Origin: Candidatus Beckwithbacteria bacterium GW2011_GWC1_49_16
Lineage (GTDB): Bacteria; Patescibacteriota; Microgenomatia; UBA1400; CG1-02-47-37
Reading direction: 5' to 3'
DNA length: 64,000 nucleotides
Assembly (NCBI GenBank): GCA_001029675.1
Contig: CP011210.1
Span: 581,663-645,662, forward strand
Shown here: positions 1-64,000 of the stretch, piece by piece
Numbering within the stretch: position 1 is the stretch's first letter
Layout: each line of letters starts with the position of its first letter
The notes under the pieces: generated by a model
The model's database searches: none
What the model saw: the letters and a program-made list of their open reading frames with translations, nothing else
What the model was told of the DNA's origin: nothing
Program-made: the position numbers and the translations under genes

Positions 1-596
1 AATATAAAAGGTAGGGTTGGCTAATGCCATAACGGGTCATGACTTTGGTCAACTTTCGGGGGGAGATTTTCCGGGTAAAACGTTTGTGGTTGATGCCGGG
101 GTAGACCACGGTGATATCTTGAGGTGCAAGGCCAAAGTGCTCAACCAAATCATTTTTCGAAGCGCGGGAGATGGTCAAAATGTGGCGGGCTTTTTTGACC
201 GAATAGCTGGTCCAGCGGGTGAGTTTAACCAGGTCAGTCTTTAAAAACTGATCGGGGAACTTGAGAAAGGCTAGGTCAAGAATGGTGACGATGCGGGGCA
301 CGGGGCAAAAGCGGGGGGCATAGTGGGTCAGGCTTAAAAAAGCTTTGAGGTTGGGAGTTTTATAAAGGGCCAGCGGTAGACGCCATTGAGTCCAGAACCA
401 ACCCGGCCTTAAAACCCGGTAGCGCCAGTGACCTACGGCTTGGGGCAGGTCGCCCGCGGGAGGGTTTTTTAAAAAGATTTGGTAGCGGTTTTGGCGGTCG
501 AGCTGGCTGATCTGCCAGAGAATTTGGGAAGCAAACTCGTTGCTGCCTACCTTATTTTCTACGTTGGCTTCGTTGGCGTCAATGCCGATGAGCATA
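1..596 (-). CDS. glycosyltransferase family 4 (GT-B), N-terminal portion; the gene runs off the left edge of the window
   Basis: I translated the minus strand of 1-596 by hand: MLIGIDANEANVENKVGSNEFASQILWQISQLDRQNRYQIFLKNPP...TILDLAFLKFPDQF... This parallels the N-terminus of the adjacent GT4 (TIHDLTFLKFPQAH). It is missing from the ORF track because it lacks an in-window stop. The start ATG overlaps the 3' end of the upstream gene. Confidence 0.5.
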
Positions 597-1691
597 AACT
601 TGGTGGTAAATTTTGAGAGTTTCCCTGGCAGTTTTACCCCAGGAAAATTTTTGAGCCTGGGTAAAACCTAAGTTTATCCGGGCGCGCCTTTGAGCCGGCG
701 TTAGTTTTAAAACTTGGTTTATGGCCCGGGCAATTTTTGCCGGGCTTTTGGCGTCGGCATAAAAGGCGGCTTGGCCGCCTAACTCCGGCAGGCTCGAACC
801 GGTAGAGGTCACCACCGGACAGCCCGAAGCCAAAGCCTCTAGAATCGGCAAGCCGAAGCCCTCGTAGAGGGAAGGGTAAACCAAGGCTTTAGCCCCACAG
901 TATAAGATGCTCAAGTCTTCGTCGGGGACAAAGCCAATAAGCTTGATCCCTTTGACCGGCTTGACTTGGTCTCCCCAGCCGAATTTGCCGGCGATGACGA
1001 GAGTTAATTCACTCCCGGAGTGGTGTTGATAGGCTTTAATCAACCGCGCCAGGTTTTTTCTTGGCTCCTGGGTGCCGACGGATAAAAGATAGTCCCCTTT
1101 TAACTGGTACTTGGCTTTGACCCAGCGAATTTCCCCTTTGTCGTTTACCGGCTTGAAAACCTCGGCCGGGGCCAGGTAAACCACGGCCAGTTTGTCTTCA
1201 GGAATACCGTAGGTTAAAAGATCTTTTTTGGTGGCGACAGAATCAACGATAATCTTGGCAGCTTTTTTTTGGGCCAGCTTCAGGTGGCGGGTTTGGGCTT
1301 TGACCACTTTGGCGGTATGGGCTTGAGGAAACTTTAAAAAAGTTAGGTCGTGGATGGTGGTGACAATTTGGGCGCCGCTGGGAGGCAGGGCCCAGTTTGA
1401 GGCGTGGAAAATGTCAGTTCGCCCGGTAAAGTGATCGGGGCTGACGATTTGCCAGCGGTTCCAGAAAAGGTCAACTAAGGCAGGAGAAAGGTTGGTGACG
1501 ACTTTTTTTATCCCGGGGCGGTCGACCTGTTTTAAGAAAGCCTTCAAGGTATCTTTTTGGCGCAGGCTGCCGCCGTAAAGGACGTAGCGGTTTTTTTTAT
1601 CAAGCGCCAGCAGGCTTTTAACCAGCTGCTCTGTGTAACGGGAAACGCCGAGCTGATAGACGATCTGGGAGATGTCAATGGCGATGGTCAT
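579..1691 (-). CDS. glycosyltransferase family 4 (GT-B fold, retaining GT1-superfamily)
   Basis: 370 aa. C-terminal EGFGLPILEALASGCPVV nucleotide-sugar binding motif typical of GT4. 4-nt overlap with the downstream gene. Confidence 0.8.
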   Translation of the reverse strand: MTIAIDISQIVYQLGVSRYTEQLVKSLLALDKKNRYVLYGGSLRQKDTLKAFLKQVDRPGIKKVVTNLSPALVDLFWNRWQIVSPDHFTGRTDIFHASNWALPPSGAQIVTTIHDLTFLKFPQAHTAKVVKAQTRHLKLAQKKAAKIIVDSVATKKDLLTYGIPEDKLAVVYLAPAEVFKPVNDKGEIRWVKAKYQLKGDYLLSVGTQEPRKNLARLIKAYQHHSGSELTLVIAGKFGWGDQVKPVKGIKLIGFVPDEDLSILYCGAKALVYPSLYEGFGLPILEALASGCPVVTSTGSSLPELGGQAAFYADAKSPAKIARAINQVLKLTPAQRRARINLGFTQAQKFSWGKTARETLKIYHQVYAHRH

Positions 1692-3064
1692 TTAATATAT
1701 TGTATCAGGGTGAGATCACCGGTGAAGTGACGGACGAAATTTGGCTTAAAACCGGAGAGTTCAAGTTTTTGGCGGCTGGTTAGGCTGGGATCAAAGATAG
1801 CTTCGGCGTAGGGCACCAGCCAAATCTGACGAGCGTCAAGAACCGAAGCCAGGTTGTCGCTGGCGACGATGTTGCCGGCATAGTAATATTTTAAAGGCGC
1901 GTCAACCACGGGGATGATCACCACCGGTTGAAGGTTTAAGTTTTTCTCGACCAGGACTTTGACTAAGCCCCGCCAGTCTTCCCGGTGGAATTTGGGGTTT
2001 AATAGATAAACGGCGGAAGCGGTCAGGTTTAAGACAAGAAAAAAAGCCAAGGCTAACCCTTGATAGTTTTTTTTGAGCAAACTTGCGCCCAACACCAGCC
2101 CCAAGTAAAAAGCCGGCAGCAAAAACAAGAGGCGAAAATAAGCCAGGACCGGGACTTTGACAGAAACTAAAACTATCAGTAAAAAAGGTAAAACCAACCA
2201 GGAAAAAATGACCACTTTGGCAAAGCTTAATTTGGGCTTGGCCTTAAGGGCCAAAATAATCAGCCAGGAAGACAACGCCAAGGGCACGGCTAAGACGAGA
2301 GCAAAGACAAAGTTGTTATCGATGGCGATGCGGCCGACTAAAAACTTGACCGGGATGAGGCTTAGGTTTTTGAAACTTACGCCGCCGACGACGCTACTCC
2401 AAGCCGGGCTGGCGGCAGCGGAAGCAAGGCCGACTTTAACCTGGCTAAATAAAGTCGGCAGCCAGGGTATGAAGGTTAAGACTGAAGCCAATTGAAGCAG
2501 AAAAACTTTTTTAAATTTTGACCTATCTAATAAAAAAACTGCCACGGCTTGGGCGGGCAAGACAAACCAAGCCAAATAGTGAGAATAAAGCAAGCTAGTT
2601 AAAAAGAAAAAATACTGCCACTGGTGGCTGCCCGATCTTATCAAGCGGATGAGACAAAAAAATGAGCCGGTGACTGCCAAAGTCACCAGGCTATACATTC
2701 TGGCCTCCTGGGAATAGTAAAGGTGCAAACCTGATGTTGCTAGTAAAAGCGCTGGCCAGTGGGCAACTTTTTTGGGTAAAACTTCGCGGGCGATAAGATA
2801 AACCAAATAAACTGTAGCCACGCCAAAAACGACCGATGGTAAACGTAAAGCCACCTCCGAGTTACCGAAAATCTTGCTAAAAAAGAAGTTGACTAAGTAA
2901 GACAAAGGCGGGTTAAAATCGTTTTTCAGGTAGACGTTTAAAAGGCCGGAAAGAGAAAAGTTTGCGATAGCTTTGGCTTGAAAAGCCTCATCCAGCCAAA
3001 GCGACTGGTTGAGGTTAATTATTCTTAAGAAAGCGGCAAAAAATAAAACAAAAGCGAGCATCAA
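1688..3064 (-). CDS. ArnT/PMT-like GT-C membrane glycosyltransferase (GT39/GT83-like)
   Basis: 458 aa, polytopic. N-terminal first-loop motif LWLDEAFQ (the DE motif of the PMT_2/ArnT family). Highly hydrophobic throughout. Confidence 0.7.
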   Translation of the reverse strand: MMLAFVLFFAAFLRIINLNQSLWLDEAFQAKAIANFSLSGLLNVYLKNDFNPPLSYLVNFFFSKIFGNSEVALRLPSVVFGVATVYLVYLIAREVLPKKVAHWPALLLATSGLHLYYSQEARMYSLVTLAVTGSFFCLIRLIRSGSHQWQYFFFLTSLLYSHYLAWFVLPAQAVAVFLLDRSKFKKVFLLQLASVLTFIPWLPTLFSQVKVGLASAAASPAWSSVVGGVSFKNLSLIPVKFLVGRIAIDNNFVFALVLAVPLALSSWLIILALKAKPKLSFAKVVIFSWLVLPFLLIVLVSVKVPVLAYFRLLFLLPAFYLGLVLGASLLKKNYQGLALAFFLVLNLTASAVYLLNPKFHREDWRGLVKVLVEKNLNLQPVVIIPVVDAPLKYYYAGNIVASDNLASVLDARQIWLVPYAEAIFDPSLTSRQKLELSGFKPNFVRHFTGDLTLIQYIK

Positions 3065-3065
3065 A

Positions 3066-3884
3066 TCAGTACCTCCGCCCGGTCAAACTGATAAGCGCTC
3101 CGATTAAAAGCCCCAAGTCGTAGACTAACTGATAAATCACCATTCTGGCCTCGACAAAGCGGACGGCCTTTAAACTGCCCCAAACCAAGGAAAAGACGGC
3201 GTTGGCGCGAAAGGCGGCCCAAATGGCTCCCCAAGACCCGAGTTTGTAAGGACGTTTACCCACCCAAACGGCGTGGCTAAAGATTTTGGTGATGGTTTCC
3301 GGGTGAGAGTGAAAAAACTTGGCAGGAGTGCGGTAAGGCACAAACCCGAGCTTGTCGGCCAGGGTCCAGTCGTCGGTGTAACCGGTGGGGGTAAAACCGC
3401 CGGCGCGGTCAAAGTCTTTTTTGAGGATGGCCCGAAAAACCTCTTTTTGCCCGGTTGACTCCCCGACCATTTTATTGCTTCCCCGCCAGTGGTAGAAATT
3501 AGCGCACCTGGCCCAATGATGGTACCAGTTTTTGACCCATTCGTTGCCCGACCAGGTGCCCCTAGCCTTACCGCTTGAAATCGGTCGGGTCAAGAACTTT
3601 AGAAATTGGCGGTCAAACTCCATGTCGGCATCGACAAAAACCAGGATGTCTCCGGTGGCGTGATGCGCGCCGAAGTTTCTGGATAGCCCCGGCCCTTGGT
3701 GGGGGCGGCGAAAAAGCCTGACTGAAAATCTTTTGGCGGTTTCGGCGGTGCCATCACGCGAGCCGTCGTCGACCACGATGATTTCTTTCGGCTTTAAGGA
3801 TTGACGGCTAAGGCTTTGAAGACAAGTGGCAATGGTCGCTTGGCTGTTGTAAGCGGGAATGATGACGGAAACAGATTTAACCAT
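3066..3884 (-). CDS. glycosyltransferase family 2
   Basis: VSVIIPAYNS...IIVVDDGSRDGT...VFVDADMEF (DXD) signature of a GT-A fold GT2. Confidence 0.75.
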   Translation of the reverse strand: MVKSVSVIIPAYNSQATIATCLQSLSRQSLKPKEIIVVDDGSRDGTAETAKRFSVRLFRRPHQGPGLSRNFGAHHATGDILVFVDADMEFDRQFLKFLTRPISSGKARGTWSGNEWVKNWYHHWARCANFYHWRGSNKMVGESTGQKEVFRAILKKDFDRAGGFTPTGYTDDWTLADKLGFVPYRTPAKFFHSHPETITKIFSHAVWVGKRPYKLGSWGAIWAAFRANAVFSLVWGSLKAVRFVEARMVIYQLVYDLGLLIGALISLTGRRY

Positions 3885-3896
3885 TAATCCTCTTAT

Positions 3897-5192
3897 TTAA
3901 TCATAATATTCAAATCTTGGCTCGCTACGACTGGGGATAAATTTTATCTGACGACCGGCATAAAAAGAAACGAACAAACCGTTTAAATCGATGAATTCTT
4001 CGCTGGCGTAGACGGTTACCAGCTGGCCTTCGGGCGCAGTTTGATTAATTAAAGTGCCCAAGTCGTAACCGGGGCGGTGGGCCTGGGTGGCGTAAAGAGC
4101 CTCGACGAATTGGCGGCGTTCCCAGGCGATAACAAAGATTAAGGTTAAAAGGGTAACCAGGGCTAACTTAAAGCTCTTTTTCTTCAGCCATTCGACCAGC
4201 CAAGAAAAACTTAGGGCCAGGAAGGGCAAAAGGAAGATGTTGAAGTATTCGTGGATATAAACGACGTTGGAAAAAATCACCGGGTAAGCAAGACCAAATA
4301 AAAATAAAACTAAGATAATTGACGCCTGCGGCGTCAGGGCGGTAAGCCGTTTGAGGTTTTTAAGCTGGGCCAGCAAAAAGATTAAGCCGGCGGCGGCTAA
4401 AATTCTGGTGTAATAAACCGTCAGCCAGCGTACTTCTTGGATCAAGTAACCTTTTAAGGTAAAGCTGGCCGAGCGGGGGTCAACAGAGTCCAGCGTTGAG
4501 GTTAAGTTAAGCCTTAATAATAAAGCCTCAAGCAGTCCCCCCCCGGTGAAAGAACCGGTTAACCAGAAAACGTGAATCAGGTGGAGTGCAAAAGTCGCCA
4601 CTAAAACACCCAGGCTTAAGGCTGCGGCGCGTTTGAGCCGGGGTTTGAAAATGGCCGCGTGTAAAAAAATAAAGGGGTAAAGAAAGTAGCCGGCCCAGCC
4701 GGTCAAGCCGTTTAGGGCTGTAGCAATGAGGAATTTGATTAGGTTTGGCCGGTTCGGTTGTTTACCAAGATCAAGATAAAAGTTTAGGGATAAAAAAGAA
4801 AAAAAGACGATCATGGCCTCCTGGGAAGGCATGAGGGAAAAGTAACGCACCATCGGGCTAGCGGCTACGGCCAAGGCGGCCAGAGAACCCAGCCGGGAAA
4901 ACTTGAGTTTTCTGGCGATAACTACCAGCAAAATCAAATAACCCAGGGTAAAGACGGCGGGGACTACCCTGGCGACTAAGTCTGAAACGCCGAAAAGTTT
5001 GAAAGCCAAAGCCAAAGTCAAAGGAAACAGAGGCGGGTAGTGGGTGTAGTAACCTCCTCCGGTAAACTGGCCTAGTTTGGTAATGACTAACCCCAGATTC
5101 AAGTAGTTACGGGCAATTTGACTATAAAAAACCCCGTTCCAGTCGTGATGGCCGATGAAAGGTTTTACCAGCTGATTTATAAAACCTGCCAT
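3897..5192 (-). CDS. ArnT-like GT-C membrane glycosyltransferase (GT83-like)
   Basis: 431 aa, polytopic. N-terminal HHDWNGVFYSQIARNY resembles the ArnT DEARYAEIAREM loop. Contains a G8/C8 homopolymer in the coding sequence. Confidence 0.55.
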   Translation of the reverse strand: MAGFINQLVKPFIGHHDWNGVFYSQIARNYLNLGLVITKLGQFTGGGYYTHYPPLFPLTLALAFKLFGVSDLVARVVPAVFTLGYLILLVVIARKLKFSRLGSLAALAVAASPMVRYFSLMPSQEAMIVFFSFLSLNFYLDLGKQPNRPNLIKFLIATALNGLTGWAGYFLYPFIFLHAAIFKPRLKRAAALSLGVLVATFALHLIHVFWLTGSFTGGGLLEALLLRLNLTSTLDSVDPRSASFTLKGYLIQEVRWLTVYYTRILAAAGLIFLLAQLKNLKRLTALTPQASIILVLFLFGLAYPVIFSNVVYIHEYFNIFLLPFLALSFSWLVEWLKKKSFKLALVTLLTLIFVIAWERRQFVEALYATQAHRPGYDLGTLINQTAPEGQLVTVYASEEFIDLNGLFVSFYAGRQIKFIPSRSEPRFEYYD

Positions 5193-6208
5193 AGTTTTAA
5201 GTATTTTTGGGCCAGACCATCCCAGGAGAACTTCAAGGCCTGGGTTCGGGGAGAAACGGGCGGCTGGCGGCTTAAAGCTTTTTTAAGGGCAGAAGCGTAG
5301 AGGTTTAAGTTGGTGGGATCGACCAGGTAGCCGGCCCGACCGACCAATTCGGCTCTTATGGGATCGTCGGTAACTACCACCGGCAGGCCCGAGGCCAAAG
5401 CCTCCAAAATGCTGATGCCGTAGGCCTCAACCGGAAGAGCCGGCAAGGTGTAGGCTTGACAGCTTCTATAAACCGGGGGGAGATCGCGGTAGCCAACGGC
5501 AATGTTTTTAAACCGGTTTCCCAAAAGCTTTTGACCCAAAGTAATTGTTTCCGGCCGCTGGCTGCCGACCAGAAGCAGGCTGGCGTTTTTGGCTTGGGCC
5601 ACCGCTTTGATGGCCAGTCCCGCCCGCTTGGTTTTTTGGGGGCCGGCGACGGTCAGGATCACCGGCGGCTTTAAGCCATGGTGAAACTTTTTACCTTGCC
5701 GGGTAAAGCGGGCGGTGTTGACGCCGACGGCAATGGTTTTAAGGTTGGCTTTGGGGTTGACGCTTTTGGCCCAACTGGCGTGAAAGCGGGTTAAGCAGAT
5801 AAAAACGTCAGGCTTTAACCAAAGGTTGACTTTGTCGTCCCAGCCGATGCCGGAAAAACCGGCGAGAGTCAGCTTGGTGGGACGTTGGCGGCAAAAGAGT
5901 TTGGCGTAAAGGCTCATCCAGCCGTTGTTTAAAGGCAAAAGGATGTCGGGCGGATCAGCTTCAAGTTTTTTGAGGACCATTTTTGTAAAACGGCAGACCG
6001 AAAGGCTGGTAGGGTCGAGATAAAGGTAGTTGAGGATTGTGGGGCGGCCGGCCGGCGGCAGCCGGGGCTTTAAACCAACCGATGCCGCCGAGTAAACAGT
6101 TAAGTCAATTTTATCCTTGAGACGGGCTTGAATTTCTGTGACAATGGTTTCTACCCCGCGGCTGACGGTTCCGGAGTAATAACTTAGGATAACCACTTTT
6201 TTCTTCAT
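5177..6208 (-). CDS. glycosyltransferase family 4
   Basis: 343 aa. C-terminal YGISILEALASGLPVVVTDD motif. Confidence 0.75.
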   Translation of the reverse strand: MKKKVVILSYYSGTVSRGVETIVTEIQARLKDKIDLTVYSAASVGLKPRLPPAGRPTILNYLYLDPTSLSVCRFTKMVLKKLEADPPDILLPLNNGWMSLYAKLFCRQRPTKLTLAGFSGIGWDDKVNLWLKPDVFICLTRFHASWAKSVNPKANLKTIAVGVNTARFTRQGKKFHHGLKPPVILTVAGPQKTKRAGLAIKAVAQAKNASLLLVGSQRPETITLGQKLLGNRFKNIAVGYRDLPPVYRSCQAYTLPALPVEAYGISILEALASGLPVVVTDDPIRAELVGRAGYLVDPTNLNLYASALKKALSRQPPVSPRTQALKFSWDGLAQKYLKLWQVL

Positions 6209-7467
6209 GTTGGTTTCGGTCGATAGGTTAAAGCCAGGACTGCGGTCAAGGTGTTAAGGGCAATTAAGGTTAAGCTGGCGGCCAAAGCGGCGCCAACGGC
6301 CTGATATTGGGGAATCAGGACTAAGTCCAGACCAACCAGAAGGGCAAGCTGAATTAAACTTAGTCCAAAAAATACTTTAACCCTGCCGGTGGAGTAGATC
6401 AAGTGCGAGACATAGGGGGCGCCGGCGACAAAAAAGGCAAAACCTAAGGATAAAATCTTGGTGGGCAAAACCGCTGCTTGGTAGCCCGAACCAAAAATCA
6501 GCTGGACTAAAAATTCTGATAAGGGGATGATCAGTAAAACCAGGGCTGCCAAGATCAAGCTTAGCTTAGCGGCTTTAAACAGGTATTTTTGGCTGGTAGC
6601 CGAATCGGGAAAAGAGGCAAAGCGGGGAGCAAAGATTAGGCTCAAGGCGGCGGCAAACTGAATGGCGGGCATAAAAAAGCGGTAGGCCGCCTGGTAGATG
6701 CCGGTGGTGGTGGCGTCGGTTAACCTCAATAAGATGGCGGTGTCGACGCGGCCGTGGATGGCGGCTAAAATAAAACCGGCAGTGAGCCACTTTTGAAAAT
6801 GAAAAAATCTGCGTTTAACTTTGGGGGTCACCTTGGCTTTTAAAAAGTCCCAGGAAATAAGCTTGGCTCCCAACACCAGACCGCCGACAGCCCCCAGGGT
6901 ATAAGCCAACAAGCTGTTGCCCACGGTCAAGCGGGCCACCAAGTAGATGGCTACCACCGCTGCCAGGCGCAACAGGTTGATGATAATGTCGACGCTGGTG
7001 TCGGCTAAGAATCGCCTTTGGGACTGGAGTAGGGCCTTAGGGAAACGGAAAAGAAACACGGCCGGAATAATCGCGGCGGCTAAAAGCAAGTAGGGTTTTA
7101 GCTCGGGGTGAATCAGGTTGGCAACGGGTTGACTCAAGACGGCAAATAAGGCACCGGCAGTTAGACCCAAGATCAGTTTTAAATAAAAACCGTATTTGAT
7201 AAAACTTTTGTCAGCATCGGTGGCTTGGGAGGCAAAATTGACGATAGAACTGGAGATAGCTAAATCGATTGAGTCGATGACGATGACCACTATGGCCAAA
7301 GCGGTCGTGTAAAGGCCAAAACCGGTGGGGCCGAGTAACCGGGCGATTAAAAAAATGCTGGCGGCGGCAAGAAGCGTGCTCAAACCCATGCCGGCGGTAA
7401 CGATAACCGCGTCTTTGATGGTTTGAGTCCTGGTGACGGCCAGAAGGCTTTTGATAATCTTAGCCAT
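6205..7467 (-). CDS. Wzx-like oligosaccharide flippase (MOP superfamily polysaccharide biosynthesis protein)
   Basis: 420 aa with about 12 predicted TM helices and the typical Wzx/MATE-like topology. Sits inside a glycan locus. Confidence 0.6.
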   Translation of the reverse strand: MAKIIKSLLAVTRTQTIKDAVIVTAGMGLSTLLAAASIFLIARLLGPTGFGLYTTALAIVVIVIDSIDLAISSSIVNFASQATDADKSFIKYGFYLKLILGLTAGALFAVLSQPVANLIHPELKPYLLLAAAIIPAVFLFRFPKALLQSQRRFLADTSVDIIINLLRLAAVVAIYLVARLTVGNSLLAYTLGAVGGLVLGAKLISWDFLKAKVTPKVKRRFFHFQKWLTAGFILAAIHGRVDTAILLRLTDATTTGIYQAAYRFFMPAIQFAAALSLIFAPRFASFPDSATSQKYLFKAAKLSLILAALVLLIIPLSEFLVQLIFGSGYQAAVLPTKILSLGFAFFVAGAPYVSHLIYSTGRVKVFFGLSLIQLALLVGLDLVLIPQYQAVGAALAASLTLIALNTLTAVLALTYRPKPT

Positions 7468-7476
7468 GAGTTGAGT

Positions 7477-7839
7477 TTAGCTTTTGGCGACCACGAGAAT
7501 GCCGGAAACGATAATCATCAAACCCAGCCAGCGCAAGGGGGGGACGGTCTCTTTGAGCACCAACCAAGATAAAAAGACGGTGACGACGTAGGAGGCGGCC
7601 ACCAAAGGGTAGACAAAAGAAAGCTTTTCCCGGGATAAGACCACCAGCCAGATAAGCGCGCTGACAAAATAAAAAAACAACCCCAACAAAACCAGCGGGT
7701 TTAAAAAAATCTTGATAAACTCTGAAACCACCGAAGTCTTGGTGAGGCTGATTTCGCCTACTTGGTTCATGCCGCTTTTTAGAATCAGTTGGCCGATAGC
7801 GGCCACGATTACAGGCGTAAAAATCAAGACAAATCTCAT
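7477..7839 (-). CDS. small 4-TM membrane protein, EamA/SMR-like (candidate ArnE/ArnF- or GtrA-type lipid-linked sugar flippase subunit)
   Basis: 120 aa, four hydrophobic segments. Adjacent to the Wzx gene and to UDP-GlcA-modifying enzymes. Confidence 0.4.
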   Translation of the reverse strand: MRFVLIFTPVIVAAIGQLILKSGMNQVGEISLTKTSVVSEFIKIFLNPLVLLGLFFYFVSALIWLVVLSREKLSFVYPLVAASYVVTVFLSWLVLKETVPPLRWLGLMIIVSGILVVAKS

Positions 7840-7864
7840 CTAGTATGATAGTATCACATTAGTT

Positions 7865-8854
7865 ATGGGCAATAAAAGTGCGTTGGTTACCGGCGGTGCC
7901 GGCTTTATCGGTTCCCACCTTTGCGAGGTGCTTTTAAGAAAAAAGTATCGCGTGATTTGCGTCGATAACTTTTTGACCGGCGACCGGCAAAACGTCAAAG
8001 CCCTAATGGATCAAAGCGGTTTTTTGCTGGTAAATGCCGATGTGACCAAAAAACTGCCCGAGGTGCTTTTGGACGAGCCGGTCGACTATGTTTATCATCT
8101 GGCCAGCCCGGCCAGCCCCAACGAGAAAAGCCCGATCTCCTATTTAAGCCTGCCTCTGGAGACTATGGACGTTAATTCTTTGGGGACGAGAAGGATGCTT
8201 AGATTATCCAAAAAGAAAAAGGCCCGCTTTGTTTATGCTTCGACCTCCGAAGTCTATGGCGACCCCAAGGTCCATCCCCAAACCGAAGATTACTGGGGCA
8301 ACGTCAACCCGAGAGGGGTGAGAGCCTGCTACGACGAAAGCAAACGCTTCGGCGAAGCCTTGACCATGGTTTACGTCAGGAAATTCAAGCTCGACGCCAG
8401 GATCGTCAGGATTTTCAACACCTATGGGCCGAGGATGGACTTGAGAGACGGCCGGGCCGTAGTCAACTTTATTACCCAAGCTTTGAAAAACGAACCGCTG
8501 ACGATCCACGGCAAGGGCAGCCAAACCAGGAGTTTTTGTTACGTCGACGACTTGGTCAAAGGCTTAATCAAGCTAGCGGAAACCGACAACCTGACCGGAG
8601 AAGTAGTCAACCTGGGCAGCACCGAGGAGCTGACGGTGCTTGACATGGCAAAAAAAGTCAAAAGAGCTACTAAGTCTAAATCAGAATTTACCTACACCAA
8701 GCGGCCTGATGATGATCCAAGGAAAAGAAGGCCCGATATTTCCAAGGCAAGAAGGCTGTTGGGTTGGACGCCGAATGTGGGCTTTAGTCAGGGCTTGAAA
8801 AAGACTATTGCCTATTTTGAAGCCAAACTCAGAGATGAAACGGTCACGGCCTAA
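7865..8854 (+). CDS. UDP-glucuronate decarboxylase (UXS / ArnA C-terminal domain-like extended SDR)
   Basis: TGGAGFIGSHLCEVLL...VICVDNFLTGDRQNV closely matches UDP-xylose synthase. YDESKR catalytic Tyr/Lys motif. Confidence 0.7.
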   Translation: MGNKSALVTGGAGFIGSHLCEVLLRKKYRVICVDNFLTGDRQNVKALMDQSGFLLVNADVTKKLPEVLLDEPVDYVYHLASPASPNEKSPISYLSLPLETMDVNSLGTRRMLRLSKKKKARFVYASTSEVYGDPKVHPQTEDYWGNVNPRGVRACYDESKRFGEALTMVYVRKFKLDARIVRIFNTYGPRMDLRDGRAVVNFITQALKNEPLTIHGKGSQTRSFCYVDDLVKGLIKLAETDNLTGEVVNLGSTEELTVLDMAKKVKRATKSKSEFTYTKRPDDDPRKRRPDISKARRLLGWTPNVGFSQGLKKTIAYFEAKLRDETVTA

Positions 8855-9803
8855 AACGGTCCTGGTGACCGGTAACGCCGGCTTTATCGGCTCGCATTTA
8901 ACCGAGAAGTTGCTGGCGGATAACTACCGGGTAATCGGGGTAGACAACTTTAACGACTTTTACGACCCCAAGGTCAAGGAAAAAAATGTCGCTGCGGCGA
9001 AAAAAAATCCCCGCTTCAAACAGTACCGGACAGACATTACCGACTTTGGCGCTTTAGAGCGGATTTTTGAGGAAAGCGAGATTGACTTGGTCGTCCATCT
9101 GGCGGCGCGGGCGGGAGTCAGGCCGTCTTTGGTTTATCCCCGGCTGTATCAAAAAGTCAACGTCGAAGGAACGGTTAATTTGTTAGAGCTGACCCGCAAG
9201 TTTGAGGTCGGCAGGTTTATCTTTGGTTCGTCCTCCAGCGTCTACGGCGAGCAAAAAAAAGTCCCCTTTTCCGAGACCGACCCGGTCAACCGACCGGTCA
9301 GCCCCTACGCGGCCAGTAAAAAATCAGCCGAGATGTTTTGTTTTGCCTACTCAAAGCTGTTTGGCATCAAGACCACGGTGTTGCGGTTTTTTACCGTTTA
9401 TGGCCCCCGGGGGCGGCCGGACATGGCGCCGTATATTTTTGCCAAGGCGATTCTGAAAGGGGAGCCGATCACCCGCTATGGCAAAGGCGACACCAGCCGC
9501 GACTATACTTATGTCGACGATGTTGTGACCGGAATTTTGGCGGCGGTTAAAAAGCCCTTTGATTATGAAGTGATCAACCTGGGCCACAACCGGCCGGTGA
9601 AGTTAAACCAGTTTATTGCTACCATCGAGAAAATAGCCGGCAAAAAAGCCAAAATCTTTGAGCAGCCGCGCCACCCGGCAGACGTCAGCCAAACCTTTGC
9701 CGATATTGGTAAGGCCAAAAAACTGCTCGCCTGGCAGCCAAAAACCGATCTAGAAACAGGTCTAAGACGCTTCCTCAACTGGTACTCTAACTCACAACCA
9801 TAA
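8835..9803 (+). CDS. UDP-glucuronate 4-epimerase family NAD-dependent epimerase
   Basis: VLVTGNAGFIGSHL...VIGVDNFNDFYDPKVKEKNV signature (DNFNDYYD..LK) of the Cap1J/GlaKP-type epimerases. The track ORF starts at 8808; an internal ATG at 8835 is the more likely start. Confidence 0.6.
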   Translation: MKRSRPKTVLVTGNAGFIGSHLTEKLLADNYRVIGVDNFNDFYDPKVKEKNVAAAKKNPRFKQYRTDITDFGALERIFEESEIDLVVHLAARAGVRPSLVYPRLYQKVNVEGTVNLLELTRKFEVGRFIFGSSSSVYGEQKKVPFSETDPVNRPVSPYAASKKSAEMFCFAYSKLFGIKTTVLRFFTVYGPRGRPDMAPYIFAKAILKGEPITRYGKGDTSRDYTYVDDVVTGILAAVKKPFDYEVINLGHNRPVKLNQFIATIEKIAGKKAKIFEQPRHPADVSQTFADIGKAKKLLAWQPKTDLETGLRRFLNWYSNSQP

Positions 9804-9812
9804 CATCTAGAT

Positions 9813-9824
9813 TGACGATCGTCA
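9813..9824. other. perfect 12-bp palindrome TGACGATCGTCA in the 30-bp spacer between convergent genes
   Basis: Flanked by the short inverted repeat CATAACA/TGTTATG. Possible bidirectional terminator or protein-binding site. Confidence 0.3.
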
Positions 9825-9833
9825 CTCAAATTG

Positions 9834-10526
9834 TTATGTTGATAAAGCTTCCGGCAACTCACCGGGCTTTAATTTCTCTCTTCTACCCCACCACTTAAAC
9901 TTTTTCAGCCTGTCTACCACCTTAGCCTGGTGGCGCCAACCGCTCCTTTTAAGGTGGGTTAAATGAAGATACCAGGTATCGACAAACTCCAAGCGTTCGG
10001 GTTGATCCTGAATCGACCGGCCATTTATGGTGTAGGCCTCATCAGGATAGGAGCCGATAACTTTAAGCCCGGGCAGATTCTTGATCGCCCTAATGTTTAA
10101 ATTTCCGCTCCAGGGACCGATGCGGTAGCGGCCAGATGATTCAGGTAAGTAGTGGTAGACGTCGCCGATGGCGTTTCTGGTGCGGTTGACTAAAGCCAGG
10201 GTGTTTATTGAAGCATTCTCCGCGGCTTTGATTAATTGAATTAGGTTTTTTTCGGGCCAAACCTCGTCGCCGTCTAAAAGCAAGATCCAAGGGGTTTTGG
10301 TAGCGGCTATTTGCTGGTTTCTTAATTTCACCAGTCCGTTTCTGCCTGCCGCACCTTTTTGACTGAAGTCAATCTTGTTTGAGTTGATCGACTTAATCTC
10401 CTTTACGGTAGCGTCGGTGGAGCCGGTATCCCAGACGAGGAAACGGTCAACGTGGTCGATGACCGATAAAAGAGAAGGCTTAATAAACCTCTGTTCGTTT
10501 TTAACGATGGTGTGACTGGTAATCAT
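9834..10526 (-). CDS. glycosyltransferase family 2 (small)
   Basis: TIVKNEQRFI...VWDTGSTDAT...LLLDGDEVW motifs. Confidence 0.6.
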   Translation of the reverse strand: MITSHTIVKNEQRFIKPSLLSVIDHVDRFLVWDTGSTDATVKEIKSINSNKIDFSQKGAAGRNGLVKLRNQQIAATKTPWILLLDGDEVWPEKNLIQLIKAAENASINTLALVNRTRNAIGDVYHYLPESSGRYRIGPWSGNLNIRAIKNLPGLKVIGSYPDEAYTINGRSIQDQPERLEFVDTWYLHLTHLKRSGWRHQAKVVDRLKKFKWWGRREKLKPGELPEALST

Positions 10527-11950
10527 TTAGCTGAAATTACTTTAAATATCTTAATCGAGCTTTTGTTCTCCGGGCGGAAGACTTGAAACAGGAGTTCGGC
10601 GGACAAGCTCGCGGGGACTGTCTCGGCGACGTTTAACGCCAGAAAAACTTCTTCTTCATTCTCGAGGGCGTTGAGTACGCTTTGGCGGGCGGCCGGGGCC
10701 AACACCATATCGTCGGCAAGACTAACGACCGTCATGCCGTGGTCGGGCCAAAGGTAAGGCAGGCCGGTTTTAACCAAATCGTCCGACTCGGTGATTAAGA
10801 TCTCCGGAGGAAAAGTTTTTAAGTAGTCCACCACTTCGGCTAAGCCGTAGCCGGAGGGCCAGCCGGTGACATACTGCCAGCGCTCGATTTCCGGGAGCGG
10901 AGCTTTTTTGAGATCAGTAACGATGACAAAGTCGGTAACCAACGGCTGCCAAAAGACTGCCGCTATCAACACCGCCCCCAAAAGGTGGGACAGTTTTTTT
11001 AAAATTGCCTCGAGGCCGACGGCGGCAAAGAACAAACTTAAGACAAAAACATAGAGCAAGTATCTGGGAAACAAGATTTTGGCAAACAAAACCACAAACA
11101 AGAGCATGGGGATAATGGTGACCAGTAAAATTTTCCAAAAGGGGCGATAGTTAAAATAAGCGACCACGGCGCCGACGAGAACCAGGAGTAAAACCGGCCA
11201 AGTTAGATATTGCCAGCTCCACCAGGCCACCTGGATAAGGTTGGGGCGGATTGAGTCTAAAGCTTGATTTACCGATAACAGAAAAACCTGGCGTTTGCCG
11301 ATAAAACTCGTAAGCGACCCGGTGGCAAGATAAAAAATTACGCTTAAGCCGGGCAAAGCTGCCGCCCAAAAGTCGTGGCGGTTAAGCTTGGGACGAAACC
11401 AAAAGTAGGCCAGAATGGCGCTACCCGGCAACAACCAGGCAGTGGATTTAGTAAGTAACCCCAACATCAAACCCAGGCCGGCAAGATATGCCCCACGGGT
11501 TTTATTTTTTATCAGCCTCAAGCTTAAACCATAAACTACCAGCAAAGCGGCCAAGGTCACCGCCGAGTCGCCGCGCAATCCTAAGCGGTCGTGGATTAAA
11601 ACTATCGGTGAGGTCAAGATTAAAAAGAGGCTTAAGTAACCAATCAGGGGTGATTTAAACCAGGTTTGAGCTAAGCGGAAAACAACAATCAGGCTCAAAC
11701 CGCCAAAAAGAGCGGCGGTCAGCCTTAGGCTTAGCAGAGGGTCCTTGGCGATTAAGTTTATTAGGGTAGCCACCCAGGTAGTAAAAGGCGCCCAGCCGAA
11801 CTCTTTTAAAGGTAGCAGCCACTGGTTAAGGTCGGCGCTGATGGTGGCCACCCAGCGGGTATAGAGCAGCTCGTCTAAAAAAGGAGGGAAAGATAAAACT
11901 CTAACCAGCCGGGAAACGACAAACAGACCAACTAAAACTAGTGCCAACAT
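10523..11950 (-). CDS. ArnT/PMT-like GT-C membrane glycosyltransferase
   Basis: 475 aa, polytopic. PPFLDELLYTRW DE motif in the first loop. Confidence 0.65.
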   Translation of the reverse strand: MLALVLVGLFVVSRLVRVLSFPPFLDELLYTRWVATISADLNQWLLPLKEFGWAPFTTWVATLINLIAKDPLLSLRLTAALFGGLSLIVVFRLAQTWFKSPLIGYLSLFLILTSPIVLIHDRLGLRGDSAVTLAALLVVYGLSLRLIKNKTRGAYLAGLGLMLGLLTKSTAWLLPGSAILAYFWFRPKLNRHDFWAAALPGLSVIFYLATGSLTSFIGKRQVFLLSVNQALDSIRPNLIQVAWWSWQYLTWPVLLLVLVGAVVAYFNYRPFWKILLVTIIPMLLFVVLFAKILFPRYLLYVFVLSLFFAAVGLEAILKKLSHLLGAVLIAAVFWQPLVTDFVIVTDLKKAPLPEIERWQYVTGWPSGYGLAEVVDYLKTFPPEILITESDDLVKTGLPYLWPDHGMTVVSLADDMVLAPAARQSVLNALENEEEVFLALNVAETVPASLSAELLFQVFRPENKSSIKIFKVISAK

Positions 11951-11977
11951 AGGTGTTTTAGGCTAGTATACTAAATT

Positions 11978-12724
11978 ATGGCAGGGATAATGAGGCAGGA
12001 TCTGTATCGCGAACTTTTTGAAGTGGAAGATCACCATTGGTGGCACAAGCAGAAAAGGCTGATGGTTCATAGCCTAATTGAAAGAAACTGCCGCCAGCCT
12101 GGACGGGTTTTAGATCTGGGCGCCGGCAGCGGCAAACTGCTTGATGAATTGAAACAAAAAGGCTGGCAAGTGGCTGGCGTCGACGCGGATGAAAAAGCGG
12201 TCAGGCTGGCTCGCAGACGAGGCCTAAAGCTGGTTAAACTTAACCAGAATCAAATAAGGCTGCCCTTTACTGACAACAACTTTGACCTGGTGGTGTCACT
12301 TGACACCCTGGAGCACGTTAAAACCGATGCGGCGGCGATTGGGGAAATGAAACGCGTGGTAAAACCAGAAGGGTTGATTTTGATCACCGTGCCGGCTAAC
12401 CCTTGGCTTTTTTCTTACTGGGACAAAATGCTGGGGCATTTTAGGCGCTACTCGAAAACCAGCCTCGCCCGGCTGATCAAAACTGCCGGCTTGAGGCCAG
12501 TTTTTGTCAGCTTCTTTTTCACCTACTTACTCCTGCCGGTAAGCCTAATCCGCTGGTTTAGAAATCGACTCAAACTAACGGCTGTTTCTGACTTTCAGCT
12601 CACGCCGGTAAACTTCTTAGTAGCGCCACTAATGGCGTTTTTGGGTTTTCTGGAAAGGCAAGTGGTAAAATTTACCCCGCTGCCATTTGGCCTGTCTTTA
12701 ATATGCCTTATCAAAAAAAAGTAA
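11978..12724 (+). CDS. class I SAM-dependent methyltransferase
   Basis: VLDLGAGSGKLLDEL motif I and D-x-V...LDTLEH motif. Confidence 0.7.
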   Translation: MAGIMRQDLYRELFEVEDHHWWHKQKRLMVHSLIERNCRQPGRVLDLGAGSGKLLDELKQKGWQVAGVDADEKAVRLARRRGLKLVKLNQNQIRLPFTDNNFDLVVSLDTLEHVKTDAAAIGEMKRVVKPEGLILITVPANPWLFSYWDKMLGHFRRYSKTSLARLIKTAGLRPVFVSFFFTYLLLPVSLIRWFRNRLKLTAVSDFQLTPVNFLVAPLMAFLGFLERQVVKFTPLPFGLSLICLIKKK

Positions 12725-13434
12725 TCTGGCCCAAACAATTATCGCTGGTCTTGCCGGCATACAACGAAGCGGGGCGCTTGCCGCGGGCCCTGACCATCTG
12801 CCACCAGTGGAGTAAAAAATTTTCCGGCTGGGAGTTTATTTTTGTCAACGACGGTTCAAGCGACGCCGGCGAAAGCCTAATTCTCGCTAGTAAGTTTAAA
12901 CTCATATCTTACCCAACCAACCGGGGGAAGGGTTATGCGGTCAAAACCGGAGTAGCGGCAGCCACTAAACCGTTGGTGCTGGTCGCCGACATAGATTTTT
13001 CTACTCCCCTGTCTGAAATTCCCAAGTTTTATCAGGTTATCAGAACTGGCGCTGACGTCGCCTCGGGTTCGAGAAAGCTGGCTGGCGCCAAACTTTTAAA
13101 GCTTCAGCCAAAGATGCGTCAGTGGCTGGGCGAGCAGTTTACCCATCTGACTAACCTCTGGCTTGGCATGCGAGTGAGTGACTTTACCTGCGGTTTTAAA
13201 CTCTTTCTCGCCCCGGCAGCCAAAAAGTTATTCGGTTTGTCGCGGATCTCCCGCTGGGGCTATGACGCCGAGATTTTGTTTTTGGCCAAAGTCCTCGGCT
13301 ACCAACTGGTCGAGGTGCCGGTTACCTGGGAAAACGACGAAAGGACCCGGGTAAATATCTTACTGGACGTGCTGCGATCGCTGGGCGATTTAATCGCTAT
13401 CCGCTGGAACCAGCTAAGGGGAAAATACGCTTAG
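12703..13434 (+). CDS. polyprenol-phosphate glycosyltransferase (GT2, DPM1/ArnC-like)
   Basis: LSLVLPAYNEAGRL...IFVNDGSSD...VADIDFSTP. Shares an A8 tract with the upstream gene in a 22-nt overlap. Confidence 0.7.
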   Translation: MPYQKKVIWPKQLSLVLPAYNEAGRLPRALTICHQWSKKFSGWEFIFVNDGSSDAGESLILASKFKLISYPTNRGKGYAVKTGVAAATKPLVLVADIDFSTPLSEIPKFYQVIRTGADVASGSRKLAGAKLLKLQPKMRQWLGEQFTHLTNLWLGMRVSDFTCGFKLFLAPAAKKLFGLSRISRWGYDAEILFLAKVLGYQLVEVPVTWENDERTRVNILLDVLRSLGDLIAIRWNQLRGKYA

Positions 13435-15089
13435 GGCTGACTGGCGATGGCGCTGTAGAGGTCGGTGACGGGCGCGCCGGTAACGGCGTTTTCAGCTTTT
13501 ATAGATAAAGAAGACACCGGGGCGGGGACGGGAACGGTGTAGGCAAAAGTGGTCGGCAGCAAGTCAAAATCGGCGCTAAAGTCGGCCATGATGGTGTCCT
13601 GGCCGACGGCGGCGGTGATGTCTTGAGCAGGTGCGTCGACAAAGTTTAATTTAAACATGGTAAAAGAAACCGGGACGACGGCGTCGGGAATGATCTCGAT
13701 GGTGACGGAGCCAGGGCGGTTGACCACGCTGATTGCCACTTGGGCAAACTCGAGTTGCTGTTTGATCAAGCTCAAGTTGTTATCAATGGTATCCCGAAAC
13801 TGCCTAAGCAGGCGCTTTTTCTCTCTGATCGAAGCTTCATCGACAGTGTCGTAGATAAACACGTCGGCGTAAGCAGCATAAATCTGGTCAAAGTCGGCTT
13901 CGATCTGACTATAATCGTTGGCCAGCTGGTTTAAATAGCCGTACTTCAACTTTCTAAACTCCGGCAGGCGTTCCAAGAGTAAAAACAGCCGGGGGTAATC
14001 GTACTGGTCGGCCAAATGGGGGTCATAGAGGTTATACGACTTTAGAGTAGTACCACCGGAGAGGGTTAATTTGGTCAAGTCGCCTTCATTTCTGACCAGG
14101 GGATAAAACTTTTGGTCAGACGAAGAGTAGTAAAACCTAAGATTGTCGCCGGCGACGTCGTGGTCAATACCCAACACTTCCCGGTAAGCCTCAAAGCGAG
14201 CCAAGTAGTCAAGATCGATTACGTCAACAAGGGTTTTGAGGTCGCGATCACGCATAGCCTTGAAGAATTTGTCCGTTTGGTAGAGGGCTTGTGGGTCGTC
14301 TGTCGCCAAAGGTTCAACGTTGGCTATGGCAAAATCCCAGCCGGAAAGGTGGTGGGCATTGAGAGCTACCTCGTTGCCCCGGTGCTTTAATCTGGTGGCG
14401 TCTTTTAAAGCGATGATGTAGCCGGCAAGATTGCGGCTTTTTAAAAACTGGTCGTCTACTTTTTCTTCAAACATATAGATGCCGTTGGCTTTGCCGTTGA
14501 TCTTGACCCTGACCGGCTCTTGGCGGTTGTGGATTAACTCCAGCCGGTCGGCCAAGCTGTTGGCCAGAAGCGGAGTAATCCAGTCGTGGAGCCAAGAATT
14601 CAATAAATTAAATTTGGATAAGTTATCGACCGCCTGGTTGTCTTTTAGCTTCACGTCGTAATCGGTCTTGTTGTAGATAAAGTTGTTGGCTCCCCCGCCG
14701 TGAAAGCTAATCGTAGCTTTATAAGTTTGGCTAGCGAATCTGAAAGAAATTTCTTGGGTAGCCTCGGTTTCCGAATCATGAACACCAACCTCAAGAGATT
14801 TTTTAACGTCGGCGGCGATGTTTTTGATGTCGGTGGCCGACATAGTCAGGTTAAACTCGGGCAGGTCTTTGACGGTAAAGGCGTGAAGGTAGGTTTTAGG
14901 GTAAAAGGCGTCGATAATATTGTTGACGCCGGCGATAAACTTAAACTGGGCCTGAAGCAGAGGCGGTTTGTAGGGTTCGGGCAGAAAACCGGCCAGCTTA
15001 AAGGCAAGCCGATAAGCGGCAAAAAGGAAAACTAAGACGCCGACTAAGCCTGCGGTAAACTTAAGGGCTGGAGAAATTTTTATTTTCAC
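13431..15089 (-). CDS. CotH family protein (Fam20-like atypical kinase fold), N-terminal TM anchor
   Basis: 552 aa. N-terminal hydrophobic helix. KINGKANGIYMFEEKVDDQFLK matches the CotH N-lobe (NG..GVY..E...F). GTG start. Confidence 0.55.
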   Translation of the reverse strand: MKIKISPALKFTAGLVGVLVFLFAAYRLAFKLAGFLPEPYKPPLLQAQFKFIAGVNNIIDAFYPKTYLHAFTVKDLPEFNLTMSATDIKNIAADVKKSLEVGVHDSETEATQEISFRFASQTYKATISFHGGGANNFIYNKTDYDVKLKDNQAVDNLSKFNLLNSWLHDWITPLLANSLADRLELIHNRQEPVRVKINGKANGIYMFEEKVDDQFLKSRNLAGYIIALKDATRLKHRGNEVALNAHHLSGWDFAIANVEPLATDDPQALYQTDKFFKAMRDRDLKTLVDVIDLDYLARFEAYREVLGIDHDVAGDNLRFYYSSSDQKFYPLVRNEGDLTKLTLSGGTTLKSYNLYDPHLADQYDYPRLFLLLERLPEFRKLKYGYLNQLANDYSQIEADFDQIYAAYADVFIYDTVDEASIREKKRLLRQFRDTIDNNLSLIKQQLEFAQVAISVVNRPGSVTIEIIPDAVVPVSFTMFKLNFVDAPAQDITAAVGQDTIMADFSADFDLLPTTFAYTVPVPAPVSSLSIKAENAVTGAPVTDLYSAIASQP

Positions 15090-15094
15090 AAGTC

Positions 15095-15150
15095 GAGCTT
15101 ATAGGTTTTAGTGGAGTTGTCAAGCAGGTAGGCGGTCATGGCATCGAAAC
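15095..15150. repeat. direct repeat copy A (about 56 bp, roughly 52/56 identical to 16317-16372); a remnant 3' end of the GT-C gene
   Basis: agcttataggttttagtggagttgtcaagCaggtaggcggtcatggc... Encodes a remnant peptide ...AMTAYLLDNSTKTYKLDL*. Confidence 0.7.
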
Positions 15151-15205
15151 TTTCTTGGGCTAGTACCATAAATCTATTTTAAACTAAAATACTCAAACAA
15201 TTAAT

Positions 15206-15727
15206 TTATTTTCTATCTAAACCTGATTGAATTTTATCTATGGTCGCCTCAATTGTCATTTCAACTAAAAGATCTCTTCCTTTCAGGCTTCTGAGAAACA
15301 AAACTTTGCCATCTTGACTTACCTTTTCAAGAAATCCAATCAGGGTAAATTCAAAGGGTGGCAAATATAAATTAGGATGAGTTAACGCGACCTCGGAAAT
15401 AGTTTGAAGAGTAACTTTACCTTTATTGGCGCTTTCTTTCTTTGCCTTAGGGTTGCCGAGACTTATACCGGCTGTTTTAAGAGTATCTATTACTTGACCG
15501 TGAAAAAAGTTATCATTCTCCGGCGAAGGAACGCCCCAGTAAGTAACCAGCATATCAACGTCGGAGTCTGGACCGTCTGTATTCCTCGCCACACTGCCAA
15601 ACAGAACAACCCTTTTAACCTGTTCTACTTGACGCTTGAGAATCTTACCCACGTCGTTAGCTGCCTTGATTCTGTCTTTATGAGATAGGTACAGCTTTTC
15701 TAGCGAAGGTCTTTCAGACATAATCAA
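15206..15727 (-). CDS. nucleotidyltransferase (Pol-beta / MNT fold) domain protein
   Basis: VLFGSVARNTDGPDSDVDMLV is the G[SG]x9-13DxD minimal nucleotidyltransferase motif. The roughly 70-aa C-terminal extension is unassigned. Confidence 0.7.
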   Translation of the reverse strand: MIMSERPSLEKLYLSHKDRIKAANDVGKILKRQVEQVKRVVLFGSVARNTDGPDSDVDMLVTYWGVPSPENDNFFHGQVIDTLKTAGISLGNPKAKKESANKGKVTLQTISEVALTHPNLYLPPFEFTLIGFLEKVSQDGKVLFLRSLKGRDLLVEMTIEATIDKIQSGLDRK

Positions 15728-15742
15728 ATGTGGTTAGTTATT

Positions 15743-16258
15743 CTAACGAATGTCTTCTGGAAGAGAAAAACGAGAAAGGGCCCTTCGCGCAGTAATTGTC
15801 TGATCAATCTGCTCCTGAGTAAAACCGGGAAGGTCATATTTTTGTTTTAAATGAGAAACAATTAAATCTAACATCGAATTGATTTTTTCAATCTCATTTG
15901 GAGTGGTCATGAACTCACTTTTAGAACCAGATCTATTAGCCTGCCAATCAAACTGACAAAACTCGTCTATGGTTACTGCCATTCCCGTGTCGGTAATAAT
16001 TTCATCCTCCACGCTATGTTTTAAACGGTTCATTAAACCTGTGAGGAAATGCGTTCTACATTTCATTAACGGGTATTCTGAATTAAATCCGTCTACTAGT
16101 TGATCTGGAAGGGCGTCGGAGTAACCTCGATAAACCTGAAAGCTATGGAGATAAAACTCGGGTAAAGTTCCATTAACGATAGCTTCATAATAAGTCGCGT
16201 CTAGAGGCCTATTTGGTAAGACCAGCATCTGGGCGGCAGCTTCTTTAATAATTTTCAT
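15743..16258 (-). CDS. hypothetical protein, partner of the MNT gene (15-bp spacer)
   Basis: 171 aa with no recognisable motif and no Rx4-6H HEPN motif. TATAAT about 10 nt upstream. Confidence 0.4.
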   Translation of the reverse strand: MKIIKEAAAQMLVLPNRPLDATYYEAIVNGTLPEFYLHSFQVYRGYSDALPDQLVDGFNSEYPLMKCRTHFLTGLMNRLKHSVEDEIITDTGMAVTIDEFCQFDWQANRSGSKSEFMTTPNEIEKINSMLDLIVSHLKQKYDLPGFTQEQIDQTITARRALSRFSLPEDIR

Positions 16259-16306
16259 AAACCTAGAGTATTATAGGGTATAGAGTCAAATGGGGACAAG
16301 CGCGGT

Positions 16307-17815
16307 TTAGAATGAAAGCTTATAGGTTTTAGTGGAGTTGTCAAGAAGGTAGGCGGTCATGGCGCCAAACTGCTGGCGGGCGATGACCGGCAAGTCGGAG
16401 GTCAAGGGTTTGTCGGTAAGCAGAAGTATTCGCTCGGGCATTTCTGGTACAGGCGGCCGGGCGTAGAGCCAGAAGAAGTTGGAGTCCATGAAGGAAATAA
16501 CCGGCGGATTATCGGTCAGTTCAAACAGGTAGCGCAGGCCGTTTTCGCGGTGGCATTTGCTGACAGAGTCCAGGGCAAAGGGTTGGCCGGATAACTCACT
16601 TTGGGCCCAGGAGACCAGTTGGTTTTTGTAACTTAAACCGTAAGGGTGATGGGCGCGGCTGACCTGAAAAAGGTTTAAAGCGACGATGATAGCGGTTAAG
16701 GTATAAGTAAGGGAACGGGGCAGTTTGGTTAAAACCCAAGCGGTGATCAAGGCAAAAACAGGCAGCAGGCCGGCAAGGTAGTGGTCGAACAAAGAAAAAC
16801 CCAAAACACCAAAGAGAACGACGCCGACAAAATAGGTTAAAAGCAAAACCACTATGGCTTTGACGGCCGGTTTTCGGCTGGTGAATTTTTTGACGATAAA
16901 CCAAACCAGCAAGGCCGCGGCCGAAACGACCAAGAGCCAAGACAGCTGGCGCTGGCGACCTTGGGCAAAAGGAAAACAGTAGGAATAAAGCTCGGCCAGA
17001 CTGGTTTGGGGAGAATACCAGAAACGGGCAAAACTCCGCGGCAAAAGCAACAAGCCGTCGATGATTCTTTCAACCGCAAAACCCTTGGCAGAAAGATTGG
17101 TAAACAAACGGGACACGCCTCTCAAGTTTTCCCAGCCGTGGCGAAGATCAAACGCCAATAAAGGGGCGACAAATAAACCTAAGGACACCAACAACGAACC
17201 TTTGACTGCCCGGCGGTTGAAGCGGCGGCGGAAAATAAAGTAGGTTAACAAAATTGCGGCCAGGAGCATCAGGTTAGAGGGATCGGCGCTGACGGCAAAA
17301 ACCAACACCAACCCTAACCAAAAGTATGGCCAAAAAGGTCCGACCTTTTTGAATTTGAGCTTGGTCAATAAAAGCAGCGCCAGGGTAGTCAGCAAGGGAT
17401 TAAAAACCAAAGGCCAAAAGTGGCGGTCGAAAAAGACGGCGGTAAAAGAAGTGGCATAAAGTAAAACCGCGATTAAAGCAAATTCTTGGGTAAAAAGTTT
17501 TTTAGCCAAAGAAAAAAGGCTTAGTAAAGTAGCCAAGCCGATGGCGGCGGCGACTACTCCCCAAGCGATGGGGTTAAAACGGGACAAGGGCAAAAATAGG
17601 GCGGAGAGGTAATAAAAATAGGGCGGCAGGTGGACTTGTAAGGGGCTGATGCCGCCGATAAGAAAGGGCCTGCCCAAAACAAATAAGCCCCAGCCGCGAA
17701 AAGCCAGCAAAGCCTCATCCATGGTGAAGTGGAAAAGCGGAGTTAGTTTAAACAGGCGCAGGAACAAGCCTAAAGCAATCGCGGCGGAAAGCCAAAGCTG
17801 GGGTTTTAATCTCAT
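16307..17815 (-). CDS. ArnT/PMT-like GT-C membrane glycosyltransferase
   Basis: 502 aa, polytopic. HFTMDEALLAFRGW DE motif. Confidence 0.65.
   Translation of the reverse strand: MRLKPQLWLSAAIALGLFLRLFKLTPLFHFTMDEALLAFRGWGLFVLGRPFLIGGISPLQVHLPPYFYYLSALFLPLSRFNPIAWGVVAAAIGLATLLSLFSLAKKLFTQEFALIAVLLYATSFTAVFFDRHFWPLVFNPLLTTLALLLLTKLKFKKVGPFWPYFWLGLVLVFAVSADPSNLMLLAAILLTYFIFRRRFNRRAVKGSLLVSLGLFVAPLLAFDLRHGWENLRGVSRLFTNLSAKGFAVERIIDGLLLLPRSFARFWYSPQTSLAELYSYCFPFAQGRQRQLSWLLVVSAAALLVWFIVKKFTSRKPAVKAIVVLLLTYFVGVVLFGVLGFSLFDHYLAGLLPVFALITAWVLTKLPRSLTYTLTAIIVALNLFQVSRAHHPYGLSYKNQLVSWAQSELSGQPFALDSVSKCHRENGLRYLFELTDNPPVISFMDSNFFWLYARPPVPEMPERILLLTDKPLTSDLPVIARQQFGAMTAYLLDNSTKTYKLSF
16317..16372. repeat. 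direct repeat copy B (the intact 3' end of the GT-C gene 16307..17815)
   Basis: agcttataggttttagtggagttgtcaagAaggtaggcggtcatggcgcc... In frame with ...AMTAYLLDNSTKTYKLSF*. Confidence 0.7.
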
Positions 17816-18354
17816 TGAAGCTTCTTTTTAACTTGGGCCGGGACGCCGGCGACCATGACGCTGGCGGGGACAGATTTTCTGACCACGGCTCCGGCAGCAA
17901 CCAGAGAATTTTTCCCGATGGTCACGCCCGGCAAAATGACGCTGGCGACGCCAATAGCGCAACCGGATTCCAGGGTGGTGGTATAAACCTTTTTGGGGTA
18001 ATGCTTTAAAAGCGGGTGGTCGGAAAAGCCGACCGAGTGGTGCGACAAGATGACGCTGGCGGCAGAAACGGTCACTTGGTCACCTAAAACCACTTTGCCG
18101 GCCAAGTCGATGGTAGTCCTCGGCCCCAGATAACAGTCTCTGCCGAGAGTCAAGCCGGCCAGGCCGGTGCGGTCGAGGTTAAAGAACCCGGCCTTATCCA
18201 CGACACAGTTTTTACCGATTTTAGCCCCGCCCAGCCTTAACCACCACACCCTTAGAGGCGAATAAGGCAAGGCCCCAAATACCAGATCCCAGGCTCCAAA
18301 CACTAAATACTTGAAAATTCTTTTCAGACCGATTTCTTTAATGATTTTTGCCAT
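17812..18354 (-). CDS. hexapeptide-repeat (LbH) O-acetyltransferase, WcaF-like
   Basis: Left-handed beta-helix hexapeptide repeats (IGKNCVV, LGDQVTV, IGKNSLVAAGAVV). Confidence 0.75.
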   Translation of the reverse strand: MAKIIKEIGLKRIFKYLVFGAWDLVFGALPYSPLRVWWLRLGGAKIGKNCVVDKAGFFNLDRTGLAGLTLGRDCYLGPRTTIDLAGKVVLGDQVTVSAASVILSHHSVGFSDHPLLKHYPKKVYTTTLESGCAIGVASVILPGVTIGKNSLVAAGAVVRKSVPASVMVAGVPAQVKKKLQ

Positions 18355-19060
18355 GGCGGTAAGAATAGCTTAATAGGTTTTTTAGATAAATTAAAGTATC
18401 AGGGACAAGTCTCACGGTCGAGGTTTTGTCGGTGCGGCGGACAAAGGCGGTGGGAATCTCGACCACCTTGAGTCCGGCCCGGAAAGCCAAAGTCATGATC
18501 TCGGTGTCAAAAAACCAGCCGGAGTGGTAGGACTGCTTTAAAAGCGGCATCAGTTTGGCTCTTTTGAAAAACTTGTAGCCGCCTTCGGTATCCTCAAAGG
18601 GCAGGCCCAACAAAGCTTTGCGCAGTAAAACATAACCTTTGCTGCCCAGCCAGCGGTGTAAGGTTTTTAACTTAAAGTCGTAGATGCGCCAGGCACTGGC
18701 GAGGTCGGCGCCGGCTTCGATGGCGGCGAAAAACTTAGGCAGGTACCATTCGCCCACTTCCAGGTCGATGTCGATATAGCCGACGATCCTGCCCAGGGCT
18801 TTTTTGAAACCGTCCTTGACGGTTTGGCCCCGGCCGAGGTTTTTTTTGTGGAAAATGGCGGAAAGGTTTTTTCGCGGGTAACGCTTGATCATTTTGGCAA
18901 TCAAGGTTCTGGTACCGTCTTGGGACTTATCGTCGACAAAAATTATTTCCCAGGTATAGTCGGTTTGATCCAAGGTGCGGATGATGCGGCTAACCGAATC
19001 TTCGAAAATTTGCTCTTCGTTAAAACAAGCCAAAATCAAGCTGACGTCGTATTTATCCAT
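18338..19060 (-). CDS. polyprenol-phosphate glycosyltransferase (GT2, DPM1-like)
   Basis: VSLILACFNEEQIF...IFVDDKSQDGT...IDIDLE motifs. Confidence 0.7.
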   Translation of the reverse strand: MDKYDVSLILACFNEEQIFEDSVSRIIRTLDQTDYTWEIIFVDDKSQDGTRTLIAKMIKRYPRKNLSAIFHKKNLGRGQTVKDGFKKALGRIVGYIDIDLEVGEWYLPKFFAAIEAGADLASAWRIYDFKLKTLHRWLGSKGYVLLRKALLGLPFEDTEGGYKFFKRAKLMPLLKQSYHSGWFFDTEIMTLAFRAGLKVVEIPTAFVRRTDKTSTVRLVPDTLIYLKNLLSYSYRHGKNH

Positions 19061-19079
19061 AGCTCATGTAAAATTATAC

Positions 19080-20180
19080 ATGATGAGGCTACTACTAATC
19101 ACTTATGAGCTGCCGCCCTTGGGCGGGGGCACGGCCGTGGCTTGCCAAAACTTGCTTCAAGAATTTGCCAAAGAAAAAAACTTGAAAATCGATGTGGTCA
19201 CCGCCTCGCCTGACCAGGATAAAAAAGAAACCTTAGCTAAAAACATTATCGTTCACCGCTTAAGCGTCGGCAAAAGGGGCAGAAACCTGCACCACCAATC
19301 AGGTCTTAACCTGTTAAGGTTTTTGATCCGCTCCTATCTTTGGGCTTGGCCCCACCGCCGAAACTACGACCTGGTTCATGCCTTCGGCGGGTTGCCGGCG
19401 GGGCTAACCGCCTGGGCTTTGGGCCGACAGTATCTTATCTCCCTTCGGGGAGGGGAAGAACCGGGTTATGAAACCCGCTACGATTTTTGGCTTAAGTTAG
19501 CCAAACCCTTTTTGAGCCTGGTTTACCGCCGGGCCAAGTCTTTGGACGCCAACAGCCGCTATTTAAAGCGTTTGGTCTTAAAATCGTTTCCCGGCTTGCC
19601 AATTAAGGTGATCAGAAACGGAGTGGACCAAAGCCGCTTTTATCCGGCAAAAAAGCTACCAACTAAACCGGTGATTTTGTCTACTTCTCGTTTGGGACAA
19701 AGAAAAGGGGTCGAAGACTTGATCGCGGCCATGCCGAAGGTTTTGGCGGCGGTTCCCGATGCCAGGCTGGTCTTGATTGGGGGCGGCCAGCTTGAAGGCA
19801 AAATCAGACAGCTGGTTAAAAAGCTCAAGTTGACAAGGGCGGTTAAGTCTTTCGGTCCAGTGGAACATAAAAACCTGCCGTCACTTTACCGCCGGGCGAA
19901 AATTTTCGTTCTCCCCTCTTTGACAGAGAGCCAGTCAAACTCTCTGCTTGAGGCGCAGGCCAGCGGCCTGCCGGTGGTAGTAACCCGCGTCGGCGGCAAC
20001 CCGGAGACGGTGAACCAAGACAACGGCATTTTGGTGCCGGTCGGTGACTCGAAAGCCCTGGCTGAAGCAATCGTTAAGGCTTTAAATCGACCGCGGCTGA
20101 ATCTTTTGCTCCAAAATAAATATTCATGGGAGAAAACGGCGAATGAATATTTAAAGATATATAATAAAGTTTACCAATGA
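19080..20180 (+). CDS. glycosyltransferase family 4
   Basis: MMRLLLITYELPPLGGG... N-terminus and C-terminal SQSNSLLEAQASGLPVV motif. The track ORF starts at 18975, but ATG 19080 avoids overlap with the divergent gene. Confidence 0.7.
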   Translation: MMRLLLITYELPPLGGGTAVACQNLLQEFAKEKNLKIDVVTASPDQDKKETLAKNIIVHRLSVGKRGRNLHHQSGLNLLRFLIRSYLWAWPHRRNYDLVHAFGGLPAGLTAWALGRQYLISLRGGEEPGYETRYDFWLKLAKPFLSLVYRRAKSLDANSRYLKRLVLKSFPGLPIKVIRNGVDQSRFYPAKKLPTKPVILSTSRLGQRKGVEDLIAAMPKVLAAVPDARLVLIGGGQLEGKIRQLVKKLKLTRAVKSFGPVEHKNLPSLYRRAKIFVLPSLTESQSNSLLEAQASGLPVVVTRVGGNPETVNQDNGILVPVGDSKALAEAIVKALNRPRLNLLLQNKYSWEKTANEYLKIYNKVYQ

Positions 20181-21031
20181 AAACAAAGAAAGTTCTGGTT
20201 ACCGGCGGGGCAGGATTCATCGGCAGTCATACTGTTGACGAATTAAAACGCCTGGGCATTGCCGTTACCATTTTCGAAAGCGACCAGGATGTTAAAAACG
20301 AGATAGTTGTAAAAAAAGCCGTAAAAGGTCATGGTGGTGTAATCCATCTGGCGGCCACTTTGGGCACGCAGGAAACAGTGACCAACCCGAAACCGGTGGT
20401 TAAAAATAATATTCTCGGATCATTGAATATTTTTGAAGCAATCAGGGAAACTAACATTCCGGCCGTCTATATTTCCGTCGGCAACCACTGGATGAACAAC
20501 CCATACTCAATTACCAAATCCACGGCCGAACGCTTTGCTTTAATGTTCAATAAAGAATTTGGGACTAAAATTGCCGTTGTTCGCGGACTCAACGCTTACG
20601 GGCCTAAACAAAAAGACAAACCGGTTCGGAAAATGATTCCTAACTTTATCATCCCAGCCTTAAAAAATGAACCGATCACCATCTACGGAGACGGTCAGCA
20701 AATTATGGATCTAATTTACGTTAAAGACTTAGCTAAAATTTTAGTCCGGGCTTTAATCAAAAACCATGGCGTTTATGATCGGGTATTTGAAGCCGGTATG
20801 GGGCAAAAAATTACCGTTAATCAAATCGTCAAGCTGGTGATCAAATTAACTAAATCAAAATCAAAAATCAGCTATGCCCCGATGCGCCCCGGGGAAATCC
20901 CCAACTCCATAGTCATGGCTAATAAAAAAGTTTGGAATTTGGAAAAATTGGGCTGGCACTCGACCGACTTTACCCCACTAATTAAAGGGCTTAAACAAAC
21001 CATTCGGTATTATGAAGGTTTGTTTCATTAG
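20177..21031 (+). CDS. NAD-dependent epimerase/dehydratase (extended SDR), short form
   Basis: VLVTGGAGFIGSH Rossmann motif and YSITK (YxxxK). Confidence 0.6.
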   Translation: MKTKKVLVTGGAGFIGSHTVDELKRLGIAVTIFESDQDVKNEIVVKKAVKGHGGVIHLAATLGTQETVTNPKPVVKNNILGSLNIFEAIRETNIPAVYISVGNHWMNNPYSITKSTAERFALMFNKEFGTKIAVVRGLNAYGPKQKDKPVRKMIPNFIIPALKNEPITIYGDGQQIMDLIYVKDLAKILVRALIKNHGVYDRVFEAGMGQKITVNQIVKLVIKLTKSKSKISYAPMRPGEIPNSIVMANKKVWNLEKLGWHSTDFTPLIKGLKQTIRYYEGLFH

Positions 21032-22199
21032 TCATTACGCTTATCGGCTCTTTAACGAAAACAGTCAGATTACTTTCGGGGGCAACGAAGTTTTGTACTT
21101 CTTAATTGCCAAGAAATTGGCCCAAGATAGACGGTTCGGCGTCAGCTTTTTACTGGAAACTGATCGCTCCAAAACCGAAACTATCTCTAAGATCAAGTTA
21201 TTTAAAACTTCTCGACAGCAAGGGTTAATCAAAGGCAACAACAAAACACTGGATTTTTTAACAAAGTTATTTGCCAGAATCGCCGAACGGTTTAACACTC
21301 TTTGGAATTTACCGCATCAAGATTTTTTCCGTCTTGGCGAAAGATTGAAAACTATCAACGCCGACGTTTATATTCAGGGCAGCGCCACTTATGAAATCGG
21401 CCTGGTGGTTTTTTGGTCAAAACTATTTAGAAAAAAGTGCATCTTTTTAATCGGCCATGACGATGATGTCAACCAAACCTATGTTAAAAATCACCGTTGG
21501 GGTAAGATTTACGAATGGGGCTTAAAACACGCCGATTTGATTTGGTGTACCTCTGTTAGACACCAACAACTGCTTTGGAAAAATTATCGACTCAGGGCCA
21601 CTTACATCCCCTACTGGTTTCCGGTACCGAAAAAAATATTGCCGCAAAATAAGCGGCGGCAAATTCTTTGGATTGCCCGGCTCGACCCCTGGAAAAATCC
21701 GGAAGCGTTCTTAAAATTAGCCAAAAGCCTGCCGGGGCAAAAATTTATCATGATTGCCTCTACATCAGAAGGTCACCAGGATTACTTTAAGAAAATTTCT
21801 AACCAGGCCAAAAAGATTCCTAGGCTTTCATTGAAAACGAATGTGCCGTTTTCCCGGATAAGCAAATATTATCAACAAGCAAAATTATTTATTGATACTT
21901 CGGATTACGGCAGTTTGCATACTTCTCACTTAATGGCGGCTGTGGCCGGTACCCCGGCAATTACTCTATTTAGGGATCCTAATGATAGTTTTAAAGAATA
22001 CGGTTGGGGGTTAAACGCTAAGGGCAGCTTTAAAAAATTCAGACAACAAGTTGAGTTAGCTTTAAACCAACCAGGTCTTTGGCAAGAATTATCCCAAAAA
22101 GCCATCATCTTCTCGAAAAAAGTCCACAATCTTGATAAGTTAGTTCACCAATTTAAAACAATGCTTTTAAATTTGTCAACTACCTCGGATAAATCGTGA
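21012..22199 (+). CDS. GT-B glycosyltransferase, paralog 1 of 3
   Basis: MKVCFISHYAYRLFNENSQITFGGNEV N-terminus shared with the genes at 22145 and 25739. Confidence 0.5.
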   Translation: MKVCFISHYAYRLFNENSQITFGGNEVLYFLIAKKLAQDRRFGVSFLLETDRSKTETISKIKLFKTSRQQGLIKGNNKTLDFLTKLFARIAERFNTLWNLPHQDFFRLGERLKTINADVYIQGSATYEIGLVVFWSKLFRKKCIFLIGHDDDVNQTYVKNHRWGKIYEWGLKHADLIWCTSVRHQQLLWKNYRLRATYIPYWFPVPKKILPQNKRRQILWIARLDPWKNPEAFLKLAKSLPGQKFIMIASTSEGHQDYFKKISNQAKKIPRLSLKTNVPFSRISKYYQQAKLFIDTSDYGSLHTSHLMAAVAGTPAITLFRDPNDSFKEYGWGLNAKGSFKKFRQQVELALNQPGLWQELSQKAIIFSKKVHNLDKLVHQFKTMLLNLSTTSDKS

Positions 22200-23242
22200 T
22201 GACCAACCGCATATTGATAAGCCCGATCAGATAATCTTCGCCAGAACTTTTGATTGCGGAGAACTTTTTTTAAATACTCTGTCAACATCTTTTCATCGCC
22301 CTTGGCGCAAAAACCCAATTTATTTTGGGAAATGATTTTATCTGGATCGACTTGATAAGAAACGATCGGCGTCATGTTTTTGGCTGCCTGGATAAAAGTA
22401 TTGGGAAAACCTTCACTAAAGGAGGTTGAAACGAAAACTCTCGATTTTCTAAAGAATGCATCTATCTTGTTAAACGGCACCCAAGCGATAAATTGAAGAT
22501 TGCTGATTTGTTTTGCTTTGGCCTTAATGATTTTAAAATAATCTGGGTTATTTTCCGCCGGCGGGCAAATCATGGTGAATTTTTCGCGGGGGAATTTAGC
22601 TGCCAAAGCCAGCAACAGTTCCGGATTTTTCCAAGTTTCTGCCCTGGCCACCCAAAGAATGCCTTGTTTATTGATGTTTTGCTGGCGCAACCGTGGTTTT
22701 ATGGGATAAGCCAGAGGAACAATCACGCTTTTCCCCCTTAGGTTTTTTGACAGTTGTCTTTGTTGGTCTCTTGTTTGACAAACTATTCTGTCCGCCAAAA
22801 TTAAGCCAAAACCAAAGAGTTTCCCCCGCCAGCCGTTTTTCTTCATAAAATCACCGTTGACGTCCTGAATATGGGCCACCATAAAAATAAACTTTTTTCT
22901 TAACAGCCAACAGATTAGCGCGATGAGTCCGGTTTCGGCGCTGGCAGCTCGTTGGATAAAAATGTCAGCATTAATCTGCCTCAACTGAGCCAAAAACTGG
23001 ACAAAAAACCCCAAGTAGCCAAACGCTTGGGGAGACCGAAACATTTGAAAAACTTTAATTTGATCAAAAACTTCTTGCTGATTGTTTTTTTGATTGTCGG
23101 TAAGGAAAAAAATCTTAAAGTTTTTGTTTTTGGCCAATTCTTTGGCCAGAAGATACAGTTGTATCTGGGCGCCGCCGAAAACAATGTTAGATTTGGGATT
23201 AAAAAGAGGGTAAGCAAACCAGTCAATAAAACAAATTTTCAT
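22145..23242 (-). CDS. GT-B glycosyltransferase, paralog 2 of 3
   Basis: MKICFIDWFAYPLFNPKSNIVFGGAQIQ...SEGFPNTFIQAA. Confidence 0.5.
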   Translation of the reverse strand: MKICFIDWFAYPLFNPKSNIVFGGAQIQLYLLAKELAKNKNFKIFFLTDNQKNNQQEVFDQIKVFQMFRSPQAFGYLGFFVQFLAQLRQINADIFIQRAASAETGLIALICWLLRKKFIFMVAHIQDVNGDFMKKNGWRGKLFGFGLILADRIVCQTRDQQRQLSKNLRGKSVIVPLAYPIKPRLRQQNINKQGILWVARAETWKNPELLLALAAKFPREKFTMICPPAENNPDYFKIIKAKAKQISNLQFIAWVPFNKIDAFFRKSRVFVSTSFSEGFPNTFIQAAKNMTPIVSYQVDPDKIISQNKLGFCAKGDEKMLTEYLKKVLRNQKFWRRLSDRAYQYAVGHHDLSEVVDKFKSIVLNW

Positions 23243-24027
23243 TTTTTGATCCTGACGATCATGGAGTAACCGATCGGAAAGGCCGACAGGGCATAATCCC
23301 AGTATTCGGCAATGAAACCCTTTTTATCTCTATATAATCGGCTTAGTTGTCCTACGGCTAAACTTAAAAGGTTGTTAACAATGTAAATTGGATAGATAAT
23401 TTTAAGCGTTCCGAATAAAATCCGGACTACGATATTGCTGAAAATAAATAGCGAGGCAAACAAATTGTTGCTGCCCCGAAGCAAAATAATCTTATCCCGT
23501 TTAAACAGGGACTGAAGTTTGTATTTAGTAAAACGATTAAAGTCGTGGGGAATGCCGTGCAAGGGGAAAATAAACGGAATGGATAAATAGACCAAAGCTT
23601 GATTTTTAGCCACCCGTTTTAACTCGCTGACCACTTGGTATTCATTATCACAATGCTCCAAGACTTCCGAAAGTATAATTACGTCAAAAACATTATCTTT
23701 AAAGGGTAATTGTTCGTTGTTGGCAATGACGTCGGCATAAGAATTTAGATCCAAGTCTACACCAATATATTGATCGTTGGGGAAAAATGCTTGATATGGC
23801 TTGTAGCCACAGCCAAGGTCTAAAATCTTTAGAGGGCTGGCTTTTTTACCAACCAACTCTAACATTCGTTCAAATGTTTCTCTAAAACTTAAGGTCATGA
23901 TATAGGTGTAATCGTAGAGTCTGGGCTTGAGCCGCTCTCTGATAATTGAAGGGTTTTTGGGCAATTTTCCCCGGCCGCGCCTTACCCGATAGTTTTTGTT
24001 TTTTAAAAGCGTTTCAATTTTTGCCAT
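23239..24027 (-). CDS. class I SAM-dependent methyltransferase
   Basis: ILDLGCGYKPY motif I; DVIILSEVLEH. Confidence 0.65.
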   Translation of the reverse strand: MAKIETLLKNKNYRVRRGRGKLPKNPSIIRERLKPRLYDYTYIMTLSFRETFERMLELVGKKASPLKILDLGCGYKPYQAFFPNDQYIGVDLDLNSYADVIANNEQLPFKDNVFDVIILSEVLEHCDNEYQVVSELKRVAKNQALVYLSIPFIFPLHGIPHDFNRFTKYKLQSLFKRDKIILLRGSNNLFASLFIFSNIVVRILFGTLKIIYPIYIVNNLLSLAVGQLSRLYRDKKGFIAEYWDYALSAFPIGYSMIVRIKK

Positions 24028-25721
24028 AGTCGATCAATTATATAACCGATAGTTAATCCAATAAACGGCAAAGACTGGGTCATCGAACGGTACTCGACTA
24101 AATTCTTGGCCGTGAGGAAAAAATGGGGAATTTCCAAAAAGAAAACTAAAACCGGAATGTACCGTAATGCCTTTCTCCTTAACATTAACCAGGCGCCGGC
24201 AATAAATAAAACCAAGCCCGTTAGATTATCTTTAAAATAAAGGCCGCCAAAGGTTTTTCTTACACCTGCCAAAGTGGAAATAATTAAATCAGGAAGAGTG
24301 TGAAGTTTAAAAAAATAAGTAAAGGCAGAAATTTCTGGCCCCTGAAACGGATTCATCCGCTCTTCTTCTTTGGTAGGGAATCCCGGTTGCCCAGAGAATT
24401 CAACATTCACATTCCATTTTAAATGATTTGCCTCGGAATAGTTCCAGGTATTGTAAGTTTTAAGATTGGTAATAATAATCGGAGCGGCAATTAAAAATGT
24501 TGTTAACATTATCACCATTCCTGATTTTAATTTTTTTCTGGCAATCATAAATATCAATGCCAGGCCGATTAGCTGGACGATTGAATGAAGCCGCAAATAA
24601 ATGGCAAAAATTATGGCTAAAACTAAAATAACCTTATTCCGATTTTTTTTGAGGTTAGACTCAAACAGCCAGAAAGAAAAAATTAAGATAACAAACGTAA
24701 ACGCCGGATCTCTCAGCCCTCGCGTTGACAAATCGATAAGATAAGGGTGGACGGCAATAAATACCGCGGCTGCGGCGGCGCCGACAACTGAACCGATCTT
24801 TTTGCCATAGGTATAAGTTAACCCAATCGTCAACCAATGAAACACCAGGCTCGATAGCTTTATCGCCATCTCCGAACCATAACCAAACAGTTGCCAAAAA
24901 GTAAGAATAATTAACACGTTTAGACTTTCTTTATTTAGGCAATAATTTCCCGCCAAGGCTGTTGTCAAGTCCTGAGAAAGAAACTTTTCTGTCTGGCTAG
25001 TCAAACAATTGATATCGCTGTCAAAAGCCCGGTAGCGATTTTCAAACAAGCTTTTCCAGGATAAATGCATCCCTAAAAATATCACGGCAAAGACTATCAA
25101 AAACTCAATAGCAATCTTTTTTTTGGGCCGGATAATGAATAGTATCGGGAAAAAAGTAAACAATCCCAGTAAAATCAATGGCGGCATTTTGATTTCTCGC
25201 TGGTAATGCATTAAGTGGAAATCATAAAGGATTACTGCCGGCAAACCGTTAACCTCTTTGTTAGTCGCCTCAATCTTAATCCAAAAGTGCTCGCTATTGG
25301 CAATATATTGATTCAAATCTAAAGGCGGAGCAAAATGTTGAAACCGATTATTTTCAACCAACATTTCCCAGTCCTGTTGATTGGTAGAAATGCTGACTTT
25401 ATTGCTACCGGGGTCAGGATGTGTCAATGAAAGTTGTAATACCGCCACTTGGGCACCGGGTGGTCGAGTAAACTCATACACGACCAGTCCCTGAGTTTGC
25501 GGGTCTAACGATAAATCAATCTTGTCTTCCTCAGACCAACCAGAATATTCAACGGCTTCTGTTCGCAGTTTGTCAAAGTTTCTCCAGCGTCTGCCCATCT
25601 TTACTTCTCCAACTAAGTTCTTCCCCTGCATCGAATTAAATGAATCTTCCAGCCTTGAACGGAAAATAAAAAAATTGAGAAGTAAGACTAAACTGATTAA
25701 AATAACTTTGACTACTTTCAT
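24003..25721 (-). CDS. polytopic membrane protein with a roughly 170-aa N-terminal extracytoplasmic domain (possible Wzy-like polymerase or GT-C); function unknown
   Basis: 572 aa. Signal-anchor, then about 10 TM helices. Confidence 0.35.
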   Translation of the reverse strand: MKVVKVILISLVLLLNFFIFRSRLEDSFNSMQGKNLVGEVKMGRRWRNFDKLRTEAVEYSGWSEEDKIDLSLDPQTQGLVVYEFTRPPGAQVAVLQLSLTHPDPGSNKVSISTNQQDWEMLVENNRFQHFAPPLDLNQYIANSEHFWIKIEATNKEVNGLPAVILYDFHLMHYQREIKMPPLILLGLFTFFPILFIIRPKKKIAIEFLIVFAVIFLGMHLSWKSLFENRYRAFDSDINCLTSQTEKFLSQDLTTALAGNYCLNKESLNVLIILTFWQLFGYGSEMAIKLSSLVFHWLTIGLTYTYGKKIGSVVGAAAAAVFIAVHPYLIDLSTRGLRDPAFTFVILIFSFWLFESNLKKNRNKVILVLAIIFAIYLRLHSIVQLIGLALIFMIARKKLKSGMVIMLTTFLIAAPIIITNLKTYNTWNYSEANHLKWNVNVEFSGQPGFPTKEEERMNPFQGPEISAFTYFFKLHTLPDLIISTLAGVRKTFGGLYFKDNLTGLVLFIAGAWLMLRRKALRYIPVLVFFLEIPHFFLTAKNLVEYRSMTQSLPFIGLTIGYIIDRLWQKLKRF

Positions 25722-25738
25722 CGATTATAATTATAGAC
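25722..25738. promoter_or_regulatory. 17-bp divergent intergenic region with a palindromic TATAAT-type box (ATTATAATTATA)
   Basis: The entire spacer between a minus-strand ATG and a plus-strand GTG is cgattataattatagac. Confidence 0.35.
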
Positions 25739-26743
25739 GTGAAACCAATCAAAGTCTGCTTTATTTCCCTAAAAAGCTATCCGCTTTTTGTTAAAAACTC
25801 TCTCGATTATTTCGGCGGCGCCGAAGTACAAATGAGTTTAATCGCCCGGGAACTAGCCAAAGACAAACGTTTTGGAGTCAGCTTAATCACCGGTGATTAC
25901 TCCCAACCGCCGATAATCAAACAAGGCCGCGTAACCTTACTCAAGACTAAGTTGATTGATTTTTTAACAGTCCTAAAAACCGTTGACGCCGATGTTTACG
26001 TCGAAAGAACCATCAATCCCAAAGTGTTACTGGTCGGCTGGTGGTGTCGTTTGTTTAAAAAGAAATTCGCCTACATGGTTGCCCACGACTGGGATTGCGC
26101 TTACTTCCGACTGAAGCTGGCAAATTTAATTATCGCCCAACACCAACTGCAAAGTTTTGCCCTGAAACAAAATTTAAAGCTCAAGAGTCTGGTGATGCCT
26201 TCGCTGATAAAAATGAAGACTGAAGAGAAAACGCTCAGGCGTCAATATATTTTGTGGGTGGGCCGGGCAGACAAGTGGAAAAATCCGCTCAAGTTTCTTG
26301 ACCTTGCCAGGCACTATTCTCAAGAAAAATTTGTCATGATTTGCCGTCAGGGCAAGAATAAGGCCTTATTCAATCTGGTTAAAAATCAGGCGAAATCACT
26401 CACCAATTTAAGCTTTGTCCCGGCCGTGTCAGCGGAAAAAATTTCAACCTTTTTCCTTCAGGCCAAAATTTTAGTTAACACCTCAACCGCCGAAGGTTTT
26501 CCCAACACTTTTCTCCAGGCCGGGGCCGCCAGAACTCCTGTTTTGTCCTTTAAGGTGAATCCTGATAGTTATATAATTAGATACCAATGCGGCTTGATTG
26601 GGGACAAACGGCTAAAAGAAATTTTAAATAATCCTGCTGGGTTAAAAACTATGGGCAGAAATCATTATGATTATGTTAAAAAATATCATGGTCTAAAAAA
26701 TATTGACATCCTTAAACAGGGATTGTTGAATTTAATTCAATGA
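25739..26743 (+). CDS. GT-B glycosyltransferase, paralog 3 of 3
   Basis: GTG start. MKPIKVCFISLKSYPLFVKNSLDYFGGAEVQ...AEGFPNTFLQAGAARTPVL. Confidence 0.5.
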   Translation: MKPIKVCFISLKSYPLFVKNSLDYFGGAEVQMSLIARELAKDKRFGVSLITGDYSQPPIIKQGRVTLLKTKLIDFLTVLKTVDADVYVERTINPKVLLVGWWCRLFKKKFAYMVAHDWDCAYFRLKLANLIIAQHQLQSFALKQNLKLKSLVMPSLIKMKTEEKTLRRQYILWVGRADKWKNPLKFLDLARHYSQEKFVMICRQGKNKALFNLVKNQAKSLTNLSFVPAVSAEKISTFFLQAKILVNTSTAEGFPNTFLQAGAARTPVLSFKVNPDSYIIRYQCGLIGDKRLKEILNNPAGLKTMGRNHYDYVKKYHGLKNIDILKQGLLNLIQ

Positions 26744-28071
26744 AAATTGTAAAAATTATCTCTACTTTCATTCTTATTTCTTTTTTTAGTTTAATTCTCT
26801 GGTCGTTTTTATATAGTCCCACTCGTGAAGTTACCCCAATATATTCCTGGTTATCGTTTGCCGCCGACTTACCTTACAGCGATAAAACAGTTTCTTTAAC
26901 CCTCGGAAAAAATCAAACCGAAGCGCAACTGACTATCGATAGTAATGACCAAGAAAAACCGGTCTATTATTCACTTACCAATTTGGGGGTAAAAACAATT
27001 AAGCCCCGAGTGATAATTAACGGCCAGGATTGGTTTTCCGATGAAGCTATTTTGGGTTCTGCCTTAAAAAATCTTGATAAGGATACTGCCACCAACCAGG
27101 AAAAAGTGCTGGCGGTATTTAAATTTATCACCGATAATCAACTTCATTGGTATACTCCGTTATACGGCACCAGTTATTATTACCTTGATAATCCTGTCCG
27201 GTACCTGAACAACTGGGGCTATGGTTTTTGTTCCGACTCGTCAACGGTTTTAATCCAGCTGTTAACTTTTGCCGGATATAATGCCCGTTTGGTCAATCTA
27301 GTCGACCATGTCGTTGCTGAAGTGTTTTATGACGGGGCGTGGCACGTTTTAGACCCGGATATGGAGGTTTATTATTTAAATCAGCAGGGCAAAATCGCCA
27401 GCGTCGAAGAAATTGTCGCCGACCGCCGACTCCTCGACTCTCCCATCTGGCTCAGAGATATTAATGCCGATGTTAAAGAGTCAGTTCGGCAAATCCTGAT
27501 CAAAGCCTACTCCCAGCCGGCTGCAACATTTACCCCGGCAGAAAGAGGTTTAAGTAACCAAGAATATCAAAGCGAGTTTAGCTATCGTTTGCAACAAGAC
27601 GAAGAAATCAGGTTTTATTATGACTTTCCTGGCAGGTATTATTGGGGTTACAGCGACGAAAAGCCGCCTGAATTTACCAATGGAGTGTTGATTTCTAAAA
27701 ACCGCGGCGGTTTGATCCGGACTGCCTTACCCTTTCCGATTGTTTCAGCTTATCTTTATAAACCTGACCTATGCCAGACAGTAATCAAGCCCAGATTTTC
27801 TTTAAAAGGCGGTCGTTGGCAAAAGCTAACCGGCTGCCAAGACGATATTATTAAAATAACTGATCATTTCCCGACCGGAGAAGGAACTTACCCGACGGAG
27901 AAATATTTTTTGCTGCTGCCATTCAGCCTGACTGATTATCAACTATTAACCCAATTTCAAACAGCGTCAAAGTCAATTCCTCATCTTAATGACGGGGCTA
28001 ATGATATTGAGCTAAAAGAAGCGTTAAATTCTGATATTAAGCTTGAGTTTGGTTATGTGCCACTGGATTAA
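26740..28071 (+). CDS. membrane-anchored transglutaminase-like cysteine protease-fold protein
   Basis: N-terminal TM helix. GYGFCSDSSTVLIQLLTFAGYNARLVNLVDHVVAEVFYDGAWHVLDPD matches the transglutaminase-core Cys-His-Asp signature (G.C...A...LR..G..AR.V.G...H.W.EV.....W...DP). Confidence 0.7.
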   Translation: MKIVKIISTFILISFFSLILWSFLYSPTREVTPIYSWLSFAADLPYSDKTVSLTLGKNQTEAQLTIDSNDQEKPVYYSLTNLGVKTIKPRVIINGQDWFSDEAILGSALKNLDKDTATNQEKVLAVFKFITDNQLHWYTPLYGTSYYYLDNPVRYLNNWGYGFCSDSSTVLIQLLTFAGYNARLVNLVDHVVAEVFYDGAWHVLDPDMEVYYLNQQGKIASVEEIVADRRLLDSPIWLRDINADVKESVRQILIKAYSQPAATFTPAERGLSNQEYQSEFSYRLQQDEEIRFYYDFPGRYYWGYSDEKPPEFTNGVLISKNRGGLIRTALPFPIVSAYLYKPDLCQTVIKPRFSLKGGRWQKLTGCQDDIIKITDHFPTGEGTYPTEKYFLLLPFSLTDYQLLTQFQTASKSIPHLNDGANDIELKEALNSDIKLEFGYVPLD

Positions 28072-28796
28072 ACAAACTTTGTGTAAGCTTTGATAACGGT
28101 TTCTGGTTTATCGTTTAGGACAATCTTGCCGTGATCCAGCCAAACCACCCGATCGCAAAGTTCTTTAATCTGATCTAATTCGTGGCTGACAATGATAACG
28201 GTTTTTCCCTGACGTTTCATTTTCTCAAAAACTCTTTTTGATTTTTGCCTGAATTCATAATCGCCGACCGCCAACACTTCATCGAGTAGAAAAATGTTAC
28301 CGGCAGACTGAATGGCAATCGAAAACGCCAGTCTTACCTGCATTCCCGTAGAAAAATTTTTTAGTTTTTGGTTAATAAACGGTTTAATCCCTGCAAAGCC
28401 AATAATTGTTTCCAGTTTCTCGGCTATTTTTTTTCGACTCATACCTAAAATTACCCCGTTTAACCAAATATTATCCAAGGCCGATAAATCAGGGTTAAAA
28501 CCGACTCCTAATTCTAAAAACGGCACTAATTGTCCGGTAATCTCAACCTTTCCCTGATCAGGTTCATAAATGCCGGCAATAACTTTTAACAAAGTAGATT
28601 TGCCGGAACCGTTGGGGCCGATTATCCCCAACCATTCTCCTGGTTCCACCGTTAAGTTAATCTGGCTTAAGGCCCTAAATGATTCCTTCCGACTCCTTAA
28701 TTTAAAATTCAACAGCCGTTCACGCAGCGAATCCATTTTTTCCGTCGGTATTTGAAAAGTCTTAGTCACGTTATCCAGTTGTATCGCTATCAACAT
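28068..28796 (-). CDS. ABC transporter ATP-binding protein (Wzt/TagH-like polysaccharide exporter ATPase, no C-terminal binding domain)
   Basis: Walker A GPNGSGKSTL, signature-like FSTGMQVRLAFSIA, Walker B IFLLDEVLAVGD. Confidence 0.85.
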   Translation of the reverse strand: MLIAIQLDNVTKTFQIPTEKMDSLRERLLNFKLRSRKESFRALSQINLTVEPGEWLGIIGPNGSGKSTLLKVIAGIYEPDQGKVEITGQLVPFLELGVGFNPDLSALDNIWLNGVILGMSRKKIAEKLETIIGFAGIKPFINQKLKNFSTGMQVRLAFSIAIQSAGNIFLLDEVLAVGDYEFRQKSKRVFEKMKRQGKTVIIVSHELDQIKELCDRVVWLDHGKIVLNDKPETVIKAYTKFV

Positions 28797-28801
28797 AGTC
28801 T

Positions 28802-29581
28802 TTAAAAATTATCATTAACTCTTTTAATCTGGCCTTGAAAAAATATCCGCCCGACAATTAACACCACTATTGCCAACATTAAGGTGTAGCCCAGCAGCCA
28901 CCAATCAATTACCTGACCGGTGATTAAAATTGCCTGGGATTGGGTGATGATAACGGCCATCGGATTTAATAAAAACAGTGACTGGTATTTAGCCGGAACG
29001 TAACTCAACGGATAAATAATCGGGCTCAAATACAGCAGTAATTGCAACAATACCTCCCAGATAGATAGCAGGTCTTTCAATTTGGTGTAACCGATACTCA
29101 AAAAGAAGTTCAAACCGATAATCAGTATTGTTAAAATCAAAACCAGTAAGAAAAAATATGGAAGATTGAGTAAAGAACCGTCAGGCTTGACCCAAAACCA
29201 AAACCCCAAGAAGGCTAAAAACCCAAAAAAGAAACTGATAAAAGAGTTGACCACCGAAGTCAAGATGGCAATCGCCTTGGGAAAATTTACTTTAAGAATA
29301 ATGGTTGATTTTTCCGTCAGGCTGGTAATACCCCTAAGCGTCGCTTCGGCAAAATAGGAATAAATGAGTAACCCTAAGAGTAGATTTAAAGAGTAAAGTC
29401 TATCCTGAATTTTAAACGCCAAGGAAAATACCGTAACCATAATGGCAAAAATTAAAAAAGGTTTGAGTAGTACCCAAATAAAGCCAAGTAAAGAGTTGTG
29501 GTAGCGCAGGACAAAATCAGTTCTGACCAATTCATAAAATAAGTCCCAGATGTTGCCACTGAATTTAGGTTTACTCATCAT
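28802..29581 (-). CDS. ABC-2 type transporter permease (Wzm/TagG-like)
   Basis: 259 aa with 6 predicted TM helices, immediately upstream of the ATPase. Confidence 0.7.
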   Translation of the reverse strand: MMSKPKFSGNIWDLFYELVRTDFVLRYHNSLLGFIWVLLKPFLIFAIMVTVFSLAFKIQDRLYSLNLLLGLLIYSYFAEATLRGITSLTEKSTIILKVNFPKAIAILTSVVNSFISFFFGFLAFLGFWFWVKPDGSLLNLPYFFLLVLILTILIIGLNFFLSIGYTKLKDLLSIWEVLLQLLLYLSPIIYPLSYVPAKYQSLFLLNPMAVIITQSQAILITGQVIDWWLLGYTLMLAIVVLIVGRIFFQGQIKRVNDNF

Positions 29582-29604
29582 CGATATTATACTAGGATTA
29601 GCTC

Positions 29605-31446
29605 ATGTGCGGCATTGCCGGAATAATTAATCTTAACGGTCAGCCGGTGGAAGAAAAAGAAATTGGCTTGATGTGTCAGGCGATCGCCCATCGAGGGCCG
29701 GACGATCAGGGAATTTGGATCAAAGGACCGGTTGGTCTTGGTAACCGCCGCTTGTCGATTATTGATTTGAGTTCTGCCGGCAACCAACCGATCCACAACG
29801 AGGATAAAACTGTCTGGATCACTTTTAACGGCGAGATTTACAACTTTAAGGACTTGAGAAAAAACTTAGTCAAAAAAGGCCATAAGTTTTATTCCCAGAC
29901 CGATACTGAAGCCATCGTCCACCTGTGGGAAGAATATGGCCCTAACTGCGTTAAGTTTTTGCGGGGCCAGTTTGCTTTTGGCTTGTGGGATGACAAAAAA
30001 AAGATACTTTTTTTGGCCCGGGATCGGCTGGGGCAAAAACCTTTAAAGTATTATCTGACGGACAAAGAAATCATTTTTGCCTCAGAGCTGAAAGCGATTT
30101 TAAAAGTCAAAGGGGTTAAAAAGGAACTAGACCCGATAGCGGTGGATCATTTTTTCAGTTTGGAAGCGGTGCCGGCGCCTTTGACCGGCTTTGTCAACAT
30201 CAAAAAACTGCCGGCCGCCTCTTACCTGGTGGTTAAAAAGGGCCAGGCGACGATCAAGCGCTACTGGAAATTCAAGTTTCTTCCCAAACACAAACTGGGT
30301 CTTGACGAGTTGAACCAAGAGGTGGTGAGACGTTTGACCGAGGCAGTTGAACTGCGGTTGGTGGCTGACGTGCCGGTGGGGGCGTTTTTATCGGGTGGGG
30401 TCGACTCGTCTTCGATAGTAGCCTTGATGAAAAAACTGGGGCACAAAAACTTAAACACCTTTTCTGTCGGCTTTGAGGAAAAAGAGTTTAGCGAGTTGAA
30501 GTACGCCCGAATGGCGGCGAAAAAGTTTGGCACCAGTCACCACGAGATACTTTTGCGGCCGGATAGTTTTTCCTGGCTAGAAAAGCTGGCTTACCATTAC
30601 GAAGAGCCCTATGGCGACCCGTCGGCTTTACCGACGTACTTGGTCAGTAAGCTGGCGGCCAAGAAATTAAAAGTGGTGTTAAACGGGGACGGGGGCGATG
30701 ACATTTTTGCCGGCTACCAGCGCTACCAAAAGTTTGGGGCGATAAATTTAATCAGCCGCTTACTGCCAAACTGGTCGAGGCGCCTGGCTAAAAATCTAAT
30801 GCCGCCGACGCTGGCCGATCTTTTAAGCCAGCCGGGTTTTGGAGAATACGCGGCCGCTTACCTGGGTTTGACTTCGCCGGTCAACTTTAAGAAACAGCTT
30901 TACTCAAAAGAATTTTATATGCGAATCGATCCCCTATCGGGACAAAAATTGATCTTAAAACAAAAACTGCCGGGCTTGACCCCCCTGGACAACGTCTTGC
31001 TGGCAGACCTAAACATCTACCTGAGTCAGGTGCTTTTGCCTAAAGTGGATATTGCCTCAATGGCCCATGGCCTGGAAGTGCGCTCACCGTTTCTTGACCA
31101 TATTTTGGTCAACTTCGTCAATCAAATTCCGTCGGAGTTGAAGCTAAGGCGGGGCGTGGGCAAGTATATTTTTAAAAAAGCAGTCGAGGGCTTAGTGCCT
31201 GACGAGATTATCAACCGGCCCAAAATGGGTTTTGGATTTCCGCTGGGAAGCTGGCTTAGAAACCAATGGCAAGACGGGGTTAAAGATGTGCTTTTGAATG
31301 AAAAAGCCTTGTCTAGGCAGTACCTAAACCAAGAAGTCGTCAAACAAATGATAGAAAAACCGCTTGAGGGGGAACACTACGACCGGAGATTGTGGCGGGT
31401 GTTGATGTTTGAACTGTGGCTGAAGAGTTATTTTGGCAGGAAGTAA
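29605..31446 (+). CDS. asparagine synthase (glutamine-hydrolysing) family amidotransferase (WbpS/PseA-like)
   Basis: MCGIAGIINLNG N-terminal Ntn Cys2 motif; SGGVDSS PP-loop. Confidence 0.85.
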   Translation: MCGIAGIINLNGQPVEEKEIGLMCQAIAHRGPDDQGIWIKGPVGLGNRRLSIIDLSSAGNQPIHNEDKTVWITFNGEIYNFKDLRKNLVKKGHKFYSQTDTEAIVHLWEEYGPNCVKFLRGQFAFGLWDDKKKILFLARDRLGQKPLKYYLTDKEIIFASELKAILKVKGVKKELDPIAVDHFFSLEAVPAPLTGFVNIKKLPAASYLVVKKGQATIKRYWKFKFLPKHKLGLDELNQEVVRRLTEAVELRLVADVPVGAFLSGGVDSSSIVALMKKLGHKNLNTFSVGFEEKEFSELKYARMAAKKFGTSHHEILLRPDSFSWLEKLAYHYEEPYGDPSALPTYLVSKLAAKKLKVVLNGDGGDDIFAGYQRYQKFGAINLISRLLPNWSRRLAKNLMPPTLADLLSQPGFGEYAAAYLGLTSPVNFKKQLYSKEFYMRIDPLSGQKLILKQKLPGLTPLDNVLLADLNIYLSQVLLPKVDIASMAHGLEVRSPFLDHILVNFVNQIPSELKLRRGVGKYIFKKAVEGLVPDEIINRPKMGFGFPLGSWLRNQWQDGVKDVLLNEKALSRQYLNQEVVKQMIEKPLEGEHYDRRLWRVLMFELWLKSYFGRK

Positions 31447-32852
31447 ATTTCCACGCCGTAGTCGTCCAGGCTGTCACCGGCCAGTTTTTGGGCCCGAGTC
31501 TTGATGTAGCCTATGGTTTCTGGTTCAAGGCGGACGGCTTTTTCTTTTTCCCAAGTGATAAAAGTGCCGGGAGCCAGGGTGGCCGCGTCGGTGGCGGTTA
31601 AATCCAAGATTTGGGTTTGGCCGGGCAGGTCTTTTAAGTAGTAGTCTCTGACTTGGACACCGGCGATTTGGTCGCCCGCCTCAAAACGGTCAAGAATCAA
31701 CTGGTAGGCAGACCTTAGCTGGGATCTGTCGTCTCGACCAAAATACAAATACCTGACGCCTCCGGCCAAACGCCAAAGGGAGAAAAAAATCAACGCCGAC
31801 CAAGTCAAAACGATCAAAGGCCGGCTGCGTTCAAAAAGAAGCTTGGCGGAGATAAGCGCCAAAAGTAAAATCAATGGCAGCAGGTGGGCCAGGTAAGCTG
31901 ACGCCGGTGGCAGTTTACTGAAAAAAATTAAAAAGACCAAGCTGGTAAAAACAATTAGGCTCAAGTAGGCGGTTTTGGGGCGAGTTACCAGTTTTGGCAA
32001 AGCCAAAACCACCAGGACAAACTCCGGCATAAAACTTAAATACTGCCAGTAAGGTTGATGGAGAGAAATAAAGTAGGGGTGGAAAAAGTTTATTCCCGAG
32101 TAAAGACTAAAGCCTGCTAGCAGCAGCAGCGCGGCCAAAAGCCACCAGAAAAGCTTCCGGCCATAAAAGAAACTGTAGATCAAAAGCGCTGCCGGCAAAA
32201 GCAGAGTCAAAAGCTGGAGCCAGTAGGAAAAAAGCAACAATAACCCGGCAGCCAGCCAGAGCTTGGGGTTTTTGGGTTTTTTGATCAACTTGAAAATAAA
32301 GTAGACCGCACCCAAGAAAACCAACCCAAACAGAGAATAGAAACGAGCGTAGCGGCTTAGATCGATCAGGGGGAAAGAGACGGCGACAAGAAAACTCAAA
32401 AGCAAAGCCAGTTTTTTTGAGCCGGTGAAAAAGCGGGCAAAAAAGTAGCTAAAACCAACCAGGAGAGTGCCGGACAGAACCGCGATAAGGCGAGAAGTAA
32501 ACTCGGAGATACCAAAAGTGTAATAGACGCCAGCCAGAGCGGTTAAGTAGGGCCAGGCCCGAGCGTAGTGAGTATCGCTGGGAGCGTCTTTGACAAAATC
32601 CCACAAATAAATTTCGCTGACTAGGTTGGGGATGGTTTCGTTGTTTAAAACCAGAGCCAAAAATCTTGACTTAAGGGTCTTAGGGGTGTGACGGCAGTTG
32701 GCGCTATCCTGCCAGCAGTAAGTCAAGTAGGCGGCGGCTTTAAGGCTGGTGAACTCTTCCTCTTTAAAATCGGGCTGGCCAACTCTAAATAATCTTAAAA
32801 ACAAAGCCAAAAGGGTGATGGCGATGAGGATCAGTTTGGTGCTTCTGGCCAT
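31428..32852 (-). CDS. ArnT/PMT-like GT-C membrane glycosyltransferase
   Basis: 474 aa, polytopic. N-terminal LFRVGQPDFKEEEF acidic loop. Confidence 0.55.
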   Translation of the reverse strand: MARSTKLILIAITLLALFLRLFRVGQPDFKEEEFTSLKAAAYLTYCWQDSANCRHTPKTLKSRFLALVLNNETIPNLVSEIYLWDFVKDAPSDTHYARAWPYLTALAGVYYTFGISEFTSRLIAVLSGTLLVGFSYFFARFFTGSKKLALLLSFLVAVSFPLIDLSRYARFYSLFGLVFLGAVYFIFKLIKKPKNPKLWLAAGLLLLFSYWLQLLTLLLPAALLIYSFFYGRKLFWWLLAALLLLAGFSLYSGINFFHPYFISLHQPYWQYLSFMPEFVLVVLALPKLVTRPKTAYLSLIVFTSLVFLIFFSKLPPASAYLAHLLPLILLLALISAKLLFERSRPLIVLTWSALIFFSLWRLAGGVRYLYFGRDDRSQLRSAYQLILDRFEAGDQIAGVQVRDYYLKDLPGQTQILDLTATDAATLAPGTFITWEKEKAVRLEPETIGYIKTRAQKLAGDSLDDYGVEIYFLPK

Positions 32853-32872
32853 ACGTCTAGTATAATTAGGCC
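32853..32872. promoter_or_regulatory. divergent intergenic region with CTAGTATAAT, a -10-like box 6 nt upstream of the ATG at 32873
   Basis: acgtctagtataattaggcc ATG. Implies a leaderless or near-leaderless transcript. Confidence 0.35.
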
Positions 32873-34075
32873 ATGGCTAAACTGAAACCGGCAATTGTTG
32901 AAGGCAGGCCCCAACGAGGCAAGTTTTTGATTTTCGGCGCGCCGCGGTTTTTTAAGGCGGAACTGACAGAAATGCTCGATACCATCCGCTCGGGCTGGTG
33001 GGGTACGGGGCCAAAGGTGGCCCAGTTTGAGTCAGACTTTGCCCGCTACGCCCACACAGCTCATGCGGTGGGGGTAAATTCAGCCACGGCGGCGATGCAC
33101 CTGGGGCTGGATATCCTGGGAGTCGGCCCGGGCGATGAAGTCATCACCACACCGCTGACCTTTGTTTCCACTGCCAATGTCATCGAGCACGTCGGCGCCA
33201 AAGTGGTCTTTGCCGATGTTGATCGAACCACGGGCAACATTGATCCGGTTGAGATTGGCAAGAAAATAACCAAAAAAACCCGGGCGATCATTCCGGTCGA
33301 CCTTTACGGCCGGCCGGCAGATTATGGAGCAATCATGAAACTGGCCCGAAAACACAAACTCTATGTCATCGAGGACGCGGCCCACGCTACCGAGTCCTGG
33401 TATAAAGGCAAAAAAGTGGGTTCGATCGCCGACCTGACCGCTTTTTCTTTTTATGTAACCAAGAACGTGGCCACCGGCGAAGGCGGAATGTTGACCACCA
33501 ACAACAAATCCTGGGCAGACAAGGTTCGCGTCAGGCGGCTCCACGGCTTGTCGGCCGACGCCTGGAAGCGCTACTCGGCCGAAGGCTACCAGCCTTACGA
33601 GGGGGTGTATCCGGGCTACAAGTACAACATGATGGACATCCAGGCTTCTTTGGGGATTCACCAGTTAAAACGGGCAGAAAAGAACCTGAAAATCAGAAAC
33701 AGATACTGGAAAAAGTACACGTCTGCTTTCAAAAAACTTGACGGGGTGATACCGCCGGCGGCGGACGAGGTCAAAACGGTTCACGCTAGACATCTTTATG
33801 CGATAAATCTTGAGCTGGAGAAATTGAAGATAGGCAGAAATAAATTTATCGATGCTTTAAAAGCCGAAAACATCGGCGCCGGCATCCACTTTACCGCGCT
33901 TCATCTTCATAAGTTTTACAAAGATAAGTACGGCTTTAAAAAAGGTGATTTCCCCCATGCCGAGTGGATTGGAGAAAGAACCGTATCACTGCCCTTTTAC
34001 CCCCACATGAGCGAGAAAGACGTTGAGGATGTGATAGCTGCAGTGACCAAGATCGTTAACTTCTACCGAAAGTGA
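32873..34075 (+). CDS. DegT/DnrJ/EryC1/StrS family PLP-dependent sugar aminotransferase (ArnB-like)
   Basis: SFYVTKNVATGEGGM contains the PLP-lysine motif. Confidence 0.8.
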   Translation: MAKLKPAIVEGRPQRGKFLIFGAPRFFKAELTEMLDTIRSGWWGTGPKVAQFESDFARYAHTAHAVGVNSATAAMHLGLDILGVGPGDEVITTPLTFVSTANVIEHVGAKVVFADVDRTTGNIDPVEIGKKITKKTRAIIPVDLYGRPADYGAIMKLARKHKLYVIEDAAHATESWYKGKKVGSIADLTAFSFYVTKNVATGEGGMLTTNNKSWADKVRVRRLHGLSADAWKRYSAEGYQPYEGVYPGYKYNMMDIQASLGIHQLKRAEKNLKIRNRYWKKYTSAFKKLDGVIPPAADEVKTVHARHLYAINLELEKLKIGRNKFIDALKAENIGAGIHFTALHLHKFYKDKYGFKKGDFPHAEWIGERTVSLPFYPHMSEKDVEDVIAAVTKIVNFYRK

Positions 34076-35822
34076 TTTTTCCACCTCTAAGGTGGAAAAT
34101 GGTAAACAGTAGAGTAATTAGACTCAACCAGCCGGCTACTTGGCGTAAAGGGGTGGAGGTGAATTGGGCGGTGACGGTGTGGTTACCGGGGTCAACCTCA
34201 AAGACCATCATGCCATTGACATCATCGAGGTTGGCTTTGATTTGAGGGGTTAAGTCAATTGAGTCGGCGGAGATTTGCCAGCCGGGATAGTAGGCGGTGT
34301 TTAACCTTAAGCTGCTGGCCTGGCTGCAGTCGGCGCTGAAGGTTTGTAGGTTTGATTTAACGATCTGGTCGGCGACAGTGCAGTCACCGGAGAGGACTTC
34401 AAGCTTTTGGTCGGGGAAAGCTTGGGGCATATCTTTAACCCAGACGGGCAAGTGCTCGTTCCAGCCGGTGGCCACGCCGATGTAGCTTTCAAAAAACTTA
34501 TTATCATAAGCGCGGACTTCGTTAATCCGCAAGTGGTTGCGGTTGCCGTAGAGCGCCAGCGCTATCAGTAAACTGTAAACAGCAATCAGTAAACGGTGAT
34601 TTTTGACGGCTTTAACCAAAAAGCCGGCGGAGAGGGCGGCGGAAAATACGGCCAACGGCAAAAAAAGCCAGGGAATGCCGACGGTAGGCAATAAAGGCAA
34701 AAAATCCCAGACGGGTTGGGAAACTTGAAGCATTAAAAAGATGCTCAAAGAGAAGGCAATTAAAAAAGGCCAGAGTTTTCTGGTTAAAGTTTTGGGGCGA
34801 CGAAAGATTAGAGCGGCGGCAGCTAGGCCGACCGCTAGCCATTGGGCAATACCGACCTGTTGGGACACGGGATTGTTCCCCCATCCAGGAGCGTCTGTCC
34901 CCCACCGGGAATACAAAAGCCGTTTAAGAGAGACAAATTGCTCCGGATACTGACTCAAGACAAAGTCGTCAAAGTGAGTGTACTTGAGCTCCAAAAGCGC
35001 CGGCAGGATAAACCAAGCAGTCAGGCCAAGCGTTAACAGAAAACTTATACTCAAATACTTAAATGGTTTCCACTCCGGGAGAAATCTGCGGCCATTCCCG
35101 GAGTGACGGAGATGAGTCAAGATAAAAAAAACCACTAAGGGTAAAAAGACTATTGGGCTAATAAAGTTAGAAGAAAACCAAAACGAAACAACTAGACCTA
35201 GGTAGATAGATCGTTTCAAATTAGGCCTTTTTAGCAGCCGGTAGAGTAACAAAAAAGTCAAGGGAATAAAGGCAAAAGAGGTAACGGCCCCCAAGGCCGC
35301 GCCGATAAAGATTTTTTCAAAAATCGGTGGGGCCCAAGACCAGAGTAAAGCCGAGATAAAGCCGGCCCGGCGGGATTGCCAGTAGGTAGTGGCAAAATAG
35401 TACATGGCAATTGTGGAAATAAGATAGGCTAAAACAAAAGTTAGTTTTAAAGAGACGGCCAGGTTGAAGCCAGACAGATAAAAAGCTTCGGCGACAAAAT
35501 AAGGCAAAGGGTAGGCAAAAATAAACACCGGGTAGCCGCGGCCGGCAAGTAAGCCGCCAGCCCAGCGGGGCGGAACTTGGCCGTCTTTTAGAGCATTGTC
35601 AAACTGGTAGAGTCTGACAAGGTGGTTTTGGGCGTCGTGGCCGTCGTAAAAATCCGGTCCCCAAAAAGTCCTCATGGCAAAAAGGCCCAGGGCGAGCAAA
35701 ATAACAATAATAACCACACCCGGTGTGTGCCCCTCCAGAGGCGGGCAGGCGCGGCGCAACTCCACACCGGGTGTGAAAGCTTTTAGAGGTGGAAGTTTTA
35801 AGGCTTTCAGCTCCATACCCAA
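34056..35822 (-). CDS. large polytopic membrane protein, YfhO-like (candidate GT-C), with a C-terminal extracytoplasmic domain and a final TM helix
   Basis: 588 aa. GPDFYDGHDAQNHLVRL loop motif. The N-terminal roughly 50 aa of the track ORF are probably not translated. Confidence 0.4.
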   Translation of the reverse strand: MGMELKALKLPPLKAFTPGVELRRACPPLEGHTPGVVIIVILLALGLFAMRTFWGPDFYDGHDAQNHLVRLYQFDNALKDGQVPPRWAGGLLAGRGYPVFIFAYPLPYFVAEAFYLSGFNLAVSLKLTFVLAYLISTIAMYYFATTYWQSRRAGFISALLWSWAPPIFEKIFIGAALGAVTSFAFIPLTFLLLYRLLKRPNLKRSIYLGLVVSFWFSSNFISPIVFLPLVVFFILTHLRHSGNGRRFLPEWKPFKYLSISFLLTLGLTAWFILPALLELKYTHFDDFVLSQYPEQFVSLKRLLYSRWGTDAPGWGNNPVSQQVGIAQWLAVGLAAAALIFRRPKTLTRKLWPFLIAFSLSIFLMLQVSQPVWDFLPLLPTVGIPWLFLPLAVFSAALSAGFLVKAVKNHRLLIAVYSLLIALALYGNRNHLRINEVRAYDNKFFESYIGVATGWNEHLPVWVKDMPQAFPDQKLEVLSGDCTVADQIVKSNLQTFSADCSQASSLRLNTAYYPGWQISADSIDLTPQIKANLDDVNGMMVFEVDPGNHTVTAQFTSTPLRQVAGWLSLITLLFTIFHLRGGKITFGRS

Positions 35823-37291
35823 CCGAAGTATTGGTAAACGGTAGCCAGGCCGATCAAGTTAAGCCCAATGGCGGCGGCGATGATCAGGCGGGACAAAACC
35901 GGGTAGTGTTTTTTGGCGACTAGCTGACTTAAACCTAAAACCAAAAAAATCATCTGACCGGCGACTACCGGGAGTAAATAGCGGCCTTGGATGCCGTAGA
36001 TTTCTCCTGAAGCGGCAAAGATCTTAAAATCATTTAAGACCACCACTGCTAAATGCGATAAAACCACTAAGCCCAAAAAACCCACCTGGCGGCGGAAAAG
36101 TTTTGTTTGGCGGGCGAGTTTAAAGCCTAAAGCAGCCAGCCCGGCGGCGGCGGCCAGAACAACCAGTTTTAAAAGCCGGTAAACCCAAAGAGGCAAGGTG
36201 GCTTCCAGCCAGCCAAAAACGCCCCAGTACCAAGGGAAAACCTGGGCCAGATGCCCGGGAGCGGTGGCGGCTAAATAGTCTTTAAACTGAAAAAAGATTT
36301 TACCGGTAAACAAACTTTCGAGGAAAAATTGAGCGTGATAGGCGTATTCGTTGAGGTTGGTAAGATACAAAAGCTGGTTACTTAAAAAGTTATTGCTGGT
36401 TATCAGGCTGGTTAAGGCCGCGGGCAGAAGAGATAAAATGGCCACAAGAACAAAAATAGCCGGCAAGATGAGTTTAAGCCGGTTTTTTTTAACCAAAAAA
36501 ACTAGCGTAAATGGTAAGACGATTAAATCCGGTTTGATTAAAACAGCTAAAAACCCGGTTGCCAAAGACCATCTAAACCAAGGCCTTTTTCTGGTTTTAA
36601 GAAAATTTAGGCTCAAGAAAATAAAGGCGGTGGTAACCAGGACTGCCAAGGGGTCGTAATGGACGCCCACGCCGATAAAGCTTAGGGTGGGCTGGAAAGC
36701 AACCAGAGCCGCCGCGGCCATCGCTAGATCCAGACGTCTGAAAACTAACTGGGCGGTTTGATAGGCAAGGTAAACCGTGGCCAGCCCGGCTAAAACAGAA
36801 AAAAACCTGACCAAAAAAAAGCGCCAAAGAAATGATTGAGACTTGACACTCAAATAAAAGGGCGTGGCTAAAAAGTAGTAAAGCGGGGGGCGCTTTAAGG
36901 ATTTTTGTTGGCTGTTGGGAAGGAAAACCGACCGATCAGATTGAGGGATGTTTTTAATCGCTTTAATCCAATTAGATTGATAACCTAGCCAAACAGGGTG
37001 AACGATTTTCCAGTTAAAATTTACCAAACTGGAAACCGTCAAAGCTTCCTGAGAGGTAACTAATTCCCGGCGCGGGTGGGGCCTTCTGCCTTTTTCGGCT
37101 ATAAACTGGACGATGCTAAAATGGCTGGGTTCATCGGGAACTTGAAAGATGGGAGTTAATCCCATCCAGGCAAGACTTTTAATCAGGACGACCACCAGTA
37201 AAACTTTTAACGCTTTAGGCATTTTTGGGTGAGTTTGACGCTTAATAAAATTATACTCGCCAGATAAGCGAAAAGAACCGGGGCTAACCAA
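35807..37291 (-). CDS. DUF2142-family polytopic membrane protein (GT-C-like)
   Basis: FQVPDEPSHF, the N-terminal PDE..H motif shared with its tandem paralog. The likely start is the internal MPKALKV. Confidence 0.5.
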   Translation of the reverse strand: MVSPGSFRLSGEYNFIKRQTHPKMPKALKVLLVVVLIKSLAWMGLTPIFQVPDEPSHFSIVQFIAEKGRRPHPRRELVTSQEALTVSSLVNFNWKIVHPVWLGYQSNWIKAIKNIPQSDRSVFLPNSQQKSLKRPPLYYFLATPFYLSVKSQSFLWRFFLVRFFSVLAGLATVYLAYQTAQLVFRRLDLAMAAAALVAFQPTLSFIGVGVHYDPLAVLVTTAFIFLSLNFLKTRKRPWFRWSLATGFLAVLIKPDLIVLPFTLVFLVKKNRLKLILPAIFVLVAILSLLPAALTSLITSNNFLSNQLLYLTNLNEYAYHAQFFLESLFTGKIFFQFKDYLAATAPGHLAQVFPWYWGVFGWLEATLPLWVYRLLKLVVLAAAAGLAALGFKLARQTKLFRRQVGFLGLVVLSHLAVVVLNDFKIFAASGEIYGIQGRYLLPVVAGQMIFLVLGLSQLVAKKHYPVLSRLIIAAAIGLNLIGLATVYQYFGWVWS

Positions 37292-38799
37292 ATTCCTTTG
37301 GCAAAAAAGGGTTTGTATTGGCTAGCCTGGATGATAAAAACGCTTAAACTGGTAACATCATAGTAGGCGCTGGCGACGACAAACAAGGCAATTAGATTAA
37401 GAGCCAAAAACCAGAGGGATAAAATTAACAGCCAGTATCGGGCGACCCGACGGCCAAAAAGAGCAAAAACGGAATTTACCCCCACTGCCAACAAAATCAT
37501 CTGGGCGGAGATGACCGGGAAGTAGTAACGGCCCTGGACGCCGAAAGAAAAGCCGTTGTTTCTGGTAAAGGAAAAGTCCCAGATAAAAAGAGATAAAAAA
37601 TAACCTAAGGCGGCCCACGCAGTCAGGCCTAAAAGAAGAGTTTGTTTGGTCCATTGTTTATTTTTAATTATGGAAATTAGCTTAATCATTAAGCCCAGGC
37701 CGGAAATTGCCAAAAGGCGCATCAGGATGCGGTTGATGGCTCGAGGCAAAACCACCCCCAGCCAGTTAAAGACTCCCCAATACCAAGGTAAAACTTCACG
37801 GACGGTGTGGGTCAACGTTGCTTTAAAATGCTGCCATAAAGTCAGATCGGGTAAAACCCGATCGGCCCTAACTTTAAAAGTCAAATAGGGCAACTGGCCG
37901 CTAAAGAATATTGCCAGCAAATTTTTGGTTCTGGCCGGAGACAAGACTAAGGCCACTAGTAAAACCAAAGGCAACAAGGCTAGATACTGAAGCGTTTTTT
38001 TCCTGTTTTTGATCAAAGCGGCCACCAGTGCCGGTACAACCAGGGTGAAGGCGATAAAAAACTGCTGTTTGTTAATTAGCCCAACCCCCAGGACTAAACT
38101 CAACCAGAGAAAGTCTCTGCGCCGCGGCAAGGCGGCAATTTTAAGCGAGAGATAAATGACGGCGGTATAGAGAAGGTTATGGAGATTGTCGCTGGTGACG
38201 CCGGCGGAAACAAAACTTAACATGGGGTGGAAACCGGCCAAAATGGCAGAAGTTAGAACCAGAAACTGATTTTGAGGAAAAATGAGTTTAGCGGTTAAGT
38301 AAACCAGCCAAACCATGAGCAGATGAGCGGCTAGCCAAAAGAGCCGGACGGCAAAGACGCGGACAAAAAGGTCGGCTGGGTAAAAAAATTTATAAACCAG
38401 CGCCGAGACTTGATAGAAAAAGTGAGGGTAGTAGGCAGACTCGCGGATGACAAAATTTTTCCGCGTAGAGAGGGGCAGAGATTTTATTTCTTCCTCTTGG
38501 GGGCCGGTTAAATTGTCTGAATAAGGCAGACGGTACTCGGGGTGAAAAGTAAACTTATTGTTGCCCTTTTCATCTCTTTTAGTGCCCAGGATAGTGAGTG
38601 AAGTATAGATTTCTTCGGTCATGTCCGGGTAGCGGCCGTGGCGGGTTAACTCCCCGCCTTCGGCGATAAAAGCCACATGGCCAAAGTGGGCCTGCTCGTC
38701 GGGAAAGTGCCACAAGGGCACCAAGAGCGACCAGGCAAGGAATTTGATTACCACGGCTAACCAAACTACATTAATCACCCTTGATTTTTTCAATGTCAT
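37207..38799 (-). CDS. DUF2142-family polytopic membrane protein (GT-C-like), paralog
   Basis: WHFPDEQAHF motif; 530 aa, highly hydrophobic. Confidence 0.5.
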   Translation of the reverse strand: MTLKKSRVINVVWLAVVIKFLAWSLLVPLWHFPDEQAHFGHVAFIAEGGELTRHGRYPDMTEEIYTSLTILGTKRDEKGNNKFTFHPEYRLPYSDNLTGPQEEEIKSLPLSTRKNFVIRESAYYPHFFYQVSALVYKFFYPADLFVRVFAVRLFWLAAHLLMVWLVYLTAKLIFPQNQFLVLTSAILAGFHPMLSFVSAGVTSDNLHNLLYTAVIYLSLKIAALPRRRDFLWLSLVLGVGLINKQQFFIAFTLVVPALVAALIKNRKKTLQYLALLPLVLLVALVLSPARTKNLLAIFFSGQLPYLTFKVRADRVLPDLTLWQHFKATLTHTVREVLPWYWGVFNWLGVVLPRAINRILMRLLAISGLGLMIKLISIIKNKQWTKQTLLLGLTAWAALGYFLSLFIWDFSFTRNNGFSFGVQGRYYFPVISAQMILLAVGVNSVFALFGRRVARYWLLILSLWFLALNLIALFVVASAYYDVTSLSVFIIQASQYKPFFAKGIWLAPVLFAYLASIILLSVKLTQKCLKR

Positions 38800-38844
38800 G
38801 GTAAAATTATATACTGGCGTGAGCCAAAAACTAAATTCAGTGAC

Positions 38845-39789
38845 TTGGCCCTTATGAAATTAAAATCTCTTTCAATAGTTGTACCCATTTTCAACGAGGC
38901 GGAAAGCATCATCCCTTTGTGCGATCAACTAACCGAAAACCTCAAGGTCTCAAGAACAAAATACGAAATTATTTTGGTCAATGACGGGAGCAACGACGGC
39001 AGCCAAGAAAAGATTGATGCTTGTAAAAAAACCTGGCAAAATGTGGTCGGCCTAAGGCTAAAAAGGAACTTAGGCAAAGCTGCGGCTCTACAGCTCGGTT
39101 TTGCAAAAGCTAAAAATGAAGTAATTGTAACTATGGACGGAGATTTACAAGATGATCCTAAAGAACTCAAAAAGTTACTTGTCAAACTTGATCTAGGCTA
39201 TGATTTGGTTATTGGCTGGAAAAAAAACCGCCAAGATTCTTTCACTAAGCGTCTTAGCTCAAGGCTTTTTAACTTGATAACCAACTTAATCTTCCGGCTT
39301 AACCTTCATGACTATAACAGCGGCTACAAAGCGTTTCGGGCAGAGTCGATTAAAAGAATTAGATTTTACGGAGAGTTACACCGCTTTATTCCAATCTTAG
39401 TGGCAGATAAAGGCTACCTAGTAACTGAGGTTCCGGTACATCACAGAAAAAGAAAATTTGGTAAATCGAAATACGGGTCCGGGAGATTTTTCCACGGCCT
39501 TTTTGATTTGACAACAGTTTTATTTTTAACTAAATTTCGCTTTAGACCACTCCATCTATTTGGTTATGTGGGGCTGGTATTTTTCCTTTTAGGAACCATT
39601 GGTGGTGGCTACTTAACTTGGCTTAAGTTTGTTTACGGTCAGGCAATTGGGCAACGACCGCTGCTGCTTTTAAGCTCGCTGTTGATTATCGTCGGCATTC
39701 AAATCGGGATTACTGGACTTTTAGGGGAATTGATTGTGGCTACGTTTTTAAAAGATGAACACCAGGAACTATCAGAAACACACCAGTAA
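38845..39789 (+). CDS. polyprenol-phosphate glycosyltransferase (GT2; ArnC/GtrB-like) with two C-terminal TM helices
   Basis: LSIVVPIFNEAESI...ILVNDGSNDGS...VVTMDGDLQDDP; C-terminal membrane hairpin. Confidence 0.8.
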   Translation: MALMKLKSLSIVVPIFNEAESIIPLCDQLTENLKVSRTKYEIILVNDGSNDGSQEKIDACKKTWQNVVGLRLKRNLGKAAALQLGFAKAKNEVIVTMDGDLQDDPKELKKLLVKLDLGYDLVIGWKKNRQDSFTKRLSSRLFNLITNLIFRLNLHDYNSGYKAFRAESIKRIRFYGELHRFIPILVADKGYLVTEVPVHHRKRKFGKSKYGSGRFFHGLFDLTTVLFLTKFRFRPLHLFGYVGLVFFLLGTIGGGYLTWLKFVYGQAIGQRPLLLLSSLLIIVGIQIGITGLLGELIVATFLKDEHQELSETHQ

Positions 39790-40342
39790 AAATTTCCTAC
39801 AAAAACTTTTAATAGGCAATTTCTATCAAAGGCTGTTAACTGTTGTGGCTAAAGTTAATATTGGTCGGATTTTAGACGCTGGTTGTGGCGAGGGCTTTAC
39901 TCTAAAAAGACTTAAGGAAAAAAATATCGGCAACTACCATGAGGGAATAGATATTTTAAGGACAGCCATTAAGCTGGGCCGGGAACTCAACCCCGATATT
40001 AAATTTTCCCTGGGAAATATTTATCACTTGCCGTATGAAAATAATTCCTTTGATCTGGTTTTATGCAATGAGGTTTTGGAACACTTGTCTAACCCAAAGG
40101 CAGCCCTCAAAGAAATTATCAGAGTGTCAAAAAAATACTGTTTAATCTCGGTGCCGAACGAACCCTGGTTTAGACTGGCCAATTTTCTGCGTCTGAAAAA
40201 CCTCAGCCGACTAGGAAACGATCCTGAACATATCCAGCATTGGTCAAAAGGAAGCCTGCTAAGTTTATTAAAAAAAGTTAGCCTCACTCCCATAGAAGTA
40301 AAATTACCTTTTCCTTGGATTCTGGTTTTAGCAGAAATTTAG
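39755..40342 (+). CDS. class I SAM-dependent methyltransferase
   Basis: ILDAGCGEGF motif I; DLVLCNEVLEH. Confidence 0.65.
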   Translation: MNTRNYQKHTSKNFLQKLLIGNFYQRLLTVVAKVNIGRILDAGCGEGFTLKRLKEKNIGNYHEGIDILRTAIKLGRELNPDIKFSLGNIYHLPYENNSFDLVLCNEVLEHLSNPKAALKEIIRVSKKYCLISVPNEPWFRLANFLRLKNLSRLGNDPEHIQHWSKGSLLSLLKKVSLTPIEVKLPFPWILVLAEI

Positions 40343-41073
40343 CTGACGGGGTTGTTCTCTAGGCTGACCAAGCGGATGCTATCGACACCTTTGATCGCTT
40401 TAAGATTTTGCATTAGGGTTTTGGGGTCGGTTTCAGGCTTAAGGGTAATGTTGTAGGCCAGTTCAACCGTCTTGGCTTGTTTGAAGCTGGTAAGATTCAA
40501 TAGTTGATGATTTTTCAGGTGGCGGGTAAAGAGCTTTAAAATTTTGTCGGTGGATGAGTGCTCGGGATAGTGAAAGGTTAACAGGTGGTCAGAAGCGGTG
40601 ATGGAACCGAAGCGGTAGCGGGTCATGAGTACAACAGCCAGGGAAATAAACAAGGTGCTGACAACGGCAATGGTGTAGTTGTTGGTACCCACGGCCATAC
40701 CGGTGATGAGAGCAATAAAGACAAAAGCGATATCGCGGGCGTCTTTGACGGCGGTTCTAAAACGGATGATGGAAAAGGCGCCGAAGAGCGAAAATGCCCG
40801 GGCTAAAGAATTGCCGACGATCATCATTAGGATCGAACCGGCCGCGGTCAAAAGCGCCAGGGTAAAAGTGAATGAGGCTGAATAAGACAAACCCTTATGG
40901 GTGCGCTGGTACACCAGAGCGACGGCGACTCCCAAAAGCAAACCAAAAAGAATGTTGAAGACAATTACCGGTAAAGGGTAGTCGAGGCTGGCACCGGTTA
41001 AGGTGAAAAACTGATTCATAAGCTTTAGTCGTTTTCTTCGGCCACTATACCACAGGCCTCTAAACTCAAGCAA
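40339..41073 (-). CDS. DUF4956-like integral membrane protein
   Basis: Four to five TM helices; SIIRFRTAVKDARDIAFVF motif. The likely start is the internal MNQFF, leaving almost no overlap with the VTC gene. Confidence 0.45.
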   Translation of the reverse strand: MLEFRGLWYSGRRKRLKLMNQFFTLTGASLDYPLPVIVFNILFGLLLGVAVALVYQRTHKGLSYSASFTFTLALLTAAGSILMMIVGNSLARAFSLFGAFSIIRFRTAVKDARDIAFVFIALITGMAVGTNNYTIAVVSTLFISLAVVLMTRYRFGSITASDHLLTFHYPEHSSTDKILKLFTRHLKNHQLLNLTSFKQAKTVELAYNITLKPETDPKTLMQNLKAIKGVDSIRLVSLENNPVS

Positions 41074-41759
41074 TACTTGGACAGAGATTGGCGGGGCAGG
41101 TCGAAAGTTTTAACCACCCCGGTCAAATAGTCTGGGACGCGGCCGGAAAACTTTAACTCCATGATAGCGTGGTCGGGAATGACTTGAGTCAGGCGAGGGG
41201 TGGCAAAAAGGTCGTGGCTTAATACCGCTTGGATTTGGTAATCAAAGGTGAGGCGGAAATTAGGATAAAAAGGGTCGATTAAAGGCTGGCGCAAGTAAGA
41301 AACCAGGATGGCCGGTTGGAGACGGTAAGCGACCAACTGGTGGTAAAACCGGTCTAAAGTACCGCTTTCGGTTTGGGGATTTGAACTAGACAGGCTGTCT
41401 TGGGAGCTTAAAAGTTTTTGGGTTTTGTCCCAGCGCAGCTGGGCGCGTTCTTTGGTTAAGAAGTCACCATACTTATATTTGATTTCCCAAAAAACCGGCG
41501 TTGAGGCGGTGGCCTTTTGAGAGTAGGTCCTTAAGCGATACTTGACCCTGTCTTTGACGCCGTATTGCTTTTGCCAGTAGGCTTGGTAGTCGGGAGTGTC
41601 CAGGTATAAAGTAGAGATGTAGTAGCTGGCGTCAGGTTTTTTTTGCGAGTGGCTGTCGGGAACCAGACCGCGGTTTAAAAGAAACTCCCTTACCTGGCGG
41701 TGCTGGTCCGGGGTTAATAGATACTTGTATTCCTGGCGCTCAAAGTTGGTTTTGATCAT
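41025..41759 (-). CDS. VTC-domain (CYTH-like triphosphate-tunnel) protein
   Basis: ERQEYKYLL (E.K motif), LYLDTPDYQAY and KDRVKYRLRTY match the VTC/polyphosphate-polymerase-domain pattern. Confidence 0.6.
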   Translation of the reverse strand: MIKTNFERQEYKYLLTPDQHRQVREFLLNRGLVPDSHSQKKPDASYYISTLYLDTPDYQAYWQKQYGVKDRVKYRLRTYSQKATASTPVFWEIKYKYGDFLTKERAQLRWDKTQKLLSSQDSLSSSNPQTESGTLDRFYHQLVAYRLQPAILVSYLRQPLIDPFYPNFRLTFDYQIQAVLSHDLFATPRLTQVIPDHAIMELKFSGRVPDYLTGVVKTFDLPRQSLSKYCLSLEACGIVAEEND

Positions 41760-43000
41760 AGTTGGCGGTTTAAATTATCAAAGTGGTCGAGCATCCACAG
41801 GCGGTAGTTTTTAATGTCAAGTAAATATTTAAGGTCGGGGTGGAACTTGTTGGTATCCTGCATCAGGGGAACTTGCAAACTCTGCCAGCTGTTTTCAAAA
41901 AATTCCAGATCTTGGCTGCGGTTGACCGGATCGTTGAGGTATTCTGCCAAGCGGCGGTTGCGTTCCGCTTTTACTTGAGGATCTTGCAGTAGTTTAATGG
42001 CCAGGGGGTTGAAAGTTTCGTCAATATCGACCAGGGTGGAGGTGCGGTCACCGGTATCCCAAGGGGTGAGAACAAATTTTTTAGTCTGGTGGTTGAAAAA
42101 CAAGCGGTTGTTGTGGCTTTTATCCTGATGGAGGCTGGCCATGAGTAAGCTGTGAACCCGCCAGGCAAGAAAGCTGTCTTTGTCTAGAAGTTGAAAAACT
42201 TCTTGGGCGGAAGAGCCAGGATCGTTGACTAAGTCTAAAAGCTGCTTTAAATATTTAAAGTCAGGATGGTTGGGGTCTTCCGGATAGGTACGCCAACGAT
42301 CGACGCTTTCGTAAATGTTGACATTCCAAGTTTCGCTTTGGTCTTTTTCGCCAAAAAGAGTCCCGGTTAAGTTTCTCCGGGTAAAAAAAGCTTCGTCCAG
42401 TTTCTCGGTAACATAATAAACCCCCTGGGATTGTTGGTTTATTGTTAAATTGGCAAACCAAGAATCAGGGGCCAATAAGCCTAACTTTCCTGCCCTGAAG
42501 TTGGCCAAATGTTCAAACACCAAGCCGCGGTCTTCGGGAATAATCAAATCCAAGCTGGCTAACCCGTTAAAGGTATCGCCGCCAGAAAAAATAATCCGCC
42601 AGGATTTTTTGGGCTGGGCCCAGTGGACCGCTCCGTTGCCGCGGAAACGCACCTTAACGTTGTGTTCCAAACCTTGAGGGTCGACGAAGACGGCCGGGAC
42701 TTCCTGATTATGTTCAATCACTACCGGAGTGGTGACGGGGTCGGGTAAAGACAACTGTAAAATTTCCAGGTTTTTACCTTTAATAAAAAGTTGATAGGTG
42801 TCTAAGCTATTGGGGTAAAAATAGTAATGAACAAAACCCAAGTCGGTGATCTTGGCAACTTTATTGATTAAGGTATAAGCCCAGAAGTTGTCGGTGAGGC
42901 GCTTGAGCCTAGGCTGGTGGCGAAAACGATAAAACAAATAACCGCCGGCGGCAGTGACGGCAAGCAGACTCAAACTTAACCAAAATAATTTTTTTTTCAT
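41756..43000 (-). CDS. CotH family protein (atypical kinase fold), N-terminal TM anchor
   Basis: QGVYYVTEKLDEAFFTRRNL N-lobe and HQDKSHNNRLFFNHQTKKFVLTPWD catalytic-loop region. AAA AAA AAA (A9) right after the ATG. Confidence 0.75.
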   Translation of the reverse strand: MKKKLFWLSLSLLAVTAAGGYLFYRFRHQPRLKRLTDNFWAYTLINKVAKITDLGFVHYYFYPNSLDTYQLFIKGKNLEILQLSLPDPVTTPVVIEHNQEVPAVFVDPQGLEHNVKVRFRGNGAVHWAQPKKSWRIIFSGGDTFNGLASLDLIIPEDRGLVFEHLANFRAGKLGLLAPDSWFANLTINQQSQGVYYVTEKLDEAFFTRRNLTGTLFGEKDQSETWNVNIYESVDRWRTYPEDPNHPDFKYLKQLLDLVNDPGSSAQEVFQLLDKDSFLAWRVHSLLMASLHQDKSHNNRLFFNHQTKKFVLTPWDTGDRTSTLVDIDETFNPLAIKLLQDPQVKAERNRRLAEYLNDPVNRSQDLEFFENSWQSLQVPLMQDTNKFHPDLKYLLDIKNYRLWMLDHFDNLNRQL

Positions 43001-43695
43001 TAAAATCCGCTGCCTATAAGTATTTCCCTAATTAAAAACCTGATAAACAGCCAACCGGTAGGCAAGGCTTTGGAGCCCGACTCGCCGCCGAGGCGGTTGC
43101 CCTCGCGGGTGGCGAGCTCGGCGATTTTAAGGCGTAGTTTTAGAGCCCTAATCGACATTTGGTACTCGATGACATAACCGGGGGCGTCGAGATCTAGCCT
43201 GTAAAAGGCCTTTTTGGTGATGGCCCGGTAGCCGTTGATGCTGTCAGTTAGTCTGCCGCCCCAAAATAGGTTAGCCAATAGAGTAAAGCCCTGGTTGGCC
43301 CAAGCCCTGAATTTTAAGACTTGGTCGTCTTCTTCGTTTCTGGACTCGGGCAGGAAGCGCGAGGCAATAGCTAAATCGTAACCCTGACCGAGGAGCTTTA
43401 GCAGTTTGGGAATATCCTGGGGGTTTTCGTTGCCGTCGGGGCTGAAAAAAACCAAATGCTGGCCGCGGGCTAGGCTAACCGCCAAACGGAAAGCCTCTCC
43501 CCGACCGGGTTTGATTTGGTTAATTAATCTAATCTTGTTTTTTTTGACAAATTCTTTGGTACCGTCGGTGGAGTTAAAATCAACCACAAAAGCTTCGTCG
43601 ACCTTACCAAAAGGAATTTTTTTGACTAGGGCTTTCATGCCGGTGATTTCGTTGCGGGTCAAAATCACCAGAGTGGTGTCAATTTTTTTAGCCAT
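43000..43695 (-). CDS. glycosyltransferase family 2
   Basis: LVILTRNEITG...VVDFNSTDGT motifs. Confidence 0.65.
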   Translation of the reverse strand: MAKKIDTTLVILTRNEITGMKALVKKIPFGKVDEAFVVDFNSTDGTKEFVKKNKIRLINQIKPGRGEAFRLAVSLARGQHLVFFSPDGNENPQDIPKLLKLLGQGYDLAIASRFLPESRNEEDDQVLKFRAWANQGFTLLANLFWGGRLTDSINGYRAITKKAFYRLDLDAPGYVIEYQMSIRALKLRLKIAELATREGNRLGGESGSKALPTGWLFIRFLIREILIGSGF

Positions 43696-44671
43696 GGGTT
43701 TTTTTATAATAGTCGATGACTTGGGGCAAGCCCTGGTTTAAAGTCGTTTCTGCCTTAAAGCCCAAAAGCTTTTGGGCTTTGCCGGCAGCGCAGTTTCTTC
43801 TTGGCTGGCCCGACGGTTTGGCTTGGTCAAAAACTATTTTAGTTTCGGTGCCGGCCAGCTTGACAATCAGCCGGGCTAAATCCCTGACGCTGATCTCTTC
43901 TTTGGTGCCAAGATTAATCGGATCAGGGCGGGGATATTTTTCTATCGCCAAAAGCATTCCCCTGACAATATCATCAATATAGATAAAGGAACGAGTGGCC
44001 GAGCCGTCGCCCCAAACCACTAGAGGGTTCTCGCCGTCAATCACCCTTTTGACTAAAGCCGGGATGACGTGGGAACTTTTGGGATCAAAGTTGTCTCTGG
44101 GGCCGTAGGCGTTGTAAGGACGAACAATGCCGACTTTGAGCTTAAACTCTTGGGCGTAAGTTTTGGCAAAAAGCTCGCCGATGCGCTTCCCCCAACCATA
44201 ACCGTAGTTGGTAATTTCCGGCTCATTGAGAAACCCTTCTGATTCTTGGGTGGGAAAGCTGCATTCTCGGGGATAGACACAAGCAGAAGAAACGTATAAC
44301 AACCTTTGGGGTGGATGGCTTTTGGCGGCGGCAAAGACATTGATGGCGGGCAGGGAATTTTCATATAAAAGCGTGGCCGGGTGAATTTGGTTATAGTGGA
44401 CGCCGCCGACATGGGCGGCCAGGTGAAAGATTAAATCCTGACCCTTGACTACTTTTTGGGCGGCTGCCGGGTTTTTGAGGTCGGCGGTGACCAGGTTGAT
44501 TTTGTCTTTGACTGCCGACAAAAACGGCGTTGGTTTCAAAGACAAGGTGGGAACGGTGACTTTGGCGCCAAAACCCACCAAGGCTTCAACTAAATGGGAA
44601 CCGATAAAGCCGGCGCCGCCGGTGACTAAAACGAGTTTATTTTTGAAAAAATTCATGGAATTTGTCGGCAA
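43688..44671 (-). CDS. NAD(P)-dependent epimerase/reductase, GDP-L-fucose synthase (Fcl/ColC)-like
   Basis: LVLVTGGAGFIGSH; YVSSACVYP resembles the Fcl GSSCIYP motif; YGWGKR (YxxxK). Confidence 0.55.
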   Translation of the reverse strand: MPTNSMNFFKNKLVLVTGGAGFIGSHLVEALVGFGAKVTVPTLSLKPTPFLSAVKDKINLVTADLKNPAAAQKVVKGQDLIFHLAAHVGGVHYNQIHPATLLYENSLPAINVFAAAKSHPPQRLLYVSSACVYPRECSFPTQESEGFLNEPEITNYGYGWGKRIGELFAKTYAQEFKLKVGIVRPYNAYGPRDNFDPKSSHVIPALVKRVIDGENPLVVWGDGSATRSFIYIDDIVRGMLLAIEKYPRPDPINLGTKEEISVRDLARLIVKLAGTETKIVFDQAKPSGQPRRNCAAGKAQKLLGFKAETTLNQGLPQVIDYYKKTHG

Positions 44672-45821
44672 TATATTCTACATCTTTTAGAGTCATGCCC
44701 GGGTGGCAGCCGAAGTAAAAGGCGCGCTGGTTTAAGTTTTTGGCTACCGGGTATTTATTTTCCAACCGGCCAAATGTTTTTTGATAGGCGGGTTGATTAA
44801 GAAGCGGCAACAACTCGCGAGTCTCGATGCCGTTTTTCTCCAGATAGATAATTAGGTCCCACTTGTCGATGTTTTTGTCTTTTAAGACTAAAGGAAACAT
44901 CATAAAGGCGTGAGTGAAGCCGGCAGGAATCGTCGGCAGTTGAAGTTTGTCTTCGAGTGGTTTTAAAAGTTTGATTAAAGCGGCTGCCAGCTTTTGGCGT
45001 TTTTTGATATTGACCTGATACTCCCCGGTCTTAAGCTGGCTTAAGCCGATAGCCGCTTCCATTTCGGTTAAGCGAAAATGGGAGCCGATCCGGTCAAAAC
45101 GAAAACGGTTTTTTAGAGCTTTTTTGAGTTTGGCCTGGTCATCATCGTCGATTGACAAGTAACTCTGGTGGCGGCCGTGGAAAATGTAGCTGCGGGCAAT
45201 TTGTTCCAAACGCTTAGAATTACCGGTTAAAAAGCCGCCGACGCCTGTGGGAAGAAGGTGGGCCACATAGGTAGAAAAGGCGGCTAAATCACCAAAGCTG
45301 CCTACTGGTTTGCCGGCAACTCCCACAAACATGGCGTCACAGGAATCTTCCAAAACTTTGAGCCGGTGACGGCGGGCCAGTTTTAAAATGGCCGGCATGT
45401 TGGCGGGCAGGCCCAAAACGTGAACGGGAATTAGGCCGCGGGTTTTTGGGCTTAGGTGCTTTAGTATTTGCTCGGGGTCGAGGTTAAAAGTATCGGGCTC
45501 AACGTCCACAAAGACCGGCTTTAGGCGCAGGCTATAGACAATGTTGGCGGTGGTGATAAAGGAAATAGCCGGCACCAAAACCTCGTCACCGTCCCGCCAG
45601 CCGTAGAATTCTTTTAGGGCGGCTAGCCCCGCCTGAAGGGCGCCGGTGCCGGATGAGGTAAAGATCGAGAAGCGACAGTGGTGGAGTTTGGCAAAGCTTT
45701 GCTCGAACTTTTTAATAAAAGGGCCATAGGTCAACCGGTTGGTGTCAAGCACCCGCTTAAGATAAGTTTTAGCTCGGGAGTTTAGCTTGATATCCCCGAC
45801 CGTGATTTGACGTTTAGTCAT
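44637..45821 (-). CDS. DegT-family PLP/PMP-dependent enzyme with the active-site Lys replaced by His (ColD/E1-like sugar 3-dehydratase candidate)
   Basis: AFSTYVAHLLPTGVGG aligns with SFYVTKNVATGEGG of the ArnB-like paralog, so K becomes H at the Schiff-base position. Confidence 0.65.
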   Translation of the reverse strand: MTKRQITVGDIKLNSRAKTYLKRVLDTNRLTYGPFIKKFEQSFAKLHHCRFSIFTSSGTGALQAGLAALKEFYGWRDGDEVLVPAISFITTANIVYSLRLKPVFVDVEPDTFNLDPEQILKHLSPKTRGLIPVHVLGLPANMPAILKLARRHRLKVLEDSCDAMFVGVAGKPVGSFGDLAAFSTYVAHLLPTGVGGFLTGNSKRLEQIARSYIFHGRHQSYLSIDDDDQAKLKKALKNRFRFDRIGSHFRLTEMEAAIGLSQLKTGEYQVNIKKRQKLAAALIKLLKPLEDKLQLPTIPAGFTHAFMMFPLVLKDKNIDKWDLIIYLEKNGIETRELLPLLNQPAYQKTFGRLENKYPVAKNLNQRAFYFGCHPGMTLKDVEYIADKFHEFFQK

Positions 45822-45834
45822 AAACCGGATTGTA

Positions 45835-47385
45835 TCATAGCTTATAGACTTTAAAGCCGGGGTTGAAATAGACCAGATTGAAATCCAGGGGTTGGTGGTT
45901 GACTTTGACCACTAAATAGTCGAAGGAGTAGAGGTTCTTCACTGCCAGAAAGTCGGCGCTGGTGAAATTGTCGTAACCCTTTAAAGCTTGCCTCCTTTGC
46001 TGCCAATCTATGGCGTACTGGGCGGAATAAAAAATTAAACCCCCGTCTTTGGCGCTGGAAACCAGGTTTCTTTCGGAAAAACTTCTGAAACCGGGAATTT
46101 CTGGAGGAGCTAGAAACACTGCTTCAACCGGCGAGTTGACTTTAGCCCAAACCTGAACGTCGAGCCAGTCATCTCTGCCTTTAAGGTCGACTAAGGGGTT
46201 AGGATAATGAAAATAATCTGGTAATTTGACCTGGGGCTTGACCAACACCAGAACAAAGAGAACTTGCGTCAAGACTAATATGAGAATATGGGCAGAAATG
46301 TCTTTTTTTGACTTGAGATTTAGTTTGGGCTTGAAAATAAATAAACCTAAAGGGAGTAGGCCGATGGCCAGAAAGTGCCACAGAGTCAGATGCATGCCCC
46401 AGAAATAAACACCGGTCAAAGCAACACCGGTCAGAATTCTAACCGGCCAAGAAGAGGCCATTAAGCAAAAATAGGCGGCTGCGGCAAAAGAGATCAGAGC
46501 GACAATAAAAACAAAACTGGCGGCTCTTAATAGCTGGAGTTGGATTAATTGGGGAGATGGTAGGAGTGAACTTATTATCAGGTGAAAAAGAAACAAGCCG
46601 GAACAAATAACCAACAAAAGCTTAATCGGCTTAAAATAGAGGCCGAAAATTTTTTTCTTTAAGGCTAACCAGGCTGTACCCAGAAGCGCTAGCCAAAGGG
46701 CAAAGTTGCCCCAGGCAGTCCAGGGCCAAAGATGGGGGAAACTATAAGTGCCGCGGCTTTCCAGGATGTCAAACCAGGCTTGATTGATGGATGGCAGGAA
46801 ACTGAAAAATCTATTACCACTGGGTTTAAAAAACAAGGCAAGCCAAAAAATTGCCAAGGGGATAGGGATGGTCGGGTTAATTAAAGCGGCCAATAAAATC
46901 AGCCCCAGGCTCGACCAGGACTTGCGTCTAAGCATCGAGGTTAACGCCAAAAGCGAAACAGCCAAACTTAGATCGCGGCTAATAAAGTAAAAATGATGCG
47001 ACAGGTAACCGATGCGGGCCAGCCATTTGGGGGCGATAAACAAAACCGCGGCCAGAAGGGCAATGGAGCGGGAGCGATAAATGGTAAACGCCAACCAATA
47101 AATTCCTAAATATAAAAGGTAAAGACTAACCAGATACAAGCCCAAAAACACCCAAGCGAGGCTGGCGCCGCTAATGGTTTTTAGCCAAACGATGACGTAG
47201 TTAAAAGGCGAGTAAAGATAGTGGGGCTGGTTGAAGTAGTAATCGTTTGGGTAGAGGGCAGGGTTTAGAAGTTTATTTAAATAAGGCAGGTAGTGATGGT
47301 GGTCTAAAACGTCAAAGTAATAGCCGTGAATCAAAACGCTGGCCAGAGTGATTAAAAGCAAGAATAAAAAGTCTTTTGGTTTCAT
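45835..47385 (-). CDS. polytopic membrane protein with a C-terminal roughly 130-aa soluble domain; function unknown
   Basis: 516 aa, at least 10 TM helices, no recognisable motif. Confidence 0.35.
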   Translation of the reverse strand: MKPKDFLFLLLITLASVLIHGYYFDVLDHHHYLPYLNKLLNPALYPNDYYFNQPHYLYSPFNYVIVWLKTISGASLAWVFLGLYLVSLYLLYLGIYWLAFTIYRSRSIALLAAVLFIAPKWLARIGYLSHHFYFISRDLSLAVSLLALTSMLRRKSWSSLGLILLAALINPTIPIPLAIFWLALFFKPSGNRFFSFLPSINQAWFDILESRGTYSFPHLWPWTAWGNFALWLALLGTAWLALKKKIFGLYFKPIKLLLVICSGLFLFHLIISSLLPSPQLIQLQLLRAASFVFIVALISFAAAAYFCLMASSWPVRILTGVALTGVYFWGMHLTLWHFLAIGLLPLGLFIFKPKLNLKSKKDISAHILILVLTQVLFVLVLVKPQVKLPDYFHYPNPLVDLKGRDDWLDVQVWAKVNSPVEAVFLAPPEIPGFRSFSERNLVSSAKDGGLIFYSAQYAIDWQQRRQALKGYDNFTSADFLAVKNLYSFDYLVVKVNHQPLDFNLVYFNPGFKVYKL

Positions 47386-47419
47386 GACTAATACCTCTAG
47401 TGTATTATAGAGATAAATT

Positions 47420-48199
47420 ATGCGTAAAGACTACCTACCCGTGAATAAGCTCACGGCCAAAAAAACAGAGGCTAAATTCGTCGAAGATTTTTGGACCAAA
47501 AGGTGGCAAAAGCAAGCGCTCAAGTGGCAGGCCGCCAACATAGAGAACGAGGCCGAGTTTAAGGCTGTAAGTCGATACTTCAACCAACTGCCAAAGGGAG
47601 CTGGGATTTTGGACGGAGGTTGCGGCTTGGGGGTCTGGACTCGGTATTTTACCGACCGGGGTCATAAAACCGTGGGTTTGGATATCAGCCAAAAAACCAT
47701 TACCAGGTTAAAGCGAAACTTTCCCAAGTACAAATTTGTAGCCGGCGATATCCGCCGCCTGCCTTTTAAATCTGGCAGTTTTGATGCTTACTTTTCCTGG
47801 GGGACGTTTGAGCATTTTGAAGAGGGTCTGGGACTTTGCTTTGATGAAGCCTACCGGGTGCTTAAATCGGGCGGCCTGCTTTTGATTAGCGTCCCCTACT
47901 ATAACTTAAGACTGAGACTTAAAGACTCGTTGGTGCTGCCACCTGAAGGCAAAAAGATAAGATTTTACCAGTGGCGCTTGACTGCCAACGAGCTTAAAAG
48001 AGAGTTCTATATTCATGGCTTTAAAGTGGATACGGTCAGGCCGATTTACAAAGGCCACGGTTTATCCAGACTGGTGAAACATGATTTGGGGGTCGGACGG
48101 CAAAGTTTTCTTCACAAACCACTGATGGCGCTACTTTACCCTTTTATGCCGCCAGGCTTTGTGGCTCACATGCTGATCGCCGCCGCTTATAAACGGTAA
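47420..48199 (+). CDS. class I SAM-dependent methyltransferase
   Basis: ILDGGCGLGVW motif I. Confidence 0.65.
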   Translation: MRKDYLPVNKLTAKKTEAKFVEDFWTKRWQKQALKWQAANIENEAEFKAVSRYFNQLPKGAGILDGGCGLGVWTRYFTDRGHKTVGLDISQKTITRLKRNFPKYKFVAGDIRRLPFKSGSFDAYFSWGTFEHFEEGLGLCFDEAYRVLKSGGLLLISVPYYNLRLRLKDSLVLPPEGKKIRFYQWRLTANELKREFYIHGFKVDTVRPIYKGHGLSRLVKHDLGVGRQSFLHKPLMALLYPFMPPGFVAHMLIAAAYKR

Positions 48200-50391
48200 T
48201 CCCCTTCTTCTTCAAAGTCGATCTCGTTATCTATCAGCTGGTTGTCTTTGAAGATAAACTCTTTGCGGGGGAAAATTGGTTTTTTCAAGTAAGAAGCCAA
48301 GCCGATGTGGTTGTCGCTAATGGTATTGCCGCTGATTTCCGGCTGGCTTGAGTCTTTAACTGCTATACCCATGTTGCAGTTTTTGAAGGTGTTGCCGGTA
48401 ACTTTGGGGCTGGCGGTTTCACCTAAAGACAAACATTTGTCGCCGGCACCGTCAACCAGGTTGCCGGTTATATCGGGGGAGGCCGAACCAAAATCCATGC
48501 CGTCGTTGCCGTTTGATAAAAATCTGTTGCCGGCAACCAGTCCGGTGGCAAAATCGAGATCCAAACCGTCAAAATCGTTGTCGGCAAAAATATTGTTGCT
48601 AATGCTGACGTCGGCGTACTTGACGTTTAGGCCGTCGTCGCCGCGGTTGAAGCGAAAAGTGCTGCCGCTGACTACAATATTGTCGGCGCCATGGGCAGCC
48701 AAAGCGCCGCTAAAGTAAGCGCCGTTGACTATGGCCTCGCTGCCGTACTCGACCGTTACCCCGTTAAAGCTACTGCCGTTGGCTGACTCTCCCAAAACGG
48801 CAAAAACGCCCCAAGGTTTGTCTGGGTCTTGGGTGGTTAAAGTGGCCCCATTGGCGGTGACCGGGCTCAAGCTGACAAACGAGGCTCCCTCGGCAAAAGA
48901 CAGTCTGGCGCCGGGCAGAAGCCTAACCTGGTAGCCGGGAGGAATAACTCTGGTTTGATTGATTAAATGGGTGCCGGGGCCGAAAGTGAGTTGCTTAGGC
49001 GTCAAAAACAGCTGGTCAAAATCCGCAAACTCTGACTCGATGACGCTTTTGGCCGGGTCGGCGACGTCGATTGGCTCTGTAACCGGCAAAGGAAAACCGC
49101 TGACTTCATCGGGAAGGCTGTCTGAGTCAAGTTTTTGTTGAATTAATTGAAACTGGCTAATTAACTCTCGGCGGGTTTTTTCAAGCTGGCGCAAATAGCC
49201 GATGTTGGAGAAAAACTTTTTATAATCCTGAAAGACGGCGGTTTTGGTTTGGGCTGCCAGTTGGTCGTAGTATGCCAAATCATCTGCCAGGTTATCGGGA
49301 TTGTTGACATAAGCCGCCAAGATCTGGTTTCTTTTTGCCAGCCAGTCGGGATTTTTTAACACCCGGGAAGCTAAAGGATGATAGTTGGCCGGCCAACCCA
49401 CTCCCCCCAAGACGTCCCAGGGCATAACCATAAATTTGCCCAGGGCCGGATGCCAATATAAACGAAAATTGTGTAAGTGATCTTGATGGATGCTGCCCAT
49501 GAGTACCGAGTGCGCCTGCCAGGCAATAAAGTTATCGATATCCAAAATATAAGGCAAGCGGGTAAAAAACTCCTCGTCGGAAACGTTATTTAACAAATCT
49601 AAAAGCAAACTCAACTCGGTGTAGTTATCCTCGGCAAAAACTTCGTCCTGGCTGTACTTGCGCCAGAACTTTAAAGAAGCAAAGATGGGTTGTTGTTCCG
49701 CCAGCCTTACTTCCTGGTCGATTTCACCATAGAGATTGCCAATCGGCAAGTCGTTTTTTTCCAGAAAAGCCTCGTTCCACTGCTCGGTTTGCCAATAAAC
49801 TCCTTCGGTTTGGCCGTTAACTTTTAAAACCACGAATCGACTTTCGGGCACAATCAGCCCCATTTTTTTAGCCCGGTAGTTTGATAGTTCCTCAAGATAC
49901 ATGCCCCGATCTTCAGGGATAATCAAGTTAATGGCCGTCTGGCCAAAAAAAGGCTGGCCAGAACCAAAGTTAACTCGCCAAGATTTTTTGGGCCTGGTCC
50001 AGTGATCAAAATCGACGCCGCGGTAGCGCACTCTAACTTGATACTGTCTCCCCTCAAAATCGAAGCTGGCGGGGACAAACTGTTTGAACTTGTCGGCCAG
50101 AATGCCGCCGGTGGCCTTGGGGTCAGGCAGGTTGCGGTTCAAAAAAACATAGTCGTCCGGATTGAGAGTCAGTTCATAAACCGGCAACCCTGATGATTTA
50201 AACCAATAAGGCAAATAGAAAACGTCGGTCAATTTGGTTAAATAGGTGACGACGTTAGTTTGCCAACCAAAAGCGGTGGGGTTGTGGATTTTAATTAAAT
50301 AGATCAAACCCACAACGAGAATAATTGCTGTATACAAGAACAGTTTAAATCTATTTTTCATAGAAGCTAATTCCCCACTGTCGGCGTTCAA
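48187..50391 (-). CDS. CotH kinase-fold domain fused to C-terminal parallel beta-helix (PbH1) repeats; N-terminal TM anchor
   Basis: 734 aa. EGVYWQTEQWNEAFLEKNDL and HQDHLHNFRLYWHPALGKFMVMPWD (CotH). C-terminal repeats ...NGNDGMDFG...GNTFKNCNMGIAV...GNTISDNHIGLA. Confidence 0.75.
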   Translation of the reverse strand: MNADSGELASMKNRFKLFLYTAIILVVGLIYLIKIHNPTAFGWQTNVVTYLTKLTDVFYLPYWFKSSGLPVYELTLNPDDYVFLNRNLPDPKATGGILADKFKQFVPASFDFEGRQYQVRVRYRGVDFDHWTRPKKSWRVNFGSGQPFFGQTAINLIIPEDRGMYLEELSNYRAKKMGLIVPESRFVVLKVNGQTEGVYWQTEQWNEAFLEKNDLPIGNLYGEIDQEVRLAEQQPIFASLKFWRKYSQDEVFAEDNYTELSLLLDLLNNVSDEEFFTRLPYILDIDNFIAWQAHSVLMGSIHQDHLHNFRLYWHPALGKFMVMPWDVLGGVGWPANYHPLASRVLKNPDWLAKRNQILAAYVNNPDNLADDLAYYDQLAAQTKTAVFQDYKKFFSNIGYLRQLEKTRRELISQFQLIQQKLDSDSLPDEVSGFPLPVTEPIDVADPAKSVIESEFADFDQLFLTPKQLTFGPGTHLINQTRVIPPGYQVRLLPGARLSFAEGASFVSLSPVTANGATLTTQDPDKPWGVFAVLGESANGSSFNGVTVEYGSEAIVNGAYFSGALAAHGADNIVVSGSTFRFNRGDDGLNVKYADVSISNNIFADNDFDGLDLDFATGLVAGNRFLSNGNDGMDFGSASPDITGNLVDGAGDKCLSLGETASPKVTGNTFKNCNMGIAVKDSSQPEISGNTISDNHIGLASYLKKPIFPRKEFIFKDNQLIDNEIDFEEEGDYRL

Positions 50392-51391
50392 AAAAGTGAG
50401 CCAAAATTATAGCAATTAGATTAGAACAGATGAAAGAAAAAATAACAAGATTTAAAGCCTTGGCTGAATTGATAAAAAGAAGAATAAAGGCATTGACGGT
50501 GTAATGAGTCAAATAAAGAGTTAAAGAATAACCGGAAAGCCAACGGAAAAGCTTATTTAGACTGAAACTGGTTTTGACTACTCTTGATTGCAGGCCGGCA
50601 ATGATAAAATAAAATCCCAGTGCTAAGAGAATAAAAAAAGTTAGTTCATATTCTACTTTGGTTTGCCAAACACGGCGCATGGCCAGCAGCCAAAAAATAA
50701 TTCCGCTTGGATACGCAATGATGGATTTTAATTTACTAAAAGTGTTTTTTGATAAAATGAAGAAAATAAGTACGCCCAAGAGCCAAACAGCCACTAAGCC
50801 CTTGCCTCTGCCAGCAAAAAGACTATAGATAGGAATAATACTAAAAAAAGTCAGGACAAGAAAAAAAATCAGTGGTTGTTTTTTAATCACTTTTGGGGCG
50901 AGAGTAAGCCAGCCGAAGCTTAAATAGGCCCACCACAATAAAGGCAACGCCCAAAAAGGTCTTCCAGAACCAAGGGAAATCGAAGGAAAATATTGAAGCA
51001 TCAGAAGATTAGTTATTAATGTTTTGAGATTAAAAGCCTGGGCGTAACGGTAAACTTCCGGATGAAAGACAATTGACAACCCGTCTAGGATAATCACTAA
51101 AATAATTGCTGGTAAAAAAACAGAGTAAATTCTGAAAAACCTATGGGCAAAAAAGTTGGCGAATCGATAATCACCGACTTGTTTTTTTGAGAAAGTGCTA
51201 AGAGGAATTAGCAAACCAGAGATGAGAAAAAAGAATACTACAGCAATGTTTTCTACATAAGGCAGATTGGGGGGAGCTAGATAAAGATATTGCTGGTGAG
51301 AGTGGATTAAGTGTCCAAAAAGAACTGCTTGGGCAGCTAAAAAACGTAAAAAATATAAGAAGGTTGAGGCGGCCGGTGAAAGTGTCAACAT
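50351..51391 (-). CDS. acyltransferase family 3 (membrane O-acyltransferase)
   Basis: 346 aa with about 10 TM helices and the N-terminal FLRFLAAQAVLFGH (R...H) AT3 motif. Confidence 0.6.
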   Translation of the reverse strand: MLTLSPAASTFLYFLRFLAAQAVLFGHLIHSHQQYLYLAPPNLPYVENIAVVFFFLISGLLIPLSTFSKKQVGDYRFANFFAHRFFRIYSVFLPAIILVIILDGLSIVFHPEVYRYAQAFNLKTLITNLLMLQYFPSISLGSGRPFWALPLLWWAYLSFGWLTLAPKVIKKQPLIFFLVLTFFSIIPIYSLFAGRGKGLVAVWLLGVLIFFILSKNTFSKLKSIIAYPSGIIFWLLAMRRVWQTKVEYELTFFILLALGFYFIIAGLQSRVVKTSFSLNKLFRWLSGYSLTLYLTHYTVNAFILLFINSAKALNLVIFSFICSNLIAIILAHFFERRQWGISFYEK

Positions 51392-51412
51392 GTTTGATTA
51401 AGTGATACAATA

Positions 51413-52471
51413 ATGACAATTATAATGAAAGTGCAGGAAAAAATCTTAAAAATTATGGCGGAACACCCTACGTTTATCATCGCCGAGGCGGGATCCAACC
51501 ACAACGGCGACGTCACCCAAGCGGTCAAACTGATCAGGGCCGCGGCTGACGCGGGGGCTGACGCGGTTAAGTTTCAAACTTTTACTGCTGGGCAGTTAAC
51601 GACAAAAAGTGGGCCGAGCGCTTCCTATCAAATAAAAAACACTAAAATAAAAAGCCAGTGGCAATTGCTTCGCTCAATCGAGTTAGATTATAAATGGTAC
51701 AACAAGCTAGTAAAACTCGCCAAAAAGTTGGGCATTATTTTTTTGTCTACCCCGCATGGATATATAGAGTCTGTGAATTTTTTAAAGGATAAAGTGCCCG
51801 CTTGGAAGACAGGTTCTGGGGACTTAACCAATCTTCCACTATTAAAATACTTAGGTGAGTCTGGCAAACCGATAATTTTGTCGACCGGGATGGCGACCGT
51901 CGCCGAGACCAGAGAAGCGGTTAAGACCATTGAAAAGACCGGCAACAGAAAAATTACCATTCTTCACTGCACCACTAACTACCCTTGTCCGCCTGAAGAA
52001 GCCAACGTGGCGGCGATTATGGATCTTAAAAAAAATTTCCCCCGCTACCGGATCGGCTTTTCTGACCACACCCTGGGGATGACGGCGGCGATCATGGCGG
52101 TGGCTTATGGGGCGGCGGCAGTGGAAAAACACCTCACCCTGGACAGAAACTTGCCCGGGCCGGACCAGAAAAACTCGCTTGAACCCGACGAGTTTAAACA
52201 AATGGTGAAGCAAATTAGGTTGGCAGAAGTTTTACGCGGCAGCGGCAAGAAAAGGCCTTTCCCCAGCGAGCTGATTATCGCCCAAATGGCCAGAAAAGCG
52301 GTGATCGCCGCGGTAGACATTACCAAAGGCACCAAGATCACCGCAGCGATGCTGACGATAAAAAGGCCGGCCAAAGGCGGTTTGGCGCCAAAGATGCTCG
52401 ATAACATCGTGGGCAAAACGGCCAAACGAAGCATCAAGGCTGACTCACAACTGAAAAAAGGTGATTTTTGA
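51413..52471 (+). CDS. nonulosonic acid synthase (NeuB/LegI/PseI family, with C-terminal SAF domain)
   Basis: FIIAEAGSNHNGD signature of N-acetylneuraminate-synthase-family enzymes. Confidence 0.85.
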   Translation: MTIIMKVQEKILKIMAEHPTFIIAEAGSNHNGDVTQAVKLIRAAADAGADAVKFQTFTAGQLTTKSGPSASYQIKNTKIKSQWQLLRSIELDYKWYNKLVKLAKKLGIIFLSTPHGYIESVNFLKDKVPAWKTGSGDLTNLPLLKYLGESGKPIILSTGMATVAETREAVKTIEKTGNRKITILHCTTNYPCPPEEANVAAIMDLKKNFPRYRIGFSDHTLGMTAAIMAVAYGAAAVEKHLTLDRNLPGPDQKNSLEPDEFKQMVKQIRLAEVLRGSGKKRPFPSELIIAQMARKAVIAAVDITKGTKITAAMLTIKRPAKGGLAPKMLDNIVGKTAKRSIKADSQLKKGDF

Positions 52472-53541
52472 TGGTAGGGGGGAATTTTGCATTTGAGTTT
52501 GCGGCTCTTGCCAGGAAAGAAGTAAGGTTAAACCTGCCACAAACCTCAAGCTATTGGTTTCAGAACGGCCGAGGAGCAATTGCCGGGTTAATTAAACTTT
52601 TAAAGCTTAAACCAGGAGACGAGGTGTTGGTGCCTGAATACCACTGCGAAGAAGTGACCAAGCCTTTTTTCAACCGAGGGATTAAATGTAACTACTACCG
52701 GATTGATAAAAACCTAAGCATAAGGCTAAAAGAGATCAAAAAACAGGTGAGTGATAAAACCCGTCTGGTGGTGGTGATTACTTTTATGGGTTTTCCCCAA
52801 GAAGAAAGGGAGGAAATTGTTAAGTGGTGTCAGAAAAATAAGCTGGCGCTTTTGGAGGATAACGTGCCTATCGCCCGGGATAAAATCTCGCCCCGCCCGG
52901 GGGCCTTCCAGATATACAGCTTCAGAAAACACACCGGAGTGGTCGGTGGAGCGGTCTTAGTTTTACCCCGCGGCAAAAAGAAAAGTGACTATCCAACCTT
53001 AGAATTTTTGCCGGCTAAAGCCACTGCGGAAATATTTCAGCTAGCGGCAGCGATGTCCAGGTTTTTATCGCAAGTGATACCAATAAAGATTTTGTGGCTT
53101 GTCACCTACAAGCTTCACCGGCTGGGTGAAGATTTGCTGGACGATGAGATCAGAGGCGCTTCGAAGTTGTCGAGGTTTTTAATCATAAGAGCTGGCTGGC
53201 AGAAAATAATACAGAAGAGACAGGCCAATAGCGGCTATTTAACCGAAAGGCTTATAAAAGCCGGGCTAAAGCCTTTGATTAAAAAAGTGCCCCCCAAGGC
53301 GACGCCTTTGATGTTGCCGGTGGTGATCGACAACCCGGAAAGAGTCAAACAAAAATTGAGAACTCGGGGTTTATTTGTAACTCAGTTCTGGCACCTACCT
53401 AAGTACTTGAATAAAAGGTTGGCGCCGACGGCAGACTGGATTACCAAGCATGTAATTTACTTAACCGTCGACCAAAGATACGGGGAAAAAGAGATGGAAC
53501 TCCAGGCAGTAACCTTGGCTCGTGTTAAAATAAACCCATGA
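52468..53541 (+). CDS. divergent DegT-like PLP-fold protein; function unknown
   Basis: LKPGDEVLVPEYHCEEV...LALLEDN...IYSFRKHTGVVGG parallels the DegT fold topology but is degenerate. Confidence 0.4.
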   Translation: MMVGGNFAFEFAALARKEVRLNLPQTSSYWFQNGRGAIAGLIKLLKLKPGDEVLVPEYHCEEVTKPFFNRGIKCNYYRIDKNLSIRLKEIKKQVSDKTRLVVVITFMGFPQEEREEIVKWCQKNKLALLEDNVPIARDKISPRPGAFQIYSFRKHTGVVGGAVLVLPRGKKKSDYPTLEFLPAKATAEIFQLAAAMSRFLSQVIPIKILWLVTYKLHRLGEDLLDDEIRGASKLSRFLIIRAGWQKIIQKRQANSGYLTERLIKAGLKPLIKKVPPKATPLMLPVVIDNPERVKQKLRTRGLFVTQFWHLPKYLNKRLAPTADWITKHVIYLTVDQRYGEKEMELQAVTLARVKINP

Positions 53542-54596
53542 GGCTGGCTTATCTTAGCGGGACCAGGGCCGATTTTGGTTTGATGAGGACCCTTTTGAAA
53601 AAAATAGAAAAAGAGTCCAAATGGCAGCTTAAGCTGATGGTGACGGGGATGCATCTGATGGATGAGTTTGGCTATACCGTTTCTGAAGTGGATAAACAGT
53701 TTAAGGTAGCCCGGGTAATCGAGGCGGTTTTTACTAAAGACGATCGGGAGTCTATGGCCCGGTTTGTGGGCCGGTGTTTGACCGGAGTGACCGAGGCTTT
53801 GATTAAACACCAGGCTGACGTGGTGATAGTTTTGGGTGATCGGGGCGAACAACTGGCCATGGCGACAGCGGCGGCCTACCTTAATATACCCATCGTCCAC
53901 CTTCATGGCGGGGAGGAAACGACGACGGTGGACAACAAAGCCAGAAAGACCATTAGCCAACTAACAGACTGGCACTTGCCGGCAAGCCAAGGGGCGGCCA
54001 AAAGGCTGACCGCCATGGGGGTAGATAAAAAGAAAATTACCGTGGTCGGGGCGCCGGGACTGGACGAAATCAGACACCTGCCTCAGGCGGGGAAAAAAGA
54101 CCTGATCGTGGTGCTTGAGCATCCGGACGAAAACGAAGCCCAAGCCGGAGAACAGGTAGAAAAGACGCTCTCGGCGGCGGTAAGCTTTGGTTTACCGGTA
54201 AAAGTGATTTACCCTAACGCCGACGCCGGCGGCAGAAAAATGATTGTGGTAATAGAAAAATTTGTAGCCAAATACCCAAACTTGGTTAAAAGTTATAAAA
54301 GCATCACCAGGGAAGACTACCTTAAGCTTTTGGGGCAGGCGAAGGTCTTGGTGGGCAATAGTTCCAGCGGCTTGATCGAATCCCCGGCTTTTAGGCTGCC
54401 AGTGGTCAACGTCGGCCCGAGGCAAAAAGGCCGGGAGCGGGCCAAAAACGTCATCGACGCGGGGTATGACCAAAAGGAAATCAAGGCGGCGGTCAACAAA
54501 GCTTTGAAAATGAAGTTTAAACAGATTACCAACCCTTATGGCGACGGTAAAACTGCCCAAAGGGTGGTAAAATTTCTTAATCAGACCTTTTTATGA
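53538..54596 (+). CDS. UDP-N-acetylglucosamine 2-epimerase (hydrolysing), NeuC/LegG-like
   Basis: LAYLSGTRADFGLMRTLLKK...LKLMVTGMHL matches NeuC-family N-termini. Confidence 0.8.
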   Translation: MRLAYLSGTRADFGLMRTLLKKIEKESKWQLKLMVTGMHLMDEFGYTVSEVDKQFKVARVIEAVFTKDDRESMARFVGRCLTGVTEALIKHQADVVIVLGDRGEQLAMATAAAYLNIPIVHLHGGEETTTVDNKARKTISQLTDWHLPASQGAAKRLTAMGVDKKKITVVGAPGLDEIRHLPQAGKKDLIVVLEHPDENEAQAGEQVEKTLSAAVSFGLPVKVIYPNADAGGRKMIVVIEKFVAKYPNLVKSYKSITREDYLKLLGQAKVLVGNSSSGLIESPAFRLPVVNVGPRQKGRERAKNVIDAGYDQKEIKAAVNKALKMKFKQITNPYGDGKTAQRVVKFLNQTFL

Positions 54597-54991
54597 GTCG
54601 ATTTAATAATTGGCAAGAACCAGAGTTTGACGCTCGCGGCATGACCCGCTGGCAATGGATTTGCCAGCATCACCAGAATTTAAAGCTGGGGGAAGGTAGC
54701 GACATTGGCGCTTTTAGCTACTTAAACGCCAAGCACGGGGTGGAGATTGGCGAAGAGGTGCAGATCGGCAGCCACGTCAGCATTTATTCGGAAAATACCA
54801 TCGATAATACCCATGGTAGAGTGGTGATTAAAAAGGGTGCCAAGATCGGCAGCCACTCGGTGATTTTCCCCGGAGTGACCATCGGCGAGAAAGCGGTGGT
54901 GGGGGCATTTAGTTTGGTCAAAAAAGACGTGCCCGCCGGGGCGGTAGTGGCCGGAGTGACGGCTAAGCCGCTTGAGCGGCGTAACCGGTAA
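54593..54991 (+). CDS. hexapeptide-repeat N-acetyltransferase (LegH/PglD-like)
   Basis: 132 aa; LbH repeats (IGEEVQIGSHVSI, IGSHSVIFPGVTIGEKAVVGA). Confidence 0.7.
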   Translation: MSRFNNWQEPEFDARGMTRWQWICQHHQNLKLGEGSDIGAFSYLNAKHGVEIGEEVQIGSHVSIYSENTIDNTHGRVVIKKGAKIGSHSVIFPGVTIGEKAVVGAFSLVKKDVPAGAVVAGVTAKPLERRNR

Positions 54992-55015
54992 ACAGTAATC
55001 GGTAATCAGTAATGA
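54988..55015. repeat. tandem heptanucleotide repeat (GTAAnCn) x4, ending in the ATG of the gene at 55012
   Basis: gtaaaca gtaatcg gtaatca gtaatga. Confidence 0.7.
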
Positions 55016-56151
55016 AACAACGAATCAATCAAATACCCAAAAAGCAGATTTTACTCGGGCCGCCGTATTTGACCGGCGACGAAGTTAAGGCGGTGGTAGG
55101 AGTAATTAAAAGCGGCCAATTGAGCTTGGGCGAACAAGTAGAAAAGTTTGAGAAAGAAGTGGCTCGATTCGTCGGTGCCCGCTACGGGGTGGCTACTTCC
55201 AGCGGCACCACCGCCTTGCATTTGGCGGTCAAGGTGGCCGGCATAGGTTACGGCGACGAAGTGATTACCACGCCGTTTTCTTTTGTGGCCTCGACTAACT
55301 GCTTTTTGTATGAAGGGGCTACCCCAAAGTTTGTCGATATCGATCCGGACAGCTTTAACCTTGACCCAAAAAAAATTGAGGCGGCGGTAACCCGCAAAAC
55401 CCGCGCCATTTTAGGGGTGGATATTTTCGGCTATCCGGCAGAATGGAAGAAAATAGCCCAAATCGCCAAGAAACACCGGCTTAAAATAATTGACGACGCG
55501 GCCGAGGCTTTGGGGGCGGTCTACCGCGGCAAAAGCTTAGGCAGTTTGGGCTGGCCGACGGTGTTTGCCTTTTATCCTAATAAGCAGATGACTACCGGCG
55601 AAGGGGGCATGGTGGTGACCAACTCCAAAGCAGAGTTTATTAAGTTTAAAAGCTTGGTCAACCAAGGCAGAGCGGGTGATATGCAGTGGCTAAAGCATCC
55701 CAGCCTGGGATATAACTACCGCATGACCGAGGTGGCGGCGGCCATGGGCAGAGCCCAGCTTAAAAAACTTAAACAATTTTTAGCCAGCCGCCGCCAAGTG
55801 GCTGTTTGGTACGGCCAAAGACTGGCCAAAGTTCCGGGGGTAAATTTAATTAAAGCCAATGATAAGCAACACGTCAGAAGCTGGTTTATTTATGTGATCA
55901 GACTTGACAAAAAGTTGAACCGCGACCGGGTAATAAAAAAATTATTGGCGGCGGGCGTACCGGCCAAAGCCTACCTGCCCTCGATTCACCTTCAGCCCTA
56001 TATGAGACGTTTTGGCTACAAGCGGGGCGACTTTCCGGTGAGTGAGGCGGTATCGGCCTCAACTCTGTCACTGCCTTTTTATACAGGCATGGAAGAGGCG
56101 GTAGTAGATCGCGTTTGTGAAAAATTAAAAAAAGTAATCGGTAAACTGTAA
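55012..56151 (+). CDS. DegT-family PLP-dependent sugar aminotransferase (LegC/PseC-like)
   Basis: AFYPNKQMTTGEGGM PLP-lysine motif. Confidence 0.8.
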   Translation: MKQRINQIPKKQILLGPPYLTGDEVKAVVGVIKSGQLSLGEQVEKFEKEVARFVGARYGVATSSGTTALHLAVKVAGIGYGDEVITTPFSFVASTNCFLYEGATPKFVDIDPDSFNLDPKKIEAAVTRKTRAILGVDIFGYPAEWKKIAQIAKKHRLKIIDDAAEALGAVYRGKSLGSLGWPTVFAFYPNKQMTTGEGGMVVTNSKAEFIKFKSLVNQGRAGDMQWLKHPSLGYNYRMTEVAAAMGRAQLKKLKQFLASRRQVAVWYGQRLAKVPGVNLIKANDKQHVRSWFIYVIRLDKKLNRDRVIKKLLAAGVPAKAYLPSIHLQPYMRRFGYKRGDFPVSEAVSASTLSLPFYTGMEEAVVDRVCEKLKKVIGKL

Positions 56152-56168
56152 TCAGTAAACCGTAATTA
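56134..56168. repeat. tandem heptanucleotide repeat (GTAAnCn) x5, followed by degenerate copies up to ATG 56185
   Basis: gtaatcg gtaaact gtaatca gtaaacc gtaatta. Confidence 0.7.
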
Positions 56169-56184
56169 TTGTAGAATAGTAATT

Positions 56185-57225
56185 ATGAAGCACAAGGCGA
56201 TTGATAATAAAAGCATTCTAGTCACCGGAGGAGTGGGTTCGATCGGAGCGGTGCTGGTTGACCAGTTGATAAACGAGTTTTCGCCCAAGCAGGTGAGAAT
56301 TCTCGACAACAACGAAGCCGGACTTTTTGAAGCGACTCGAAAGTACCAAAAAAAGTCCCAAATGAGGTTTATGCTGGGGGATGTCAGAGATAAAGACCGG
56401 GTGACTTGGGCCTTAAAAGGGGCCGATACGGTTTTTCACGCAGCCGCTTTAAAGCATGTCGCCTTAAATGAGTATTCCCCTTTTGAGTCAGTTAAAACTA
56501 ATGTAGTTGGCACGCAAAACCTAATTGAAGCGGCTTTGAGTAATAACATAGAAACATTTATAAATATATCCACCGATAAAGCCGCCAATCCAACCAGCAC
56601 CATGGGGGCTTCAAAGTTACTAGCGGAAAGGCTGACGTCCGGAGCTGATTATTTTAAGGGCGGCGGCAGAACGGTGTTTGCTTCGGTGAGATTCGGTAAT
56701 GTACTGAATTCTTCCGGGTCGGTGATCCCGATCTTTTTGGACCAAATCAAAAATGGCGGACCGGTAACCATCACTGATAAGAGAATGATTCGGTATTTTA
56801 TGAGCATCAAAGAAGCAGTTAAGTTGATTTTAAAAGCGGCCGAGATGGCCCGCGGCGGCGAGGTGTTTATTTTGAAAATGCCGGCTTTGAAAATTTTGGA
56901 CTTGGCTCAAGTTTTAATTGAAAAGGTGGGTAAGGGAAAAGTAAAAATAAGCGCAATCGGTCAAAAACCGGGCGAAAAACTGTTTGAAAAAATCGTCACC
57001 CGTACCGAGGCAGAACAAACCATGGAGCTTGAAGACATGTATGTTTTACCTCTATCAATCGATTATCCTAATTATCCGGGAATGAGCGGAGACGTAGTCA
57101 AGGAAAGTTATCGATATTACCGAAAACTGGGGGGTAAGAGTGTCCCCGAAGAAGGGGTTGAGCCCAAAAAACTGCTGACTAAAGCAGAAATAGTTAAGTT
57201 GTTAGTTCAGGACAACTTACTGTGA
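56185..57225 (+). CDS. nucleotide-sugar 4,6-dehydratase (PseB/LegB/CapD family)
   Basis: ILVTGGVGSIGAVLVDQL. Polysaccharide-biosynthesis CapD-type short SDR. Confidence 0.75.
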   Translation: MKHKAIDNKSILVTGGVGSIGAVLVDQLINEFSPKQVRILDNNEAGLFEATRKYQKKSQMRFMLGDVRDKDRVTWALKGADTVFHAAALKHVALNEYSPFESVKTNVVGTQNLIEAALSNNIETFINISTDKAANPTSTMGASKLLAERLTSGADYFKGGGRTVFASVRFGNVLNSSGSVIPIFLDQIKNGGPVTITDKRMIRYFMSIKEAVKLILKAAEMARGGEVFILKMPALKILDLAQVLIEKVGKGKVKISAIGQKPGEKLFEKIVTRTEAEQTMELEDMYVLPLSIDYPNYPGMSGDVVKESYRYYRKLGGKSVPEEGVEPKKLLTKAEIVKLLVQDNLL

Positions 57226-58043
57226 AGTTTGTCATTGTTGGTTTAGGATCGATCGGGAGTAAACACCGGAAAAACTTAGAATCGCTGGGACACCAGGTAG
57301 TCCCCTGCCACCGCGACGACGACCTGGATAAACTGATTGCAGCCAGCCAGCCAGACGGGGTTTTGGTTTGTACTCCAACCAGCCTTCACTTAAAACCGGC
57401 CCTAACCGCTCTCAATCACCGGCTGCCGATATTTATCGAAAAACCCCTTTCCCATAATCTTGACGGAGTCGACCGACTGCGCGGTAAAATTCTGGTTGGC
57501 TACTGTCTTAGGTTTGATAAAAAATTAAGGCAATTAAAACAACAAGTCGATCAGTTGTCGCCGGCTAAAATCAAATCGGTTAAAATCGTTGCCAAAAGCT
57601 GGCTGCCGGACTGGCATCCGGACGAGGATTACCGCCAAAGCTATTCGGCCAAAAAAGCTTTGGGCGGCGGGGTGCTTTTGGATTTGTCGCACGAGATCGA
57701 TTATGCCTTGTGGTTTTTCGGACCGGTGAAAAAAGTTTCTGCCAAGCTCGAGCAAGCGCCGGAGCTTAAAATAGAAACCGAAGCCGTCGCTGACTTAAAT
57801 CTGGAGTTTAATTCAGGAGTTAAGGCAGACATTCACCTTTCCTACGCCAGCCGGGAAAAGGAGCGTTATTGCCAAGTGATCACCGCATCCGAAAGGCTGC
57901 GCTGGGATTTTCAGCCCAATAATGACATGTACTTGGCGGAAATGAAGCATTTTATCGGTGTAGCCACCGGCAAAGAAACACCGCTGGTGACCGCAGCCGA
58001 CGGCCGGAGAGTGCTCGAAGTAATTGAGGCGGCCAAACTATGA
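57222..58043 (+). CDS. Gfo/Idh/MocA family oxidoreductase (PtmF-like)
   Basis: MKFVIVGLGSIGSKH N-terminal Rossmann motif. Confidence 0.65.
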   Translation: MKFVIVGLGSIGSKHRKNLESLGHQVVPCHRDDDLDKLIAASQPDGVLVCTPTSLHLKPALTALNHRLPIFIEKPLSHNLDGVDRLRGKILVGYCLRFDKKLRQLKQQVDQLSPAKIKSVKIVAKSWLPDWHPDEDYRQSYSAKKALGGGVLLDLSHEIDYALWFFGPVKKVSAKLEQAPELKIETEAVADLNLEFNSGVKADIHLSYASREKERYCQVITASERLRWDFQPNNDMYLAEMKHFIGVATGKETPLVTAADGRRVLEVIEAAKL

Positions 58044-58912
58044 AAGGGTCTATCTTGGGTTTTGTGGTGCTGGAGGCAGGAACAACCCTGCTGATGAAAC
58101 AACTCTTGAATTTGGCCATTCACCCTTACTTTGTGGTCTTGGTCAGCGGCCTGGCAGCTTCAGCGCTAATGGCAGTAGCTTTTTGGCGTCAGCCGAGCTT
58201 TAAAAAGGAACTGTTAAATCTTAAAGTGATAAAATCTATCTGGCCGACGGCAGTGTTTATTACTCTAGGCAACTTATTTGGCTTTGCGGCGCTTAAACTA
58301 ACTAGGGCGACCAATTACATCCTTTTGGCCAGAACCAGCGTGCTTTTGAGTCCGATTTTAGCCTGGCTGATATTAAGAGAAAAAGTTAATCATAAAATCT
58401 GGCCCTTGGTGGCAAGCGTGCTTTTGGGCATCTGGCTTTTGACCGGCGACTGGAGGCTGATATTTAACCTATCCGGTGATAGCCTAGCAGCGCTAACGGC
58501 TTTGACGATTTCTTTGGACTTTATCTGGCAAAAACGAGCCATGATTAAAGTTCCCTTAGAATTAATGGCTTTTTGGCGGCGGTTGTTATCGGCAATTTTG
58601 GTGGGAGGCATTTGGCTAGTAACTCCCCAACTGGGACAAACCAGCTTCCACTTTACTGGTTTAGGAGGCATGGCGTTGGGCTTTGCCGGAATGTCATTTT
58701 TTATGGCTCGGGCACTAAAAGTCCAAGCGGTGGCTGAATTTAACTTACTGATAAACTTGTCACCAGTCTTGGTAGGACTATCCGCCTACTTTTTGTTTGG
58801 GGAAAGGTTGAGCGGCGGGCAATTGGTAGGAGCGGCGTTTATTATTGGCTCTTTAGTAACCTTTAACTTGATAAAGAAACAAGAAAGCCTTAAGCTCAAG
58901 GCAAAGAGATGA
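58040..58912 (+). CDS. EamA/DMT family transporter
   Basis: 290 aa, about 10 TM helices in two EamA-like halves. Confidence 0.55.
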   Translation: MKGSILGFVVLEAGTTLLMKQLLNLAIHPYFVVLVSGLAASALMAVAFWRQPSFKKELLNLKVIKSIWPTAVFITLGNLFGFAALKLTRATNYILLARTSVLLSPILAWLILREKVNHKIWPLVASVLLGIWLLTGDWRLIFNLSGDSLAALTALTISLDFIWQKRAMIKVPLELMAFWRRLLSAILVGGIWLVTPQLGQTSFHFTGLGGMALGFAGMSFFMARALKVQAVAEFNLLINLSPVLVGLSAYFLFGERLSGGQLVGAAFIIGSLVTFNLIKKQESLKLKAKR

Positions 58913-59595
58913 TTTTAGGCGTAGTCCCCGCCCGGAGCGGCTCCAAATCGATCAAAGACAAAAACATTAAGCCTTTGGCTGGCAAGCCGCTGATGGCCTG
59001 GTCGATTATGGCCGGCCTGGCTTGTAAAAAAATTGATAAAGTGGTGGTGTCAACCGACAGCGGAGACTACGCCGATGTGGCTAAAAAGCACGGGGCTGAA
59101 GTCTTGATGCGGCCAAGTGAACTGGCCCAAGACGCCACGCCGATGATTCCTGTTTTACAGCACGCGTTTAAGGCTTACGCGCCGGCCGAAACGCTGGTGT
59201 TGCTTGATCCCACCTCCCCTTTACGCCTGGTTGACGATATTGAAGCTTGCTTAACCAAACTGAAGCTGCCGGAAACCGACTCGGTAGTGACGGTAACCGA
59301 GGCCGAACACAATCCTTATTATGTTATGGCCGGAGTTGAGAATGATTATTTAAAATACCCGCTGTTTAAACCTGGTAAAGAAATTCACCGCCGTCAAGAC
59401 GCCCCTAAGGTTTACCGGCTTAACGCGGCGGTTTACGCCATTAAACGAAAAGTTTTGTTAAATGGTAAAATCTTTACAGATAAAACTCGGGCGGTGATCA
59501 TGCCGCAAATCCGCTCGTCTCATATAGACCACGAGGTTGACTACCTCTATGCCGAGTTCCTGTTAAAGTCTGGACATGTCAAACTCGATTTTTAA
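58909..59595 (+). CDS. CMP-nonulosonate synthetase (acylneuraminate cytidylyltransferase family, NeuA/LegF-like)
   Basis: ILGVVPARSGSKSIKDKNIKPLAGKPL N-terminal motif. Confidence 0.8.
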   Translation: MILGVVPARSGSKSIKDKNIKPLAGKPLMAWSIMAGLACKKIDKVVVSTDSGDYADVAKKHGAEVLMRPSELAQDATPMIPVLQHAFKAYAPAETLVLLDPTSPLRLVDDIEACLTKLKLPETDSVVTVTEAEHNPYYVMAGVENDYLKYPLFKPGKEIHRRQDAPKVYRLNAAVYAIKRKVLLNGKIFTDKTRAVIMPQIRSSHIDHEVDYLYAEFLLKSGHVKLDF

Positions 59596-60289
59596 TTTAA
59601 AAGATAAAGTGGTACTGATTACCGGAGCCGCCGGAATTCAAGGACCGGAGCACGTCAAGGCGTTTGAAAGCGTGGGTGCCGAGGTGGTGGCGACCGATAT
59701 CAAAGGCACGGAAATTATTCTGGACGTGACCAGTCCCGATTCGATCAACCAAGCGGTTAAAAAAATCATTGATCAACACGGCTATATCGACGTTTTAGTC
59801 AACAACGCCGGGGCGACCGGAAAATATGCCACTGATTGGGAGCAAATCATTAAAGTTAATTTAACCGGCACCTATAACTGCTGTCACATTATCGGCGCTG
59901 CCATGAACCAAGGCTCGATCATTAACGTTAGCTCAATTTACGGTTTGGTGGGGCCAGACTGGTCTGTTTACGACCAAGCCGAGTATGCCGGAAAACCCAT
60001 GGGCGCGCCTGCCGGTTACGCTGCTTCAAAGGGTGGGGTAATTAGTTTGACTCGCTATTTTGCTTCGCTTTATGCCCCGAAGGTCCGGGTCAACTGCGTC
60101 ACCCCCGGCGGCATTTTTGACAATCAATCTGAAACTTTTGTCAAAAAATATTCGGCCAAAACCATGCTGGGAAGAATGGCCAAAAAAAACGAGGTTTCCG
60201 GGACTCTTCTCTATTTGGCTTCCGATTTGTCCAGCTATGTTACCGGAGAAAACATTGTGGTTGACGGTGGTTTGACGGCCAGGGCATGA
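59576..60289 (+). CDS. SDR family oxidoreductase (PtmA-like)
   Basis: VVLITGAAGIQG glycine-rich motif; YAASK catalytic motif. Confidence 0.75.
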   Translation: MSNSIFNLKDKVVLITGAAGIQGPEHVKAFESVGAEVVATDIKGTEIILDVTSPDSINQAVKKIIDQHGYIDVLVNNAGATGKYATDWEQIIKVNLTGTYNCCHIIGAAMNQGSIINVSSIYGLVGPDWSVYDQAEYAGKPMGAPAGYAASKGGVISLTRYFASLYAPKVRVNCVTPGGIFDNQSETFVKKYSAKTMLGRMAKKNEVSGTLLYLASDLSSYVTGENIVVDGGLTARA

Positions 60290-61851
60290 GAAAAGCAACT
60301 TGGTTGATCGCTTTGTCAGCATTAATCTGGGTGGTGGTGGGAATCTACGGAGTTATTTTTAACATCAGCTATATCGACGAGGCTAAATACTTAATTAAGG
60401 GCTGGCTGATGACCACGGGCCAAGTAAGTTACTATAAAACTCCCGAGTTTTTCTACCAACACATGCCCGGGGTTTTTTTGTGGTATGGCCTGGGACAAAA
60501 AATTTTTGGACCGAGTCTTTTGGTAGGCAGGCTTCAGTCTTTTCTAGTAGGATTGATTGTTTACTATTCTAGTTTTGTTCTGGGTAAACGATTAGCCGGC
60601 TACAAGGGCGGAGTGGTAACATTGCTACTTTTGAGTTTGTCTTCGGTGGCGGCCCTTGACTATTCGGCGGCGGTACCGCAGTCGTTGGTGGTTTTGACTT
60701 TGATTATAGGTTTTGTTTGTCTTTACGATGGCTTGGTAAAGGGGAACGAGCCAAGATTTTTTTGGGCCAGTTTCTGGTTTAGCCTTGCCTTTATCGTCAG
60801 AGAGAACTTTTTGTTTACTTTGATCCTCTATGCTGGCTTGCTGGTTTTTGTTTTTAGAGATAAATTTAAACTTTTTTTAAAACATTTGACGGTGATATTG
60901 ATGACTTTGGGAGTATTTATTATTCCCGGCTATCCCGGAACGGTGGCAGTATTAAAAAATTTTCCGGGAGTGAGTCGATTTTTACCGGTCAGCCAAGCCG
61001 AAAAGCAGGTTTTAGCTCTTTATTGGAAAGAGGGCTTACAAACTCCCGGGCTTCACTTCAGGGCAGTAAGAGAGTTTGGGGTAATTTTCCATGCCTGGGC
61101 AGTGATCTGGTTTTTGATCATTTTTGATTGGTTGAGAAAACCTAAAAAAACACCTGCCAGATTTACCCCAAGGCAGTTGTTTTGGTGGTTTTTAGTGGGA
61201 GCAACGGTTTTTAATTTTATTATCCATAGTTGGGCGGCGTTTAAGTTGTCTCCCAGAGCCATTATCAGTTACTTTTCTTATGTTTCTCCCTTGGTGGCAG
61301 TAATTATGGCGGGAATAATCACTCCCAAGCTTAAAAATTTAAAATTTGAACGCTTGGCTCTAGGCGTTTATCTCGGACTACTTGCCTTGGTGCCAGTAGG
61401 ACCACGCTTTGCCCGAATCTTTGCCATTCCGACCAGAAATCCGGATTTGGTAAAAATTGTCAATTCTGCTTCAAAACTTGAACCGCTGATTGAAGGCAAA
61501 GAAAACATCGTCTGGATCGACGAGCCGATTAGCTTGTATCTGGCTGAAAGAGTGTCTTATTATCCGCTGATACACCATACCGGCTTTTACAAATCATCAA
61601 ACGACACGGAAATTGTCAGGAATTTGGGGTTTTGGAATCAGACGATGCTCAATGGCTGGCTCAAAGAAGCTGATCTGGTGGTAGTGGGAGCTAATAAACT
61701 CAAATTATTAAAGGAGGTTCCTGAAGGCAGAAGTCTGGCCAGTTTTATAGAAGCAAAGCTCAATGAAGATTTTGAGTTGATAGAGGAAAGGGTCGATATT
61801 TGGCCTGGCAAGATGGTATTTTATGAACCAAAAACCTTAGAGCTTGAGTAA
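60286..61851 (+). CDS. GT-C membrane glycosyltransferase with C-terminal soluble domain
   Basis: 521 aa. SYIDEAKYLIKGW DE motif in the first loop. Confidence 0.5.
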   Translation: MRKATWLIALSALIWVVVGIYGVIFNISYIDEAKYLIKGWLMTTGQVSYYKTPEFFYQHMPGVFLWYGLGQKIFGPSLLVGRLQSFLVGLIVYYSSFVLGKRLAGYKGGVVTLLLLSLSSVAALDYSAAVPQSLVVLTLIIGFVCLYDGLVKGNEPRFFWASFWFSLAFIVRENFLFTLILYAGLLVFVFRDKFKLFLKHLTVILMTLGVFIIPGYPGTVAVLKNFPGVSRFLPVSQAEKQVLALYWKEGLQTPGLHFRAVREFGVIFHAWAVIWFLIIFDWLRKPKKTPARFTPRQLFWWFLVGATVFNFIIHSWAAFKLSPRAIISYFSYVSPLVAVIMAGIITPKLKNLKFERLALGVYLGLLALVPVGPRFARIFAIPTRNPDLVKIVNSASKLEPLIEGKENIVWIDEPISLYLAERVSYYPLIHHTGFYKSSNDTEIVRNLGFWNQTMLNGWLKEADLVVVGANKLKLLKEVPEGRSLASFIEAKLNEDFELIEERVDIWPGKMVFYEPKTLELE

Positions 61852-63651
61852 CTTGAGAATCTGGTCTGCGGCAGATCTGCCGGCCACGGGCTTAATATAA
61901 TCAGCCGAAATTCTTTTGGCCTTCTGGAGTTGTTTTTTGGTCTGAGACTGATGTTTGTCTAACAGAATTGATAACCACTTCTTAAGCTGACTCATCTGAT
62001 GCACTTCTATTGCGCCGCCGTCTTTAATTATCGGTAGGAAAAAACCGTAATTTTTTTTAAACGGGTTAATGGAAATCACCGGCCGGTTCATCATAATCGC
62101 TTCAAAGATAGTCATCGACCAGGTTTGGAGGACTACGGAGCAGACGTTGAGCAGATCGATGAGTTCCAGTTGATTATTGTCGGAAACGACGGCGTTGGTT
62201 ATCCTCCATTGTTTAAGCTCTTCTAAAACCCGGTAGCGTTTTTCACTGGGATGGGGCTTGATCACCAACGTCATATTTTTAACCTGAGCTACCGCCGATG
62301 ATGCCAGTTTAAAAAAGGCTTCTTTTTCGGGTTTGGGAATCATATGGCTGGGATTGAAAGAAATAAGCAGGGCGATTTTTTGATCATGGTCTAAACCCAA
62401 AGTTTTAAAAACTTTTTTGGCATCAAGCCGTGAAACAGACTGGCTATAGTTTTCGGTTCGGGGATCGCCAACGACTTTAATTCTTTTTGGGGGCAAACCC
62501 AAATTAACCAACTGACGTTTGATAAACTGGCCGACAACGGTGACCGTTTCGGCGGTATCGTAGGCGTTGATCTGGTCCAAAGCCAATAAAGTATTGGGTG
62601 AGGCTAAAAGCGACCTGGTTCTAGTTGACCGGGCGGCTGAAGCCAAGGCTAGCTCGCAAAACCTAACGTCTGACACCACCACTAGGGCTTTAGGCCTGAC
62701 CGAAACAAACAAGTTTTCGGCAGCGGCCAGATAAAACCGGCTTAAAGTTTGGCCTAAATCAATCATCGGGGAGGCGGCAGCCAACCCCAGATTATATAAA
62801 AAATCGCTCAAGCCGGTGACGGTTTTAAGTCTTTTTGGCAAACTGGTTTTGGGGGGCTTAAAGCCTTTGGGTAAAAAGCTGGCTAAGAAAAAATGATTGG
62901 CCGAGGCCAGCTTAAAGTTTTTCAGAATCGGCTCAAGTCTGGCGGTGTCGTCAACCAGCCAGGGATGGCGATTTTTTTTATCAAGGGCTCGGTAGAGGGG
63001 CGCCAAAGTTTTCAGGTGACGGTAATAGTCAAGGCTAAGCAAAGTGCTAAAGCGAAGCTTTTTGAGGGGCGGAGGGGTAACTCGAGATTGAGATAAAAAT
63101 TGGCGGATTTTTTTACTGTACTGGCGCTTGAGAAAGAATTTTTTAAGCCAGTGGTTGAGCCAAACGAAAGTTAAAAAGTGGCATCTAATAGTTTTGACGC
63201 CTCGGGTTTTTCCCAGAAACCGGGCGGTTTGTTCATGGTAGCTGGAACTCAAGGTGACGATGAAATCTGGTTTAGTTTGAGTTAAAACATCCTGATAGAG
63301 TTGGGCATAAACAAAATACTCATAAGTCAAATAGATGGCCAAACGGCTTTTGAATAAATTGGTTGGCATGCCTTGCAAGAGGCGCTCGGTTACTTTTAGG
63401 TGAAGATTGCGGTTGGCAGCGTAATCAAGCTGAGCCAATTTGTCGCCATAATAAAAGACACTGTCACCCCCCAGCTTAAAAGCGTCAGAGGCGACAATGG
63501 TTAGCTTGAAAAATGGTTTGAGAATGGCGACGGCAAGTTTAAGACGGTTTTTAAGCCAACCGACATAAAAAAACCTAAATAACCTCCCCAAAATCCCGGA
63601 CAAGGTCTGGATTTTGATGATGTCTTCGGTAATAATTAAGACGTGCTTCAT
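61837..63651 (-). CDS. TagF/TagB-family (CDP-glycerol glycerophosphotransferase-like, HP-motif GT-B) transferase
   Basis: LVIKPHPSEK and VVLQTWSMTIFEAIMMNRPVISINP match the Glyphos_transf core (KPHP ... DYSS...kPvI). Confidence 0.5.
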   Translation of the reverse strand: MKHVLIITEDIIKIQTLSGILGRLFRFFYVGWLKNRLKLAVAILKPFFKLTIVASDAFKLGGDSVFYYGDKLAQLDYAANRNLHLKVTERLLQGMPTNLFKSRLAIYLTYEYFVYAQLYQDVLTQTKPDFIVTLSSSYHEQTARFLGKTRGVKTIRCHFLTFVWLNHWLKKFFLKRQYSKKIRQFLSQSRVTPPPLKKLRFSTLLSLDYYRHLKTLAPLYRALDKKNRHPWLVDDTARLEPILKNFKLASANHFFLASFLPKGFKPPKTSLPKRLKTVTGLSDFLYNLGLAAASPMIDLGQTLSRFYLAAAENLFVSVRPKALVVVSDVRFCELALASAARSTRTRSLLASPNTLLALDQINAYDTAETVTVVGQFIKRQLVNLGLPPKRIKVVGDPRTENYSQSVSRLDAKKVFKTLGLDHDQKIALLISFNPSHMIPKPEKEAFFKLASSAVAQVKNMTLVIKPHPSEKRYRVLEELKQWRITNAVVSDNNQLELIDLLNVCSVVLQTWSMTIFEAIMMNRPVISINPFKKNYGFFLPIIKDGGAIEVHQMSQLKKWLSILLDKHQSQTKKQLQKAKRISADYIKPVAGRSAADQILKLLKL

Positions 63652-63671
63652 AGCCTGATTATAGCTTACTT

Positions 63672-64000
63672 ATGAAAACAGTCAGAATTATTCCCAAGCT
63701 GGAAGTTAAAAACGAAAATTTAATTAAAGGGGTTCATTTGGACGGCTTAAGGATCGTGGGTAAGCCCGAAGAGGCTGCTTTAAAGTACGCTGAAACCGGA
63801 GCCGACGAGCTGGTTTACATCGACTTGGTGGCGAGTCTTTACCAACGAGACAATTGGATCAAAATAGTTAAAAGAACGGCTGAAAAAATTTATATCCCCT
63901 TGACTGTAGGCGGAGGGATTAGATCAGTTGACGACGCCAAGCTTTTTTTGCGGGCGGGAGCCGACAAAGTAGCCATCAATACCGGCATTGTCAAAAGGCC
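63672..64000 (+). CDS. HisF-like cyclase subunit homolog (imidazole glycerol phosphate synthase family), 5' portion; the gene runs off the right edge of the window
   Basis: MKTVRIIPKLEVKNENLIKGVHLDGLRIVGKPEEAALKY...PLTVGGGIRSVDDAKLFLRAGADKVAINT is nearly collinear with HisF. Confidence 0.65.
   Translation, partial: MKTVRIIPKLEVKNENLIKGVHLDGLRIVGKPEEAALKYAETGADELVYIDLVASLYQRDNWIKIVKRTAEKIYIPLTVGGGIRSVDDAKLFLRAGADKVAINTGIVKR

Follow-up and report, generated by a model that had tools for sequence, protein, structure and literature searches.

Candidatus Beckwithbacteria surface-glycan island with several probable transmembrane glycosylation systems, one of them possibly Arn-like

Genes of the interval 7477-13434 and of the adjoining operon

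Candidatus Beckwithbacteria is a CPR bacterium with a genome of 1.05 Mb, in which a surface-glycan gene island spans at least 84 kb. We analyzed a window of 64,000 nucleotides, all 59 ORFs of which were scanned with Pfam and NCBIfam, together with 10 kb of flank on each side, and compared its gene order with that of related loci, i.e., loci L002-L015 and L017 and one JGI locus (Pfam-only). The interval 7477-13434, which is one part of this cell-surface glycan island, had initially been annotated as an Ara4N-like ArnA/B/C/E/F/T module. Each gene listed in that annotation is an intact ORF, at the coordinates given there and of the family assigned to it; most of them fall far outside the interval itself. 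The interval and the operon that continues from it contain:

7477-7839, minus strand: ArnE/F-like small 4-TM EamA/DMT half-transporter, 120 aa (Pfam, NCBIfam, TM prediction, synteny)
7865-8854, plus strand: UXS-type (UDP-xylose synthase) UDP-glucuronate decarboxylase, an extended SDR (PDB matches, motifs)
8835-9803, plus strand: UDP-glucuronate 4-epimerase, product UDP-GalA (PDB matches, carboxylate-binding residues)
9834-10526, minus strand: soluble 230-aa GT2 of other than the polyprenyl-P type (best, weak PDB matches to the protein/peptide glycosyltransferases GmaR and SunS)
10523-11950, minus strand: GT-C fold membrane glycosyltransferase, PMT_2 (Pfam, 46 bits; AF2 and Foldseek)
11978-12724, plus strand: class I SAM methyltransferase (Pfam)
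12703-13434, plus strand: soluble DPM1/ArnC-type polyprenyl-phosphate glycosyltransferase, GT2 (PDB, NCBIfam)
579-7467, minus strand: conserved operon after EamA (Pfam; synteny), composed of
6205-7467, minus strand: Wzx/MOP-family flippase (Polysacc_synt_3, 72 bits)
5177-6208, minus strand: GT4 (Pfam)
3897-5192, minus strand: GT-C (Pfam PMT_2)
3066-3884, minus strand: GT2 (Pfam)
1688-3064, minus strand: GT-C (Pfam PMT_2)
579-1691, minus strand: GT4 (Pfam)

The two sugar-nucleotide genes overlap by 20 nt. The best PDB matches of the decarboxylase are human UXS1 (4gll, 2b69; 331 bits, E 5e-98, around 50-52% identity), the second-best family scoring 155 bits, and the protein keeps the TSE, YxxxK and QTR motifs. 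ArnA is not found among any of its PDB matches with E<1e-20, and the protein reaches 95 bits on the ArnA HMM, whose cutoff is 777. Described before as UXS/ArnA-dehydrogenase-like, it is thus confirmed as a member of the UDP-GlcA decarboxylase family, of the plain UXS type and far from ArnA, a grouping that the initial annotation itself had named as evidence against its reading. The epimerase assignment is borne out by its top PDB matches, i.e., 5u4q (258 bits) and the B. cereus UDP-GlcA 4-epimerase BcUGAepi (6zl6, 202 bits), and by conservation of the carboxylate-binding set SSS / Y-K / T178 / R185. Indeed, the counterparts of T178 and R185 sit in the motif RFFTVYGPRGRPDMA, and SSSS matches T126-S128 (residue roles from PMC12338863).

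The EamA protein has about four TM segments and matches Pfam EamA (32.7 bits). The NCBIfam ArnF model covers it end to end (50 bits, E 3.6e-13; cutoff 99 bits), and the ArnE model gives 32 bits. Of the two likenesses suggested earlier, that to ArnE/F stands and that to GtrA does not; the protein is a candidate flippase for polyprenyl-P-monosaccharides. Its gene opens a tightly packed minus-strand operon reaching 579 and past the window start, and orthologs occupy the syntenic position in L002, L003, L005, L006, L010, and L011. The order of 579-7467, including the Wzx-like flippase already recognized, is identical in L002, L003, and L010, and the block 579-13434 stays syntenic down to 37% GT-C identity.

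Among the transferases of the interval, the GT2 at 9834 is translationally coupled to the GT-C at 10523, whose AF2 model (pLDDT 94.5) has ArnT (5ezm) as best Foldseek match (E 1.8e-7, TM 0.61). The methyltransferase gene overlaps that of GT2 12703 by 22 nt, a pairing kept in L003, L005, and L011; the sole PDB matches of this GT2 are ArnC and DPMS, and it scores 69 bits on the NCBIfam dolichyl-P hexose transferase model.

Modules and membrane glycosyltransferases elsewhere in the window

Beyond the interval, further modules were delimited:

16307-19060, minus strand: module B operon (NCBIfam, AF2, synteny), composed of
18338-19060, minus strand: polyprenyl-P-type GT2 (family profile versus PDB)
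17812-18354, minus strand: hexapeptide acyltransferase (family match)
16307-17815, minus strand: GT-C (PMT_2; AF2 fold)
24003-25721, minus strand: probable GT-C, sub-threshold in Pfam (PMT_2, 23 bits; hhalign, 92% versus the 10523 family)
31428-32852, minus strand: multi-TM protein, weakly GT-C-like, the sixth GT-C of the initial annotation (Agl23; hhalign)
32873-34075, plus strand: ArnB-like DegT aminotransferase (PDB, NCBIfam, synteny)
34056-40342, both strands: module C (Pfam, NCBIfam, TM prediction), composed of
34056, 35807 and 37207, minus strand: three GT-C-type membrane proteins (PMT_2, 34056 sub-threshold)
38845-39789, plus strand: ArnC/GtrB-type GT2 with C-terminal TM helices, its gene oriented divergently to those of the three GT-C-type proteins (ArnC model)
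39755-40342, plus strand: methyltransferase (Pfam)
43000-47385, minus strand: module D, not Arn-like, kept in L003 (Pfam, NCBIfam), including
45835, minus strand: membrane protein with DUF6798 (Pfam)
44637, minus strand: RfbH/PseC-like DegT (family scans)
43688, minus strand: GDP-fucose-synthase-like SDR (family scans)
43000, minus strand: AglJ-like GT2 (NCBIfam)
60286-61851, plus strand: GT-C at the end of a nonulosonic-acid gene cluster (Pfam PMT_2)

The block of module C is kept in L004, L007, and L010. Wzm/Wzt are coded at 28068-29581 and a Wzy_C protein directly upstream of the window; a PseB-type 4,6-dehydratase lies at 56185, with its own DegT adjacent (55012).

At least four polyprenyl-P-type GT2s are present in the window. 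The three that had been reported (12703, 18338 and 38845) all find matches among ArnC, DPMS, and GtrB. With the family profile of 18338, these make up the top seven PDB matches (DPMS 63 bits, ArnC 51-57, GtrB 49), the next, a generic GT2, scoring 37; GT2 38845 reaches 167 bits on the ArnC model and does carry the DGDLQDDP motif, at residue 98. The fourth candidate, at 43000, is the AglJ-like protein (88 bits).

The Pfam PMT_2 gathering score is passed by 1688, 3897, 10523, 16307, 60286, 35807, and 37207, i.e., at least seven GT-Cs, and another two to three have weak support. Hence, of the "at least six ArnT/PMT-type GT-Cs" previously counted, five pass, and 31428 gave no match in the Pfam scan (hhalign, 84% versus the 10523 family; Agl23 model, 25.7 bits), while 35807 and 37207 pass yet were missing from that list. 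The protein at 34056 reaches 21 bits on PMT_2. First-loop DE or D motifs are present in the GT-C N-termini, and the acidic motif is invariant in both aligned families (D26 E27 in A1, the 10523 family; D33 E34 in A3). The window GT-Cs are highly divergent from one another, and the significant fold matches of two high-confidence models are only ArnT, STT3, PglB, ALG12, and AftA. The model of 16307 (pLDDT 93.9) matches ALG12 and ArnT about equally. Of the GT-Cs described before as ArnT-like, 10523 is structurally nearest to ArnT, but the folds are generic GT-C folds.

The DegT at 32873-34075 was rightly called ArnB-like. Indeed, its four best PDB matches are all ArnB (260-281 bits; next family 222), and it scores 359 bits on the ArnB HMM, under the cutoff of 631; in the scan of window ORFs, the NCBIfam equivalog cutoff is reached by no Arn-like component. 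In the Beckwithbacteria window this gene is displaced from module B, whereas in relatives it adjoins it: the GT2-hexapeptide pair, adjacent in 9 of 10 GTDB loci, has the ArnB-like DegT as direct neighbor in 9/9 related loci (L004-L010, L017 and the JGI locus). Moreover, orthologs of the UXS, epimerase, and EamA genes lie 2-10 kb from this DegT cassette in L004, L005, L006, and L010 (sequence-checked) and in the Pfam-only JGI locus. In L005, L006, and L010, the DegT, GT2, GT-C, hexapeptide transferase, EamA, UXS, and epimerase genes are packed within around 7-10 kb, whereas the proposed Arn-like partners are spread across 25 kb in the Beckwithbacteria genome.

Proposed relays and competing explanations

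This 1-Mb CPR genome spends more than 80 kb on surface sugars, and one of its putative relays recalls the Arn polymyxin-resistance pathway. From gene families, folds, catalytic-residue conservation, and gene clustering across genomes, we consider it moderately likely, taking the whole explanation together, that the island codes for several multi-component transmembrane glycosylation systems, including an Arn-like one. In the cytoplasm, the UXS-type enzyme would convert UDP-GlcA to UDP-Xyl and the 4-epimerase would convert it to UDP-GalA; against this, UDP-glucose dehydrogenase was not found in the window or in the 10 kb on each side. Small soluble DPM1/ArnC-type GT2s would put single sugars on polyprenyl phosphate, the ArnE/F-like EamA protein, possibly also the adjacent Wzx, would flip them, and the divergent GT-C set would move them to extracytoplasmic acceptors, perhaps proteins of the S-layer or elsewhere on the surface, or glycopolymers of the cell wall. 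Gram-positive systems of this kind are known to use GT-A enzymes that are soluble, flippases that are shared or of the Wzx type, and GT-Cs that diverge from one another (PMC8035078, PMC11127046). The relay from nucleotide sugar through polyprenyl-P-sugar to GT-C proposed earlier holds in its general architecture (GT2 loading, small flippase, GT-C). Several acceptors other than lipid A, also suggested then, are likely given the CPR host, in which lipid A is presumed absent, the mutually divergent GT-Cs, and the number of GT2s.

One of these systems may carry an N-acylated 4-aminopentose. Its core, which lies outside 7477-13434, would consist of DegT 32873, GT2 18338, hexapeptide acyltransferase 17812, and GT-C 16307. 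UDP-4-keto-pentose, formed from UDP-GlcA and let go by the UXS-type enzyme, would be turned by the DegT into UDP-4-amino-4-deoxypentose, from which the hexapeptide transferase, scoring equally against N- and O-acetyltransferases, would make the N-acetyl derivative in place of the ArnA formyltransferase; the GT2 would then load this sugar on polyprenyl phosphate, EamA flip it, and the GT-C transfer it. Against this route, UXS enzymes normally hold on to the 4-keto intermediate, and the decarboxylase is, by similarity, a canonical UXS. The even N-/O-acetyltransferase scores, the equivalog cutoffs left unreached, and the 25-kb spread of the partners count against it too. The product of a UDP-GlcA decarboxylase is, for its part, not readable from the active site, and CalS9 and AtmS9 supply 4-keto-pentose to transaminases (PMC10338323). 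With this precedent, and with the DegT cassette lying near the UXS, epimerase, and EamA genes in relatives, a UXS-type decarboxylase could plausibly feed an aminopentose branch.

We regard it as rather unlikely, although conceivable, that the island yields no aminopentose. The UDP-Xyl/UDP-GalA formed by the UXS and epimerase would then simply go to Leloir GT2/GT4 and/or to polyprenyl-P-Xyl/-GalA synthases (an Rgt-like GalA relay), and the ArnB-like DegT module would start from some other keto-sugar and produce an amino sugar, whether an N-acetylated 4-amino-4,6-dideoxyhexose or a different one. The plain UXS grouping of the decarboxylase agrees with this, as does L003, where the UXS-epimerase pair is present and module B and the ArnB-like DegT are absent from the fetched flanks. 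Moreover, within the fetched flanks UXS was not found in L007, L008, and L017, and in L012-L015 the GT2-hexapeptide pair adjoins a different DegT; therefore, the amino sugar need not come from UDP-GlcA. An additional SDR adjoins the DegT in L004, but it is not kept in other loci, and the PseB-type dehydratase of the window already has its adjacent DegT. The nearest solved relatives of the DegT also weigh against this alternative (PseC 149 versus 281 bits for ArnB, PglE not being among the matches), as does the finding that UXS, epimerase, and EamA orthologs recur close to its cassette (L004, L005, L006, L010, and the JGI locus).

It is improbable that many multi-TM "GT-C" proteins, instead of transferring monosaccharides, serve as polymerases, ligases, or oligosaccharyltransferases acting on Und-PP-oligosaccharides in Wzx/Wzy or ABC-transporter pathways. 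Such a role would suit the Wzx of the operon, the Wzm/Wzt and Wzy_C genes, the fold matches to STT3, PglB, and AglB, and the lack of solid PMT_2 support for 31428, 45835, and 34056. However, seven proteins pass PMT_2, whose characterized members take polyprenyl-P-monosaccharide donors; every conserved module couples GT-Cs with a DPM1/ArnC-type GT2; and in the Pfam scans, phosphoglycosyl transferase is absent from the window and the STT3 and PglB models match nothing there. As for 7477-13434 being itself homologous to the Ara4N operon, as initially read, this is very unlikely. The ArnE/F-like EamA protein, the ArnT match of GT-C 10523, and the ArnC match of GT2 12703 speak for it, but the gene content contradicts it: the interval has no aminotransferase, and Pfam/NCBIfam scans place neither a formyltransferase, which had been proposed as a check, nor an ArnD-type deacetylase in the window or its 10 kb flanks. 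A complete Ara4N module is thereby ruled out for the interval. The decarboxylase, moreover, is not of the ArnA-CTD type, the second SDR is a UDP-GlcA 4-epimerase, without role in Ara4N synthesis, and the partners of the ArnB-like DegT in relatives are orthologs of 18338, 16307, and 17812, not of 12703 or 10523.

Comparison with known systems

With the Arn pathway of Gram-negatives (Pmr; ArnA, ArnB, ArnC, ArnD, ArnE/F, ArnT), the proposed Arn-like system shares a logic, i.e., UDP-GlcA decarboxylase, PLP aminotransferase resembling ArnB, an N-acylation step on the amino sugar, polyprenyl-phosphate GT2, small 4-TM DMT-type flippase, and GT-C, and the corresponding parts are clustered in relatives of the Beckwithbacteria locus. 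It differs by its UXS-type decarboxylase (ArnA-CTD type in Arn), a hexapeptide acyltransferase in the formyltransferase's place and no ArnD, one EamA gene instead of the ArnE/ArnF pair, a GT2 without TM helices, a GT-C resembling ArnT at fold level only, and a CPR host presumed to lack lipid A.

The Rhizobium Rgt system comprises the UDP-GlcA 4-epimerase LpsL, the polyprenyl-P-GalA synthase RgtE, and the GT-C transferases RgtA-D, its acceptors being lipid A and the LPS core. Here too, a UDP-GlcA 4-epimerase is coded along with a polyprenyl-P-type GT2 and PMT_2/RgtA-D-like GT-Cs, the likeness to RgtE/RgtA-D being at the level of shared Pfam domains.

In the three-component systems (GtrA/B/V, CsbB-GtcA-YfhO, GacI/J/K/L, and Citrobacter PPPRS-MATE-GT136), a GT-A enzyme likewise makes a polyprenyl-P-monosaccharide, which a flippase moves and a divergent GT-C uses to decorate an extracytoplasmic polymer; known variants have soluble GT-A enzymes, Wzx-type flippases, or one flippase for several lipids (PMC8035078, PMC11127046). 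The Beckwithbacteria island differs from them by a flippase candidate of the EamA/ArnE-F rather than the GtrA type, by GT2s paired with SAM methyltransferases, by donors that probably derive from UDP-GlcA, and by its unusual density, no fewer than four GT2 synthases and at least 7-10 GT-Cs being gathered in a single island although the whole genome measures only 1 Mb. Finally, the CalS9/AtmS9 route of calicheamicin and AT2433 (PMC10338323) resembles the proposed aminopentose branch in its sequence of UXS-like decarboxylase, 4-keto-pentose, DegT-family transaminase, and 4-aminopentose, but it belongs to natural-product pathways that use Leloir glycosyltransferases, without lipid-linked donors or GT-Cs.

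UDP-glucuronic acid enzymes and the Arn pathway

The initial annotation had proposed an Ara4N-like module of the ArnA/B/C/E/F/T type at 7477-13434, after the Gram-negative route that leads from UDP-GlcA to undecaprenyl-P-Ara4N and lipid A. The genes that it listed are all present and in place. Those for the sugar nucleotides and the flippases, together with the aminotransferase, are as follows (genes are named here by their first coordinate).

Sugar-nucleotide enzymes, flippases and ArnB-like aminotransferase
6205-7467, - strand: Wzx/MOP protein (Pfam)
7477-7839, - strand: EamA protein of 120 aa with about four TM segments (Pfam EamA)
7865-8854, + strand: extended SDR, UXS-type UDP-GlcA decarboxylase, accession AKM79383; closest solved relatives human UXS1, 4gll and 2b69 (331 bits, E about 5e-98)
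8835-9803, + strand: UDP-GlcA 4-epimerase; 5u4q at 258 bits, Bacillus cereus UDP-GlcA 4-epimerase 6zl6 at 202 bits
32873-34075: DegT aminotransferase; top four PDB matches all ArnB (260-281 bits), next family 222, PseC 149

The decarboxylase had been described as UXS- or ArnA-dehydrogenase-like, and the UXS half of this description stands. Indeed, the protein is 50-52% identical to human UXS1, the next-best PDB family reaches only 155 bits, and ArnA is absent from the matches with E<1e-20; the NCBIfam ArnA model gives it only 95 bits (cutoff 777), and it is not a decarboxylase of ArnA-CTD type. This extended SDR carries the GxxGxxG motif, the T-S-E / YxxxK set and the loop Arg, in addition to its closeness to characterised UXS, and its alignment to the solved relatives retains GGAGFIGSH, ASTSEVYGDP, YDESKR and QTRSF. 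By similarity, it is a plain UXS. The outcome of a UDP-GlcA decarboxylase, 4-keto sugar or xylose, is unreadable from its active site or sequence, and CalS9 and AtmS9 supply a 4-keto-pentose to PLP transaminases (PMC10338323).

The epimerase gene overlaps the UXS gene by 20 nt. In BcUGAepi, the Ser/Thr cluster, T178 and R185 bind the carboxylate of GlcA/GalA (PMC12338863). Alignment, in BcUGAepi numbering, places SSSS at 125-128, SPYAASK, and FTVYGPRGRPDMA with T178 and R185, the latter two lying within the motif RFFTVYGPRGRPDMA, and Y149/K153 are kept. The carboxylate-binding Thr/Ser cluster, Arg185 and the Y149/K153 pair are hence all found, and the predicted activity is that of a UDP-GlcA 4-epimerase, as the initial annotation had it. 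Pro85, Gln211 and Thr280 of BcUGAepi were weighed as specificity markers and dropped; Pro85 and Gln211 differ even in the Klebsiella homolog of the same alignment and were therefore left unused.

As a complete Arn module, the interval does not hold: it is an incomplete one, devoid of aminotransferase, formyltransferase and ArnD, and its decarboxylase is UXS-type. The search for an ArnA-type formyltransferase, which had been suggested as a check, revealed no such domain in the window ORFs of at least 100 aa nor in the 10 kb beyond each end. The same window and flanks contain no ArnD-type Polysacc_deac_1 (PF01522); a gene of this family adjoins a 38845-like GT2 and its methyltransferase at the edge of one related locus (L004, 21068-21203). 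No component reached its NCBIfam equivalog cutoff, so that no gene can be named an Arn ortholog. There are no lpx genes in the window, and lipid A would be an implausible acceptor in the host, a CPR bacterium (Patescibacteria, Microgenomates).

Predicted flippases and lipid-carrier glycosyltransferases

The small four-TM protein 7477 had been called ArnE/F- or GtrA-like. The NCBIfam ArnF model covers it from end to end (50 bits, E 3.6e-13, cutoff 99), and ArnE gives 32 bits, also below cutoff; as judged from these profiles, it is ArnE/F-like and not GtrA-like. It is a single gene, whereas ArnE and ArnF form a heterodimeric pair. The Wzx-like flippase that had been reported is the 6205-7467 protein.

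The three proposed polyprenol-phosphate GT2s were all recovered as relatives of ArnC, dolichol-P-mannose synthase (DPMS) or GtrB. The PDB matches of 12703 are limited to ArnC and DPMS; the 18338 family profile finds DPMS (63 bits), three ArnC entries (51-57), GtrB (49) and then generic GT2s (37); and 38845, which has C-terminal TM helices and the noted DGDLQDDP at residue 98, scores 167 bits on the ArnC model (cutoff 529). Both 38845 and the 18338 family are probably members of the ArnC clade, not the ArnC equivalog. A fourth polyprenyl-P candidate, 43000, is AglJ-like (88 bits), while 9834 is unlike the other GT2s, its weak best matches being the protein/peptide glycosyltransferases GmaR and SunS. 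Genes for class I SAM methyltransferases recur next to polyprenyl-P-type GT2s or in translational coupling with them (11978-13434, 38845-40342, and 6534-7195 in the related loci L005 and L006), a pattern that suggests methylation of the lipid-linked sugars or of the glycan termini.

Concerning the GT-Cs, at least six of ArnT type had been counted. Seven proteins exceed the Pfam PMT_2 gathering score (1688, 3897, 10523, 16307, 35807, 37207 and 60286) and the number therefore holds, but the membership differs. Indeed, 31428, one of the original six, has no Pfam match; it is weakly supported as a GT-C, by the 10523 family (hhalign, 84%) and by Agl23 (25.7 bits). Two proteins, 24003 and 34056, fall below the PMT_2 threshold, and DUF6798 is the sole Pfam match of 45835; 45835 and 34056 were dropped as confirmed GT-Cs, their hhalign comparison with the 10523 family not being significant. 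Among the window GT-Cs, BLAST detects similarity in the 35807/37207 pair only (34%), and they are not recent duplicates.

When the 10523 family profile was compared with PDB sequences, its ArnT match was insignificant (E 8.2), and structure prediction was therefore used instead. The AlphaFold model of 10523 (pLDDT 94.5) has GT-C enzymes as its only significant PDB matches, ArnT coming first (E 1.8e-7, TM 0.61), then STT3, PglB, AglB, AftD and Pmt4. For 16307 (pLDDT 93.9), ALG12 comes first (TM 0.59/0.61) with ArnT about level (0.57/0.54), followed by AglB, STT3, AftA and PglB. Both aligned families have an invariant DE pair in the first loop. As modelled, both proteins are GT-C fold enzymes, but their placement in the ArnT family (GT83) specifically is unjustified.

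A recurrent aminotransferase cassette in a glycan island

The window holds 59 ORFs of at least 100 aa, with intergenic space nearly nil and no tRNAs, and Pfam assigns nearly all of these ORFs to glycan biosynthesis. Glycan genes run on for at least 10 kb past each end: upstream, four GT4s, two GT2s, a hexapeptide transferase, a Wzy_C protein, a PMT/PMT_2 GT-C and ManC; downstream, HisF/HisH-like genes, a GT2, methyltransferases, a DegT and Wzx. The whole is therefore a single glycan island, which spans at least 84 kb and takes up about 8% of the genome. Besides the lipid-carrier genes, it carries the following.

Other features of the island
13431-15089, 41756-43000 and 48187-50391: three CotH-kinase-like proteins with N-terminal TM or signal segments
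15206-16258: nucleotidyltransferase (NTP_transf_2) gene and adjacent 171-aa ORF without Pfam match, beside module B (GT-C 16307, hexapeptide transferase 17812, GT2 18338)
28068-31446: ABC-2 type Wzm/Wzt exporter genes and, adjacent, an asparagine-synthase-like amidotransferase (AsnB, 613 aa)
40339-41073: DUF4956 membrane protein, adjoining, with the next, CotH 41756
41025-41759: VTC-domain protein
51413-60289: nonulosonic acid cluster, with NeuB, weak DegT-like protein, 2-epimerase, hexapeptide transferase, DegT, PseB/LegB-like dehydratase, GFO/IDH oxidoreductase, full-length 10-TM EamA transporter, CMP-transferase and SDR
61837-63651: 604-aa protein with weak Epimerase_2 and CDP-glycerol glycerophosphotransferase (Glyphos_transf) similarity

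The nonulosonic acid pathway, of legionaminic or pseudaminic type, looks complete; the GT-C 60286 follows it, and the cluster is kept in the related locus L007. The 604-aa protein may be a teichoic-acid-like polymer synthase, hence a candidate acceptor-building enzyme. An AsnB homolog adjoins the ArnB-like DegT in L006; these placements may point to amidated uronic acids or to some other modification of the glycan. The CotH-like protein 48187 is fused to a NosD/beta-helix domain, and a CotH ortholog is kept in two relatives (L002 and L011) between module B and the block of GT-C 10523 and GT2 12703 (module A).

The segment 20001-28000 has a GC content of 0.405, versus about 0.50 in its flanks. 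Its genes are GT4s, a methyltransferase, a transglutaminase-like protein and the GT-C that falls below threshold, and the segment may be strain-variable or horizontally acquired. In L007 (9377-9986), an NTP_transf_2 and HepT-like toxin-antitoxin pair is inserted between DegT and GT2; this pair, and the NTP_transf_2 gene with its 171-aa neighbor in the window, resemble mobile TA cassettes situated where the island was rearranged. In three relatives (L002 10108-10752, L004 1171-1815 and a JGI locus), but not in the window, an inserted IS200-type Y1 transposase separates GT2 9834 from the epimerase; these insertions are consistent with the module shuffling seen between genomes.

Homologs of GT-C 10523 with a named source come from Patescibacteria only, and their loci carry, down to 37% identity, the entire 579-13434 block in the same order: GT2 12703 with the methyltransferase, GT-C 10523 with GT2 9834, epimerase with UXS, EamA, Wzx, GT4, GT-C 3897, GT2 3066 and GT-C 1688.

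The aminotransferase 32873 is ArnB-like, as had been proposed; on the NCBIfam ArnB model it scores 359 bits (cutoff 631). Its orthologs, 61-80% identical, are abundant in Patescibacteria, and in all related loci examined (L004-L010, L017 and the JGI locus) DegT directly adjoins the orthologs of 18338 (GT2) and 17812 (hexapeptide transferase), with a GT-C next wherever the contig reaches far enough. Three of these loci are the most compact. In L005 and L006, DegT is followed by GT2, GT-C, hexapeptide transferase, methyltransferase, EamA (7477 ortholog), GT-C (16307 ortholog) and Wzx, and orthologs of UXS and epimerase lie 2-3.5 kb away on its opposite side. In L010 all are contiguous: DegT, GT2, hexapeptide transferase, GT-C 16307, GT2 9834, epimerase and UXS, EamA, then Wzx onward. 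In the window, DegT is 13.8 kb from module B, and there, as in L011, GT4 and SDR genes flank module B where relatives carry DegT. Module D (DegT 44637, SDR 43688, GT2 43000) was rejected as an Arn-like unit, its SDR being GDP-fucose-synthase-like and its DegT RfbH/PseC-like.

A search of genome contigs with the single protein GT-C 16307 found no relatives; it was repeated with an alignment of the 18338 GT2 family. This GTDB-wide scan placed true GT2 18338 orthologs (43-72% identity) in no more than ten species-level genomes, which are MAGs of Microgenomates type, a single MAG labelled Elusimicrobia and two DPANN archaea. The GT2 and the hexapeptide transferase are direct neighbors in nine of these genomes, and eight have an aminotransferase nearby; it is ArnB-like in L008, L009, L010 and L017, and L012-L015 carry another DegT. 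In Candidatus Iainarchaeum (DPANN; L017, 8381-20607) the cassette is minimal and comprises a 487-aa multi-TM protein without Pfam match, a GT2 with 43% identity to 18338, a hexapeptide transferase and an ArnB-like DegT with 51% identity to 32873. It abuts two giant surface proteins of 902 and 1774 aa, the smaller with CARDB and CarboxypepD_reg domains, which hints at surface-protein glycosylation and at cassette transfer between CPR bacteria and DPANN archaea. It is at the island level that the Arn-like logic is real: a cluster of ArnB-like DegT, acyltransferase, polyprenyl-P GT2, GT-C, EamA and UXS-type enzyme recurs across genomes.

Probable lipid-linked glycosylation and the aminopentose question

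The overall explanation that we favor as probable is glycosylation by lipid-linked, multi-component systems, one branch of which would handle an amino sugar in an Arn-like way. The interval would contribute two donors derived from UDP-GlcA (UDP-Xyl and UDP-GalA), a single polyprenyl-P-type GT2, a single ArnT-fold GT-C and an ArnE/F-like flippase. The UXS-type enzyme could feed the transaminase DegT with a 4-keto-pentose, and the hexapeptide transferase, in the role of the ArnA formyltransferase, would trap the amine as an amide; 17812 scores equally against N- and O-acetyltransferases. Within this explanation, 4-aminopentose chemistry is a tentative proposal. Four points weaken it: the high UXS similarity of the decarboxylase; DegT cassettes with no UXS in the fetched flanks (L007, L008 and L017); the GT2-hexapeptide pair, which partners other DegTs too; and UDP-glucose dehydrogenase (Ugd), the source of UDP-GlcA, found neither in the window nor in 10 kb on each side (84 kb). 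They account for the lower confidence placed in the aminopentose than in the overall explanation.

The main rival is that no aminopentose is made and DegT acts on another keto-sugar; we hold it to be rather unlikely. An extra SDR beside DegT in L004 prompted us to consider a PglF/E/D-type (bacillosamine) origin of the substrate; this SDR is missing from L005-L010, and such an origin is therefore kept only within this rival. As for the acceptor of the favored lipid-linked pathway, the sole hint is the giant CARDB surface proteins beside the DPANN cassette. A broader and doubtful proposal is that Microgenomates-type CPR and some DPANN share a compact cassette (ArnB-like aminotransferase, acyltransferase, soluble polyprenyl-P GT2, small EamA flippase and GT-C), UXS-fed in bacteria, which would build a lipid-linked N-acyl-4-aminopentose for surface proteins or wall polymers. 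This would be a lipid-A-independent Arn-type pathway, possibly the ancestral use of the chemistry.

CPR bacteria are tiny, mostly uncultured episymbionts whose surface chemistry presumably mediates host attachment and phage evasion. The window genes are already deposited with generic annotation (e.g., "Glycosyl transferase family 39", "UDP-glucuronate decarboxylase"), and the literature searched yielded nothing relevant on CPR/Patescibacteria with ArnT, GT-C or mannosyltransferase. In that literature, the concentration of GT-C systems in a CPR genome, the ArnB-like DegT/acyltransferase/GT2/EamA/GT-C cassette tied to a UXS-type decarboxylase, and its presence in DPANN archaea all appear undescribed. 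At least 8% of a genome in one island with about ten GT-Cs points to an elaborate capacity for lipid-carrier-based extracytoplasmic glycosylation, itself absent from the literature searched. If the aminopentose is true, Ara4N-type chemistry is not confined to lipid A modification, and the small soluble enzymes (UXS-like, DegT, acyltransferase and GT2) are directly testable in vitro; if not, the locus, then ordinary in principle, keeps its use as an inventory of divergent GT-Cs and of polyprenyl-P GT2s.

The class of mechanism itself is known. The Rgt GalA-transfer system, in which an RgtE-type polyprenyl-P-GalA synthase and RgtA-D GT-Cs act on LPS, has two features recognized here, the PMT_2 domain and a UDP-GlcA 4-epimerase. 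The island fits multi-component transmembrane glycosylation, in which a GT-A makes a polyprenyl-P-monosaccharide, a flippase moves it and a GT-C attaches the sugar to an extracytoplasmic acceptor. Indeed, modules A, B and C (34056-40342 for the last) each have a DPM1/ArnC-type GT2 with at least one GT-C, and EamA and the Wzx-type flippase lie in the kept block. Soluble GT-A enzymes, Wzx-type flippases, one flippase serving several lipids and highly divergent GT-Cs are all documented for such systems in Gram-positives and Citrobacter (PMC8035078; PMC11127046).

Follow-up and report, generated by a model that had tools for sequence, protein, structure and literature searches.

A lineage-specific insertion of foreign DNA, 1,174 bp long and consisting of two genes, lies inside an operon of a groundwater CPR (Patescibacteria) genome, where it separates a gene for a GT-C glycosyltransferase from the CotH-family gene to which this gene was formerly coupled. 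The insertion was identified in a stretch of 64,000 nucleotides, hereafter called the window, and three lines of evidence bear on it: the anatomy of the two junctions, the composition of the inserted DNA and the structure of the corresponding loci in relatives. The features concerned are listed in Table 1.

Table 1. Features of the inserted DNA and of its surroundings (positions are those of the window)
Feature	Position	Strand	Remarks
CotH-family gene	13431..15089	-	552 aa; directly coupled to the GT-C stop before the insertion
Remnant ORF	15086..15169	-	27 codons (MVLAQESFDAMTAYLLDNSTKTYKLDL*); first 9 codons diverged GT-C tail, then 47-nt core
Repeat copy A	15096..15142	-	47 nt; within remnant ORF; CotH-side junction of the insert
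Inserted DNA between repeat copies	15143..16316	-	1,174 bp; GC 0.389; missing from syntenic L017 and L019
AT-rich spacer	15170..15205	-	GC 0.14; between MNT stop and remnant ORF start
MNT-type minimal nucleotidyltransferase	15206..15721	-	171 aa from ATG; 173 aa if from TTG 15727
Promoter-like ATGACA-17-TAAAAT	15231..15259	-	inside MNT 3' end, towards remnant ORF and CotH; consensus match only
All-helical protein, uncharacterised family	15743..16258	-	171 aa; motifs LPxYYL, YSDDLP, KCRGN, TTxEEIxxINxxLDxVI
Promoter-like TTGTCC-18-TATAAT	16270..16299	-	in the 48-nt spacer before the 171-aa gene; consensus match only
GT-C (PMT_2 / GT39-like) glycosyltransferase, target gene	16307..17815	-	502 aa, intact; last two codons (SF*) insert-derived
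Repeat copy B	16317..16363	-	47 nt; final 15.7 codons (AMTAYLLDNSTKTYKL) of the GT-C gene above; GT-C-side junction of the insert

The initial annotation of this DNA had described an imperfect direct repeat of ~56 bp, with roughly 52/56 identical positions, around the two genes. The repeat itself was found again, but not with this length and identity: the true core measures 47 nt, the two copies being identical at 46 of the 47 positions and spaced by 1221 nt. Past the inner edge of the core, the in-frame similarity persists with an identity of only 12/27 nt, so that the figure of 52/56 blends two distinct zones, the boundary between which is sharp (Fisher p = 1.2e-7). None of 100 shuffled sequences gave such a match, and among direct repeats of 28 nt or longer in the 64 kb of the window no other exceeds 90% identity. 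The sole mismatch between the two copies (C/A at 15125/16346) is synonymous, in a Leu codon. As had been read from the sequence earlier, copy B completes the GT-C gene by supplying its in-frame 3' end (...AMTAYLLDNSTKTYKLSF*), and copy A belongs to a mere remnant, namely the short ORF listed in Table 1. The stop codon of this ORF (TGA, 15086-15088) and the start codon of CotH (GTG, 15087-15089) overlap. The diverged head of this remnant is genuinely GT-C-derived: it scores 9.7 bits with a PSSM built from 96 homologue tails, which places it in the top 1.3e-4 of all 8-mers of the window. Its GC content of 0.41 makes it AT-rich like the insert and unlike the host. A duplication in situ followed by drift was rejected, because uniform decay is incompatible with identities of 46/47 and 12/27 in adjoining non-functional DNA.

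The composition of the insert is foreign. Its GC content stands against 0.467 for the whole window, and the GC3 of its two genes is identical (0.355), compared with 0.55-0.64 for the 12 nearest genes (flanks about 0.60); the GT-C gene itself has a native composition (GC3 0.596). The interval is thus more AT-rich than its flanks, as first noted, but the "AT-rich leader" assigned to the cassette proved to be misplaced, since this stretch follows the MNT stop and precedes the remnant ORF and CotH. No terminator was found by scanning the insert, and the promoter scan yielded 3 promoter-like sites against 2.7 expected, so that such sites are not significant on their own. Only two ORFs, each of 171 aa, are present. 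The absence of any remaining integrase, already remarked upon, holds both for the 1,174 bp, which contain no integrase or integrase remnant, and for the window between about 7 and 62 kb, where no recombinase or transposase domain was detected with Pfam. Two further kinds of element were considered and rejected: (i) an integron gene cassette, as no attC-like inverted repeat occurs at the insert ends, no intI was found, the insert has two ORFs and its flanks are direct repeats of coding sequence, and (ii) an IS or transposon, as there are no terminal inverted repeats and no transposase, and the duplication comprises 47 nt and is part of a longer homologous segment, instead of the short target-site duplication expected.

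The initial annotation had suggested looking in related genomes for an empty site with a single repeat copy. Such loci are available from diverged relatives only: L017 and L019, which are diverged orthologues (51-54% amino acid identity), lack the two genes, and both keep the gene order GT2-hexapeptide-GT-C-CotH-GT2(-), the synteny extending in L017 to a MTase and a second GT-C gene beyond (seven genes). Each has a single GT-C 3' end, and the GT-C stop overlaps the CotH start (ATGA in L019), an overlap that is reproduced in the window by that of the remnant ORF with CotH. The conserved synteny without the two genes, together with the same CotH overlap, identifies the cassette as a lineage-specific insertion. 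The earlier proposal of an insertion into the GT-C 3' end with an att-like duplication is accordingly upheld by the relatives' loci, the sharp repeat boundaries and the foreign composition. A near-identical empty site was not found in the collections, and the next GT-C relatives are only 58% identical, so that the pre-insertion sequence is a reconstruction rather than an observation. All near-identical loci carry the cassette, whether recognized by exact protein matches of CotH and of the partner protein (the 171-aa product), by membership in the 90% clusters of GT-C and CotH, or among six contigs from different samples, in which 4,385 nt of the locus are 100% identical. The insert is fixed in the population and shows no sign of remaining mobility.

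The converse history, in which the cassette is ancestral and the relatives lost it through recombination between the flanking repeats, has in its favour that such recombination deletes the insert precisely and leaves a single GT-C end, as in L017 and L019. We give it next to no credence. Both genes have a deviant GC3, and the cassette is absent from every locus of other GT-C relatives that was examined, these having several downstream architectures. The repeats are 98% identical, whereas a comparison of this 47-nt segment between lineages gives no more than 57-72% identity, a contrast that points to a recent event. Moreover, the word search brought up no relatives of the MNT, and the best homologue of the partner protein is only 43% identical. 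A second copy was not encountered either: a shared-word search for both genes in 5.8 billion protein sequences returned only the query itself, a full HMMER search for the partner in 1.84 billion representatives returned none, blastn of the cassette against phage and plasmid DNA gave no match, and nothing was found for the 47-nt core and the MNT in viral contigs.

The fall in identity from 46/47 to 12/27, within a segment whose diverged part is still GT-C-like, fits a single crossover with circular DNA. A Campbell-type event of this kind, with a circular molecule bearing its own GT-C 3' end, is in our opinion the best explanation, and a reasonably probable one. In the ancestral CPR bacterium, GT-C would have run directly into CotH, with overlapping stop and start codons. 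A circular, lower-GC foreign DNA would then have arrived, bearing the genes for the MNT and the 171-aa protein as well as a GT-C 3' end of its own (~25 codons), and would have undergone one reciprocal crossover with the chromosome inside the 47-bp stretch common to both molecules. Such an exchange would have produced (i) an intact GT-C gene with a new, insert-derived end (SF* replacing DL*), (ii) the 1,174-bp insert next to it, and (iii) a hybrid remnant made up of an insert-derived head (MVLAQESFD), the 47-bp core and the native tail (DL*), which, by overlapping the CotH start, probably still gives translational coupling. The predicted empty site (attB-like) would read ...CAGCAGTTTGGC + GCCATGACCGCCTACCTKCTTGACAACTCCACTAAAACCTATAAGCT + CGACTTGTGAAAAT, and the predicted circle (attP-like) ...GAAAGTTTCGAT + the same core + TTCATTCTAAACCGCGC. 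The crossover may have been catalysed by RecA or by a site-specific recombinase, the latter supplied in trans or from a part of the element since deleted. A classical attP arm does not usually include a segment like the GT-C-like one found upstream of the crossover, which is more in keeping with homologous recombination or with an earlier imprecise excision. The edges of the identity block could also owe their sharpness to gene conversion that took place between the copies afterwards.

A narrower form of the single crossover, to which we assign about half of its probability and nothing in addition, would be a decayed site-specific element of the CIME kind. A larger island or prophage whose integrase was of the tyrosine or serine type would have entered an attB at the GT-C 3' end, and a later internal deletion would have taken away this integrase along with most genes and left attL, the two cargo genes and attR. 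It is known from elements targeting tRNA or gene 3' ends that element DNA rebuilds the 3' end of the target, as is the case here, where the repeats are also sharply bounded on both sides; small accessory genes beside an att site are likewise typical. Against this stand the lack of any integrase trace in the insert and of a recombinase in the surveyed part of the window, the failure to find the same core or cargo inserted at any other site, and the arm upstream of the core, which is a diverged GT-C tail that strict site-specific exchange does not require. CIMEs have by definition lost their integration and transfer genes and kept attL and attR (PMC5704250); the likeness to these decayed elements resides in foreign DNA placed in a gene 3' end, while the differences are that here neither a cognate integrase nor a parent ICE/IME is known, the occurrence is single, the size is only 1.2 kb, the core-adjacent arm is a diverged target-gene tail and the host is a CPR bacterium. 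Islands at the 3' ends of tRNA, tmRNA or protein genes, such as those at Dehalococcoides ssrA (PMC3146451), share the duplicated 3' end, the deviant composition and the insert-free syntenic relatives. Those islands carry an att-adjacent integrase and recur at the same site in many strains, neither of which is seen here.

Homology-facilitated illegitimate recombination would offer another route, and a rather improbable one. A linear donor with a GT-C gene and the two cargo genes would have replaced most of the resident GT-C gene, its upstream end being anchored by homology and its other end joined 27 codons before the resident stop; the remnant would then represent the former tail of the resident gene, and gene conversion would later have produced the 47-nt identity. 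The remnant head does represent a genuine GT-C tail, from a different allele, and a donor with the order GT-C then partner gene is plausible because genes of the partner family often adjoin GT-C genes elsewhere. However, the present GT-C gene is native in composition and only the two genes deviate, the remnant head is as AT-rich as the insert and not host-like, and an exact 47-nt conversion tract beside a 12/27 zone amounts to an extra ad hoc step.

As regards the cargo, the earlier assignment of the downstream gene to the MNT-type nucleotidyltransferases was confirmed by a match to NTP_transf_2 (PF01909; 37.5 bits, cut-off 21) and by an exact GSX10DXD motif, as defined in PMC7641770 (GSVARNTDGPDSDVD, residues 42-56). 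With this complete catalytic motif of the AMP-transferring MntA enzymes, the protein is probably active. Its score with the NCBIfam MntA equivalog (MntA_antitoxin), about 29 bits, is below the cut-off of 60. The closest solved relative, which is also the best plasmid match, is the N-domain of ANT(4')-Ia, with 27-28% identity over MNT residues 12-158 (E about 1e-5 to 1e-4); the alignment covers only the N-terminal NTase domain, whereas the known enzyme has two domains and about 253 aa, and an ANT(4') resistance enzyme was rejected on scores of 27.4-27.6 bits, the NCBIfam cut-offs being 350 and 500. The 15 bp reported between the two genes holds for the TTG start, and becomes 21 nt with the ATG start used by public gene callers.

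The partner protein had been said to be devoid of recognisable motifs, and indeed it matched nothing in Pfam, NCBIfam or PADLOC. For its AF2 model (pLDDT 94), Foldseek yielded no similar fold with E <1, neither in the PDB nor among viral structures. The family comprises 84 homologues and gave no match to PADLOC or PHROGs; a HEPN Pfam was found in none of 59 members and RX4HXY in none of 82, the 171-aa protein itself being without RX4-6H, and no His column is conserved above 42%. In 20 other loci of homologues, an MNT/NTase neighbour was never seen (0/20); the commonest neighbour is PMT_2, and GT-C genes often adjoin. The family domain also occurs within a 7,011-aa multi-domain protein, and tandem versions exist. 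No duplicated GT-C end was found around partner homologues elsewhere, and the idea that the family homes to GT-C ends is hence unsupported beyond this locus.

These data bear on the initial suggestion of a toxin-antitoxin or defence cassette, which found no support, there being no HEPN signature, no PADLOC or PHROGs match and no MNT neighbour in the 20 loci. In its explicit form, a toxin-antitoxin or anti-phage module similar to HEPN/MNT (type VII) in which the 171-aa protein would be a divergent toxin, we judge it doubtful from the sequences. The two genes would then resemble HepT/MntA (PMC7641770, PMC11586414) in that a small MNT with the exact GSX10DXD and a small helical protein form a tight operon on horizontally acquired DNA, and the small, equal-sized genes, their joint transfer (as suggested by the identical GC3), the weak matches (MntA_antitoxin; PADLOC candidate PDC-S09), and the family domain in the giant multi-domain protein would all agree with such a module. 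They differ from HepT/MntA in that the partner lacks the RX4HXY / RX4-6H motif, a conserved His column, and any HEPN or fold match, the gene order is reversed (MNT is upstream there; PMC7641770), the MNT is longer (171 aa) and below the MntA cut-off, and the pairing is conserved in no other genome examined, the partner family standing alone with PMT_2 as its commonest neighbour and never with an NTase. Our best guess, a tentative one, is an addiction-like pair in which the MNT would nucleotidylate the 171-aa protein that was transferred along with it. At least as likely are two unrelated cargo genes, with the 171-aa protein working with GT-C glycosyltransferases, as suggested by the gene neighbourhoods of its relatives. 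A slender chance may be given to an effector or toxin of new fold under MntA-like control (type VII-like and HEPN-independent), on an integrase-less cassette that would home to GT-C 3' ends in CPR bacteria by means of its own copy of the gene end; if true, the recurrent GT-C adjacency of the family would reflect targeting and not common function.

Overall, this is a real but fairly ordinary insertion, now immobile, which is unsurprising to specialists and opens no long-standing question. To our knowledge, little has been documented about mobile elements and recombination mechanisms in CPR (Patescibacteria), and the locus provides a clean, datable horizontal gene insertion inside an operon of such a genome. 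It illustrates a way in which two translationally coupled genes can come through an insertion, with a new gene end on one side and a mini-ORF keeping the stop/start overlap on the other, and it brings to light an uncharacterised helical family that may merit structural or functional study.

The two copies of the direct repeat, one at the 3' end of the GT-C glycosyltransferase gene (copy B) and the other within a 27-codon remnant ORF adjoining the CotH-family gene (copy A), are 47 nt long and identical at 46 positions, the sole mismatch being synonymous in a leucine codon. Among direct repeats of 28 nt or longer, no other in the 64 kb exceeds 90% identity, and no match to it appeared in any shuffle of the window. 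The initial annotation had located and described the pair essentially correctly; its figure of 52/56 over 56 bp captured a near-identical core but merged it with a much more diverged in-frame extension. The 27 nt immediately upstream of the repeat (in gene orientation) are identical at only 12 positions, against 46/47 in the core (Fisher p = 1.2e-7). The head of the remnant, MVLAQESF, which is AT-rich and resembles the insert in this respect, scored 9.7 bits on a position matrix from 96 GT-C homologue tails, a value reached by only 1.3e-4 of the 8-mers in the six-frame translation of the window; it is a true, if diverged, GT-C tail.

Features of the insertion locus (window positions; genes in gene orientation, 5' to 3') and of loci used for comparison (L numbers)
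Feature	Position or order	Strand	Size or composition
GT-C/PMT_2 glycosyltransferase	16307..17815	-	502 aa
Spacer between GT-C and 171-aa ORF			48 nt
171-aa ORF	15743..16258	-	
Gap between 171-aa ORF and MNT			15-21 nt
MNT nucleotidyltransferase	15206..15721, or ..15727 from TTG start	-	
Spacer between MNT and 27-codon ORF			36 nt, GC 0.14
27-codon ORF (remnant)	15086..15169	-	
CotH-family gene	13431..15089	-	
Direct repeat, copy A	15096-15142		47 nt
Direct repeat, copy B	16317-16363		47 nt
Promoter-like hexamers before 171-aa gene	16299-16270		
Promoter-like hexamers in MNT 3' end	15259-15231		
L017	GT2, hexapeptide, GT-C, CotH, GT2(-), MTase(-), second GT-C		
L019	as L017, through CotH and GT2(-)		
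Partner family (171-aa homologues) beside PMT_2/GT-C genes	window 15743-16258; L011, L015, L028, L031-L033, L039, L040, L042		
Small conserved ORF upstream of partner-family genes	L011 3376-3576; L012 3600-3731; L015 2223-2381		

All genes of the locus lie on the minus strand. Comparison with GT-C relatives showed that the upstream hexapeptide gene is kept in every relative examined, as is the GT2 gene wherever the contig extends far enough, while the gene downstream of GT-C is variable and the two cassette genes are absent from all of them. Two loci from species-representative genomes, L017 and L019, display full synteny without the cassette. Outside the window's own population, the closest GT-C relatives are 58% identical. 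In L019 the GT-C TGA and the CotH ATG overlap as ATGA, and in L017 the CotH ATG lies 17 nt inside the GT-C end. Since the remnant TGA (15086-15088) overlaps the CotH GTG (15087-15089) in the same manner, the junction of remnant and CotH corresponds to the place where GT-C and CotH originally met, and what is new is the DNA lying between the two copies of the repeat. Base composition points the same way: the 1,174-bp insert has a GC content of 0.389 (window, 0.467), and GC3 is 0.355 in both of its genes versus 0.55-0.64 in the twelve nearest genes. The att-like insertion originally proposed is thus supported by the cassette-free loci, the ancestral overlap and the deviant GC3.

CotH is itself variably present downstream of GT-C, being found in L017, L019 and the window, whereas in L009, L018 and L023 GT-C is directly followed by a convergent GT2 gene; gene content has changed repeatedly at the GT-C 3' junction. 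The hexapeptide acyltransferase upstream (window 17812-18354) appears as two called ORFs, of 50 and 93 aa, in GCA_001001885.1 (L001 2858-3278) and as a single 180-aa ORF in GCA_003545475.1 (L002 2736-3278) and in the window ORF listing, and the adjoining GT4 gene measures 366 aa in L001 versus 399 aa in L002; either start sites or frameshifts account for these discrepancies, or they are artefacts of gene calling.

As to how the insert arrived, duplication in situ followed by uniform decay is ruled out by the sharp identity boundary. The same 47-nt segment is 57-72% identical when compared between lineages. The terminal two codons differ, reading SF-stop after copy B and DL-stop after copy A, the latter tail being tied to CotH. 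The simplest history would be a single reciprocal crossover within the 47-bp block, between a chromosome carrying ...VIARQQFGAM-core-DL-stop/CotH and a circular molecule carrying ...VLAQESFD(AM)-core-SF-stop-spacer-171aa-MNT-spacer, which would produce exactly the present arrangement. Gene replacement, with a donor contributing GT-C plus cassette and the remnant representing the old resident tail, is possible at the cost of more assumptions: a conversion tract of 47 nt must have followed, and the native composition that the GT-C gene shows today is at odds with it. The preferred crossover could have been catalysed either by a site-specific recombinase or by RecA. No recombinase is encoded in the insert and no recombinase or transposase domain was found between about 7 and 62 kb of the window, bearing out the remark that no integrase was left; inverted repeats at the insert ends are also lacking. 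The insert resembles CIMEs (PMC5704250), a resemblance rather than demonstrated membership. A Y1 (IS200/IS605-type) transposase gene at L009 9421-10065, within a relative's orthologous glycosylation cluster, shows that such clusters are invaded by mobile elements.

Three CotH-family paralogues (13431-15089, 41756-43000 and 48187-50391) are encoded in the window, together with five or more PMT_2 genes, a nonulosonic-acid pathway of the NeuB type and an ABC transporter; for a genome of ~1 Mb, this surface-glycan island is unusually large. Low GC also marks the blocks 20177-28071 and about 50100-51500 (0.39-0.42), with GC3 of 0.41-0.47 across 20-28 kb and the window minimum (0.363) near 50.3 kb, and the island has the appearance of a patchwork of genes gained horizontally.

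Candidatus Beckwithbacteria bacterium GW2011_GWB1_47_15, of a CPR/Patescibacteria lineage, has annotated entries for the 171-aa protein and its neighbours. The exact proteins of the locus occur on dozens of contigs from groundwater data sets, in the order GT-C, 171 aa, MNT, CotH in every place shown; the 4,385 nt from GT-C to CotH are 100% identical in six contigs from different samples, and the 90%-identity clusters of GT-C and CotH contain point variants only, all GT-C variants ending in ...KLSF. The population is essentially clonal, and the insert is fixed in it. Neither the repeat core, the insert DNA nor either protein was found a second time in the protein collections and phage, plasmid and viral DNA searched. 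The GT-C gene would remain intact with its two terminal residues substituted, and CotH would now follow a 27-codon mini-ORF with its own ATG, keeping the stop/start overlap. CotH starts with GTG and, read by eye, has no obvious Shine-Dalgarno upstream; promoter-like hexamers of the kind seen in the insert turn up just as often in shuffled sequence, and the insert contains no terminator-like site.

Regarding the cargo, the MNT protein matches PF01909 (37.5 bits; cut-off 21) and carries the exact GSX10DXD motif, the catalytic signature of MntA adenylyltransferases (PMC7641770), but at 29 bits does not reach the NCBIfam MntA cut-off of 60; its best solved-structure and plasmid matches are the ANT(4')-Ia N-domain (27-28% identity). 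Word-index protein searches returned no relative of either protein. An exhaustive HMMER scan yielded 84 homologues of the 171-aa protein, mostly of 140-175 aa, sharing the motifs LPxYYL, YSDDLP, KCRGN and TTxEEIxxINxxLDxVI. The domain is repeated two or three times in tandem in proteins of 275-484 aa (P0106, P0108-P0111, P0143) and has a single copy in a multi-domain protein of 7,011 aa (P0142 residues 974-1101), forms more suggestive of a modular domain than of a small dedicated toxin. The family had no match in Pfam, PHROG, PADLOC or PDB sequences. An AlphaFold model from the family alignment was confident and all-helical (pLDDT 94, pTM 0.89), and Foldseek against PDB and BFVD returned nothing with E below 1. 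As the RX4HXY motif and a conserved histidine are both absent, this is not a recognisable HEPN family. Several family genes are preceded by a small conserved ORF ending in ...SPIALERxRFEAEVKxQFxKLKDKGLSIPVFTL, and short direct repeats lie upstream of the homologue in L032 (3581-3763) and L039 (1618-1935).

The mobile toxin-antitoxin or defence cassette first envisaged found no support: none of 20 distinct loci encoding family members has a nucleotidyltransferase neighbour, no HEPN is recognisable and no second copy was found in the collections searched. Such a role is unlikely; the only points in its favour are the close spacing of the two genes, their joint transfer and the reputation that MNT genes have in general. 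The commonest neighbouring domain is PMT_2 (6/37 immediate neighbours); six loci have the homologue in convergent orientation to an orthologous 520-590-aa GT-C (53-86% identical among loci), at L011 and L028 another PMT_2 gene follows it, and the window gene likewise adjoins GT-C. Duplication of the GT-C end flanks no homologue elsewhere. This adjacency may mean that the family is functionally linked to GT-C enzymes, or just that synteny is conserved in a single clade; it does not support a conserved MNT-partner system.

Overall, the insertion adds another example to a familiar class of events: it lies at a gene's 3' end, is flanked by direct repeats and lacks an integrase. It occurs in an under-studied phylum, and its cargo comprises one orphan nucleotidyltransferase and a protein from an uncharacterised family whose fold is possibly new.

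Follow-up and report, generated by a model that had tools for sequence, protein, structure and literature searches.

A conserved CotH–VTC–DUF4956 envelope module at the end of a sugar operon in Candidatus Beckwithbacteria

In the genome of Candidatus Beckwithbacteria, a bacterium of the candidate phyla radiation (CPR), genes for CotH, VTC and DUF4956 family proteins form the 3' end of a run of seven minus-strand genes (DUF6798, DegT, SDR, GT2, short CotH, VTC and DUF4956, from 5' to 3'), which raises the question of whether these three proteins belong to one functional system and what this system does next to genes for sugar metabolism. The entire stretch of DNA that was analyzed (64 kb; hereinafter the window) is a glycosylation locus. 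All three minus-strand open reading frames reported in the initial annotation were present where it had placed them (Table 1), the motifs quoted there (QGVYYVTEKLDEAF, HQDKSHNNRLFFNHQTKKFVLTPWD, ERQEYKYLL, KDRVKYRLRTY and SIIRFRT) were all found in the translations, and the Pfam matches for the three families exceed the respective cut-offs. For the DUF4956 protein, an alternative TTG start at position 41073 was rejected as too early; the ATG at 41019 is the true start and yields a product that is 100% identical over its 226 aa to a database protein (P0026).

Table 1. Features of the seven-gene run and its upstream flank (positions in the window)
Feature	Coordinates	Strand	Length	Evidence and remarks
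DUF4956 protein	40339..41019	-	226 aa	PF16316, E 2e-14
VTC protein	41025-41759	-	244 aa	PF09359, E 6e-36
Short CotH	41756-43000	-	414 aa	Pfam CotH, E 3.3e-20
Small GT2	43000..43695	-	231 aa	Pfam Glycos_transf_2, 5.9e-15
SDR	43688..44671	-		Pfam Epimerase, 7.9e-57; best NCBIfam GDP-L-fucose synthase, 9.1e-57, below cut-off
DegT-family enzyme	44637..45821	-		Pfam DegT, 1.6e-83; best NCBIfam RfbH, 2e-61, below cut-off
DUF6798 protein	45835..47385	-	516 aa	multi-pass membrane protein, C-terminal DUF6798 domain; Pfam DUF6798, 2.5e-11
Divergent spacer	47386..47419	-	34 nt	contains TATAAT; sequence read
Long CotH paralog	48187..50391	-		Pfam CotH, 4.2e-27; Beta_helix, 4.6e-18; NosD, 5.8e-12

From position 47385 to 40339, every junction read from the sequence is either an overlap or a gap of at most 13 nt. 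The stop codon of GT2 lies on the start codon of CotH (TAATG, 1-nt overlap), CotH and VTC overlap by 4 nt (ATGA), and the TAA of VTC is separated by 5 nt from the ATG of DUF4956, in agreement with the tight coupling within a deoxysugar and glycosyltransferase operon that had been proposed. No terminator signal across the run exceeded shuffled controls. The only gap 5' of the run that is large enough for a candidate promoter is the divergent spacer; a promoter-like match extends over 47445-47417 on the minus strand, the number of such matches in the region being no higher than in shuffled controls. The analysis shows that in the Beckwithbacteria lineage the seven genes make up a single operon, in which the upstream sugar genes are translationally coupled to the module.

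The upstream genes had been described as encoding a GT2, a GDP-fucose-synthase-like reductase and a His-variant DegT enzyme, and the Pfam and NCBIfam matches agree with this, as does the STYVAH motif in the DegT translation, where His occupies the position of the Schiff-base Lys. The DegT protein is probably a ColD/RfbH-like 3-dehydratase, whereas the SDR that resembles GDP-L-fucose synthase is possibly a ColC-like reductase/epimerase. The GT2 resembles AglJ (NCBIfam 5.1e-25) and Dol-P hexose transferase (4.4e-10), with both matches below the cut-off, and would be of the polyprenyl- or dolichyl-phosphate hexose transferase type. The product of the first gene has no sequence relative in the PDB; we infer that it may be a GT-C-like glycosyltransferase that uses polyprenyl-phosphate sugars. 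The set as a whole is reminiscent of the Arn pathway (ArnB/ArnC/ArnT) and of other routes of decoration with polyprenyl-phosphate sugars, in that DegT and SDR enzymes tailor a nucleotide sugar, the small GT2 is similar to glycosyltransferases of the polyprenyl-phosphate type, and the presumed external transferase is a large membrane protein with multiple passes. Unlike in the Arn pathway, the sugar looks like a 3,6-dideoxyhexose (ColD/ColC-like pair, matches below the curated cut-offs) rather than Ara4N, and the presumed membrane transferase is the uncharacterized DUF6798 protein. The initial annotation also mentioned a 'UDP-xylose synthase-like' gene, but this is a generic SDR that scores far below the cut-offs of the UDP-xylose synthase models, so that the analogy with Fam20B and xylose loses its specific support.

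Gene neighborhoods were compared across 80 independent loci anchored on DUF4956, from many phyla. VTC adjoins DUF4956 in 79 of the 80, and among the loci anchored on VTC, DUF4956 follows VTC in 33 of 38; the synteny is present in at least 551 genome loci from many phyla. A CotH gene is located within 10 kb in 62 of the 79 loci and absent from that range in 17, the commonest order being CotH, VTC, DUF4956. The compactness of CPR genomes and the frequency of short or overlapping junctions across the whole window might suggest that three unrelated genes became neighbors by chance in a small, densely packed genome. However, this gene order is found again in dozens of loci of unrelated phyla, and published loci of Firmicute and Bifidobacterium origin show it too; given this cross-phylum synteny and the near-constant adjacency of VTC and DUF4956, chance is already refuted, with a negligible residual probability. 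VTC and DUF4956 are the near-obligate core pair of a conserved, self-contained envelope module, which is joined by a membrane-anchored or secreted protein with the CotH kinase fold.

The VTC protein matches the Pfam VTC family, not CYTH, over its full length (1-232 of the 235 positions of PF09359), and the best match of its profile in the PDB is yeast Vtc4 (3g3q, 2.2e-13; 8i6v, 3.9e-13), followed by Vtc2 and Vtc3 and no others. All aligned tunnel residues are kept: the equivalents of Vtc4 R196, K200, R264, R266, E279, K281, Y359, R361, R373, D377, E426, K428, S457 and K458 are invariant in 17 homologs. On these grounds the protein is predicted to be a soluble cytoplasmic polyphosphate polymerase; a search for biochemical data on bacterial VTC-domain proteins found none. 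The tunnel domain and its catalytic and tunnel residues are shared with the yeast VTC complex (Vtc4/Vtc3/Vtc2/Vtc1; 3g3q, 7ytj, 8i6v), but the bacterial VTC, with its predicted activity, is a stand-alone soluble protein (244 aa) that lacks the SPX domain, and its membrane partner is of the DUF4956/MgtC-like type, not the three-helix DUF202, structural similarity between the two being undetected. Furthermore, Vtc4 T198 is replaced in the bacterial proteins by Glu (E10), which is nearer to the ExExK of hydrolytic tunnel enzymes. This extra Glu, which gives an R-x-E-x-K start, could indicate that VTC is not a polymerase but another triphosphate-tunnel enzyme, either a triphosphatase or a nucleotide-processing one, in which case DUF4956 would be a membrane anchor or an ACT-domain sensor and the module would signal or scavenge phosphate. 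The tunnel superfamily is indeed functionally diverse, and Nudix-VTC fusions without DUF4956 exist, suggestive of nucleotide-related chemistry in some relatives; nevertheless, the exclusive affinity to the VTC family and the retention of all basic residues aligned to the Vtc4 tunnel render this explanation improbable.

The DUF4956 protein consists of a five-helix, MgtC-like membrane domain followed by a C-terminal ACT-like domain, and contains an invariant loop, R86-F-R88-T...K92...D96. Loop 1 carries on average 2.5 Lys and Arg residues per sequence, loop 3 carries 4.0, and the segment that follows the last helix 2.6, compared to about 0 on the opposite side; this places both the RFRT...K...D loop and the ACT-like domain on the cytoplasmic side of the membrane, where VTC is located. 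DUF4956 is distinguished from MgtC/SapB/YhiD as a separate Pfam family with its own invariant motif, and it adjoins VTC, which the MgtC proteins do not. As in the eukaryotic VTC, the tunnel enzyme has an obligatory membrane partner, so that a model in which synthesis is coupled to translocation is reasonable. No solved structure, the yeast VTC channel included, showed detectable similarity to the DUF4956 membrane domain, and a role of this domain in translocation is therefore purely inferential.

In the short CotH, an N-terminal membrane anchor (residues 5-24) is followed by a juxtamembrane helix that is conserved (K50, D53) and by the kinase-fold domain; a beta-helix is absent. The kinase fold, claimed earlier from sequence, is supported by an AF2 model (pLDDT 86.8), for which the best Foldseek matches are B. 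cereus CotH structures (5jd9/5jda; E 3e-19, TM 0.69-0.80). The protein retains the Lys/Glu/Asn/Asp set for nucleotide and metal binding of the Bacillus spore-coat kinase, a relative of the Fam20 kinases of the secretory pathway, with the motifs H291-Q-D293-x-x-H296-N297 and P313-W-D315; its catalytic loop is of the HxDxxHN class, with Asp 4 positions before Asn, whereas in the DGxxHN loop of Bacillus CotH Asp precedes Asn by 5. The window CotH is membrane-anchored and probably external, in contrast to Bacillus CotH, which resides in the mother-cell cytoplasm, and a CotB/CotG-type substrate is absent from the Beckwithbacteria context. For its anchor, the charge rule gives no clear orientation (+3 on the N side and +4 on the C side); among 21 relatives of this CotH, the N-terminal flank carries more positive charge than the other in 13. 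Nearly all module-associated CotH proteins have the catalytic set, with the Asn and the xWD Asp kept in 54 of 55 and the Lys (KKS) and Glu (TE) columns at least 90% conserved. The presumed catalytic Asp is replaced by E, N or G in several close orthologs, and in L002, L077 and P0163 the HxDxxHN Asp and the PWD Asp are lost jointly.

The same 55 partners include 33 with a right-handed beta-helix, a carbohydrate-binding type of domain, 18 with an LTD domain and 6 with a T9SS sorting tail, and those from Fermentibacterota carry a short signal peptide immediately N-terminal to the kinase domain; these features indicate that the CotH partners are exported. The usual partner architecture in other lineages is that of the long CotH paralog located just upstream of the seven-gene run, with an N-terminal anchor, a kinase domain with intact active-site motifs (IHQDHLHN and PWD) and a right-handed beta-helix; its true start is probably the ATG near 50361 (MKNRFK...).

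The neighborhood had been said to recur in bacteria with no assigned function, and this holds: the triad has been described, without a mechanism, in Gram-positive pel operons, as the accessory genes cotH, polyphosphate polymerase and DUF4956 (SIR_1594/1593/1592 of S. intermedius; PMC7112168, PMC12345266). The same three families are contiguous there and lie beside polysaccharide biosynthesis genes, the pel-locus CotH being predicted as secreted and DUF4956 combining an MgtC-like membrane domain with an ACT domain. The Beckwithbacteria context is different: in this CPR bacterium, the triad belongs to a glycosylation locus of presumed polyprenyl-phosphate, GT-C type, where no pelDEADAFG genes were seen, the DUF4832 gene is missing, CotH is minimal (414 aa, without FN3 or beta-helix) and a deoxysugar cassette is located between the second, long CotH and VTC. 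The synteny was not found outside Pel loci in a 2025 mBio study (PMC12345266), as opposed to the at least 551 loci detected here; the occurrence in a non-Pel, CPR context and the insertion of the sugar cassette between the ancestral long CotH and VTC are new.

In S. intermedius, deletion of the DUF4956 or CotH homolog alters the amount of Pel and aggregation, with opposite shifts of Pel, and no phenotype is reported for the VTC deletion (PMC12345266). The opposite effects look regulatory, and Whitfield et al. (2020) proposed CotH as a regulator of Pel synthesis (PMC7112168). Together with Ser/Thr protein phosphorylation being the sole CotH activity demonstrated to date (PMC7821199), this would suit a protein kinase that, like Bacillus CotH with CotB and CotG, phosphorylates the glycosylation or polysaccharide-synthesis machinery, S-layer or surface proteins, while VTC-DUF4956 adjusts the local supply of phosphate or ATP in an MgtC-like manner. 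We regard such a regulatory role as unlikely, given that the partners elsewhere are clearly exported (signal peptides, T9SS tails), away from cytoplasmic ATP and regulators, and that the beta-helix or LTD fusion points to polymer binding over signaling.

The proposed link to surface glycans fared unevenly. A GT, SDR, DegT or NeuB gene is located within 10 kb in just 38 of the 80 loci, a raw count with no background frequency beside it; the glycan-gene link is lineage-specific. The DUF6798 gene adjoins CotH genes in loci L081-L093 of relatives; L081-L084, L088, L089 and L091 share the block of long CotH, DUF6798, sugar genes, short CotH, VTC and DUF4956, and in L081-L084, L089 and L091 the long CotH ortholog is immediately upstream of DUF6798 on the same strand. 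L085, L086 and L087 also count against the link, having the cassette and short CotH with no VTC-DUF4956 in the 3-7 kb of contig downstream, and the short CotH is missing beside VTC-DUF4956 in L090 and L093. What remains is circumstantial support from the position of the cassette, the beta-helix partners and the Pel phenotypes.

In 16 Fermentibacterota loci, a porin gene lies between CotH and VTC; 11 of 14 of these porins match Pfam Porin_O_P (best E 2.5e-7), and the porin profile has meaningful PDB matches to OprP and OprO alone, with a methyltransferase at E 1.4, its fourth match, being noise. This porin fits a phosphate theme for the module. The porin and sugar-cassette insertions occurred in one lineage each and represent few evolutionary events, not many independent ones. 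The OprO/P-like porin, the invariance of the VTC-DUF4956 core, the absence of a nearby CotH from 17 of 79 loci and the lack of glycan genes near about half of the loci are compatible with polyphosphate itself being the product, as is the relationship of DUF4956 to MgtC, whose family is linked to the physiology of Mg2+ and phosphate (PMC12345266). VTC-DUF4956 would then make and export polyphosphate as a polyanion at the surface or outside the cell, where it would capture cations, form a capsule-like layer or cross-link the matrix, with CotH binding, anchoring or trimming it and the glycan genes being mere neighbors in envelope loci. This also appears unlikely, considering that nearly all CotH partners retain the full kinase-type catalytic set and are usually fused to a beta-helix, and that the Beckwithbacteria sugar genes are inserted within the module, with translational coupling to its genes.

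We tentatively prefer the possibility that the triad is an envelope phosphorylation or polyphosphate module that acts on a surface glycan. Under this scenario, the sugar genes would produce a dideoxyhexose and load it onto polyprenyl phosphate, and the sugar would then be attached to a surface glycoconjugate on the outer side of the membrane. On the inner side, VTC would use ATP to make polyphosphate, docked by the conserved basic cytoplasmic loops of DUF4956, which would pass the product through the membrane like the membrane domain of the eukaryotic VTC. The external CotH domain would put phosphate or a polyphosphate chain on the surface glycan or glycoprotein; since ATP is unavailable outside the cell, the exported polyphosphate could be its donor. 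The presence of the triad inside an operon for making and attaching an unusual surface sugar suggests that phosphate or polyphosphate may be placed on the cell surface of this bacterium.

The three adjacent genes that the initial annotation read as a possible module phosphorylating, or adding polyphosphate to, a surface glycan or glycoprotein, namely those for a CotH protein, a VTC-domain protein and a DUF4956 membrane protein, are present in the ORF listing where that annotation placed them, all on the minus strand (see the table). All three Pfam matches exceed the curated cut-offs, and the respective family assignments accordingly hold. The DUF4956 gene starts, as read from the sequence, at the ATG at 41019, 5 nt past the VTC stop codon, and a database protein matches the resulting 226-aa sequence exactly. 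The CotH and VTC genes overlap in ATGA, and the two VTC-flanking junctions are thus as tight (4-5 nt) as originally described; the stop of the preceding GT2 gene and the start of CotH likewise overlap, in TAATG.

Coordinates of the CotH-VTC-DUF4956 module and of other genes in the window
Feature	Position	Strand	Evidence and remarks
SDR genes	7865-9803		
Third CotH	13431-15089	-	552 aa, divergent, Pfam CotH 9.5e-9
Methyltransferase	39755-40342	+	
DUF4956	40339-41019	-	ORF listed to 41073; Pfam DUF4956 2e-14
VTC	41025-41759	-	ORF listing; Pfam VTC 6e-36, full length
CotH (short)	41756-43000	-	ORF listing; Pfam CotH E 3.3e-20
DegT/SDR pair	43688-45821	-	
DUF6798	45835-47385	-	
Long CotH	48187-50391	-	734 aa, C-terminal right-handed beta-helix (NosD/Beta_helix)
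NeuB	51413-52471		
UDP-GlcNAc 2-epimerase	53538-54596		
DegT (outside the seven-gene run)	55012-56151		

The triad closes a run of seven minus-strand genes (DUF6798, DegT, SDR, GT2, CotH, VTC and DUF4956, in this order) that are arranged head to tail from 47385 to 40339, with junctions that are either overlaps or gaps of at most 13 nt, and this packing is operon-like; the sole gap upstream of the run is a 34-nt divergent spacer containing TATAAT. A promoter and terminator scan of the 38.7-50.6 kb region yielded counts no higher than in shuffled sequence and hence neither supports nor breaks the operon, and an Rfam scan of the whole window detected no RNA family. The stop of the DUF4956 gene overlaps that of the convergent methyltransferase gene at 40339-40342, which leaves no space for a terminator between the two.

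The window encodes three CotH paralogs, all on the minus strand. The CotH protein of the triad (hereinafter short CotH) scores 73.3 bits against PF08757 (cut-off 23.8) and matches 5jd9 in a phmmer search (2.5e-8). In agreement with the kinase fold assigned initially, its AF2 model (pLDDT 86.8) matches the B. cereus CotH structures 5jd9/5jda (E 3e-19, TM 0.69-0.80), with a weak structural match to Fam20 (4kqa; E 7.8e-3). Inactive forms of B. subtilis CotH are mutated at D228 and D251 (PMC7821199). Short CotH has the equivalent of D251, namely the metal-binding D315 of a PWD motif, as well as the Asn of the catalytic loop (N297), both about 98% conserved, whereas the position aligned to Bacillus D228 is occupied by Q292, followed by D293; this one-residue shift rules out simple conservation of the catalytic Asp. 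D293 belongs to an HxDxxHN motif that is common to many module-associated CotH proteins. Two forms of the catalytic loop can be distinguished, DGxx[HK]N in Bacillus and Fermentibacterota, and HxDxxHN in CPR (including short CotH), Desulfobacterota, Planctomycetota and others. The catalytic Asn is kept in 54 of the 55 CotH proteins encoded beside VTC-DUF4956, and the xWD Asp likewise in 54 of 55. In three proteins (from the surveyed loci L002 and L077, and the database homolog P0163), neither the HxD nor the PWD motif retains its Asp, a joint loss that, at the level of sequence comparison, argues for D293 as the working catalytic residue. However, close orthologs have D, E, N or G at position 293, so short CotH is likely but not certain to be active. 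Conservation of the catalytic residues is clear for N297 and D315 but not for the position of D228.

The VTC protein (244 aa) has a 100% identical counterpart in Candidatus Beckwithbacteria bacterium GW2011_GWB1_47_15, which places the window in a CPR/Patescibacteria genome. It scores 124.6 bits against PF09359 (cut-off 23), spans 1-232 of the 235 profile positions and has no domain besides VTC, with neither a membrane segment nor an SPX domain. The single sequence had no match in the PDB, and only a profile search succeeded, in which 17 homologs retrieved yeast Vtc4 as the best match (2.2e-13), then Vtc2 and Vtc3, and nothing else. In the resulting alignment, R8, K12, R75, R77, E92, K94, Y155, R157, R169, D173, E201, K203, S227 and K228 correspond to Vtc4 R196, K200, R264, R266, E279, K281, Y359, R361, R373, D377, E426, K428, S457 and K458, respectively. 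All 14 tunnel and catalytic positions are invariant in the 17 homologs, so that the tunnel proposed initially keeps every aligned Vtc4 residue. Of these residues, K200, R264, R266, K281, Y359, R361, R373, E426, S457 and K458 are said to have been found functionally important by Hothorn and colleagues (Hothorn et al. 2009). In both proteins of the triad with a predicted enzymatic fold, the catalytic residues are retained, in CotH with the probable catalytic Asp shifted to D293.

The bacterial VTC protein differs from Vtc4 in having E10 at the position of T198. In the eukaryotic VTC complex, the catalytic domain is joined to a DUF202-type three-helix channel and to SPX, whereas the bacterial protein has neither, and its membrane neighbor in the window is DUF4956/MgtC-like, with no structural match to VTC chains. 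Bacterial polyphosphate synthesis is ascribed to PPK enzymes, and our literature search found no enzymology of bacterial VTC-domain proteins. We consider an activity other than polymerization quite improbable for the VTC protein.

The DUF4956 protein scores 54.1 bits against PF16316 (cut-off 30.6). Its AF2 model (pLDDT 80) shows five helices followed by a beta-alpha-beta-beta-alpha-beta domain at the C-terminus, for which model comparison indicates similarity to ACT, NikR-C and the C-domain of MgtC. Across 40 homologs, R86, F87, R88, T89, K92 and D96 do not vary, and the invariant residues concentrate in two loops, THxGxSYS and IRFRTxxKxxxD. By their K and R counts, these loops share one side of the membrane with the ACT-like domain, presumably the cytoplasmic side, and the opposite side has almost no positive charge. 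The MgtC/SapB model of NCBIfam matches weakly (32.1 bits against a cut-off of 214), and PF02308 (MgtC/SapB) has no match in the protein from the window but does match some homologs; DUF4956 is related to the MgtC/SapB family, but not a member of it. For the membrane part, neither a profile search of the PDB nor structure comparison revealed a solved relative. Clustered at 50% identity, the family numbers 5130 representatives with E<=1e-10; among the best 150, most are 200-240 aa long.

An alignment-based DUF4956 scan of one genome per species yielded at least 551 loci. The best 80 of these, which were examined, come from Patescibacteria, Gamma- and Deltaproteobacteria-type MAGs, Planctomycetota, Fermentibacterota, Gemmatimonadota, Omnitrophota, KSB1, Zixibacteria and the cultured Marinicella sediminis. 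In local HMM searches, VTC adjoins DUF4956 in 79 of the 80 loci, almost always upstream and on the same strand; under stricter gene calls, 73 of 79 loci have VTC immediately beside DUF4956 and 62 of 79 contain CotH, most commonly in the order CotH, VTC, DUF4956. The recurrent neighborhood that the initial annotation had cited is thereby substantiated. In a VTC-anchored metagenome survey, DUF4956 follows VTC in 33 of 38 cases. Thus, VTC and DUF4956 form a near-obligate pair, and the module is spread over many phyla, well beyond the Pel loci in which it was first described. The VTC genes that are not followed by DUF4956 include Nudix-VTC fusions (L116:2729-3892 and L120:9301-10578 in two surveyed loci), which form a branch of their own among bacterial or viral VTC-domain proteins. 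No VTC-DUF4956 fusion was found in the surveyed loci: among the long ORFs considered as candidates, that of L023 contains DUF4956 only, those of L116 and L120 are the Nudix fusions, and those of L126 and L136 carry long low-complexity Arg/Gly/Pro-rich N-terminal extensions that, judged by eye, seem to reflect ORFs called too long in high-GC DNA.

Most CotH partners have a length of 800-1100 aa, and the 55 proteins analyzed include 33 with Beta_helix, 24 with NosD, 18 with LTD and 6 with a T9SS sorting tail. The Fermentibacterota CotH proteins have short N-terminal signal peptides, indicating that this component is exported; the pair is usually accompanied by such an exported CotH partner with putative polymer-binding domains. 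It is this context, that is, the beta-helix fusions together with the synteny with a sugar cassette (see below), that points to a glycan kinase role of the Fam20B/POMK type. Of the 80 loci, 38 have glycan genes (GT2, GT4, SDR, DegT, NeuB) no more than 10 kb away, a raw count without background control; such genes are densely packed in the Patescibacteria loci, and many other loci have none.

In 16 Fermentibacterota loci, a porin gene is located between CotH and VTC (e.g., L013:2844-3869, L028:8182-9216 and L032:1654-2715), and a small LTD gene follows DUF4956. Of 14 such porins, 11 match Pfam Porin_O_P (best E 2.5e-7), and the only meaningful matches of the porin profile in the PDB are OprP and OprO, which are phosphate/pyrophosphate-selective (the fourth match, a methyltransferase with E 1.4, is noise). 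Polyphosphate itself might be the end product of the system, a possibility to which such a porin is pertinent but which we regard as unlikely. In modules of Desulfobacterota, Planctomycetota and gammaproteobacteria, the gene directly upstream of CotH encodes a protein of about 400-500 aa that has an N-terminal anchor and no Pfam match (L012:617-1792, L016:4927-6414, L022:4903-6441 and seven more). A canonical CotH-VTC-DUF4956 operon is present in the cultured gammaproteobacterium Marinicella sediminis strain F2 (L074; NZ_MVBD01000007.1, 170249-190917), which could serve as an experimental model of the module.

The triad has been reported as accessory genes (cotH, 'poly-phosphate polymerase', DUF4956 and DUF4832) contiguous with Gram-positive pel operons (PMC7112168), and the C. 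perfringens NELoc-2 gene table lists it beside a chitin-synthase-like glycosyltransferase (PMC2879425). In S. intermedius, deletion of the DUF4956 homolog increases Pel and deletion of the CotH homolog decreases it, each reduces aggregation in artificial sputum medium by more than 50%, and no effect was reported for the VTC deletion; according to the same authors, the synteny was not found beyond Pel loci (PMC12345266). On what DUF4956 does, our literature search yielded only the two Pel papers and the NELoc-2 table; the CotH of a paper on Zetaproteobacteria stalks is an unrelated SH3-CotH protein. The opposite effects of the two deletions on Pel could be accommodated by a regulatory protein kinase role, to which, in view of the export of CotH and its putative polymer-binding domains, we would give a small chance. 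Unlike the Pel-locus module, which lies beside pelDEADAFG, the module in the window has DUF6798, DegT, SDR and GT2 as its operon partners, and no Pel-specific families were seen among the Pfam matches of the window, one set of which comprised the best 25 of 49 families.

The sugar genes of the run agree in their best Pfam and NCBIfam matches with the initial annotation (a GT2, a GDP-fucose-synthase-like SDR and a His-variant DegT), all specific NCBIfam matches being below the curated cut-offs. The best match of DegT, in which His replaces the usual Schiff-base Lys, is RfbH, that of the SDR is GDP-L-fucose synthase, and the GT2 (231 aa) is similar to AglJ and to Dol-P-hexose transferases. By analogy with the colitose pathway, we take the DegT/SDR pair to be ColD/ColC-like, and it would then be involved in synthesis of a 3,6-dideoxyhexose of the colitose type. 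The first gene of the run encodes a 516-aa DUF6798 membrane protein that may be a GT-C-like transferase; its profile found no relative in the PDB. Such multi-pass proteins recur right beside CotH genes in Microgenomates-type contigs (L081:5448-6998, L083:4531-6081, L085:4695-6248, L086:3393-4955 and L087:7640-9004).

Metagenomic relatives with 54-57% identical proteins have the order long beta-helix CotH, DUF6798, variable DegT/SDR/GT2, short CotH, VTC, DUF4956, from which the window differs solely by an opposite-strand methyltransferase gene between long CotH and DUF6798. Elsewhere in CPR, long CotH directly abuts VTC, and the order in these relatives would be explained most simply if the module had gained, between its genes, a sugar cassette and a shortened duplicate of CotH. 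Three contigs (L085, L086 and L087) keep CotH, DUF6798, the sugar genes and short CotH, with VTC-DUF4956 absent from the 3-7 kb of downstream sequence, and two others (L090 and L093) have no short CotH; by these patterns, the link of short CotH with the sugar cassette is no looser than that with VTC-DUF4956. In this lineage, the triad is physically embedded in a sugar pathway.

By its Pfam matches, the window (1-64000) is one very large glycosylation region, with eight PMT_2-type GT-C proteins, about six GT4, at least five GT2 (one ArnC-like), several SDRs, a PseB-like dehydratase, a cytidylyltransferase and a Wzx-like protein; together with the NeuB, epimerase and DegT genes, this set suggests nonulosonic-acid synthesis and extracytoplasmic glycosylation. 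The G+C content drops to 0.39-0.42 at 20000-30000, compared with about 0.49 on either side, and this segment may be a cassette of different origin. A UDP-xylose-synthase-like gene had been cited initially as fitting an analogy with Fam20B; the SDRs at the beginning of the window match the UDP-xylose synthase models far below the cut-off, and this support is therefore rejected.

Many bacteria secrete CotH kinase-fold proteins; we know of no established role for these outside spores, nor of their extracellular phosphoryl donor. Under the combined model that we put forward tentatively, as possible but somewhat short of probable, VTC would make polyphosphate at the membrane, DUF4956 would carry it across, and CotH would phosphorylate a surface glycan with polyphosphate or ATP. 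A more specific version, doubtful as a whole, is that soluble VTC and DUF4956 constitute a bacterial polyphosphate synthase/translocase that threads polyphosphate out, in diderms via an OprO/P-like porin, as the donor with which secreted CotH would phosphorylate or polyphosphorylate surface glycans. If true, this would explain how kinase-fold enzymes work outside the bacterial cell, where ATP is absent.

The gene neighborhood as such was already known. What is new is the non-Pel context in CPR, with a minimal CotH and a sugar cassette inserted within the module, and the cross-phylum picture of a core pair, an exported CotH and an OprO/P-like porin. The survey turns the vague mention of 'accessory genes' into a concrete hypothesis for cultured carriers, namely S. 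intermedius, C. perfringens, bifidobacteria and Marinicella sediminis. In CPR bacteria, whose glycosylation loci are unusually large, it points to a further, candidate chemistry of surface modification, at what is presumably the interface through which these episymbionts contact their hosts.
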